Virus record (IMG/VR): IMGVR_UViG_3300021086_000012
Coordinates: 1-37,837 of that record
Direction: 5' to 3' (one strand)
Length of the DNA: 37,837 bases
Source of the DNA: a virus
Lineage: Duplodnaviria; Caudoviricetes
Shown: piece after piece, positions 1-37,837 of the stretch
How positions within the stretch are numbered: position 1 is the stretch's first letter
Layout of the letters: every line of letters starts with the position of its first letter
Notes under the pieces: model-generated
What the model saw: the letters and a program-made list of their open reading frames with translations, nothing else
Told to the model about the DNA's origin: nothing
Database searches by the model: none
Position numbers and translations under genes: made by a program

Positions 1-131
1 CGCCTCCGAGGCGAAAGAAGCCCACGGGGTCGGTGAGCCGATGATCCGACTTGGCGTCGCCGGTCTCGATGTCGAACACCACGGGTGCGCCGCCCATCAC
101 CGCCACACCTGCCACTGGGTGGAAATCAGCA
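1..131. repeat. Terminal direct repeat (circular assembly overlap), copy 1
   Basis: 1-131 equals 37707-37837 except position 5 (T vs G at 37711); the overlap falls across the polA 5' end and the upstream ORF 3' end. Confidence 0.97.
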
Positions 132-411
132 GCTGCGCCGGGTAGACGTTGACCCAGTACGCGTTGCCGTTGTCGGCGATCTCGTGGACCTGCGGCATCG
201 TGGTGACCCCGGCGGCGCGGAGCACGGCCATGGCCGCCTTGCCGTGCGATCCGAGTTTGGACACGTCGGTGGTGGGTCGTCCGGTGGACACCGCGAACTC
301 GCGCACGGTGATCCAGTCGGAAGGGACGACCCAAGCGGATTGGACCGCCGAGGCTGGGACCGCCGACGGGTCCGACGGCTCGTAAAGTCGTCGTGGCTGA
401 GCGTTGACCAT
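97..411 (-). CDS. Small protein, possibly antirepressor C-terminal-like DNA-binding domain
   Basis: CACCTGGAG RBS 8 nt before ATG 411; TGA overlaps the polA ATG (TGATG); WITVREFA...LG..G..A....RAAG...VNVYP.QLL resembles from memory the C-termini of phage antirepressor/Rha-type proteins. Confidence 0.6.
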   Translation of the reverse strand: MVNAQPRRLYEPSDPSAVPASAVQSAWVVPSDWITVREFAVSTGRPTTDVSKLGSHGKAAMAVLRAAGVTTMPQVHEIADNGNAYWVNVYPAQLLISTQWQVWR

Positions 412-457
412 GATCATTTCTCCAGGTGATCCGAACATCCGGTCGTCCTACGTTTCG

Positions 458-567
458 GGAGCGGAGTAGCAAACTCGCTCTTACTACTCACACCTTTAGT
501 AAAACACAATACCCCATTCCTCATTTCTAGAAGTCTCAGCAGTAGGCAGGGTTTGCTACTCCGCTCC
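458..567. other. Putative replication origin: 17-bp inverted repeat around an AT-rich core
   Basis: GGAGCGGAGTAGCAAAC (458-474) / GTTTGCTACTCCGCTCC (551-567), AT-rich spacer, repeated CTACT/AGTAG, directly downstream of the primase-helicase gene. Confidence 0.55.
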
Positions 568-601
568 TACTGTATTGATTCAGATCGTTCCCCCATTCGG
601 C

Positions 602-2698
602 CTACTCATCCCACTGAGACTCGGGCAAAGTGATCATGTTCCACACCCGACACTTGGCCGGATTTGAGTATTGATGCACGTCAGGCATATCGCGGATGAT
701 CTCCGCAAACTTGGTGCGGCCCAGCGGCTTGCGCCCGCCCGACACGATCCACTGACTGTATGCAATATACAGAAGCGCGGTCGTCACGCCAGGGGTCGCA
801 GACTTGGGCTCCCGCAGTGGCACAACTTGCGCGCACCGGGCGGCCCAGTCCGCTACCGAGTTGGACCGCTGCTCGAACTCTGCCCGCAGCCGCTCGGGCA
901 CAGGCACGTCCATTCCTCGAACTCTGCGTCGCTGGGCCGCCTCCACCCACCGTCGCAGGATGCCCGGCAGCTCCCGCAGCATGGCTTCTTCAATCGTCGG
1001 GTTCTCCCGCCCCGCGAAGCTGTGCGGGAACTTGACCGGGCGGATCCGCTCCAGGTACGCACGGCTGGCCTCGGACACCGACGGCAGCGTGTTGGCCGAG
1101 AACGCGAACAGGGCTTTGTTGTGGAACTCGAACTGCCGCCCGTGCTTCCGATCCGCCTGGATCAGATCGTCGCCGGTCATGGTCTTGAACACTGAGATGT
1201 CGCTGACCTCGGCCGCCGACAGGTCCGCGGCCACGTTCAGGATCCGGCCGTACACGTTGGCCGCGGCGAACCGGCTGTCGGCCAGCTGATGCAGGGTCAC
1301 GGCGCTGGTGTTCTCGATCCCAGCCACCGCCTTCAGCAGCCGCAGGAACGTCGACTTGCCCGAGCGGCTCGGCCCGAAGAGCATGAGCGCCCGGGGCGGC
1401 GTGCGCCGCGGGTCCAGCATCTGTCCCGCCAGCTCCTCCAGCCCCTCCACCTGGTCCGCGCCGATCATCGCGGGCAGCCACGCGTCATAGATCGGGCACG
1501 CCGCCGTAGCCGTGTCCTGCGGCCACGTCACCGGCACCTGGGTGAGGGAGAGGTGCTCAGGGCTGAAGGCGTAGAGCTGCCCGGTGGTGACGTCCAGCAG
1601 CCCGTTGGCCACCGCGATCAGCGGGACGTCTGATTTCTCCGGGATGACCCTGCCCGCCAGCGCTCCGTACAGCGAGTCCCGCACGGCGGCGGTGTGCGCG
1701 GTGCGGTACCGGTCGCCGAGCAGCGTGGCCACGGCGCCGGCGAACGCCGCGTCGTTGGGCCCGGACCGGTAGACGCATCCGTCGAAGATGGCGATCGAGT
1801 GCTCCCGGGTCAACGCCATGGGCGACTGACCGAGCAGCACGTTGGCCGCCGCCTGCGTGCGGAAGCCGTCCAGCGGGTCGAACAAAGCCGCCGCGCCGCT
1901 TGTGGCGCTGACCTTCGTCTTGGGCCGGCGGTAGTCCGCGAAGGTTTCGGGCGCCGCCGCCTCGATCAGCCGGCCGAGATAGGCGCGGCGGTCGCCGTCG
2001 ACGCGAGCGCCGAGCACGTCGTCCAGGCCGGTGGTGCCGGACGCGGGCAGCCGCAGAAACCGGACGTCTGCGGCCCCCTCGGCCCGCAGCGCCAGCTGGA
2101 GCCGGACGCCTGCGTCCCACACGTTGGGGTTGCTGGCGTAGTCGGCGTCCAGGCAGACCACCACGTCGCGCCCGCGGGCTGCTGAGAGCCCGCGGCCGGG
2201 CATGCCCCGCTCGCTGCCGCCCCAACAGCCGATCAAGCCGATGACGCCCATGCCCCCCGGCGCGTGCTGCGCCGCCACGATGGACTGCTTGGTGCCCTCC
2301 ACGAACAGCACCGGGCCGTCGCCGGCGGGCGCCCGCAGGGACCACTGCACTGAGCGGAACCCCTCGTCGCCACTGCGGAACAGGTACTTGGGCGGATCGG
2401 CCTCCCACTCGAACGAGCGGGGCTCGTCGGGCCGCAACTGCCACTCCACGTGGCCGGTGTCGTCCCGCCAGGGGAAGAGCAGGCCTGGCAGCTGGTGACG
2501 CCACCGGTCGGGCGTGTCGGCCGGCAAGTCGGCCGGGGATGTGGCCGACCGGACGCCGAGGCCGTGCGCGAACTCAGGCGTGATGCCCGCCTTGCTGAGC
2601 AGCCTCACGTGCGCGGGGGAGAACAGAGCGCTGTCAAGGGCGCCCTGGGCGGACTCATCCTCCGGTGTGGGCATGCTACTTTGTGTCTGCTCGGTCAC
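602..2698 (-). CDS. DNA primase-helicase (DUF3854/Toprim-like N-terminus + D5/P4-type SF3 helicase)
   Basis: Toprim-like LFVEGTKQ and VVCLDADY motifs; Walker A GPSRSGKST; FKTMTGDDLIQADRKH and FSANTLP SF3 motifs. Alternative in-frame ATG at 2674. Confidence 0.92.
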   Translation of the reverse strand: MTEQTQSSMPTPEDESAQGALDSALFSPAHVRLLSKAGITPEFAHGLGVRSATSPADLPADTPDRWRHQLPGLLFPWRDDTGHVEWQLRPDEPRSFEWEADPPKYLFRSGDEGFRSVQWSLRAPAGDGPVLFVEGTKQSIVAAQHAPGGMGVIGLIGCWGGSERGMPGRGLSAARGRDVVVCLDADYASNPNVWDAGVRLQLALRAEGAADVRFLRLPASGTTGLDDVLGARVDGDRRAYLGRLIEAAAPETFADYRRPKTKVSATSGAAALFDPLDGFRTQAAANVLLGQSPMALTREHSIAIFDGCVYRSGPNDAAFAGAVATLLGDRYRTAHTAAVRDSLYGALAGRVIPEKSDVPLIAVANGLLDVTTGQLYAFSPEHLSLTQVPVTWPQDTATAACPIYDAWLPAMIGADQVEGLEELAGQMLDPRRTPPRALMLFGPSRSGKSTFLRLLKAVAGIENTSAVTLHQLADSRFAAANVYGRILNVAADLSAAEVSDISVFKTMTGDDLIQADRKHGRQFEFHNKALFAFSANTLPSVSEASRAYLERIRPVKFPHSFAGRENPTIEEAMLRELPGILRRWVEAAQRRRVRGMDVPVPERLRAEFEQRSNSVADWAARCAQVVPLREPKSATPGVTTALLYIAYSQWIVSGGRKPLGRTKFAEIIRDMPDVHQYSNPAKCRVWNMITLPESQWDE

Positions 2699-2752
2699 TG
2701 GTCGCCTTTCGAGGATCGATCGGGGGCGGGTACATCACTCTCCAGGTGATCG

Positions 2753-2787
2753 GAAAGCCGGTGGTTCCCCTTGGGCCGCCGGCTTTC
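2753..2787 (-). promoter_or_regulatory. Stem-loop in primase leader
   Basis: GAAAGCCGG (2753-2761) / CCGGCTTTC (2779-2787); minus-strand -10-like TAGTGT at 2806-2811 just upstream. Confidence 0.5.
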
Positions 2788-2851
2788 TGGCATGTGGGGT
2801 CTCGGACACTACACCGGGTGAGCGCCCACGGAGCGAGTCTCGCACACGGTG

Positions 2852-2881
2852 TTGCAAAACACTGCAATGGGCGCGTAGCAT
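2852..2881 (+). promoter_or_regulatory. SigA/HrdB-like early promoter overlapped by TGCA-N6-TGCA site
   Basis: TTGCAA-N18-TAGCAT, upstream of RBS and ATG 2911. Confidence 0.6.
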
Positions 2882-2910
2882 GGCCTCACGACCACTCACC
2901 TGGAGAGCAC

Positions 2911-3333
2911 ATGACCCAGTTTCACGCGCCGAACTTCAGCGCTCCGGACGACCCGAACTGGAGCGCGGGCGCCGCGCCGGCCGCGCCCGAGCTGCTGCCG
3001 CACCACGTCATCCGCCTGGACAACGGCGACGCCGAGCGTCACCCGCGACTGGCCCAGCTGGTGGCCGCCTACGACGCCGCCAAGCTGGCCGTCGACAGCG
3101 CGGCCTCGACTCTCAGGGCGATCACCGACGGCATCAAGGCCGAGACCTCGGCGGCGTTGCCCGGCTGCACCGATGTCACGATCGTGTCGGGCAGCCTGGA
3201 GCACTCGCTGATGCTCCAGTACGTGGTGAGCCACCGAGTGGACACCAAGGCCATGCGCGCGGCGTTGACCCCAGAGCAGTACGCCAGCCTGACCAAGCCG
3301 ACCGGTGCCTGGACCCTGAAGCGGAAGCGATGA
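2911..3333 (+). CDS. Hypothetical phage protein
   Basis: CACCTGGAGAG RBS, ATG 2911, high-GC3 codon pattern, ATGA overlap with next gene. Confidence 0.8.
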   Translation: MTQFHAPNFSAPDDPNWSAGAAPAAPELLPHHVIRLDNGDAERHPRLAQLVAAYDAAKLAVDSAASTLRAITDGIKAETSAALPGCTDVTIVSGSLEHSLMLQYVVSHRVDTKAMRAALTPEQYASLTKPTGAWTLKRKR

Positions 3334-4643
3334 CCATGCCGAACAGCTACTGGAGCGACCCGAGGCGGGAGCTGGAGGGGACGATTCGCTGCTCGTTCGT
3401 CGACGGCGACGACCGGCGGTGCGTCTACGGCTGGTCGCCTCCCGCCACCGCTGAGATCCGCCGGGGCGACGTCGACGTGCCCGTGCACAGCCACCGGTTC
3501 GAGACACCCAACGGGGGCGCCGACTGGACGGCCGTGCCGGCCGACAAGGCTTCACCGGCCGACAAGGCTTCACCGGCCGACAAGGCTTCACCGGCCGACA
3601 AGGCTTCACCGGCCGAGGCTATGACCCGGGGGCTGGAGTATTTCGCGACAGCGGGGCCGACGGACGTGTTCCGCGGACCGGCCGCGAACCCGTTCGCCAA
3701 GCCGATGTCGACGCCGCCCTACGCCGAGGTCACCGTGTCCTGGAACGGCAGCCAGCTGTTCATGCACGATGACAATGAGCCGGGCCCCACGGGCAACAAG
3801 CTGGCCGCGGTCGCCGTCGATTCCGAGACCGCCCAGCACCTCGCCCACCTGTGCGCCGAGTGGCGCCGGGCGCGGGGGCTGGACAAGCAGCTCGGTGCAG
3901 CGCTGTCCGCCCTGGACGATGTGTCTGCGCAGTCGGTCCAGTTCGAACAGGAGCGGGACGCGTTGCGGCGTGCGATTGCCGAGCCGAAGTGGCCGGACAG
4001 CCTGGCGCTGGCCGAGATCGAGCAGCTGAAGGCGAAGCTGAAGGCCAAGACCGCACGGCTGGATCGCGAGCTGGCAGCGACCGAGCGGCTGGACCGCGAG
4101 ATAGGTGATCTCAAGGCGCGGGCGGTCAAGATCGAAGAGTCCCGATCTGGGGCCATCGGAGAGCTGAACAAGATCAAGCGGCTATGGCGAGAAGACATCA
4201 GTCGTCTGAATATCCATCGCGAGCTGGGCAGGGCTCTGGACGTCGACATCAGCGGCCAAACGTGGGACAACCTGCTCCAGAGGGTGAAGCGACAGCGCAC
4301 CGAGCGGGACGAGTGGGCCAGCCGCGCCGACAAGGCGGAGGCCGGTGTGGCCGACTACCGCGAGCGCAACGCGACGCTGGCCCGGATGTATGCCGCCACG
4401 TGCGAGCAGCGAGACAAGGCCGAGGCGTCGCTGCGGGACAGCCAGTCACTGCTCAATGATGCGGACAGGGACGATGGTGATCCGGTGGTCGAGCTTCGCG
4501 GGATGATCAGCGATCTCAGCGCCGATGTGGGCAAGCACTTCGTCCGACGCTGCTCGGCCCTGCGTGACGGCGTTCGGTGCGTTCAACCGGTCCACCACCA
4601 GGGCGCGCACCACACCGGCCGCGGATCGGAGCAGTGGCAGTGA
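3330..4643 (+). CDS. Coiled-coil protein with PADKAS repeats and C-terminal C2H2-W motif
   Basis: ATGA-coupled start; long heptad-rich helical region; C-x8-C-x5-H-x3-H-x8-W tail. Confidence 0.8.
   Translation: MTMPNSYWSDPRRELEGTIRCSFVDGDDRRCVYGWSPPATAEIRRGDVDVPVHSHRFETPNGGADWTAVPADKASPADKASPADKASPADKASPAEAMTRGLEYFATAGPTDVFRGPAANPFAKPMSTPPYAEVTVSWNGSQLFMHDDNEPGPTGNKLAAVAVDSETAQHLAHLCAEWRRARGLDKQLGAALSALDDVSAQSVQFEQERDALRRAIAEPKWPDSLALAEIEQLKAKLKAKTARLDRELAATERLDREIGDLKARAVKIEESRSGAIGELNKIKRLWREDISRLNIHRELGRALDVDISGQTWDNLLQRVKRQRTERDEWASRADKAEAGVADYRERNATLARMYAATCEQRDKAEASLRDSQSLLNDADRDDGDPVVELRGMISDLSADVGKHFVRRCSALRDGVRCVQPVHHQGAHHTGRGSEQWQ
3537..3616 (+). repeat. 18-bp perfect tandem repeat (CCGGCCGACAAGGCTTCA) x4 plus partial
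   Basis: Four identical units at 3537, 3555, 3573 and 3591; in frame, encodes PADKAS. Confidence 0.97.
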
Positions 4644-4861
4644 CCGAAGACGACCGATACGAGCTGTGTGAGCGGCTGGACCGGATCGCCGCTGCTGTGG
4701 AGCGCATCGCGGTGACGTTCGAGCCGACGACGATAACCACCGGGGCGCTGGCTGCCGAAGCGGCGCGGTGCCCGCGCAAGGGCGGTGCCGACTGGCAGCA
4801 GTGCATACGGCCCGTGGCCCACAGTCAACAGCACGTGGCCGAGAACGGGCACAGCTGGTGA
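4640..4861 (+). CDS. Small protein with C2H2-W motif
   Basis: GTGA overlaps at both ends; C-x10-C-x5-H-x3-H-x7-W. Confidence 0.75.
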   Translation: MTEDDRYELCERLDRIAAAVERIAVTFEPTTITTGALAAEAARCPRKGGADWQQCIRPVAHSQQHVAENGHSW

Positions 4862-5664
4862 CCGGCCCGAGCCCGGCCGACTTCATGGGTGACGCGCCCG
4901 TGCGGTCGGTGTCGGGGAACACCGAGTGGGCCGCCCGGATGGCGCGCACTGTGAAGGACGTGGTCATCCGGGCGTCCAACCGGGCGCCGCGCTCGCTCCA
5001 GGTGCACCTCGGACCGAGCGAGCTCGGTGTGGAGTGCGATCGACAGGTGGTGGGCAAACTGGTCAGCGAGCCCCGCACCAACCACGTGGCCGACCCGTGG
5101 CCCTCGGTGGTCGGCACCGCGGTGCACGCGTGGCTGGCCGACGCCTTCGAGGCGGACAACCAGTTGACCGACCAGCAGCGCTGGTACGCCGAGCGCCGGG
5201 TGACCCCGCATCCGGAGCACCCTGGCACCGGGGACCTGTACGACGCGCACGAGCGGGCCGTGCTGGACCACAAGTGCCTTGGGCAGACCAGCCTGGACAA
5301 GGTCCGCTCGGGCAGGGTGCCGCGCAAATACCGGCGGCAGCTGCTGCTCTACGGCCTCGGCTTTCTGCGTCGGGGGCTGCCGGTGGAACGAGTGGGCATC
5401 ATCGCTTACCCGCGCACCGGCAGCACACTGGACAGCCTGTACGTGTGGGAGGCACCGTTCGACGGCGACGCCTACATCGAGCTGGCCGACACTTTTGCCG
5501 AGACCGCACGGCGCAAGCGGCAGGCGGCCGAAGTGCTCACCGGTCACCTGACGCTGGCCCAGGTGCCCCGCGCGCCTAGCTCGGACGAGTGCTACTTCTG
5601 CCCGTTCTACCGGCCGCAGTCCGGCCACGATGGTGGCCCCGGCTGCCCGGGGACGGTGGCGTGA
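4858..5664 (+). CDS. Cas4/RecB-like PD-(D/E)XK exonuclease
   Basis: GPSELGVECDR, GTAVHAW, GTGDLYD..VLDHK, QLLLYG, C-terminal CYFCPF...C (Fe-S staple cysteines). Confidence 0.88.
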   Translation: MTGPSPADFMGDAPVRSVSGNTEWAARMARTVKDVVIRASNRAPRSLQVHLGPSELGVECDRQVVGKLVSEPRTNHVADPWPSVVGTAVHAWLADAFEADNQLTDQQRWYAERRVTPHPEHPGTGDLYDAHERAVLDHKCLGQTSLDKVRSGRVPRKYRRQLLLYGLGFLRRGLPVERVGIIAYPRTGSTLDSLYVWEAPFDGDAYIELADTFAETARRKRQAAEVLTGHLTLAQVPRAPSSDECYFCPFYRPQSGHDGGPGCPGTVA

Positions 5665-5849
5665 TGGCGGATCTGAGCCAGTGTCCTAATGGCCACGCGT
5701 CGATGGGCGACGGCCAGTGCAACATCCGCGGCTGCGCGCACTGCGACCCCATCGTGGAGAAGCCGACGCGCACCGGCAGCGGCAAATCCAAGGACGGCCG
5801 AGCGTCGGTCGGCGGCGGCTTGGCCAAGCGCAGAGGTCCCCGAAAGTAG
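5664..5849 (+). CDS. Small Cys-rich, basic-tailed protein (putative zinc-binding)
   Basis: TGATG-coupled; MADLSQCPNGH...CNIRGCAHC, K/R-rich C-terminus. Confidence 0.65.
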   Translation: MADLSQCPNGHASMGDGQCNIRGCAHCDPIVEKPTRTGSGKSKDGRASVGGGLAKRRGPRK

Positions 5850-5852
5850 AAG

Positions 5853-5880
5853 TTGCATTTCGTTGCAATCCGTGTAGTGT
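5853..5880 (+). promoter_or_regulatory. Promoter with TGCA-N6-TGCA site
   Basis: TTGCAT-N16-TAGTGT; TGCAtttcgtTGCA. Confidence 0.6.
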
Positions 5881-5887
5881 GGCACTT

Positions 5888-6226
5888 GTTCGGACTGGAG
5901 AGCGACCGGCGCCCAGCACCACCGGGCAAGCCCAGAGCGACCGATGCGGGTGCGAGTCCTGATCAAGGTCGAACGGAGATCGAACCCACGTTCGGACCAC
6001 AGCAGCCAGCCGGACAGGGCGACAGCCCCGGCGCACGAGGCGACCAACGCGAGTGCGAGTCTCGGACTAAGGATCGAACGTGGGTTCACACCGTGGCAGT
6101 GGGTCAGGCACCGGGCACGGGAGGCGCTGGGAGACCAGGACATGCCCCGGAGGGTCGCTCACCCGGCCGACTGCCACAGGATGCGCCCCGGCATTTCATC
6201 GACCGTGTCTTGCCGGGGCGCAGTCC
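5888..6226 (+). ncRNA. Candidate structured non-coding RNA / leader with two tandem homologous units
   Basis: Perfect stems 5982-5994/6075-6087 (13 bp), 6093-6100/6170-6177 (8 bp), 6182-6193/6211-6222 (12 bp); two TGCGAGT loops closed by 4-bp stems; GAGA tetraloop; non-protein-like reading frames. Confidence 0.65.
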
Positions 6227-6258
6227 CCACATCATCAGCAGAATCGAGAAGCGCGATC

Positions 6259-7125
6259 ATGACGCAGCCGTACAACCCCCAGTACAACCAGTCAGTCCAG
6301 CAGGCGCCCATGCAGGGCTACCCCCAGTACAACCAGCCGATGCAGCCGCTGCCCGTCGCCCCCGGTTACCCGCCGCAGCAGTACGGCCAGGTTCCCCCGC
6401 CAGCGCAGCCGCAGGCCCCGTTGGCGCAGGGCACCCTGGACGACTTCTACGACCAGCCCACCGTCGGCGGCGGCTCGGGGCTGCCATTCAAGATCCTGGG
6501 CACTGAGCACTACGTGGAGACCACGCGGCCGATCACCAAGGCGGACGTGCAGCAGCAGACGGACACTCGGGGAAACGCCCAGACCTTCCGCGACGGCCGG
6601 CCTAAGTTCCAGATGCTCGTGCCGGTGCACGTGCTCAACAGCAACGTGCCCGAGTCGATCGGATCCACGGCCACGTTCTACGTGAAGGGGGCGACCCGCG
6701 AGAAGCTGGCCGCCGCCATGGCCGCCGCCGGCGCTCCCGCCGGCCCGCCCGAGGCAGGCTGCCGGATGCGGCTGCGCTACGCCGCGGACGTGCCGACCGG
6801 CGCCGGGTTCAACCCGCGCAAGGACATCGACATCACCTATGATCGGCCGGCCGACGCGCCCGCCACATCGGTCGCGCCGATCGCTCCCGCGCAGATCCCG
6901 CAGCCGTCAGCCGCACCTGCGCAGCTGGCTCCGCTCCAGCCGATGGTCAACGTTCCGCCGGCCCCGGCGCAGGCCACGCCGGCGGCTCCGCTCGCACAGG
7001 ACGTCCGTCCCCCCGCGGCGCCGATCCCGGCCGCCGGCATGCCGCCCGCGCCGCCGCAGATGTCCCCGGAGCAGCAGGCGGCGTACGCCACGTTGCTGGC
7101 CCAGATCGGGCAGCCGCAGGCCTGA
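6259..7125 (+). CDS. Probable single-stranded DNA-binding protein with low-complexity termini
   Basis: Core GGGSGLPF...QQTD...FRDGRPKFQMLV...FYVKG...GFNPRK..ITY.RP resembles actinophage SSB-type proteins; Q/P/Y-rich N-terminus, P/A-rich C-terminus; sits between exonuclease and helicase. Confidence 0.65.
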   Translation: MTQPYNPQYNQSVQQAPMQGYPQYNQPMQPLPVAPGYPPQQYGQVPPPAQPQAPLAQGTLDDFYDQPTVGGGSGLPFKILGTEHYVETTRPITKADVQQQTDTRGNAQTFRDGRPKFQMLVPVHVLNSNVPESIGSTATFYVKGATREKLAAAMAAAGAPAGPPEAGCRMRLRYAADVPTGAGFNPRKDIDITYDRPADAPATSVAPIAPAQIPQPSAAPAQLAPLQPMVNVPPAPAQATPAAPLAQDVRPPAAPIPAAGMPPAPPQMSPEQQAAYATLLAQIGQPQA

Positions 7126-7135
7126 CGGACAGACC

Positions 7136-7179
7136 AGCGGCCCTGTGTCCGTGACGCTGTCACCGGGCGCAGGGCCGCT
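7136..7179 (+). terminator. Stem-loop terminator
   Basis: AGCGGCCCTG...CAGGGCCGCT long hairpin right after the stop codon. Confidence 0.7.
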
Positions 7180-7202
7180 TCTCACCCTGGAGAGGAGAGG
7201 CC

Positions 7203-7277
7203 ATGATCGCTTTCGGGCTTGTCGTGATGTTCGTGTCCGTCGGCGTGGCCGTGTTCGCGACGCTGGTGATGGACTGA
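7203..7277 (+). CDS. 24-aa single-TM micro-protein (MIAFGLVVMFVSVGVAVFATLVMD)
   Basis: Strong GGAGAGGAGAGG RBS; TGATG overlap with next ORF; below ORF-track cutoff. Confidence 0.65.
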   Translation: MIAFGLVVMFVSVGVAVFATLVMD

Positions 7278-7369
7278 TGATCACTATCCTGGCTGGGCTC
7301 ACCTGCCTGATGATGACGTTCACCGCCGGTTGGCTGTGGCGAGACACCAACGGAGGGATCGGCCGGTGA
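7277..7369 (+). CDS. 30-aa hydrophobic micro-protein (MITILAGLTCLMMTFTAGWLWRDTNGGIGR)
   Basis: TGATG-coupled start, GTGA-coupled end. Confidence 0.6.
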   Translation: MITILAGLTCLMMTFTAGWLWRDTNGGIGR

Positions 7370-7482
7370 GGTTCGAATGGGACCCGCGATGCTGGCGGCA
7401 TTGGGGTGTGCTCCGCACGCAGTCCGTGCTGTACATCGACATGGGCCCGCTCACAGCCGTCATCCGGCGGCGAAAGCGATGA
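7366..7482 (+). CDS. 38-aa basic micro-protein (MRFEWDPRCWRHWG...IRRRKR)
   Basis: GGAGG RBS, GTGA start overlap, ATGA overlap with helicase start. Confidence 0.6.
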   Translation: MRFEWDPRCWRHWGVLRTQSVLYIDMGPLTAVIRRRKR

Positions 7483-9290
7483 ACATCCTGCACGGCGAGA
7501 TCGCCGACGACGACCGGACCGTCGTGCTGTTCGCCACCGGCCCGCAGGTGGAGCAGATCGCGCAAAGCCTGGCGCTGCTCACCCCCGCGCTCCGCTCGGC
7601 CGGCAACCCGGACGCCAATCCGCTCGGGGCGTTGAAGGTGCCGCTCTCCTGGGCGCTGTGCGTCCAGCTGGCGGCCCAGTACCCGAACGTGTGGCATCCG
7701 GGCCCCCGGCTCCAGGCGTGGCTTCTCAGGCAGGTCCAGGCCCGGCTGCGCACGCCCTGGACCGACCGCGAGATCGAGGCGGTCCGGGCGCACATGCCGG
7801 CCGACGCGCCCGAGCCCTACGCCTACCAGTGGGACGGCGCGTGGATGCTGGCGGGCACCGGGCGCGGCTTCCTGTTCGACGACCCCGGCACCGGCAAGAC
7901 GCTGACGGCGCTGCTCGCGGTGCTGTGGATGCGGGCGCTCGGCGCGCTGCCGCTGGCGGGGCCGGTGCTGATCGTGGCGCCCAACTCGGTCCAGGACTCA
8001 TGGGTGCGGGCCGTGCACACCTGGACCAACCTGCGGGCGATCGCCTGGCGGGGCACGCCCAAGCAGCGCGCCCGGCTGCTCGGCACCGCGGACGTCTACG
8101 TGACCGCGTACAGCATGACCTACCGCGACGCCGCGGCCCCGCACCGCTACTCCAACGGCGGGTCAACGCCGGGCGGCGCGCTGTGGAACATGCAGCCTTC
8201 CTGCGTGATCGTGGACGAGTGCCATGCGATCAAGAACAAGGACACCGCCCAGAGCCTCGCGGTGCGGCGCATCGGCGCGCACGCCCCGTCCGCGTTCCTG
8301 CTGTCCGGCACGCCCATCACCCACACCGTTCGGGACCTGTGGCCCGCGCTGGCCACCGTGGAGCCGGCGGCGTTCCCGAGCGGGGAGCGATACACCGAGC
8401 GCTATGTGGCCACCGCCCGTGGGGACTACGAAGACGTGGTGCTCGGGCTGAACGAGTTTCGCGAGCCCGAGTTCCGGCAGGTGCTGGCGGGGCAGTACCG
8501 CCGGCTGGCCAAGGCGGACGTGCTGAGCCAGCTCCCGCCCAAGGTGTACTCGGTGCGAGAGGTCGAGCTGCCGGCCGAGTGGCGCAAGGCGTATGACCAG
8601 ATGGAAACCGACATGCTGGCCCAGCTGCCCGACAGCGGTGAGGAGCTGTCAGTGATGGGCGCGTTGACACAGCTGCTGCGGCTGTGCCAGCTGGCCGGGG
8701 CCGCCGCCGACACCTGGACTGAGTACGAGCTGCGGGACAACCCAGACACCGGGCTCCCGGAGGAAGTGGCGGTGGTCAAGGTCAAGCTGCGGGCGCCGAG
8801 CTGGAAGGCCGATGAACTGGTGGCCATCCTGGATGAGCGGCCGGGACAGCAGGTGGCGGTGTTCGCGCCGAGCCGGCAGCTCATCGACGTGGCTCACGAG
8901 CTGGTCGGCAAGGCAGGCTACCGGTGCGCCACGGTGGTCGGCGGCCAGTCGGCGGCCGAGCGCACCGCCGAGGTGGACGCGTTCCAGGCCGGTGAGCGGG
9001 ACGTGGTGCTGCTGACCACGCAGGCTGGCGGGGTGGGGCTCACGCTCACCAGGGCCAGCGTGGTGGTGTTCCTCCAACGGCCCTGGTCCTACGTGGAGGC
9101 CAGCCAGGCCGAGGACCGCTGCCACCGCATCGGGTCGGAGATCCATGAGTCGATCGAGGTCATCGACATCGTGGCCAAGGACACCGTGGACAGCCGAGTC
9201 CGCTCAGTGCTGCGCGAGAAGGCGGGCGCGCTGGCCGAGCTGCTGGAGGACCCGCGGATCATGACCGAGGTTTTGGGGGGTGCTAAATGA
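7479..9290 (+). CDS. SNF2-family (SF2) DNA helicase
   Basis: DDPGTGKT, IVDECH, LLSGTP, AGGVGLTLT, QAEDRCHRIG motifs. Confidence 0.95.
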   Translation: MNILHGEIADDDRTVVLFATGPQVEQIAQSLALLTPALRSAGNPDANPLGALKVPLSWALCVQLAAQYPNVWHPGPRLQAWLLRQVQARLRTPWTDREIEAVRAHMPADAPEPYAYQWDGAWMLAGTGRGFLFDDPGTGKTLTALLAVLWMRALGALPLAGPVLIVAPNSVQDSWVRAVHTWTNLRAIAWRGTPKQRARLLGTADVYVTAYSMTYRDAAAPHRYSNGGSTPGGALWNMQPSCVIVDECHAIKNKDTAQSLAVRRIGAHAPSAFLLSGTPITHTVRDLWPALATVEPAAFPSGERYTERYVATARGDYEDVVLGLNEFREPEFRQVLAGQYRRLAKADVLSQLPPKVYSVREVELPAEWRKAYDQMETDMLAQLPDSGEELSVMGALTQLLRLCQLAGAAADTWTEYELRDNPDTGLPEEVAVVKVKLRAPSWKADELVAILDERPGQQVAVFAPSRQLIDVAHELVGKAGYRCATVVGGQSAAERTAEVDAFQAGERDVVLLTTQAGGVGLTLTRASVVVFLQRPWSYVEASQAEDRCHRIGSEIHESIEVIDIVAKDTVDSRVRSVLREKAGALAELLEDPRIMTEVLGGAK

Positions 9291-9847
9291 TCATCATCGG
9301 AGTGGACCCCGGCAGCACCACCGGGCTGGCCGTGCTGGCGCTGGTTGACAACCGGTACCAGTGTCTGCATGTGGAGCAGATCGCGGCCGGTGTCTTTCCC
9401 GATCGGCTTGGCGTGGTGGTCACCGACTTGTTGGCCACAGGGCAACTCGACGCTGAAACGCAGCCCGCGCTGTTCGGCGGCGGCACCGTCGTGACAGGCG
9501 TGGCGGATAGCGCGTTGCTGATCGCCACCGAAGCGTTCGTGGTGCGTGGACGTGCTGCTCGCAGCCGGACGCATCAGGGCGGTGAGCACGCTCGGCGGAT
9601 CAACGGCTGGCTGGAATCCGTCGTGAAGTCGAACGGGGGATGCCGCATCTCCACCCGCTCCGCGTCGCAGGTCAAGAAGTGGGCCACCGACCGGCGGCTG
9701 GCCGCGGCTGGCATCCTGGAGCAGACCCGCGGGATGGGCCATGCTCGCGACGCCCAGCGGCACGCCCTGTTCGCCGCGCGGATGGATCTTCAGTGGCCCG
9801 ATCCATTGTCGGTAAGTTACCCCAAGCAGAGCGTTACTCAGAAGTAG
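9287..9847 (+). CDS. RuvC-like Holliday junction resolvase
   Basis: N-terminal IIGVDPGSTTGLA, central E, C-terminal HARDA.RH (RNase H fold acidic residues). Confidence 0.8.
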   Translation: MIIIGVDPGSTTGLAVLALVDNRYQCLHVEQIAAGVFPDRLGVVVTDLLATGQLDAETQPALFGGGTVVTGVADSALLIATEAFVVRGRAARSRTHQGGEHARRINGWLESVVKSNGGCRISTRSASQVKKWATDRRLAAAGILEQTRGMGHARDAQRHALFAARMDLQWPDPLSVSYPKQSVTQK

Positions 9848-9888
9848 GGCCCGACCTGGGTCCGGATAAGTCACCTGGAGAGTGGATC

Positions 9889-10299
9889 ATGAGAACACAC
9901 ACCAGCGATATCCAACGCAGCCGCAGAACCGCGCGGATGGCGGACCGACCCGAGCAGTCCCCGGCCGTGGAGACCAGCTGGCAGCCGCCGGACTGGACGA
10001 ACGACGCCGAGTGCCTGGAGCTGGACCACGATCCGGAGTGGTGGTTCCAGCCCGCCAACACCGCGGACGCCAAGAAGGCCAAGCGGCTCTGTTCGCTGTG
10101 CCCCGTGATGGCGCTGTGCCGCGCGTACGCGCTGGACAACCGCATCTCCGACGGCACCTGGGGCGGGCTGTCCGAGTCGGAGATCCGCAGCCAGCTGCGG
10201 GAGCGGGACATCGTGGCCAAAGCGGAGGGGATCCTGGTCAAGCGCGGGTACAACATCGATGTGGGCAAGGTGACCCGACGAAAGCCGGTGGCGATATGA
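9889..10299 (+). CDS. whiB: WhiB-family transcription factor
   Basis: W...A.C...DPEWWF...AKRLCSLCPV...C..YAL...GTWGG; TCACCTGGAGAG RBS; alternative ATG further downstream. Confidence 0.93.
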   Translation: MRTHTSDIQRSRRTARMADRPEQSPAVETSWQPPDWTNDAECLELDHDPEWWFQPANTADAKKAKRLCSLCPVMALCRAYALDNRISDGTWGGLSESEIRSQLRERDIVAKAEGILVKRGYNIDVGKVTRRKPVAI

Positions 10300-10499
10300 G
10301 ATGCCAGCACTGTTACTCGGACATCCGGGAGGCGCGCATCACCGAATACGCCGCCGCCGATCTGGTAGAGGGTAAGCCGATGCCGTCGGTGTGGATGTCC
10401 GAGCACGGGTCGCCGTTCTGCCTGCGAGCGCTGTGCGAGTCCGAAAGCCACCCGGACACCTGGCATGAGGTCAAGCACGAGCCGATGCCCGCGGTGTGA
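10296..10499 (+). CDS. Small Cys/His protein
   Basis: ATGA overlap; MRCQHC...FCLRALC...H. Confidence 0.65.
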   Translation: MRCQHCYSDIREARITEYAAADLVEGKPMPSVWMSEHGSPFCLRALCESESHPDTWHEVKHEPMPAV

Positions 10500-10536
10500 C
10501 AGAGCCCCGGTCGCCCACAGAGCGGCGGGGGCTCTG
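10500..10536. terminator. Bidirectional hairpin terminator between convergent blocks
   Basis: CAGAGCCCC...GGGGCTCTG between two convergent stop codons. Confidence 0.8.
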
Positions 10537-10538
10537 CA

Positions 10539-11795
10539 TCACCCGATCATCACCGGCAGAACGAAGCTGCCGCCGCTGGACAGGTCGGTCAGCGGGTTGA
10601 ACGACGCGGGCCAGGCGGTGTAGCCGCCGCCCTTGTACCGCCCGTAGAAGTCGCCGAAGACCGCGGTGGACGCCAGATTCACGAACCCGAACTCGGGCGC
10701 CGCGCTGTAGCCGCGGCACGACACCGCCACCCAGAACGCGGTGTCCACCGACGGCGTGGTGATGCCGGTGATCGGTTTGGTCACCTTGCCGGTCGTCTCC
10801 CACATGGCGTCGTCCGAGGCGCTCTGCCACAGCAGGTTCGCCGCCGCGGCGTCCCAGATGGCGAACCCGTTCAGACCGGTCGTGCTGTGGGTGGCCGCCG
10901 CCGAGGACCGCACCGCGATCGCGCTGGCCAACGGTGAGCCGGCCCGCACGATGACCTTGCCGAACCACGCCTCATTGTTGATCGTGCTCTTGGCGTTGAC
11001 CGAGAAGAACGGCAGGTTGGCCGAGTGAGCGCCCAACGGCGCGAGATAGCGGTCCGACTGGGCAGGCGCGCTCTGGAGCGCGGTGTCGGCCAACCCCAGC
11101 GACGTCTGCACCGCGGCCGCCAGATCGGCCTTGGGGACGCCGGGGCCCGGCTTCTGGTACGCCGTGTTGGCCAGGCCCAGTGAGCTCTGCGCGCCCGAGG
11201 TGAGATCGGTGGACGGGATGCCCGAGCCGGGCTTGACGTAGGCAGCGGCCGCCACACCGGCAGCGCTGGTCGCCGTGGACTGCGCCGCGGTCGCCGCGCC
11301 GCCGGCGGCGGTAGCGGTCGACTGCGCTGTGCTGATCGCGGACTGCACGCTGGCCGCCACGATCACAGTCTTGGACGTGCTGGTCCCGCCCACGGTGATC
11401 GAGGCGTCTGGAGAGTTGATGCCGACGATGCCCCCGCCGGGCACGCCTACCGGTGGCGGGATCAGCACCGGCACGAGATCAGACAGGTGCACATCGTCCG
11501 GGCTGCTCGGCAGCAACGCGAAGAACTCGGACGTCATCACGTCGGTGTCAATCTCGATCGTGTAAGCGAACCCCTGCGGGCTCACCCCGGCCGAGTCATT
11601 GGCGGGAGCCTCGAACACAGCGATACCATCGATCAGCGTCGCTGTGATCGGCCGGGTGTTGCCGAACAGGATGTGATCGGTGGCGTCCCGCAGGGCGTAG
11701 GGCAGCCGAAACCGCACCACGCCTTGGGCGCCGGCGCTGGTGACCGGGTCGCGCACCTCGGCGCGCACCGTCACCATGGTGACTGCGGTGGGCAT
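10539..11795 (-). CDS. Tail fibre / receptor-binding minor tail protein
   Basis: N-terminal attachment-like domain, A/T/S-rich linker, duplicated YxKPGxG(I/V)PxxDL...QxSLGLAxTA fibre repeat, beta-rich C-terminus; TGATG-coupled to holin. Confidence 0.7.
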   Translation of the reverse strand: MPTAVTMVTVRAEVRDPVTSAGAQGVVRFRLPYALRDATDHILFGNTRPITATLIDGIAVFEAPANDSAGVSPQGFAYTIEIDTDVMTSEFFALLPSSPDDVHLSDLVPVLIPPPVGVPGGGIVGINSPDASITVGGTSTSKTVIVAASVQSAISTAQSTATAAGGAATAAQSTATSAAGVAAAAYVKPGSGIPSTDLTSGAQSSLGLANTAYQKPGPGVPKADLAAAVQTSLGLADTALQSAPAQSDRYLAPLGAHSANLPFFSVNAKSTINNEAWFGKVIVRAGSPLASAIAVRSSAAATHSTTGLNGFAIWDAAAANLLWQSASDDAMWETTGKVTKPITGITTPSVDTAFWVAVSCRGYSAAPEFGFVNLASTAVFGDFYGRYKGGGYTAWPASFNPLTDLSSGGSFVLPVMIG

Positions 11796-12085
11796 CAGAC
11801 CTTCTGATCGAACTGCTTGGCCGCCTCGGCGCTCACGGCCGTGACCACGGTGGCCGCCTGGCTCACCACGGCGGTGCCCTGCGCCAGCGCCTTGGTGACA
11901 CCGGACTGGACACCGGCCACGTGCACCACCACACCGATAAGGCCAACAGCGATGCCCGCGAGCACGGCCACCCACTCGGGCAACCCGGGCAGCGCCACCG
12001 GCGCGTAGCTCACGGTGCCCAGCGCGAGCAGGATCTGAATCAACGTCGCGCCGATCCGGTTGACGAGGTCGCTCTTCATGATCAT
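11795..12085 (-). CDS. Holin (2 predicted TM segments)
   Basis: Small hydrophobic protein directly after the endolysin; DLVNRIGATLIQ start. Confidence 0.75.
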   Translation of the reverse strand: MIMKSDLVNRIGATLIQILLALGTVSYAPVALPGLPEWVAVLAGIAVGLIGVVVHVAGVQSGVTKALAQGTAVVSQAATVVTAVSAEAAKQFDQKV

Positions 12086-12957
12086 GCTCCTGGGGGTGTG
12101 GCCGTGCCGGTGAAAGAACCGGACAGGCTGATGGACAGCGGCACGGGGCCGCCGCTGGCGACGGTCAGAGCGGCGATCTGGGCCTTCAACGCCGTGTTCT
12201 CGGCCGCGGTGTCGAACGCCGCGATGAGCGCCGAGCCGATGTTCACGTAGTCGCCCGGCTTGGCGGGGTCGCCCCCGGGCCGCAGGATGTTGTACCGCAG
12301 CAGCAAGCCCACATCGTCATTGGTCAGTGCCATGTCACTCTCCACGTTCTGTCCGAAGTTGGCCTGCTTGGCCTCATTGACGTCGCAGTCGACGCCGCCG
12401 ACCTTCACGGTTCCGAGGCGCTGGAGCAGGTGGATGGCGGTGTCGACCTGGCCGCCCGACCACGCCATCGTCTGCCAGGTCCACTGGGCCAGCCCGGCCG
12501 CGCGCACCCGGCCGACGGCGTAGAAGCTCCCGTAGACGCCGACGCGCTCCAGCGGCAGCACCGCGCGGATGCCGCCGAAGTAGTCGCCCACTGGGCCCAG
12601 CTTGGCTAGCGGGCTGGTGGCCGCCGGCGCGTAGTCGGGCAGGTCGAAGTCGATGGCGAAGTAGATCGGCCAGCCGTCCAGGCCGCAGGCGCGCGCCTGG
12701 GCCATCGCGGCCCCGGCGTCAGCGGCGCCGGCGGCGCGGCCCTGGGCGGCGCGGTCCGGCCCGGACAGCAGCTTGCGCTCCCAGACCAACGCCACGTCGA
12801 CGCCAGCCCCACGCAGGTCGGCCGCCTCGGCCGCGGTCAAGTTGGCCCGGCCGCCGCCCAGCCCGTTGTCCAGGTAGCGGACGACGAAGCTGTATCCCGC
12901 CGCGCGAATGGCCGCGCCGGACGGCCGGCCCGCGCTGTAGTCCAGTCCGAGCGTCAT
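12082..12957 (-). CDS. Endolysin, DUF1906/Rv2525c-like GH25-related glycoside hydrolase
   Basis: LGLDYS...GYSFVVRYL, VALVWE, PIYFAIDFD, GVYG, WQT.AWS.G, CDVN motifs. Confidence 0.88.
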   Translation of the reverse strand: MTLGLDYSAGRPSGAAIRAAGYSFVVRYLDNGLGGGRANLTAAEAADLRGAGVDVALVWERKLLSGPDRAAQGRAAGAADAGAAMAQARACGLDGWPIYFAIDFDLPDYAPAATSPLAKLGPVGDYFGGIRAVLPLERVGVYGSFYAVGRVRAAGLAQWTWQTMAWSGGQVDTAIHLLQRLGTVKVGGVDCDVNEAKQANFGQNVESDMALTNDDVGLLLRYNILRPGGDPAKPGDYVNIGSALIAAFDTAAENTALKAQIAALTVASGGPVPLSISLSGSFTGTATPPGA

Positions 12958-13271
12958 GGCCGCGCCTTCCAATAAAGCCGCCAGGGGAACCACAGCAGCG
13001 CGTCCGCGATGGCCTTGCCGACAATGCTGCTCGGGGACGAGAACACCATGGTGTGGCCGAGTAGCGCGTTGATCGCGCCGGGGATCAGCAACGCCAGCAG
13101 CATGGCAGGCAGGGACAACAGCAGCTGCCGGGCCGCCTGCTCGCTGGCACCGAAGTCCGGACGTCGGCCCTGCCACGGCCTCCAGACGTTGACCGTGTAG
13201 AGCACGAGGAACGTGGCCGACGCGCCGATGCCGACCAGCTGAAGGACCCAGGCCAGCACGAGCGGGATCAC
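12954..13271 (-). CDS. Membrane protein of lysis cassette
   Basis: About three hydrophobic segments; overlapping start/stop coupling. Confidence 0.7.
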   Translation of the reverse strand: MIPLVLAWVLQLVGIGASATFLVLYTVNVWRPWQGRRPDFGASEQAARQLLLSLPAMLLALLIPGAINALLGHTMVFSSPSSIVGKAIADALLWFPWRLYWKARP

Positions 13272-13507
13272 CGGTCACTCTCCACGATTCGGTGCGCGGC
13301 TGCCACGAGCGACTCCACCAGGCCGTTGCGCTCCCAGATGTCGTCGGTCGCGCGGATGACCGGCTCGGCTTGGGCCCGCCGGCCCCGCGCCGCCGCCAGC
13401 TTCATTCGTTGGACACGCAGCGCTTCCACCGCCTCGGGATCCGGGCCCGGGTCTGTCGGCGGCGGATCGTGCTTCCGGAGCGATCGGGGCCAGTGGATGC
13501 GCGTCAT
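13268..13507 (-). CDS. Hypothetical protein of lysis cassette
   Basis: Coupled at both ends; C-terminal ERNGLVESL. Confidence 0.7.
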   Translation of the reverse strand: MTRIHWPRSLRKHDPPPTDPGPDPEAVEALRVQRMKLAAARGRRAQAEPVIRATDDIWERNGLVESLVAAAHRIVESDR

Positions 13508-13851
13508 ACCGGGTCACGCCCTTCGTGGGTAGAGGGCAGCTGTTGGATGAGCTGGGTTGAGCGTACGGCCACCTCGGCCGCGGGGAGCAGTCTTCGCACG
13601 GTCTCTCTGTCCAGGTCCGCGCGCTCATCGGCCTTGTCGGCGATCGTCCGCCACAGATCCCGGTCCGCGCGGGCCCGCTCCAGCTCGGCGTCCAGGGACT
13701 CGCGCACCCGCTTGAGTTGACCTCGGGTCATCAGCCGGTCCGAGAGAATGAAGTATCCGACCAGCGCCACCACCAGCACCGCGAACAGCCAGCCACCGGT
13801 CACCTGGAAAGCGGCTGACCACGTGGTGGGGTCCACAGCGCTCGGGTCCAT
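13504..13851 (-). CDS. Single-TM + coiled-coil protein of lysis cassette
   Basis: GAGGAG RBS; TM GWLFAVLVVALVGYFIL then RL.TR...DRDLWR. Confidence 0.75.
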   Translation of the reverse strand: MDPSAVDPTTWSAAFQVTGGWLFAVLVVALVGYFILSDRLMTRGQLKRVRESLDAELERARADRDLWRTIADKADERADLDRETVRRLLPAAEVAVRSTQLIQQLPSTHEGRDPV

Positions 13852-13939
13852 CGTGCACACTCCTCACGTAGGAACGTGACGCGCGGCGGGCGCAGGGGTT
13901 GCGCCGCATTCGATTCCGCCACTGAGCGTAACGCACCCC

Positions 13940-13981
13940 TGCGACGTTTTGCGTGTTGTACGATGTTGCAATGGGTTGCAA
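13940..13981 (+). promoter_or_regulatory. Divergent control region; probable leaderless promoter with TGCA-N6-TGCA sites
   Basis: TACGAT (13959-13964) 6 nt before ATG 13971; TGCGACGTTTTGC plus GTTG(C/T)A x3 at 10-bp period. Confidence 0.6.
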
Positions 13982-14957
13982 ACGGACGATTCACGGCTGG
14001 TCGGCGGGCCCGGGCGGCAGTGAGTGGTACCGGCTCACCGCGCCGCTCTCGCAGCTCGCTGACCAGTACGGATGGCAGGCGTCGGTGAGCACCGTCTACC
14101 CGTCCACCCGCGTGCTGGACCCACCCGACATCGTCCTGGTCCAGCGGCCGATGAACGAGGTGACGGTGCGCACGGTGCGGCACTGGCACCGCAAGTCGCT
14201 GACCATGGTGGCCGTCGACCTGGACGACGATTTCTGGTCGATCCCGGAGGACAACCCGGCGCACCGACTGGCCACGCCCGAGCTGCTCGGCCGGTTGGAA
14301 CAGTGCCTGGCCATGGCCGACGTGGTGACCGTGAGCACGACCACGCTGGCCGAGCGGGTGTCCGAGCACACCAACTCCCCCATCCGCGTGGTCGGCAACT
14401 TCGTGCCCGAGGCGCTCATCAAGCGCCGGGCGCCGGGCGGCCGCAAGGTCACCGTGGGCTGGTCCGGATCGCCGACGCACCTCGGGGACTGGCAGGCCAA
14501 CGCCGCCGGCATCCGAGAAGCGCTGGAGTACTCCAACAAAATCGACTTCCATGTAGTGGGCGCTGACTACCGAACCGAACTGGGTTGGGACGGCCATCTC
14601 TGCTGCGGTCGCCACACCCCGTTCCAACGGGACATCGTCGACTACTACGACGCGCTGGACTTCCATGTGGCGTTGGCTCCGCTCGCGCCCACGGAGTTCA
14701 ACCGCTCCAAGTCGGACATCCGAATCCTGGAGTCGGCGGCCATTGGCGCGGTGCCGGTGATGTCTCATGTCGGGCCGTATGCCAAGATCTCGGGTCGCCA
14801 CACGGACAAGGACGGCTGGCGACAGCACGTGGCCGACCTGGTCAGCAACCCCGTCATGCTCCACCGAGAGCGAGTGATGTGGCGCGAGTGGGCTCGGTCA
14901 CGCACCATCGAAGAAAATGCCCACCGTTGGCACGACATCTACGAAAGCGTGATGTGA
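13971..14957 (+). CDS. Glycosyltransferase, GT-B fold (GT4-like)
   Basis: WYRL..P, DIVLVQR, VDLDDDFW, DVVTVST..LA, VGWSGS.TH, FNRSKSDIRILE motifs. Confidence 0.88.
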   Translation: MGCKRTIHGWSAGPGGSEWYRLTAPLSQLADQYGWQASVSTVYPSTRVLDPPDIVLVQRPMNEVTVRTVRHWHRKSLTMVAVDLDDDFWSIPEDNPAHRLATPELLGRLEQCLAMADVVTVSTTTLAERVSEHTNSPIRVVGNFVPEALIKRRAPGGRKVTVGWSGSPTHLGDWQANAAGIREALEYSNKIDFHVVGADYRTELGWDGHLCCGRHTPFQRDIVDYYDALDFHVALAPLAPTEFNRSKSDIRILESAAIGAVPVMSHVGPYAKISGRHTDKDGWRQHVADLVSNPVMLHRERVMWREWARSRTIEENAHRWHDIYESVM

Positions 14958-15082
14958 TGGCGCACATTCCGACCCCGCGCAAGGGGAACGAGCCACCAGT
15001 GTGCAAGACGTGCGGTGAGCCGCTCAGCAGTCATAAGTGCGCCAAGTGCGGCGGCTGCTGGGTTCTGTGCGGGTGCGCCTGA
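14957..15082 (+). CDS. 41-aa Cys-rich zinc-finger-like protein
   Basis: TGATG coupling at both ends; CKTC...HKCAKCGGCWVLCGC. Confidence 0.7.
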   Translation: MAHIPTPRKGNEPPVCKTCGEPLSSHKCAKCGGCWVLCGCA

Positions 15083-15621
15083 TGCCGTACTCGTCCACGG
15101 CCGGCAAGGCCGAGATCAGAGAATGGCTGCGTGAGCTGCGTCCGGCCACGGTCCTGGACATCGGCGCGGGCAGCGGCACCTACAGCCGCCTGTTCCGGCC
15201 GATTCTTCCCTGGGCCACCTGGGTGGCCATGGAGGTACACGAGCCGTACGTGGCGCAGTTTGACCTGAAAATGCACTACGAACAGGTCATCGTGAACGAC
15301 ATGCTGAAAGCGAACATCGGACCGGGCGCGTTCGACGTCGTGCTGCTCGGTGACGTGCTGGAGCACCTGACCGAGAAAGACGCCGCTGTCGCGTTGCGCC
15401 GCGCCTGGAGCTGGGCCGCCAAAGGCGTCATCGCGTCGGTGCCGCTCGGCTTCTGCCCGCAGGGCCCGAGTGAGGGCAATGAGCATGAAGCTCACGTGGC
15501 CCAGTGGGACCACCGGCACTTCTGCATGTTCGCCTACGACGCCATCAAACTACGGCATGACGACGCTGTGGTGCGCAAGGACAACGGCTACACGATCGGG
15601 GCATACTTGTGGAGAAAATGA
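15082..15621 (+). CDS. Class I SAM-dependent methyltransferase
   Basis: VLDIGAGSG motif I; FDVVLLGDVLEHL. Confidence 0.9.
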   Translation: MPYSSTAGKAEIREWLRELRPATVLDIGAGSGTYSRLFRPILPWATWVAMEVHEPYVAQFDLKMHYEQVIVNDMLKANIGPGAFDVVLLGDVLEHLTEKDAAVALRRAWSWAAKGVIASVPLGFCPQGPSEGNEHEAHVAQWDHRHFCMFAYDAIKLRHDDAVVRKDNGYTIGAYLWRK

Positions 15622-16235
15622 GGCCTGGCATCACGGTGGTGGTACCCACCATTCCGCCACGTATCACAAATCTCTACCAGCGCGCGTGTCAGAGCGTGTG
15701 GGACCAACGTTCCGATTTCGAGTTCGGCACGATCGCGTTGTTCACTGCGGTGGACCGGAGCCGTGAAGGGGCTGCCGCCACCCGCCAGCGTGCGCTGACA
15801 GAAGTGCGCACCGAGTGGGTGGCGTTTTTGGACGACGATGACGAGTTCATGCCCCATCACCTGCTCAGCCTGATCACGCACGCCAGCGCCACCGGCGCCG
15901 ATTTCGTCTATTCGTGGTTCACGATAAAAGACGCTGCCGGACGGGAGTGCCCGAGTTGGGACCCTTTTCCGAACACGTTCGGCAAGCCATGGGACCCTGA
16001 GCACCCGGTGCAGACCACTGTCACCACTCTAGTGCGCACCGAGCTGGCACAGTCGGTGGGGTTCGACACCGTTCCGGACGGCGAGACTGGCGCCGACGGC
16101 CACCGCGCCGGGGAGGACTGGCGATTCACCCTCGGCTGCCAAGCGGCCGGCGGTAAGATCAGCCACCTGCCTGAGCGCACCTGGTTCTGGCACCACCACG
16201 GCAACAACACGTCCGGCATGCCGGACCGCTGGTAG
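15618..16235 (+). CDS. Glycosyltransferase, GT-A fold (GT2-like)
   Basis: ITVVVPT, GAAATRQRAL, WVAFLDDDD (DxD), GEDW. Confidence 0.9.
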   Translation: MRPGITVVVPTIPPRITNLYQRACQSVWDQRSDFEFGTIALFTAVDRSREGAAATRQRALTEVRTEWVAFLDDDDEFMPHHLLSLITHASATGADFVYSWFTIKDAAGRECPSWDPFPNTFGKPWDPEHPVQTTVTTLVRTELAQSVGFDTVPDGETGADGHRAGEDWRFTLGCQAAGGKISHLPERTWFWHHHGNNTSGMPDRW

Positions 16236-16243
16236 GGAAGAAT

Positions 16244-16375
16244 ATGCCCAAGAACAAGACCCAGCACCCCGCGCCGGAACCCGTGTGCAGCGATGTCAGC
16301 CCATGGGGCGAGTCGTGCCAGCGGACGAGGGGCCACGACGGCAAGCACAACAGCTCGGGAAGGAGCTGGGACTGA
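16244..16375 (+). CDS. 43-aa protein with C2H2-W motif
   Basis: GGGAAG RBS; MPKNK...VCSDVSPWGESCQRTRGHDGKHNSSGRSWD; TGATG overlap; not in ORF track. Confidence 0.7.
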   Translation: MPKNKTQHPAPEPVCSDVSPWGESCQRTRGHDGKHNSSGRSWD

Positions 16376-16491
16376 TGGCGGACCCGAGGGACTGCGACCA
16401 CATCGGCAACGTGTCGACTGTGATCGAGGGTGACTACCAGATCACTCGATGCAACAAGTGCGGGGCAGACCTGCACCGAACCAAGTTATAA
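16375..16491 (+). CDS. 38-aa zinc-ribbon-like protein
   Basis: AGGAG RBS; CDH...RCNKCG. Confidence 0.65.
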   Translation: MADPRDCDHIGNVSTVIEGDYQITRCNKCGADLHRTKL

Positions 16492-16516
16492 CAGCTCGGT
16501 CACGGTCTGCCGAGCA

Positions 16517-16548
16517 TTGCGACGTTTTGCAACATCGTGGGCTAGTGT
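16517..16548 (+). promoter_or_regulatory. Promoter with TGCA-N6-TGCA-type site
   Basis: TTGCGACGTTTTGCAAC followed by -10-like TAGTGT (16543-16548). Confidence 0.6.
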
Positions 16549-16585
16549 TGTCCTCACAACAGCAACCGAGCACCTGGAGCCCGCG

Positions 16586-16840
16586 ATGTCGCACACCAGC
16601 CGTTTCGTCCTGGAGGCCTTCACCGCGCCGATCTGCGACGGCGGGGGCCGCGCGCTCGGCGTCATCGACACCGCCGGCGCCACCGGGATCTACGACACCC
16701 GCTACGTGGCGACCTTCAGCCAGGGCTGGGAGCGCTCGGCGCAGACCTACGTGGACGGCCTCAACGCCGAGGACGCCGAAATGAACGCCAGGGCCGAGCT
16801 GGCCCAGGAAGAGCGGTACACCGCGCTGATGGCGCGATGA
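16586..16840 (+). CDS. Hypothetical protein
   Basis: CACCTGGAG RBS; strong GC3 bias. Confidence 0.75.
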   Translation: MSHTSRFVLEAFTAPICDGGGRALGVIDTAGATGIYDTRYVATFSQGWERSAQTYVDGLNAEDAEMNARAELAQEERYTALMAR

Positions 16841-17037
16841 CCAGACTGGAGCAGAACATGGCGAAGTCCCCGAGGTACGCGGTCAGCGCGGACGGCCAGG
16901 ACGTGGTCAACAAGCACACCGGCCGCGTGGTGGCGCTGCCCAAGGCCGTCAAGGCCCAGCTCGGCAGCCCAGCCGCCGGCAGGGTCGGCCGGGCGGAAGC
17001 CGTCCGCGACTTCGTGGCCGAGAAGAACTACCGGTGA
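16837..17037 (+). CDS. Hypothetical protein
   Basis: ATGA coupling; codon bias. Confidence 0.7.
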   Translation: MTRLEQNMAKSPRYAVSADGQDVVNKHTGRVVALPKAVKAQLGSPAAGRVGRAEAVRDFVAEKNYR

Positions 17038-17222
17038 CCAGAGCTCACAGCCGCGGGACCGTCCGAACCCACCGGGCGGTCCCGTGGCGTACTGCTCCGC
17101 ATCCCGTGTTCGCCGCTCTCGTGTTGATGGCGTTGCTGGTCGGCATCGTGATCGGCATCTTCAGCTACCACGCCCCGGCAACCGACCAGCTACCGTCGAC
17201 GTCATACACGCAGACGCGTTGA
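17034..17222 (+). CDS. Small single-TM protein
   Basis: GTGA coupling; VFAALVLMALLVGIVIGIF. Confidence 0.65.
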   Translation: MTRAHSRGTVRTHRAVPWRTAPHPVFAALVLMALLVGIVIGIFSYHAPATDQLPSTSYTQTR

Positions 17223-17236
17223 CGGGAGCAGCCCCC

Positions 17237-17389
17237 ATGACTGAACGCCGGTTCGCCGTGACCGCCACCCTGCTGGCCGCCCTGTTGCTCGGCGGAACCG
17301 CGGTCGCGGGCGCCGTCATCGCGCCAGCCCCGGTCAGCTCCTGTTGGAGCACCGCCACCTACACCTGCCAACCTGGAGAGCTGAAATGA
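17237..17389 (+). CDS. Small secreted/membrane protein
   Basis: GGGAG RBS; RR + hydrophobic signal-like segment; C-x7-C. Confidence 0.6.
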   Translation: MTERRFAVTATLLAALLLGGTAVAGAVIAPAPVSSCWSTATYTCQPGELK

Positions 17390-17838
17390 TCGAGCGCCAC
17401 CCCGCCGGCCGCAGTTGCGCGCTGGTCCTGCTGATCGCCGGTATCCTCACCGCGTCCGCCCTGACGGGCTTGTTCGCGTTGGCCACGTCCGGCGGCTCGA
17501 ACCCGTCCACCGGGTCCCCGGTGCCGGCCGCTGTGGTGGTCGCCGGTACGACCACACCCACCACGACTGTGAAGCCGTCAGCGGCCGCCACAGCGCCAGG
17601 AAGCGCCCCGGCCGCGGCCCCGCGCGTCGTGGTGGCTCCCGCAGAGGTCATCGCGCCCACAGAGGAGACGACCGTGCCCGCAGCCACGCCGCCCGCCACC
17701 GACGCGAACGGCGCCCGGGTCGCCCCGGTGAACCCCAACGCCAACCAGACGCCTGCCCCGCTCGGCGCGGCCAACGGCATCGACCCCAAGAGCGGCAAGC
17801 CCGTCGGTCCGGACCCCGCGGTCGACCCGCAGCGCTGA
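17386..17838 (+). CDS. Membrane-anchored Pro/Thr/Ala-rich surface protein
   Basis: ACCTGGAGAG RBS; N-terminal TM then TTTPTTT/APA-rich region. Confidence 0.75.
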   Translation: MIERHPAGRSCALVLLIAGILTASALTGLFALATSGGSNPSTGSPVPAAVVVAGTTTPTTTVKPSAAATAPGSAPAAAPRVVVAPAEVIAPTEETTVPAATPPATDANGARVAPVNPNANQTPAPLGAANGIDPKSGKPVGPDPAVDPQR

Positions 17839-17854
17839 TCTACGATCTTCTGAG

Positions 17855-17884
17855 CAGCCCCCGTGAGTCACGTCGCGGGGGCTG
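17855..17884. terminator. Bidirectional hairpin terminator
   Basis: CAGCCCCCGTGA...TCGCGGGGGCTG between convergent genes. Confidence 0.8.
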
Positions 17885-17898
17885 TCCGTTGCCCGGTA

Positions 17899-18699
17899 TC
17901 AGGTGCCCTTCATGAAGCAGCATCCGACCTTGGCCGCGATCACGCCCGTGCCGGTCCAGTTGACCTTGATCTCCACCGTCACGATGGTGAAGCGCTTCCA
18001 CGGAGTCAGGTCCACCGTGCGGGTGTCCCATCCGAAGTTGCCCAGGCTGGTCCAGCTGTCCAGCTGGGTGCCCGCCACCCACAGCGTGTAGGTCGGCGTC
18101 ACGGCGCCGGACGCCTGGCCCCCCAGGAAGTCCAGCCGCAGCTTGGGGTGGCTCACCTCGGGGATCTCGCCGTACCAGAGCGTCACCCCCTGCGCCATGC
18201 CGCTGGCCGCGGTGGCGATCTGCGGATACCCGATGAACGCGCCGTTGGACGCCGTGCCCGGCAACACGGGAGTGAACTGGGCGTACATCGGCACCGACAG
18301 GAACGGCCGGGCCAGCCCCCACCCGGTCAGGGCGTCCGAGCTGATCCAGTCCGGCCCGTCGTCGGCGGGATTGAACATCCCCCAAGCCGCGGTGGCCACA
18401 ACTGTGTTGGTCGGCGCGTCGGCGTAGCTGACCGGGTAGGTCTGGAAGCAGCGCTTCCCCTTCTCATTGATCCGGATCCACACGAACGGCGACCCGTCGG
18501 ACCAGTGCAGACCAGTGTCCGCGTATGCCTGCATGTCCACGTTGGTGCTGCCGGGCACCTTGACGTTGAGCGAGCTCGGCGCGATCCGACGCACCTCGGT
18601 CAGGGTCGCTTCCAGCTTCGAGATCCGGTCAGCCAGCCACTGCACCGTGTCCTGCCCGCCGGCCCCCTGGGCTACCGCCGCTGCTCTGTTCGCCACCAT
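17899..18699 (-). CDS. Minor tail protein
   Basis: Last of the post-TMP genes; short N-terminal coiled coil; SDALTGWGLARP motif. Confidence 0.7.
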   Translation of the reverse strand: MVANRAAAVAQGAGGQDTVQWLADRISKLEATLTEVRRIAPSSLNVKVPGSTNVDMQAYADTGLHWSDGSPFVWIRINEKGKRCFQTYPVSYADAPTNTVVATAAWGMFNPADDGPDWISSDALTGWGLARPFLSVPMYAQFTPVLPGTASNGAFIGYPQIATAASGMAQGVTLWYGEIPEVSHPKLRLDFLGGQASGAVTPTYTLWVAGTQLDSWTSLGNFGWDTRTVDLTPWKRFTIVTVEIKVNWTGTGVIAAKVGCCFMKGT

Positions 18700-18708
18700 G
18701 TGGTCACC

Positions 18709-19914
18709 TCACGACGCGTCAAGGATGTGGGCCAAGCTACTGTCGTCCGGGCCGTTGGAGACGCCGAGTAGCCGTTGCGTGTACAGCCCGTCGGGGATCC
18801 AGAAGTGGCCCTGCATGTTGTAGATCACCGACTGACCCGGGTCGTAGCTGCCGGCGGGGGACGCCCCGTCCAGCCGAACCCGGGCCGCCCACGCTTTGAC
18901 CACGCGTCCGTTCTGCGCCTGGTTGGCGGCGGCCCAGCCGCTGATCTCGGTCTGGGTGGCCACGGTGGTGTGGTTGGAGTCGACCGACTCCAGCATCGGC
19001 CATCCCGCGCCTTCCAGCGTGGCGTCCGCGGAGTATCCCCACACCAGCGACCCCGCGTCGGTGCCGCTGCCCTTGGCGTAACTGCGGGTGGCGAGCCCCG
19101 TGGCGCTGGCGGGCGGGACGACCGAGATCAGGTTGGTGCCGTAGTCGAACACCAGCGGCTGCGCGGTGTTGGTGAGCAGCGGGTTGCCGATCAGGGCCTG
19201 GTGGCGGATCGTGCCCGGCGCGCTGAAATACGGCTTGAACGCGATGTCCGGGCCGCCTTGCACCTGCGTCAGCTCCTGGAGCCGGGTGCCGAGGTAGGCC
19301 AGATCCGACGCGGGGTAGTTGCGGACGTTGGTCCCCGAGTCGCCAGCAGCGCCCGGCACGTCCAGCGGCAGCGTGCCGCGGGTGAGCGCGTCGGTGAGCA
19401 TCGACCGAGCGATGTCCCGCAGAGTCGAGGGCCCGTAGGCGGCCACCGCGCCGATGCCGGTCGCCGTGGTCCAGCTCGCGGGAACCGCCAGTCGGGCCAT
19501 CAGCAGCGACCAGAACCCGGAGAAGCCGATCTGGACGCTGGGCACGTCGGCGGTGGCGGTGTCGTCGCTCGGCGTGCACACCCACGCGGGTCCGGCCTGT
19601 GCCACCCAGTCCGAGGGCAGCCGGGTGCCGTAGCAGATCGCCACGCCGAACCGGCCCGCGCCGACCTCGAAGTAAGTGCGCAGCTTGTCTGCGGTCAGCG
19701 CGTCCGAGGCGCCGTCGCCGACAGGGGTGGTGACGGTGCCGCCGCAGTTCGGCGTGTTGACCAGGTTCTGCCACTGGGGTGTGCCGATCAGCGGTAGGTC
19801 GTCGACGACCGCGCCGGTGACGTTCTCGTACACCAGCGCGTACCAGACGTTCGCGTCTGCCGGGTTGAGCGTTGGCGGCAGCACATCCAGCGCTTTGAGC
19901 GCCGGCGCGGCCAT
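18709..19914 (-). CDS. Minor tail protein (baseplate hub/Tal-like)
   Basis: TGAVVDDLPL, RLQELTQVQGGPDIAF.P, GWPMLE motifs typical of actinophage minor tail proteins; TGATG start. Confidence 0.75.
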   Translation of the reverse strand: MAAPALKALDVLPPTLNPADANVWYALVYENVTGAVVDDLPLIGTPQWQNLVNTPNCGGTVTTPVGDGASDALTADKLRTYFEVGAGRFGVAICYGTRLPSDWVAQAGPAWVCTPSDDTATADVPSVQIGFSGFWSLLMARLAVPASWTTATGIGAVAAYGPSTLRDIARSMLTDALTRGTLPLDVPGAAGDSGTNVRNYPASDLAYLGTRLQELTQVQGGPDIAFKPYFSAPGTIRHQALIGNPLLTNTAQPLVFDYGTNLISVVPPASATGLATRSYAKGSGTDAGSLVWGYSADATLEGAGWPMLESVDSNHTTVATQTEISGWAAANQAQNGRVVKAWAARVRLDGASPAGSYDPGQSVIYNMQGHFWIPDGLYTQRLLGVSNGPDDSSLAHILDAS

Positions 19915-20999
19915 CAGGCCCCCTCGTAAACGACGTCCATGGTGAGCGAGCTGGAGTTGCCCCACGTGTAACCGGCGGCGCCCGGGTTCAGCAGGCTGTT
20001 GCCGCTGAGTCCGAATATCGCCATGGTGGTGGTGGAGACCAGTCCTGTGATCGGCCGCAGCACACCAGAGGCGTCGAACAGGTACCCGGTGGCCGTGGTG
20101 AACCGGGCGCTGCTGCCGGACACCGCCACCGGCAGGCCGGTGATCGTGACCGCGCCCGAGCCCAGGGACGCGGTGGCCGCCGGCGCGAAGTCGATGTGCA
20201 TGACGATCGTCTTGCCGATGCGCCGATACCGGGCGACAAACGTGCCCGCATTGTTCGACATGCCGGTCATGGTGGGGGTGAAGGCCACCCACGCGCCCGC
20301 GCCGATCAGCGCGTCCCATGTGGAGCCGTTCCACCGCTCGATGCCGGTGCCGGTGGCGGTCAGCGTGGAGTCGCGCAATTCGCCCGCCACGAAACCGACG
20401 TCGCCGATGAGGTCTCCGGTGAGCAGCCGACGGACGCCGTCGAAGTGCGCCACGGCCCGCCGCTTGTCGAAAACGTCTCCCGACTGGACCTGGTTGGACG
20501 GCCGGGTGGCCAGGCTCGGCACCGTGATCGCGGCCAGACGCAGCACCGGCGCGTTGGGGAACGCCGTAGGCAACGACGGCTCCACCGGGCTGCCGCTCGC
20601 GGTGCCGGTGAGCACCCCGAACTGAAGCGTGGTGCCGCCTTCCGAGAACACGCCATCCAGCGCCCGGGCGTACACCACGTCGATGCGGGCCAGCGTGGCA
20701 TGCGCGGCGTCCAGCGGCACGTTGGTGGTGGGGGTGGCCCACATGACGTACGGCCCCTGGCCGTTGCGGGTGGCCAACGCCGCCCCGGCTGCCACGTTCA
20801 CGGTCTGGTTGGGCGAGCCGAGCGCGGACACCTGGAACTCGGTGCCGGTCGCCGAGAGGATGCCGTCGCGCCACGTGGCCATGCTCGCGGTCTGCATGAA
20901 GTGCGCGCCGTCGTGCAGTCGGCCCTGGAGCGCCGAGTTGACTGACTGGAGCGACCACGCGCCGCCGTTGGCGGCGGTCACGGTGACTGGAGTGGCCAT
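19914..20999 (-). CDS. Minor tail protein
   Basis: VNVAAG.A, ARIDVVYAR, GT.SGSPV.P.LP, LA.ITVP, RYRRIGK.I motifs. Confidence 0.75.
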   Translation of the reverse strand: MATPVTVTAANGGAWSLQSVNSALQGRLHDGAHFMQTASMATWRDGILSATGTEFQVSALGSPNQTVNVAAGAALATRNGQGPYVMWATPTTNVPLDAAHATLARIDVVYARALDGVFSEGGTTLQFGVLTGTASGSPVEPSLPTAFPNAPVLRLAAITVPSLATRPSNQVQSGDVFDKRRAVAHFDGVRRLLTGDLIGDVGFVAGELRDSTLTATGTGIERWNGSTWDALIGAGAWVAFTPTMTGMSNNAGTFVARYRRIGKTIVMHIDFAPAATASLGSGAVTITGLPVAVSGSSARFTTATGYLFDASGVLRPITGLVSTTTMAIFGLSGNSLLNPGAAGYTWGNSSSLTMDVVYEGA

Positions 21000-21003
21000 G
21001 GGT

Positions 21004-21903
21004 TCACCTATCCGAGGGGGTGAGGGACACGGCCAGGGTGCCGGTGTCGGCGGGGTTGGTGGTGGTCAGGGCGTAGGTGACGGTGGCCCCGGGGGCGATC
21101 GCCTCCCACTGTCGCACGGTGAGCTCGCGGCTGCGGTCACCTCCGTTGCGCAACACGGTCTTGTTCAGGCTGTTCAGCACCAGCGACTCGGCGACCGCCA
21201 TGGCGGCGCCGGTGTAGGTCAGCCGGAAGCCGGTGACGATGTCGGTGATCGTGGGGTTGGTCAGCGTGTCGGACAGGGTGAACACCGGCCACGCGAGCGC
21301 GGTGCCCGGGTTGGTCACCGTCACCGTGCCGGTGGACAGCGTGGTTCCCCAGTTGAGCCCGCCGCCCGAGCTCCAGTTGAGCCCGCCGCCGGTGCTCCAG
21401 TCCAGCCCGCCGGACACACCGGGCGCCTGCACCGGGCCGAACGTGCGGGTGTCCAGGCCGGATCCCGCGATGTACCAGAACCGGCGCGGGTCCGCCTGGA
21501 AGAGCGAGAGCTGGAAGTCGAACTCGGCCCCGTTGGCCGCCGGTGGGATGCGCGATGCGTCGGACACTTCAACCAGCGCGTATCGGGCGGTGTAATCGCT
21601 CACCCAGATCAGGGGCACCTGATCGTTGCCGATCAGGCCGAGCAGCGCCCATCGGGCCGCTTCGGCCAGCGCGCCCGTGGGCGCTTTCACCCAGCCGTTG
21701 AGCTGGATCGTGCGGCCGCCGAACCTCGATCGGCTGCGGTAGTCGCCGTCCGCCTGGCTGCGGGGCGTGGTGCGCAACCGGACCGGAGCGCCGTCGTACC
21801 ACCCTGTGGTGGATGAGATTCCCCACCGAACGCCGTTGTTGTCGTCCACGTTGAACTGCTGCGTGGACACCTGCCATGAGGGTGTCGCCACCACGGTGGT
21901 CAT
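21004..21903 (-). CDS. Distal tail (Dit)-like protein
   Basis: Directly follows TMP; GW...P.R, GRTIQL.G, ADPRRF, VTNPGT..AWP; GGLxWS repeat. Confidence 0.75.
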   Translation of the reverse strand: MTTVVATPSWQVSTQQFNVDDNNGVRWGISSTTGWYDGAPVRLRTTPRSQADGDYRSRSRFGGRTIQLNGWVKAPTGALAEAARWALLGLIGNDQVPLIWVSDYTARYALVEVSDASRIPPAANGAEFDFQLSLFQADPRRFWYIAGSGLDTRTFGPVQAPGVSGGLDWSTGGGLNWSSGGGLNWGTTLSTGTVTVTNPGTALAWPVFTLSDTLTNPTITDIVTGFRLTYTGAAMAVAESLVLNSLNKTVLRNGGDRSRELTVRQWEAIAPGATVTYALTTTNPADTGTLAVSLTPSDR

Positions 21904-21910
21904 GAGCGCC

Positions 21911-24900
21911 TCACCCTCTCGCCGAACTCATGGCCCATGCCACCGCGCCGGCCGCGCGGTCGGCCGCCTGCTGCGGATCGGATGTGATCACCGTCTGGTT
22001 GATGGTCACTGCGCGCTGGCCACCGACCGAGATCTTCTCGTGCTGCGCCGCCTGCGCGATCAGGGACGCTGAGCGCTGGCTGCCGTCCAACGGCGCGTAC
22101 AACTCGGTGTGGGCCATGTTGTCCCCCACCACCCGCCAGCTGTTCGGCGGGACCATCTGCGCGCTGGCCGAGGACATCGCGGTCAGCTGCCGACCGCCGA
22201 ACCCACCGTCGGCCATCGGCACGAGCATGTTGCCGGCGGCGTTGGCGGTCACCCTGCTGCCGACGACGTGCAGCGAGTCCACCGAGCCGGACGCGCTGAT
22301 GGTGACCACCGCGCGCATGCCGTTGATGTCGCGGATCAGGGTGTTCGCCGCGGATCGGGCCAGGTCGGTGTTGCCGGTGATGGTGACCGTGCCGTCCGGC
22401 AGGGTGGTGACCACCAGACCGAGATCTCGCAGCGACTGGATCGCCGCGTCGGTGAGCGCTGAAGTGTGCACGGTGTGGTCGTTGGGGACGTCCAGGACCT
22501 TGCCCTTGAGGATGTCCATGGCCTGCTGGGCCTGTTCGACGCCAGGCGTCGCCACCACGGTAACCAGATCGGCGGGCCAGGCGCCCATCGACTTCAGAGC
22601 CGCGTCCACCTGGTCCTTGGTCAGGCCCATGGCCCCACCGAGCTTCTCCACCGCGGGGATCTGCTCCTCCAGGACCGCCTGCGCGTGCGCCTTGGCCGAG
22701 TCGGCGCTTTTGCCCTGCGACTCGTCTTCCGCCACGATCGCCGCGGCGGCGTCGACGAATTTGCTGCGCAGATCGCCCATGGCGTCCCGCAGGTACTGGC
22801 CGTTCTTGGTCACGGTGCGGATCGAGCCATCGGCGTTCAGGATCGCTTTCCCATAGCCGTCCGCAGCCTTGATCCCGGTGGCCATCTGAGCGTTGATCTC
22901 GGACATCACCTTGTCGATGGACTCCATGGCGTCGCCCACGGGAATCTTCCCGCCGGACAGCCGGATCAGCGCGTCCTTCATCGCGGTGATCTTCTCGCTG
23001 TCGGTGCTGGCCGCGTCGCCTATCTTCCCGAGGTCAGCCTGGAGCTGAGCAGCAGGCTTCTCGAAGGTGCTCAGCGACGCCTTGGTCAGCGACATGGCGT
23101 TGTTCAGGTTCTGCTGCTGGGAAGTCACAGCGGCGTTGGCGGTGGCCAGCTTCTTGGACGCGGACTCGGCCGCCGCAGACGACGGGCCGGACTGGGTGAC
23201 AGCGTCGTTGTAGTCCTTCTGGGCCTGCGCCGCCTGCGCCTGCGCGACGCCGAGCGGGCCGAGCTCCTTCTTGTAATCGTTCTCGGCGTCGGTGGCCGCC
23301 TTCAGCTGGATGTTCAGATCCTGGAGCTTGCCCTGAAGCTCCTGCGACTTGGACGCCGTGACCGAGTAGCCGCCGCCGTACTCATTGACGGCCGTGGTGC
23401 CCGCGTTGGTCTGCCCCGACAGCGACGCGATCTGGCCCTTCAACTTGTTGGTGCTGTCCTCCATGTCGTTCAGCTTCTTGGCCGCGTCGCTGGCCGCCGT
23501 GCCGCCGATGATGATGCTGTGGCCGAGCGCGGTGCCCGCGTCGATCAGGTCCTGCTCGTGCGCGGCGGCTGTGCTGGCCCCCAACGCCACCAGGCCGAAT
23601 CCGGCGGCCACCACACCGAGTCCGGTGCCGACAGCGGGGAGAACGCCAGCCAGGGCGCCGGACACCCCTGCGAACTTACCGCCCCCCTCGGCCACTTCGG
23701 CCAGTTTGCCGGGCAGCTGCCCGAGCATGCCCGGGATCGCGGTCAGGTTGACGCCGAGCAGCTTGGCCGACAGCGCCAGCGCGGTGATCTCACCGGCCAT
23801 GGGACCCAGCGCGTGTTCCACCGTGCCGAGCGCCTGGGCGAAGAACCCAAGCACCGACAGCACGTTGGCCAGTTCGCTGGCCAGCGCCGGAATGACGCTA
23901 CCGGACAGCTGACCGAGGCCGCCCATCAGTTGCCCGACTGCGCCGGTGATCTGGCCGCTGTTGGATGCCCAGGCCTCACCGGCCTGGTTGACCACATTAG
24001 TGATCAGGGTCATGGCCGACCGGACGATCGCGCCGAGGCTGGCGGTGTCGACGCCGAACGCTTTGCTGTGCTGGCTCAGGCCCTCAAAGGTGTCGCCCAC
24101 CGCCTTGCCGGTGTCGATGAGCAGGCTCTTGAACCCCTGCATCACCGGGCCCTGGTTGGCGATAGCCAGCGACAACCCTGGCAGCGCGCCCTGGACCAGG
24201 CCGAGCAGCCCATCAGTCAGCGGCCGGACGGCGCTCTCCGCCGATATGAGGCTGTTGCTGATCAACGGGGCGACTTTGTCGAACCGGTCTCGGATGACGT
24301 CCAGGGCGTCGACGATGGGCGCTTCCAACCGGGGCCGCAGCGCCTCGGTCTGGTCGGAAATGCTGTTGCCGAGCGCCTCCCAGCGTGACATCACCGCCGG
24401 TGTGCCGGACGCGATGGCGGTGGCCGCGGCGGCCATGCCCACACCCGCGATGCCGATCATCGCTGCGCCGATCAGCGGAGCGCCCGCCAGCAGGGCGGCG
24501 CCGATCACCGCCGGCATGGGCGCGATGCCGTTGCCGAACGCTCCGGAGAACGACTTCGCGATCTCGGTTCCGGCCTTCTCGGCCTCGGGCTTGCCCTTGT
24601 CCGGATCAATCTCCGCCGGGATCTTGGCCTTGACCGTTTCGCTGACCGTCTTGGCCAGCGCTTCGGCCTCGGCCTTGAACTTGTCCGCCTCGGACAGATC
24701 CGCAGGGACCTTGGCCTTCAGCGTCTTGGATAGCTCTGCGACCGCCGCCGCCGTGTTGGCCCGCAGTTCGGCGGTGTCCGGCGTCATCGGGATCTTCAGC
24801 GCATCGGCCGCGGTGGCCTTCAGCGCGGCCTTCAGCTTGGCCCGCCACGCCTCATCGATCGGGTTGTCGGCGACGACCGGCAGCTTCGCGGGCGGGCTGC

Positions 24901-25000
24901 CCTCGATGTCTTCCTTGGCTTTGTCCTTGCCGGGCCCAGTCTTGTCCCTGATTTCTAGATCGATGTAGGCCGATCCGGCCTTGAACCCCTCGTCGCTCAC
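21911..25000 (-). CDS. Tape measure protein
   Basis: Longest ORF (1029 aa), A/G/L-rich helical, GSAYIDL start, follows chaperones. Confidence 0.93.
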   Translation of the reverse strand: MSDEGFKAGSAYIDLEIRDKTGPGKDKAKEDIEGSPPAKLPVVADNPIDEAWRAKLKAALKATAADALKIPMTPDTAELRANTAAAVAELSKTLKAKVPADLSEADKFKAEAEALAKTVSETVKAKIPAEIDPDKGKPEAEKAGTEIAKSFSGAFGNGIAPMPAVIGAALLAGAPLIGAAMIGIAGVGMAAAATAIASGTPAVMSRWEALGNSISDQTEALRPRLEAPIVDALDVIRDRFDKVAPLISNSLISAESAVRPLTDGLLGLVQGALPGLSLAIANQGPVMQGFKSLLIDTGKAVGDTFEGLSQHSKAFGVDTASLGAIVRSAMTLITNVVNQAGEAWASNSGQITGAVGQLMGGLGQLSGSVIPALASELANVLSVLGFFAQALGTVEHALGPMAGEITALALSAKLLGVNLTAIPGMLGQLPGKLAEVAEGGGKFAGVSGALAGVLPAVGTGLGVVAAGFGLVALGASTAAAHEQDLIDAGTALGHSIIIGGTAASDAAKKLNDMEDSTNKLKGQIASLSGQTNAGTTAVNEYGGGYSVTASKSQELQGKLQDLNIQLKAATDAENDYKKELGPLGVAQAQAAQAQKDYNDAVTQSGPSSAAAESASKKLATANAAVTSQQQNLNNAMSLTKASLSTFEKPAAQLQADLGKIGDAASTDSEKITAMKDALIRLSGGKIPVGDAMESIDKVMSEINAQMATGIKAADGYGKAILNADGSIRTVTKNGQYLRDAMGDLRSKFVDAAAAIVAEDESQGKSADSAKAHAQAVLEEQIPAVEKLGGAMGLTKDQVDAALKSMGAWPADLVTVVATPGVEQAQQAMDILKGKVLDVPNDHTVHTSALTDAAIQSLRDLGLVVTTLPDGTVTITGNTDLARSAANTLIRDINGMRAVVTISASGSVDSLHVVGSRVTANAAGNMLVPMADGGFGGRQLTAMSSASAQMVPPNSWRVVGDNMAHTELYAPLDGSQRSASLIAQAAQHEKISVGGQRAVTINQTVITSDPQQAADRAAGAVAWAMSSARG

Positions 25001-25649
25001 CCGTCCACCCCCTCGTATACGCCGCCCATGGCAGCGATCTGTCCGGCGGTCAATGGCTGCGAGCGGTCCGGCTCGAACTCGCGCGCGGGCTCAGGCTCGA
25101 CTGCCGGCGCGCTCCGCAACAGCGCGGTGATCGCGCCGCCGTAGAAGCCGAGCCTGCGGACCAGCATGAGCAGCCTTTCTGCGCTGAGTTCGGACGGATC
25201 GTCGATGCGGTGGAACACGGACAGATCGCTGATCACGTCTTCCCGGTAGACCAGGACGAACTGGAGTTCAGCAATCACGTCCGTCAGACTTTTGGGAGCG
25301 TGAATCCGCTGATCACCTTGGGGATGACCACGCTGATGATGCGTCCGAGCTCGGTAGCGGTCAGCGTGTCGTCGGCCACCAGCGCCTGATACCCCGCGAT
25401 GCCGATCAACCGCTGCATGGCGTAGATCAGGGCCGTCTGCTCCCCCGCAATCCCGGTCAGCCGCAGGTATTCCAGGCTGACGCCGGGCGGGCACTGCGCC
25501 GGGATCGTGTAGCGCGTGCCGTCCGGGCCGGTGAACAACAGCTCCCGGTCGTCGTCCAGGGACTGCCGGCCGTCGGCCGACAGATCGAGCACGCCGGTCA
25601 GGTCGGGTGACTCAGCTGCCTTGCGGAACGTCGCCTTGTTGGTGGCCAT
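24997..25649 (-). CDS. Tail assembly chaperone, long (-1 frameshift, gpGT-like) form
   Basis: C CCA AAA slippery heptamer before the chaperone stop; -1 frame open to 24997 (PKSLTDVIAELQF...). Confidence 0.85.
25284..25649 (-). CDS. Tail assembly chaperone, short (gpG-like) form
   Basis: Between tail tube and TMP; GGGAG RBS. Confidence 0.85.
   Translation of the reverse strand: MATNKATFRKAAESPDLTGVLDLSADGRQSLDDDRELLFTGPDGTRYTIPAQCPPGVSLEYLRLTGIAGEQTALIYAMQRLIGIAGYQALVADDTLTATELGRIISVVIPKVISGFTLPKV
25290..25296 (-). other. Programmed -1 ribosomal frameshift site CCCAAAA
   Basis: CTC CCA AAA GTC TGA, X XXY YYZ pattern in the correct frame. Confidence 0.85.
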
Positions 25650-25675
25650 GATCGTTTCTCCCTTGTGGGTAGGGA

Positions 25676-25705
25676 GGTAGCCCCGGGCCCACTCCCGGGG
25701 CTACC
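25676..25705 (-). terminator. Hairpin after major tail gene
   Basis: GGTAGCCCCGGG / CCCGGGGCTACC perfect 12-bp stem. Confidence 0.8.
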
Positions 25706-25715
25706 AGTTAGTAGG

Positions 25716-26312
25716 TCAGACGCCGGTCTGGTCGGTGACGCGCACCGGGGCGACCGAGCCGCTGACGTAGTACGCCTTGAACGTGCAGGCGAACACCTGC
25801 TGCTTGTCCTTGGCGTATGTGATAGCGATGTTGCCGACCTGCTGGGCCCGCGGGATGTAGACCCGGCGCCGCGGGTTGGCGATCGGAGTGGGAGTGGTGA
25901 CCGGCGGCGCGAACCCGTCCAGCAGCAGCGAGATCTTGGGCGTCTGCGTGGCGGTCCGGTCGTAGGTCGGGTGGAAGCTCAGCGAATTGGTGCCGGCGCT
26001 CTCCAGCGTGCAGTTCATCGACGTGGCCAGGTTGGCCAGCGTGCCCTCGGCCAGATTGGCGACCACCTGGATGACCCGGCTGGTGAGCCGCTCTTCCACG
26101 ATGTCGACCACCTGATCGAACATAAGCTCGGTGAACTTGGGCTGGTACTGGAAGTCCACACCGCCGTTGGTGCCGCCGAGGTCGAACCACGCGGATGCCT
26201 GCGGGGCGGCGTTGATCAGCGGGTCGGTCGGAGCGGCGGTGATCGTGCCGAGCGCGCCCGCGTAGATGTCGCACGGGCCCATCAGCGCGTTGCCCACATT
26301 GCCTACAGCCAT
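25716..26312 (-). CDS. Major tail (tube) protein
   Basis: G.C.IY.G, WFDLGGTNGGV, DQ, LAEGTLANL; position and strong RBS. Confidence 0.85.
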   Translation of the reverse strand: MAVGNVGNALMGPCDIYAGALGTITAAPTDPLINAAPQASAWFDLGGTNGGVDFQYQPKFTELMFDQVVDIVEERLTSRVIQVVANLAEGTLANLATSMNCTLESAGTNSLSFHPTYDRTATQTPKISLLLDGFAPPVTTPTPIANPRRRVYIPRAQQVGNIAITYAKDKQQVFACTFKAYYVSGSVAPVRVTDQTGV

Positions 26313-26349
26313 GTTGCTTTCCTTTCGTTGCGGGCCGGCGCTCGGCCAG

Positions 26350-26841
26350 CTACGGGTACAGCGTCCAATCGATCATGACTTCGCACTGGAATCGTGCGAG
26401 CCCGGTAGCGTCGGAATCGGGGAACCGGCGCGGCCGGGTGATCCCGTTGACGGTCCGCACGTGCGCGCGAACGTACGCCGCTGGGAGCGTGGGGGAGATC
26501 GAGCAGCCAGCCCGCGCCTTGGTGGCCGCGTAGGCGCGCTCGCACAGCAGTGAGGCGACGCCGTAGGGCGGCTTCACCGAGTCGGCCTTGGCGGCGTAGG
26601 CGTCCACCTGGAACACGTCCTGGTAGATCTCCAGCTCGTCGGGGTGCGCGAGCGCCGATACCGAGGTCAGCTCCAGGAACCCGCCGTCAGTCACCCATGG
26701 GCTGACCGTCACCGAGCCGCCCGGCTGGATCACCGAGCGGGGCGGCAGGATCTGGCCCACCCGCGAGCTGTCCAGGCCGAGCAGCTGCCGCAGCCACGCG
26801 GACAGCACCAGATACGAGTCGGGGAGCTGGGTTCCGGTCAT
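26350..26841 (-). CDS. Tail terminator
   Basis: Position before tail tube; QVDAYA, ARF.CEV motifs. Confidence 0.7.
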   Translation of the reverse strand: MTGTQLPDSYLVLSAWLRQLLGLDSSRVGQILPPRSVIQPGGSVTVSPWVTDGGFLELTSVSALAHPDELEIYQDVFQVDAYAAKADSVKPPYGVASLLCERAYAATKARAGCSISPTLPAAYVRAHVRTVNGITRPRRFPDSDATGLARFQCEVMIDWTLYP

Positions 26842-27143
26842 GACAAGTCCCGCGGGCGGTAGGCGGCGGGCCGCAGGTACGGCTGGGCCGGCACGCGCCT
26901 GCCGGTGTCGTGGCCCCATGCCACGAGCCGGTGACCGAACTCAACCGGCGCGGCGTAATCGGTGTCAGCCCGCACCTGGCTGCCGTCGGCGTTGGCGCTG
27001 ATCTCGGACTTCAGCAGCCCGGTGTCTACGGGGGCGAGCCGAACGGCGTCCTTGGCCACGGCGGCGGCGAACTTCAGAAGCAGCTCGGCGCGGTAGTCGT
27101 CGATGCGCTGCTGGAACTCGGGGCTCCACTCGACATCGCTCAC
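26838..27143 (-). CDS. HK97 gp10-like neck protein
   Basis: APVDTGLLKSEI, YAAPVEFG, AQPYLRPA. Confidence 0.85.
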   Translation of the reverse strand: MSDVEWSPEFQQRIDDYRAELLLKFAAAVAKDAVRLAPVDTGLLKSEISANADGSQVRADTDYAAPVEFGHRLVAWGHDTGRRVPAQPYLRPAAYRPRDLS

Positions 27144-27192
27144 CGTGGCCCCCTTCCCGAGGGTCGTGTCCACACCGGCGTTCTCGGCCGGG

Positions 27193-27546
27193 TTACTGCA
27201 CTGCTGACGCCGAGGCCACCACGTCTGTGCGGCCGCCGACAGCGCTCGGGTTGCTGGTCACATCGCTCACTGAGTAGACCCGCCCAGCTGCGTCGCGGAT
27301 CCTGTCGTAGGGCTGGATGTTGGCGCCGGGCCGGAACCGCACCACGTAGCGGGTGACGGTCAGGTACCGGTTGGCCTGCGGATCCCACACCCGCGACTGC
27401 TTGGACCGCAGTGACACCGGCACGTTCACCATGCCGGTCACCTCGGTCACGTCGTCGACAGGGTCGCCGTAGTCAGCGGTCACCGTGCTGACCGGGGTGC
27501 GGAGCACGGTGACGCTGGCGTTGGGCAGGAACGCCGAGAGGCTCAT
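27193..27546 (-). CDS. Head-to-tail stopper
   Basis: VTVLR...DYGDPV, DRI.D..GRVY.V; position. Confidence 0.7.
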   Translation of the reverse strand: MSLSAFLPNASVTVLRTPVSTVTADYGDPVDDVTEVTGMVNVPVSLRSKQSRVWDPQANRYLTVTRYVVRFRPGANIQPYDRIRDAAGRVYSVSDVTSNPSAVGGRTDVVASASAVQ

Positions 27547-28052
27547 GCGAGCCCCCCGGGTCCGGCCGTCTGCCAATCAGGCGGGTTGTACTGATCCCGC
27601 AGGAAGGCCTGCTCGATCTGCTGCCAGTTCGAGTACCGCTGGCCGCCCTGGTCACGGCTCATGCGGATGCGGCCGGCCCGGAACCACGACAGCTTCTTGA
27701 TCGACATCCACGCGAACGGGGCCAGCTTGTTGGCCTGCCCATGCGCGAAAGTGACCGCCTGCCCATCCTGGCTGACGTTGGTGACATCGACGTTGTCGAA
27801 GTTGTCGAGCCGATCCGTCATCCATGCCGCCTGGTAGGCCAGCGCGTCCTGGAGCCACCGCAGATCGCGGGGCCAGATGACCGGCGGCAGCGCGTCCGCG
27901 AAGCACTCGGTGTAGTTCTCGATCACCATCTGCGCGCGGACCATGGTGGCGTCGTCCACCGTCTTGCCGGTCATCAGGCTGACCTGTGCGATATCGCACC
28001 AACACGGGGTGGCAGCGCCACCCACGGTGTAGGTGGTCATCGCGCGGGTCAT
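27543..28052 (-). CDS. Head-to-tail adaptor
   Basis: L.DA.AYQAAW, VSQDG, LAP.A..SIKKL; position. Confidence 0.7.
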   Translation of the reverse strand: MTRAMTTYTVGGAATPCWCDIAQVSLMTGKTVDDATMVRAQMVIENYTECFADALPPVIWPRDLRWLQDALAYQAAWMTDRLDNFDNVDVTNVSQDGQAVTFAHGQANKLAPFAWMSIKKLSWFRAGRIRMSRDQGGQRYSNWQQIEQAFLRDQYNPPDWQTAGPGGLA

Positions 28053-28054
28053 GG

Positions 28055-28168
28055 TCAGTCGCCCCAAACTTCGTCTTCGGTGTGCAGGACATGCGGATCT
28101 GGAATCCTGGCAGCGGCCTTGATCTCCGGAGTCACCCAGACGTCTTCCGACGGCCCCAACTCATCCAT
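28055..28168 (-). CDS. 37-aa acidic micro-protein (MDELGPSEDVWVTPEIK...EDEVWGD)
   Basis: Fills the gap between flanking genes almost exactly; GAGG RBS; not in ORF track. Confidence 0.55.
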   Translation of the reverse strand: MDELGPSEDVWVTPEIKAAARIPDPHVLHTEDEVWGD

Positions 28169-28171
28169 GGA

Positions 28172-28531
28172 TCAGCCCTCATCAGCGGCGTCGACGACGC
28201 GGTTCTCCCGCACCGGCACCGACACGATGACCCGCGCCACCTTGCCGTCTTCGCTAGTCTGGGTGACCACGTCGTGGCTGGTGTCGGTGGCGACGTACCC
28301 GCTGTTGACCGCGTGCAGCCGCACGTTGCCGGCGCAGTCGGCCAGCTGCGTGTCGTCCAGCGGGACTCCGCCGGACACCGTGAAAGTCACGTAGAACCGG
28401 CCGTCGTGAAAGCCGTACCGGGGTCGCTCGCTGCCATCCGCAGCGGTGAACGTGCCCTCGGCCGCCACATCGTCCGTGTTCACTTCGCTGGCCACCTGAT
28501 CGCCGATCGGGGTGTCGGTGGTGTCCGCCAT
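28172..28531 (-). CDS. Acidic hypothetical protein downstream of capsid
   Basis: GAGGAG RBS, ATG 28531. Confidence 0.75.
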   Translation of the reverse strand: MADTTDTPIGDQVASEVNTDDVAAEGTFTAADGSERPRYGFHDGRFYVTFTVSGGVPLDDTQLADCAGNVRLHAVNSGYVATDTSHDVVTQTSEDGKVARVIVSVPVRENRVVDAADEG

Positions 28532-28551
28532 GATCACTCCTCTTGTGGATA

Positions 28552-28592
28552 CCGGTGACCCCGCCCGCGCACACGGATAGCGGGGCCACCGG
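28552..28592 (-). terminator. Hairpin after major capsid gene
   Basis: CCGGTGACCCCGC...GCGGGGCCACCGG. Confidence 0.7.
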
Positions 28593-28604
28593 AAGTGTGA
28601 CTGG

Positions 28605-29546
28605 TCAGGCTTCCATCCGCACGAGGGATCCGGCCGCGCCGTCACCGGTGCGGTACGCGGTGCGCTGGCGGACCTTCAAGTACGCGGTGTCGGACAGCGC
28701 GCCGATGCCGATGCGCGGGTCCGTGTACATCCACTCCAGATCCAATCGACGGCCGAAGACCAGCATGGCCCGCGGCACGAAGAACAGGAAGGGCTTGGCC
28801 GCGCCAAGGGTGGCAGTGACGGCGGTGGCCGTGGTGGTGGACGCCGCGGCCCTGGTCCAGTAGACGGGCCGGTTGAACACCGTGCCGGCGGTCTCGTCCC
28901 ACATCGGCACACCGACGAAACCGTTCATCGGCGCGTTGCGCATGAACTGCTTGTACGCCGGGTTCGCGACACAGACGATGTCGTCGGACGACCATGGGCT
29001 CTGCTCGGCATAGGCCAGCGCGCCGTTGATCGCCGCGCGCTGCTGGTCCAGAGTGCCTGCCCGGCTGAAGATGCCCACCTGGCCAGTCAGGTTGCTGGTC
29101 AGGATGGCCTGCGGGAGCGAGGTGTACGGCCGGGTCATGGTGGGCTCGGCGGTCTCCACACCGCTGACGCCGAACACCGAGTTGTCCAGCAGCCGCGCGA
29201 GCGCCGAAACGCCGGAACGCTGCTTGGTGGCGAACACGTTGACGAAGTTCGCGGCGTCCTGGATGTCTTCGTCGTCGAACTGGGCCGCACCGGTCAGCTT
29301 CTTGGCTTCCAACAGGATCTGGTCACCCGGCTCGGCGTCCAGGCCGTAGGTGGCGCCCTTCGCGGTGAACTGGACGTCGAAATCGCTGTCCTTGGGCACG
29401 TGCTTCAACCGGGTCGTCATGGTCTCGAACCGGCCGCCGTCCGACGTCGCGATCTGGATCGCGGCGGACTTGTTCTTGTACAGCTCCACGAGGGGGCTGG
29501 ACGACCAGTCCTCTGGGATCCACTCGCCAACATCGACGGACGCCAT
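28605..29546 (-). CDS. Major capsid protein (HK97 fold)
   Basis: WIPEDW start, LEAKKL, ALARLLDNSVFG, GTVFNRPV; follows scaffold; strong RBS. Confidence 0.88.
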   Translation of the reverse strand: MASVDVGEWIPEDWSSSPLVELYKNKSAAIQIATSDGGRFETMTTRLKHVPKDSDFDVQFTAKGATYGLDAEPGDQILLEAKKLTGAAQFDDEDIQDAANFVNVFATKQRSGVSALARLLDNSVFGVSGVETAEPTMTRPYTSLPQAILTSNLTGQVGIFSRAGTLDQQRAAINGALAYAEQSPWSSDDIVCVANPAYKQFMRNAPMNGFVGVPMWDETAGTVFNRPVYWTRAAASTTTATAVTATLGAAKPFLFFVPRAMLVFGRRLDLEWMYTDPRIGIGALSDTAYLKVRQRTAYRTGDGAAGSLVRMEA

Positions 29547-29641
29547 GGGAGGCACCTTTCCTTCACAAGGGGCTGCTCAATTCGCCTCACCTCGCGGTGC
29601 CCCGGCGCGGCCGGTCGTCCGGGTGCTCACACCCTGCACGC

Positions 29642-29671
29642 AGTGTAAGCACCCGGCGCAACGCGATGCAA
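29642..29671 (-). promoter_or_regulatory. Capsid promoter with TGCA-N6-TGCG site
   Basis: TTGCAT-N18-TACACT on minus strand. Confidence 0.6.
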
Positions 29672-29677
29672 TCGGCG

Positions 29678-30364
29678 CTACTTGCCGAAGATCTTCTGAG
29701 CGAGCAGCTCGGCCGAGGTGAGCGCCTGCCCGCCGCTACCGGTGCCGGCCGACGCGCTCGGGCCGCCGAGGCGACGCTGGTGGCTCTTCACCGACGTGGT
29801 GCTCTTGTCGGAACTGCTGTCGTCGCCCGATCCGAACAGACCCGGCCAGGACGCCTTCACCTCGTCGATGGCGGCGTCCATGGCAGCGCTGTCGTCGGCG
29901 GACACGCCATCCAACTCCAGCAGCTTCACCGCGCGGCGCACGGCCACCGTGCGCTTGTCGGCCGGCAGCTTCAGCCCCGCGGCCACCAGCGCGGTAACGG
30001 CGGCGGTCTGCACAGCGGCCGCTTCCTGCTTGGTCTTGTACTCCGCCTCGATCTCGGCCCGCAGCTTGGCCGCGTCCACCGGCGCCGGCTCGTTCTGCGG
30101 CTGGCCGCCGGCGGCCGGGCTGCCCGGCTTGGGCGGGATCGCCGCAGGCGTGGCCTTGGTGGCCGAGGCCAGCTTCAGCCGGATGTTCTTGGCCGAGTTG
30201 TTGGCCTTACTGAGCTTGCCCTCCAGAGCGCGCTGCTCGGCGTAGGTCAGCGGCTTCCAGTCAGCGGGCGGCGCGTCGGTGTCCTTGTCCAGGGCGTCGA
30301 CGTCGCCGAGCAGCGCCTCGATGGCGGCATCGTCCAGGCCAGCGGCCGGGTCGGGTGCGGTCAT
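29678..30364 (-). CDS. Capsid scaffolding protein
   Basis: Helical, KAN..AK..RL, AIDEVKASWPGLF; GGAAGGA RBS; TACAGT -10 at 30400-30405. Confidence 0.8.
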   Translation of the reverse strand: MTAPDPAAGLDDAAIEALLGDVDALDKDTDAPPADWKPLTYAEQRALEGKLSKANNSAKNIRLKLASATKATPAAIPPKPGSPAAGGQPQNEPAPVDAAKLRAEIEAEYKTKQEAAAVQTAAVTALVAAGLKLPADKRTVAVRRAVKLLELDGVSADDSAAMDAAIDEVKASWPGLFGSGDDSSSDKSTTSVKSHQRRLGGPSASAGTGSGGQALTSAELLAQKIFGK

Positions 30365-30407
30365 GATGTGGTCCTTCCGGAGTGGGCCGAACAGTGTTCA
30401 CTGTATG

Positions 30408-31514
30408 TCACGGCACGTCGGGCACGGGGCCACCGAACGTGCCGGGTTCCTTGATCGCGATCTCGCCGCGGTGCTTGACGCTCTCGGGCAGCTTCACGCC
30501 CTTGCGCAACAGCTTCTCCGCCGCCGACCGCCGCGCCTGGCCGGACTCGCTGTCGGTGCGCCAGCCGTACACGATGGACCGATCAGACTCGCGCTTGAGG
30601 GCCCTCACCAGTCCACCACCGGTCTCGCTGTCGTGGAGCTCGCACCGGCACCGGCAGTGGTTGTGTCGGGGTGGGTGCTTCAGCACGGCGGCGTTTGGCC
30701 AAACCGCCGGCACGGCGGCCAGCGCGCCGTAGGTGGCGTTGACATCGAACGTGTCGCCCGGCGACACCACGTCGCCATTGAGCTTGAGGCACACCACGCA
30801 GGCGTCCCGTTCGCTCACCCAGATCACGTCCAGTCCGCGACGGCGGGCAGTCTCGGTGACGGCCTGCTGGTTGGCATTGAGCAGGTGCCACTGCACCGCG
30901 TTCTCAATCCTGGACTGAATCTTGCCGGCGCGGGCTATCGACACCTGCACCTGCGTAAAACCCTTTTCTGTGAGCGCGCCCGCGTTGACCAGTTCCTTGG
31001 CCTGCTCCAGCTCGGTGCGCACAGCGTCGACGATGCGGTTCCGCTCGCGCTCGCGGATCAGCTTCTCGGCCTCGGGCACGCGTTGCTCGAACATCTCCGC
31101 CTTGACCAGCTGGTGATGGACGACCGCGGGCAGGTCCATCGACACCGCCGGGGTGAGCCCCCCGACCCGGCGCGACGCGTCCGCCTGGCGCAGCCCGAGC
31201 ACGTAGGCGGCCCGCGCGCCGTCGCCCACCGGCCGCAGAGCCGCGGGCACGTCGTCGGCCACCTGGTCCAGCACCGCGGACACCAGCTCAGTGATCGAGC
31301 GCGCCTGATCGGCCGTCGACGGCGTGGCCCGAGTGCTGCCGAACAGCGCCACCCATGCTCGGGTGGTGTTGGTGAGCAGCCCCCGCAACCGGGCCAGCAG
31401 CGCGCCGGTGATCAGCCCCGTGACCGCGGTCTCGATCGAGAGCAATGCCGCATCGTGGGCCCAACTCTGCTGCTGGATCGGCAACGGCTGCGCCGGCGGC
31501 TGCGGCGTGGTCAC
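30408..31514 (-). CDS. MuF-like head morphogenesis / minor capsid protein
   Basis: WVSERDACVVC..LNG and PPRHNHCRC motifs; after portal. Confidence 0.85.
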   Translation of the reverse strand: MTTPQPPAQPLPIQQQSWAHDAALLSIETAVTGLITGALLARLRGLLTNTTRAWVALFGSTRATPSTADQARSITELVSAVLDQVADDVPAALRPVGDGARAAYVLGLRQADASRRVGGLTPAVSMDLPAVVHHQLVKAEMFEQRVPEAEKLIRERERNRIVDAVRTELEQAKELVNAGALTEKGFTQVQVSIARAGKIQSRIENAVQWHLLNANQQAVTETARRRGLDVIWVSERDACVVCLKLNGDVVSPGDTFDVNATYGALAAVPAVWPNAAVLKHPPRHNHCRCRCELHDSETGGGLVRALKRESDRSIVYGWRTDSESGQARRSAAEKLLRKGVKLPESVKHRGEIAIKEPGTFGGPVPDVP

Positions 31515-33142
31515 GCGACGCCGCCGACCGGAGGCTCAGGCGGCGTCGGAGCGGGCGCGGGAGCCGGGCCGACGGGCGGCACCACGGGCAGGGGATCGTC
31601 GTCGCTGATGACGCCCTGGAGCACGAACTGGAGCACCGCGTTGACGATCTCGGGCGACACCACGCCGAGCTGCTGGGCGCCGCCGAGGCCTTGGAGCGCC
31701 GTCCCGATCTTGTTGACCAGGTCGACCCTGGTCTCCAGGTTGGTGAGCTCGGTGCCCTTGCTCCACTCTTCGACCTTCTGGGGTAGGTAGCCCATCTCCA
31801 CGAGGGTCTCGTCCTGCGGCACCCCGGCGGACTGCTTGGCGATAGCGGTGTTGGCTGACTGCACGTCGTCGGTGAGCTGGGCCTCGGACCAGGTGACCGA
31901 CACCTCGGCGCCCGCGGTGCCGAGCAGCGCCAGCGCGAACTCGTACAGGTCGGTGAGCTCGGCCCCGAACAGCCGCTGGTACGCCTCAACGATCTTGACC
32001 AGCGGCCGGTCCCGCTCCTGCTGGGCCACGCCCGAGGCGTCCGCGCGGGACTGGTTGTGGCTGTACACGTTCTTTCCCGAGACAGTGTTGACCAGCTCCA
32101 GCGCCAGCCGGATCGGCTCGGTGAAATTGGCCACGTCGGCCGGCGGCAAGCTGACCAGGGCATCGGTGTCGTGCAGCGTGACGATGTCGCCCGGATTGCT
32201 CTTGATGTTGGATCCGCGCTGTCGGCTGTTGAGCTGGCTACCCGCCGGCACGTTCTGCTGGTCGTCCCACCCGGTCGACGCCGAGCGATCGCCGAGCGTG
32301 CCCGCCTTGCTCAACGCCGCCCGCAGGGGCCAGCCGTAGCCCTCGGTGGCGGCGGCCATGGTGGCTATTTCCTTGGTCAGCAGGTTCTGCGCGCCATAGA
32401 CGTCTTCCAGCTCGCTGATCCCGTAGGGCGTGGCGGTGCGGAAGTGGAAGACCGGCGCCCGACCGTAGTCATGGGTCTCGGTCCACGCATAGGGGTCGTC
32501 TGCGTCCGGGGTGAAGGGCATGTAGTCCTTGGCCTCACAGGACGTCTTGCCCTGCTCGGGCTTGCGCCCGATGTACTGCTCGTTCCGATCCGGGTAGAAC
32601 AAGATGACCCGGCGCCGCTTGTCAGGCTGGAGCCACGTCAGCCCGGTGTACAGCGCCCGGTCCTCGTTCTCGGGATCGTAGAACGTCCGCATGTTCTCGG
32701 GGCTGCGGAGCACGATCTCGACGCCGCTGCCGTCCGGGGCGGGCCACACCGTGGCGTACATGTCCCCGAGCGACACCGCTCGGCGGAACAGGTCCGGCTG
32801 CTTGATGTCCATCCGGTTGGTTTTCATCACGCCGTTGAGCGTCTCCGACGTGGCGTCGTCGACGTCGACGCTGGTGATCTCCAATCGATCGGTGACCGCG
32901 GCCACCACGCGCTTGCCGATGCTCACGCCGTATTCGGACGCGCCGGTCTGCCGCAGCGCCACCTTCAGGTTGGGGCTGGCGAACACCTCGTGCTGCGTGC
33001 CTCGCCAGTACTTGTACGCCTTCTGGTACCCGGCGGCGTGCCGGGTGATCTCGCCAACGGCCTGCTCCAGGTCCCGATCAGACGGACTGGCGTACGCGGC
33101 CGCGCTCGGACCGGTGTCCGCGAACGTGACGGGCTGTGACAT
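31511..33142 (-). CDS. Portal protein (SPP1 gp6-like)
   Basis: YW.G.Q, G..YATVW, HDYG.APVFHF, GISEL, ASGVA motifs; after terminase. Confidence 0.9.
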   Translation of the reverse strand: MSQPVTFADTGPSAAAYASPSDRDLEQAVGEITRHAAGYQKAYKYWRGTQHEVFASPNLKVALRQTGASEYGVSIGKRVVAAVTDRLEITSVDVDDATSETLNGVMKTNRMDIKQPDLFRRAVSLGDMYATVWPAPDGSGVEIVLRSPENMRTFYDPENEDRALYTGLTWLQPDKRRRVILFYPDRNEQYIGRKPEQGKTSCEAKDYMPFTPDADDPYAWTETHDYGRAPVFHFRTATPYGISELEDVYGAQNLLTKEIATMAAATEGYGWPLRAALSKAGTLGDRSASTGWDDQQNVPAGSQLNSRQRGSNIKSNPGDIVTLHDTDALVSLPPADVANFTEPIRLALELVNTVSGKNVYSHNQSRADASGVAQQERDRPLVKIVEAYQRLFGAELTDLYEFALALLGTAGAEVSVTWSEAQLTDDVQSANTAIAKQSAGVPQDETLVEMGYLPQKVEEWSKGTELTNLETRVDLVNKIGTALQGLGGAQQLGVVSPEIVNAVLQFVLQGVISDDDPLPVVPPVGPAPAPAPTPPEPPVGGVA

Positions 33143-33153
33143 CGTGGTGCCTC

Positions 33154-34725
33154 TCAGAGATAGCTGGCGACCGAGGCCACCACGGGTCGGCGGGGTTGCG
33201 CGGCCACGGTGGCCACGATGGTGATGGTCTCGGGCTCCAACAGCACGCGGACCAGGTGGCTGACCGCGTCCACCTGGTCATCGTTGACGGTCTTGGGGAA
33301 GCCGAGCATCTCCGTCTCAGCGCTGGCGAACCGCTGCTCATGCAGCACGCGAGTGGGCCGCGCCTCATAATGGTTGAGCGCCATGGCCGCGCGGACTTCC
33401 TTCTTCTCCTTCGCGTGCATGAGGTCGACGCGGATGGGGAAGTCGGCGAACGCGTCCAGCCACAGCGAGTGCCCCTGATTGGACTCCACAAACACGCGGG
33501 TGACGCCGAACCGCTCGGCCTGACGCAGCGCGAAGTCTCGCAGCGCGCGCCCGGTCAGCTTCACCCGGATGATCTCCCGGACCAGCACGAGCGGGTGGCC
33601 GTCGCCCGCCGGCGCCGGCCGCAGCCAGCCGATCGCCAGCGCCGACCAGTCCGAGCTTTTGCCGTCGGACACCGCGGGGTCGACGACCATGGCCTTGCGG
33701 GTGAAGGCACGCAGGTCCTCGGGCGCGGGCGACCAGTGGGTGATGGTGTCCTTGGTCCAGTACAGGCCGTCGGCGCTCACCGGCTCGTTCTGGAAATTCA
33801 TGGCGAACGACCGCGTGTGCTCGATCGAGGTCAGGTACTCCAGCGTCCAGCGCGCTGGCCATGTGCTGCGACGCTCACCATCCGCCTCGGTGGCCAGCGC
33901 CGGGTAATGGTGGACCTTGATCCGCTCATCGGTGACCCATGGTTCGCAGGGCCCCGACTCGATGACCGAACGCACGAGGTCGTGGATGACCGAGCCGGGC
34001 ATGGTGACGGTGCCCGCGAAGGTGACCACGGCCGAAGTGTTCATCGGGAACACGGCCTGCGTGATGGTGGCCAGTCGGCTCGCCTTCTGCGCCGGACTGT
34101 AGTTGGCCTCATCGGGCTCGATGTCGTCGAACAGGATGCAGTCGGGCCGTTGGCTGCCGACCTTCGCGCCGAGCGCCGAAGAGTCGATGCCCTTGGCCAT
34201 GAACACCGCGTCGTTGGCCCGCACGGTCAGGCTCTGGTCGTCAGCCACGGTCCGGCCGTCCGGGCGCAGGCTCGGGGAGCAGAACGCGGGGAAGTCGAAC
34301 CGGAGCAGCTCATTGGTGTCGAGTTCCATCTTCAGCGACTTCAGGTGGGTCTCGGCCTGCGTGGCGGTGTCGGCGAACGCAGCCACGTACTTGCGGTGGC
34401 CGTGCGCCAGCGCCCACGCGGGCAGGATGAGGAACAGCCACGTCGACTTGCCCGAGCCACGCGCCGCGATCCACGCGCGCCGGTTTTCCATCGGGCCGGT
34501 CTTGTCCATCCACGTCTTGGCGTGCTCGGCCAGGTCCAGATGGAAGTCGGAGAAACTGATCTCGTGTCCGGTCTCTTCGGATTCCAGGTGGCTGCCGAAG
34601 TAGGTCAATCCAAACAACAACGGGTCCCGCTTGGTCTGCCGGATACGGGCCGCCGAATAGGTGATAGCGTCTTTGGGGTAACGCTTCCGGACGTAGTCAC
34701 CCCAGTTGAAGTCAGCCGCCCGCAT
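33154..34725 (-). CDS. terL: Terminase large subunit
   Basis: Walker A AARGSGKST, RPDCILFDDIE, VVDPA, DDQVDA nuclease motifs. Confidence 0.95.
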   Translation of the reverse strand: MRAADFNWGDYVRKRYPKDAITYSAARIRQTKRDPLLFGLTYFGSHLESEETGHEISFSDFHLDLAEHAKTWMDKTGPMENRRAWIAARGSGKSTWLFLILPAWALAHGHRKYVAAFADTATQAETHLKSLKMELDTNELLRFDFPAFCSPSLRPDGRTVADDQSLTVRANDAVFMAKGIDSSALGAKVGSQRPDCILFDDIEPDEANYSPAQKASRLATITQAVFPMNTSAVVTFAGTVTMPGSVIHDLVRSVIESGPCEPWVTDERIKVHHYPALATEADGERRSTWPARWTLEYLTSIEHTRSFAMNFQNEPVSADGLYWTKDTITHWSPAPEDLRAFTRKAMVVDPAVSDGKSSDWSALAIGWLRPAPAGDGHPLVLVREIIRVKLTGRALRDFALRQAERFGVTRVFVESNQGHSLWLDAFADFPIRVDLMHAKEKKEVRAAMALNHYEARPTRVLHEQRFASAETEMLGFPKTVNDDQVDAVSHLVRVLLEPETITIVATVAAQPRRPVVASVASYL

Positions 34726-35218
34726 CCGGATCGACCAGCTTCCGCAGGTGCGCCGGCAGCTCGGGCGCGGTGATGGTGACGTCGGCCGCGGTTCGGCGCG
34801 GCGCGTCGGCGCCGACGAGATCGGACCGGCGTTTCTGAATGGCCACGCGCAACTTGATCATGTCCAGAATAGGGCCCACATCGACGATCGGGTGCACGGT
34901 GCCGTCGTTGTCCACCCACATAGCCGGAATGCCCGCTGGAGTCACCTTGACATACTTGCCCTGCTCCAGCTTGTCCAGGACAACGTCCATCTGGTCGAGC
35001 TCACCGAGCATGACCTTGCGCAGCTCAGCGGGTGACTCTTCGGGGTTGTCCTTGTGGTACCGGGCGACGGCAGACCGCACCGCGCCGATGGACCCGTAGC
35101 CGGCCCCGTCAGCCGTGTCCTGCCAGCCGAACCCCTCGGCACGCAGCGCAGCGGCACGAGCGCGCTTGGCCGCGCTCTCCGGTGTCACCTTGCGTCCGCC
35201 GCCGCGCCTTGTGGCCAT
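34712..35218 (-). CDS. terS: Terminase small subunit
   Basis: N-terminal HTH (LRAEG.GWQ.TAD..GY), RRSDLVGADAP; upstream of TerL. Confidence 0.8.
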   Translation of the reverse strand: MATRRGGGRKVTPESAAKRARAAALRAEGFGWQDTADGAGYGSIGAVRSAVARYHKDNPEESPAELRKVMLGELDQMDVVLDKLEQGKYVKVTPAGIPAMWVDNDGTVHPIVDVGPILDMIKLRVAIQKRRSDLVGADAPRRTAADVTITAPELPAHLRKLVDPDAGG

Positions 35219-35234
35219 GTTGCAAACTGTAGCA
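35219..35234 (-). promoter_or_regulatory. Probable leaderless late promoter for terminase
   Basis: TGC-TACAGT 7 nt before ATG, no SD; TGCA-N6-AGCA site. Confidence 0.6.
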
Positions 35235-35273
35235 AGAGTCCGACGTCAAGGTCACGCTTAGCACAGGCTCACT

Positions 35274-35552
35274 TTACTTTTTGTTGGGTTTCGCCCGCGC
35301 CGCGGCCTTGGCCGCCTCCCATTGAGCGACCGCCGCGGCTGCCTTGGCGCGTGTGCCCGCCTTCACCTTGCCCTGCCCGCGAGCCCATCGTTGCGCCGTG
35401 CCGATGGCCAGCTGAATGGCCTGGCTCTTGGGGTGACCGGACCGGATCAGCGCGTGGGCGATCTCGCGGATGTAGGGCGGCAGCGCGAGACCCGGGGTCC
35501 GAAACAGGGCCCCGGGTCCAAGCGGCGAACGATCGTGCGCGCCTGCTGCCAT
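35274..35552 (-). CDS. Basic hypothetical protein
   Basis: GAGGT RBS; LPPYIREIAHALIR.G...SQAI..A.....RWA. Confidence 0.75.
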   Translation of the reverse strand: MAAGAHDRSPLGPGALFRTPGLALPPYIREIAHALIRSGHPKSQAIQLAIGTAQRWARGQGKVKAGTRAKAAAAVAQWEAAKAAARAKPNKK

Positions 35553-35566
35553 TCCGGCAGGCTACC

Positions 35567-35650
35567 TCACTTGGTGAGGACCTTCACCAGCCACCGGACG
35601 ATCGGGTGACCCGGTTCCTTGGGCGGCTTGGGCTTGTCGTGCTTGGCCAT
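35567..35650 (-). CDS. 27-aa micro-protein (MAKHDKPKPPKEPGHPIVRWLVKVLTK)
   Basis: TGATG coupling; GC3-biased codons; not in ORF track. Confidence 0.6.
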   Translation of the reverse strand: MAKHDKPKPPKEPGHPIVRWLVKVLTK

Positions 35651-35784
35651 CAGCGCTGGTCGTTCGGGTCGTCGCGCTTGTTCTGGTCGATGTTCTGCCG
35701 GCGGGTCTCGGTGCGCTCTTCAGCCGCCTTCTTGGCTGCTGCGTTCTGCGGGCCCGCCGGTTCGATCTCGTCGCGCTTGGCCAT
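35650..35784 (-). CDS. 44-aa charged micro-protein (MAKRDEIEPAGPQ...DDPNDQR)
   Basis: CTGGAG RBS; GC3 bias; not in ORF track. Confidence 0.65.
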   Translation of the reverse strand: MAKRDEIEPAGPQNAAAKKAAEERTETRRQNIDQNKRDDPNDQR

Positions 35785-35802
35785 GTAGATCATCTCCAGA
35801 TG

Positions 35803-35994
35803 TCAGATCCAGCTGCGTCGGAGCAGGTCCAGCCCGTCTTTGCGGAACCTGACCGACTTGCGATTCGTCTCATGCCGGACTTCGGTGCCCGCGGGCAGCT
35901 TGCCCTGCTCGCGCCAGTAGTCCAGCGTGCGCAGCGACACACCGAGGTGCGCCGCGGCTTCCTGCCGCGTGAGCAGGTCCGGTGTGTCCAACAT
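35803..35994 (-). CDS. HTH DNA-binding protein (MerR/excisionase-like, HTH_17 type)
   Basis: LLTRQEAAAHLGVSLRTLDYWREQGKLP...VRFRK. Confidence 0.88.
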   Translation of the reverse strand: MLDTPDLLTRQEAAAHLGVSLRTLDYWREQGKLPAGTEVRHETNRKSVRFRKDGLDLLRRSWI

Positions 35995-36020
35995 GCTGCA
36001 TATCGTAGCAAAACGTTGCA
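35995..36020 (-). promoter_or_regulatory. Probable leaderless promoter of HTH gene with three T/AGCA half-sites
   Basis: TGC-TACGAT 7 nt before ATG; CTGCA/TAGCA/TTGCA at 10-bp period. Confidence 0.65.
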
Positions 36021-36030
36021 TCGTTACGGG

Positions 36031-37803
36031 TTACTTGCGGTAGCAATCAGCCCATGAGCTGCCGTAACCGGACACCTCGGCCTTGATCTGCACCGGGATC
36101 GAGCCGTACGGCGGAGCCCACTCGAACGCGGTGGCCGCCTCGATCACCGCGGACACCTCGGCCACGTCGCGCTCGGGCACCTCGAACACGAACTCGTCGT
36201 GCACCCAGATCCGCAGCATCCGGGCCACTTCGTCCGGCAGCCGCAGCGCGCACTCCATGGTGAGATCCCGAGCGGACCCCTGACCCATCAGCGCCGGCCC
36301 CTGGGTGTGCGCGCGGCGGGGGTTACAGCGCATGATCCGGCCGAATCCGTTGTCCAGCACGCCACCGCGGGCCAGGTCGCGGACGTGGTCGGTCCACCGC
36401 GCCTTGCCGGGGAACATCCGGTCGACCATGCGTTGGAACTGGACGGCTTCCGCCTCGGTCACGCCAGCGTTGGCGGCCAACTTCTCCGGGCCCATGCCGT
36501 AGTTGGACCCATGGCCCATCGGCTTGGCCTTCTCACGGAGCGGGTTGCCAATCATGGGCCCGCCCCACAGAGCCGCGGCGATCTCGCTGTGCAGATCTCG
36601 GCTCGGATCGTTGAACACCGCGATGTAGTCGGGATCCTGCGACAACCCCGCGATAGCCCGCATGTCGATCTGGGCCAGGTCGGCGGCCAGCAGCACGTGA
36701 CCCTCCCGGGCCCGGAACACCTGGCGCTCCACCACCCGGCCGCCTCGCTTGCCGAACACGGTGAGCCCCGGCTCGGTCACCGACCCTCGGCCGCTGGCCT
36801 GGTAGGTAGTGATCTTAGGGTGGACCGCGCCGTCCACGTGGGTGTGCTCCAGCGCCGTGCCGTACACCGTGCGCTGCCCCGCGAGATCGGCCACCACTTC
36901 GGCCAGCTGGGCCACGGCGCCGCCGTAGCGGCCGCCGAGCTCGGCCATGCCGTCGCCACCGAACGACGGCTCGCGCTTGGGTGTGCGGGGGAAGTCCTCG
37001 GGCCGGACGCCGAGCTCCAGGAACGTCCGGTACAGGACCGCCTTTCCTTCCTTGGTGGCCTGCGGGCTCTCGGCCTTCTTACCGTCCGCCTTCACCAGAG
37101 GAAGCCCGTAGCGCTTGATCAACGTCCGGGCCAGGGTGGCCTTGCGGCCGGCGGTCCGCCAATACCGCTGTTGGAGCAGGGGCATGTCCACCATCACGCC
37201 AGGGACGCCCATGAGCGTCAGAATCGCGTGAACGCGGTGTTCCCTCCAGACGTAATCGCCGAGCGCCACAGCGGCCAACTGGGCGGCAGCGAGCGCCCCC
37301 GTGGCGTCGACGTCGCCCCGCAGGTACGCCCGGTAGCGAGCGTCGTCTACCGGGATCCGCTCGAATCCGCCGAACTCCTTAGCCAGCTCGGGCAAGTGAT
37401 CGACCTTGCCAGGCAGCCCGTGCCGCTCGCAAGTGGCGTTGAGCCCATAGCGGGCCATGGCCCGGCCCACCGCGTTGGGCGCGTCGTCGTTCTCGGGCGG
37501 ATCCAGCACCGCTTCGGTGATCATCGTGTCCAGCAGCTGCCGCTTGCGGGTCATGGCCAGCAAGTCGAGCTGCCCGCCCGCGGCGTCCAGCACCGGCACG
37601 TCGAATCCGATGACGTTGTGGCCGATGGCCAGCGGGGAGCTGGCCACCAGCGCGGACAGGGCCCGGGGGTCCGTGGTGTCCACGTAACCGGCGCCGGCGA
37701 CCGCCGCGCCGCCGAGGCGAAAGAAGCCCACGGGGTCGGTGAGCCGATGATCCGACTTGGCGTCGCCGGTCTCGATGTCGAACACCACGGGTGCGCCGCC
37801 CAT
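36031..37803 (-). CDS. polA: DNA polymerase family A with 3'-5' exonuclease
   Basis: ExoI VFDIET, ExoII GHNVIGFD, ExoIII YLRGD; motif A ADLAQIDMR, motif B REKAKPMGHGSNYG, motif C VHDE; TGATG-coupled start. Confidence 0.95.
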   Translation of the reverse strand: MGGAPVVFDIETGDAKSDHRLTDPVGFFRLGGAAVAGAGYVDTTDPRALSALVASSPLAIGHNVIGFDVPVLDAAGGQLDLLAMTRKRQLLDTMITEAVLDPPENDDAPNAVGRAMARYGLNATCERHGLPGKVDHLPELAKEFGGFERIPVDDARYRAYLRGDVDATGALAAAQLAAVALGDYVWREHRVHAILTLMGVPGVMVDMPLLQQRYWRTAGRKATLARTLIKRYGLPLVKADGKKAESPQATKEGKAVLYRTFLELGVRPEDFPRTPKREPSFGGDGMAELGGRYGGAVAQLAEVVADLAGQRTVYGTALEHTHVDGAVHPKITTYQASGRGSVTEPGLTVFGKRGGRVVERQVFRAREGHVLLAADLAQIDMRAIAGLSQDPDYIAVFNDPSRDLHSEIAAALWGGPMIGNPLREKAKPMGHGSNYGMGPEKLAANAGVTEAEAVQFQRMVDRMFPGKARWTDHVRDLARGGVLDNGFGRIMRCNPRRAHTQGPALMGQGSARDLTMECALRLPDEVARMLRIWVHDEFVFEVPERDVAEVSAVIEAATAFEWAPPYGSIPVQIKAEVSGYGSSWADCYRK

Positions 37804-37837
37804 CACCGCCACACCTGCCACTGGGTGGAAATCAGCA
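37707..37837. repeat. Terminal direct repeat, copy 2
   Basis: Matches 1-131 with one mismatch. Confidence 0.97.

Follow-up and report, generated by a model that had tools for sequence, protein, structure and literature searches.

Tandem T-loop units in the leader of an SSB-like gene of an actinobacterial phage as candidate tRNA-elbow-like RNAs

Introduction

Apart from tRNAs, little is known about the noncoding RNAs of phages. A structured leader 5' of a phage SSB gene is described for gene 32 of T4 and RB69 in the available portions of PMC3014915 and PMC535899; the T4 operator consists of a pseudoknot 67 nt upstream and an unstructured region (PMC3014915), and the accessible part of PMC10690425 lists structured candidates 5' of GP32 genes. 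The same portion of PMC3014915 places two small noncoding RNAs, RNAC and RNAD, in the T4 tRNA region. In T4-type phages, PeSL cassettes join a promoter to a stem-loop and are shuffled between phages; the stem-loop is a terminator, and many copies are present per genome (available text of PMC2839356). YrlA, a Y RNA of about 100 nt that is present in actinophages, has a closing stem and a T-loop, the part order V-T-AS-D, the motif GNCGAAN0-1G close to the 5' terminus, and a gene for Ro60 no more than 4 kb away (available text of PMC4201824). Finally, the T-loops of FMN and cobalamin riboswitches follow the consensus (YGNRA)NY, and their intercalating partner is almost always A (available text of 10.1101/2022.12.26.521914).

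Here, we describe two T-loop units in the 37,837-nt stretch of phage DNA analyzed in this study (the window), which covers positions 1 to 37,837 of IMG/VR record IMGVR_UViG_3300021086_000012. Like the gene 32 operator, they belong to a structured leader 5' of a phage SSB-like gene. Unlike it, they are multi-helix T-loop domains 170 to 370 nt upstream of the gene with no A+U-rich tract, and a comparable pseudoknot is possible only in two relatives, L003 and L023, whose leaders are of type B. The units resemble RNAC and RNAD as small phage noncoding RNA candidates, but they lie in an SSB operon leader with no tRNA gene near. They also share with PeSL cassettes the pairing of a promoter-like site with a folded element, but they occupy one site per genome and are complex folds 3' of the promoter. 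A Y RNA was considered for its similar size, closing stem, and T-loop and was rejected: there was no Rfam match, and gene context, motif position, and part order all disagreed. In the units, the T part comes last, and only unit 1 has a GNCGAAN0-1G-like word, at its 3' end; TROVE/Ro60 (PF05731) was found in none of four records, three of which are incomplete.

Results

The viral record is about 85% complete by a completeness estimate and carries terminase, portal, capsid, tail, primase, and polymerase genes. The virus is an actinobacterial siphovirus, a soil phage, and actinobacterial genomes hold relatives of the SSB-like gene 3' of the leader. The units lie inside a gene run of exonuclease, small ORF, 288-aa ORF, and helicase, and all features of the locus given here are on the plus strand. 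The small ORF (5664 to 5849; 61 aa, Cys-rich, of no family) stops 3 nt 5' of a promoter-like site and is retained in the near-identical phage L036 with nine differences. The promoter-like site (5852 to 5880) consists of the palindrome TTGCA-N6-TGCAA (5853 to 5868) and a -10-like TAGTGT. Between this site and the SSB-like gene (6259 to 7125; 288 aa, predicted OB-fold), which precedes an SNF2-type helicase gene, is a noncoding leader of about 370 nt with units 1 and 2 at its 5' end. Unit 1 (5888 to 5974) comprises a closing stem, an AGC-bearing junction, a CCGG hairpin (5906 to 5925), a linker, and a T-hairpin (5947 to 5961; loop, 5951 to 5957), with GCGACC at 5937 to 5942. Unit 2 (5982 to 6087), which has a homolog in the relative L002, comprises a perfect 13-bp closing stem, a bulged hairpin (6009 to 6032) with a GACA loop, GCGACC at 6040 to 6045, and a T-hairpin (6050 to 6064; loop, 6054 to 6060). 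Elsewhere in the window, an 18-nt unit occurs in four tandem copies at 3544 to 3615 within an early ORF. In another relative, a long insertion in the exonuclease gene (L110:1986-3749) splits the terminal Cys motif and resembles a homing-endonuclease-containing intein.

The initial annotation had proposed two tandem homologous units, and its motifs and coordinates were correct: TAGTGT at 5875 to 5880, GTTCGGAC at 5888 and 5990, CCGG pairs at 5906/5922 and 6010/6028, GCGACC at 5937 and 6040, both T-hairpins, and the perfect 13-bp arms at 5982 to 5994 and 6075 to 6087. It was incomplete, having overlooked two further elements. A third folded unit (6093 to 6178) is unrelated to units 1 and 2 and has no T-loop; its 3' portion is complementary at 15/18 positions to the 5' portion of unit 1. 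It is followed by a 12-bp hairpin (6182 to 6222) with a pyrimidine internal loop, a short stem on top, and no U-tract, whose shape is kept in L002 and L003 with a different sequence. A conserved 14-nt box (6236 to 6249) 5' of the start codon is identical in L002, L003, and L036. The start codon is at least 170 nt 3' of the unit ends, with a separate hairpin in between.

The homology of the two units was confirmed by local alignment (score, 53 versus a shuffle mean of 22.3 with a standard deviation of 4.2; none of 3,000 shuffles scored as high). Unit 1 was also the top nontraining match in a 558-kb search with a model built from unit-2-type copies only, at 23.1 bits, a score to be read against the chance matches of 21 to 27 bits that whole bacterial genomes yield. 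Hairpins of at least 4 bp with a T-loop-like loop occurred twice in the window, both in the units, and 0.6 times per shuffled window, with a loop pattern that was picked after inspection of the site.

The folding evidence was mixed. The earlier observation that the T-stem changes while pairing is kept stands for one change on both sides, G-C to A-U; the other change is G-U to G-C. The selection on RNA structure that had been read from it did not reach significance as covariation with so few sequences, the support being one or two pairs. Unit 1 alone folded no better than its shuffles (z, -0.9), and unit 2 gave a z of -4.5. ViennaRNA did not choose the T-hairpin, and forcing it cost 3.3 kcal/mol in unit 1, 6.0 in unit 2, 10.0 in L003, and 7.1 in L023; it was absent from the predicted ensembles of these four. 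Altogether, energy models were against the T-hairpin in five of six clade units tested, by 2 to 10 kcal/mol; only in a further relative, L050 (1.8 kcal/mol; closing pair probability, 0.76), was it favored. Tertiary docking would therefore have to pay for the T-hairpin in most units.

The proposal that the element belongs to no known family was upheld. At the Rfam gathering threshold, the whole window gave no matches, and region 5650 to 6300 at an E value of up to 10 gave only sR2 (E, 6). Rfam matches were also absent from the leaders of L002, L003, L023, and L050 and from genomes G001 to G003. Searches by blastn against annotated phages and plasmids returned short chance matches or none, no description of the element was found in searches of open-access text, and six supplementary files of PMC10690425 contained no match. 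By eye, against their consensus sequences, HDV-like, twister, pistol, hairpin, and hammerhead ribozymes and SAM-I, ZTP, c-di-GMP-I, and c-di-AMP riboswitches were dropped. Hence a candidate structured RNA 5' of the SSB-like gene stands, as had been suggested: it is uncatalogued, sequence constrained, and transcribed-looking.

The sequence constraint was seen in the comparison with L036. Units 1 and 2 differed at 1 of 201 positions, and fourfold-degenerate sites differed at 68 of 745. The whole leader held 4 differences in 372 nt, and differences resumed at its edges (5837 and 6276). Unit 1 was unchanged over 90 nt, and the sole change in unit 2, G6057A, falls inside the loop and keeps loop position 4 a purine. 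The contrast between units and silent sites argues for constraint on nucleotides rather than on a peptide in frame 5944. However, two coding windows of 200 nt also held just one difference, and a recent shared or recombination tract is thus a possible source of the low divergence. This matters for the view that the units are a decayed tRNA remnant or functionless hitchhiker, or that an N-terminal extension of the SSB-like protein starts at ATG 5944. Low-divergence tracts elsewhere suit the former; for the latter, frame 5944 is open into the SSB-like gene, and open in-frame ATGs occur in L002 and L050. Nevertheless, three of the four differences to L036 in frame 5944 change the amino acid, with one silent change seen versus 5.5 expected, the in-frame ORF of the L003 and L023 leaders ends in a stop after 10 codons, and the leader peptides are unrelated; the ORF is not conserved. 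In addition, the loop consensus is maintained across three scaffolds. We therefore consider a remnant or an extension very unlikely.

Evidence for transcription came from a metatranscriptome. Seven sequencing runs were listed, of which one was RNA (X3). An X3 contig spanning 5896 to 6556 was identical to the window and ran into the SSB-like gene; its depth of 37.4, against 2.6 to 7.9 for the other seven listed RNA pieces within positions 1 to 20000, comes from one study that was selected together with this stretch, and such contigs give no strand, level, or ends. The DNA run X5 was even over the same positions (about 0.4 to 4.9 per bin). We infer a transcription start at about 5887, which the contig fits; its end at 5896 carries an adapter-like sequence, which we take to be adapter, and the missing RNA cover 5' of 5896 was not counted as proof of the start site. 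The candidate RNA, from 5896 on, is thus transcribed-looking. A generic sigma-70 scan of 5500 to 6500 called no promoter and no terminator. The promoter-like motif recurs at 2851 to 2881 and has two copies in G001 and two in G002. The palindrome TTGCA-N6-TGCAA is common to the sites at 2851 to 2881, 5852 to 5880, and about 16513 to 16549 and is likely a repressor or activator operator. RNA contigs were also present at 16438 to 17044 of the window.

The contig also bears on the suggestion that the element is a ribozyme. In this scheme, cleavage by a self-cleaving RNA related to twister-sister would leave the SSB mRNA with a free 5' end. By eye against the available text of PMC7373991, unit 1 contains two short words like the core strands, in permuted order, and a TGCAAGT loop resembles L4; the available text of PMC11620745 was also used for comparison. 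The permuted fit fails by eye in unit 2 and L002, however, the required P1 has only about three pairs, and the RNA contig crosses the units unbroken. RF02681, in whose architecture an L1 internal loop separates P1 from P2, had no match at the locus at an E value of up to 10, in a search that would miss permuted forms. With the twister-sister test negative, we give the ribozyme little credence.

Relatives were collected by three scans with an alignment of SSB-like proteins (32, 59, and 14 loci). From 89 translated proteins, 72 distinct ones of at least 220 aa were retained, with heuristic start codons that are wrong for some, and 65 of the 72 loci had at least 300 nt of upstream sequence. The pattern G-(YGNRA)NY-C was present upstream in 9 of these 65: the window, L036, L002, L003, L023, L050, plus three loci among the other 59, in which the stems are 1 to 2 bp and the loop sequences different. 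When a stem of at least 3 bp was required, the counts were four of the six clade loci and none of the 59 others, one of which, a leaderless locus, comes from genome G010; this genome also contributed to the bacterial chance-match estimate, and no claim here depends on it alone. The six loci form one branch in a quick tree (SH-aLRT, 96), and all six leaders contain a YGCRARU loop, in the variants TGCGAGT, TGCAAGT, TGCGAAT, CGCGAAT, and CGCAAGT. Three scaffolds surround this loop. Scaffold A occurs twice in the window, twice in L036, and once in L002; scaffold B, a bulged hairpin with a possible 5-bp pseudoknot, occurs in L003 and L023; and scaffold C occurs in L050. Scaffold A was not recovered by a model of B, nor B by a model of A. 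In L003 and L023, the loop is closed by a single pair and the pseudoknot fits better, with one compensatory pair in 14, which is not significant. As L003 and L023 are not sisters, scaffold B is either ancestral or exchanged.

The initial annotation had likened the tandem pair to the interdigitated T-loops of the tRNA-binding platforms in T-box riboswitches, RNase P, and the L1 stalk. The leaders of L002, L003, L023, and L050 have one T-loop unit each, and in the window there is one T-loop per unit rather than two in one RNA domain. A tandem interdigitated platform is therefore unlikely to be the core of the element and is not needed.

Pattern scans for further members recovered one locus with the strict unit pattern (L002) and two with the type-B pattern; the promoter pattern gave 12 loci and no further clade member. 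Relaxed patterns gave 17 and 14 loci, mostly chance matches in coding DNA, and in 401 actinomycete genomes, 1 match versus 3 control matches. That single match was rejected for its lack of a T-stem and its coding appearance, as were model matches in five bacterial genomes, which had no T-hairpin, and a T-arm-like word of G002 within a long ORF-like stretch. One relaxed-pattern locus, L143:585-635, holds a GC-rich intergenic stem and T-arm between two small genes of a 37% GC phage. Its gapless alignment with the linker and T-arm of the units makes it a plausible distant homolog. T-stem pairs changed on both sides number two of four with L143 and one without it; the covariation score with L143 was reached by 12 of 500 shuffles, a figure that is not a probability.

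We also examined the SSB-like protein. It has a confidently predicted core, with an OB-fold at residues about 76 to 202, and disordered P/Q-rich ends. The fold matches of the core are OB-folds but weak (best Foldseek E, 0.03; best VIA Z, 5.1), with T4/RB69 gp32 among the top rows (VIA Z, 4.5 to 4.6), and no sequence match was found in annotated phages, Pfam, or PDB. Its closest relatives among those known only as proteins (P0002, P0003, P0004, P0006, and P0007) share 60 to 66% identity with it. In view of these weak to middling fold matches, the predicted 288-aa protein is termed SSB-like.

This gene context raises a cis-acting role, in which the folded domain of the SSB operon leader would nucleate SSB binding for translational autorepression of the T4 gene 32 type or shield the 5' end of the mRNA. 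All six loci lie directly 5' of an OB-fold gene with gp32 among the top fold matches, type B is able to form its pseudoknot, the 14-nt box is conserved, and the RNA contig joins leader and gene. Moreover, the second promoter motif copy (2851 to 2881) has an ATG 29 nt on and no units, and in a post hoc count, seven of nine leader ATGs are in the SSB frame, as expected under purging of out-of-frame starts. On the other hand, scaffolds were exchanged though the SSB gene was retained, the units lie 170 to 370 nt upstream without A+U-rich repeats, the majority of SSB relatives have no leader, and a single gain in the tree accounts for the SSB link without function. In place of the A+U-rich tract at the gene 32 ribosome site, the window has a C/A-rich stretch of 30 nt that is partly unpaired (mean, 0.59 unpaired). 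We regard an SSB operator or leader as only slightly less probable than the reading that we favor below.

Other leaders showed features of their own. L003:2860-2892 and L023:2638-2670 each contain an ORF of 10 codons whose start, length, and TAG stop are conserved. It is in the SSB frame, which reopens after the stop, and could reflect a leader peptide or readthrough; the TAG falls within the loop of the hairpin that may form the pseudoknot. The L050 leader ORF begins with a similar M-x-N-R. A separate SSB clade, that of L072 and L075, has its own promoter and leader; this leader lacks a T-loop but contains four repeats resembling GCAGTAAG, located 170 nt 5' of the SSB-like start, and is a candidate operator.

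All five clade loop variants satisfy (YGNRA)NY, the T-loop consensus of FMN and cobalamin riboswitches, which agrees with the idea of tandem riboswitch-like aptamers that sense a metabolite and control replication genes. The linker is conserved and unpaired, and unit 1 has an alternative pairing with the third unit. Unlike FMN and cobalamin riboswitches, however, the units have no other riboswitch element, and no curated aptamer model in Rfam matched. The alternative pairing misses the last hairpin and the start region, and three scaffolds with no terminator fit a switch poorly. No expression platform was found; the riboswitch-like leader of the initial annotation was not supported, and a metabolite sensor appears very unlikely.

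A counterpart of the loop was also found in tRNAs. In the jumbo phage G008, 5 of 15 listed tRNAs have a TGCRAGT T-loop; by eye, in this one phage, the D-loops carry AG in all five and GG in the 10 U55 tRNAs. These G55/A18 tRNAs have a T-loop heptamer identical to that of the units and a similar AG-bearing segment but are complete, with D-stem, anticodon, and CCA. Elbow geometry for the comparison was taken from the available text of PMC4810234. In unit 2 and L002, the junction is similar to two G008 D-loops; unit 1 lacks the D-loop-like word, which is frequent, with 71 matches in the window and a chance of about 0.02 per 20-nt junction, and the pattern is post hoc. ARAGORN found no tRNA genes at the locus or nearby. 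The closing helix is irregular, so that there is no 7-bp acceptor, and no CCA follows it; D-stem and 7-nt anticodon loop are also lacking, with a 12-nt loop in unit 1 and a bulge plus tetraloop in unit 2 instead. Putative tRNA mimicry is the best lead.

Unusual T-loops occurred in other records as well. The G008 tRNA cluster (L173; C1, about 95800 to 98100) contains the five tRNAs that pair a G55 T-loop with an A18 D-loop, and several of its tRNAs have long variable regions. L150:556-634 and L136:565-640 are tRNA-shaped with G55 T-loops and were missed by ARAGORN. L141:575-700 and L147 (G005 and G006), from two 7-kb phage records, share a structured intergenic element whose loop is TGCAAAT. 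Rfam gave no match for L136, L141, L147, or L143 and a tRNA match below threshold for L150 (24.2 bits).

Discussion

The cassette is a real, uncatalogued, narrowly distributed phage RNA whose fold is partly supported. We tentatively favor the reading, at a probability of roughly 0.35, that the units are exchangeable tRNA-elbow-like small RNAs, autonomous modules rather than a switch; this reading and an SSB leader are close rivals. The units would be paralogous noncoding modules with which an early phage transcript begins, and host nucleases may release them from it. Each would fold alone into a compact tRNA-elbow-like shape, and the resulting small RNA mimic would be stable and accumulate. 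The order of closing stem, stemless AG-bearing junction, hairpin, linker, and T-arm may correspond to acceptor, D, anticodon, variable, and T parts of tRNA. As with the G55/A18 tRNAs from G008, the T-loop might be locked by the A-G dinucleotide, through intercalation of the A and a pair between the G and loop C3. Early in infection, the units could serve as decoys for host factors that read tRNA shape, such as tRNA nucleases, sensors, or modifying enzymes.

The idea of exchangeable autonomous modules agrees with the three scaffolds around one loop, with scaffold B in non-sister phages, and with a copy number of one or two. The units are self-closed, exchangeable, sometimes duplicated, and remote from the start codon, as autonomous small RNAs would be. 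We counted the distance of at least 170 nt with its intervening hairpin for this reading, together with the low divergence of the units from L036 and the excess depth of the RNA contig. Against a small RNA are the continuation of this contig into the SSB-like gene and the lack of a U-tract terminator. Against an elbow are the energy penalties of the T-hairpin and the missing D-stem, anticodon loop, acceptor, and CCA.

It is rather unlikely, although consistent with the elbow-like reading, that the clade keeps interchangeable anticodon-less tRNA-elbow decoys against host defenses or enzymes, which, with L143 as a possible minimal relative in an unrelated low-GC phage, would make a widespread class. 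If the units proved to be an SSB operator, autocontrol of the T4 gene 32 type would have a second solution with no structural relation to the first. The three natural scaffolds around one loop are a ready comparison set of 60- to 110-nt RNAs. An RNA-only decoy against tRNA-directed defense, if true, would be a new counter-defense route.
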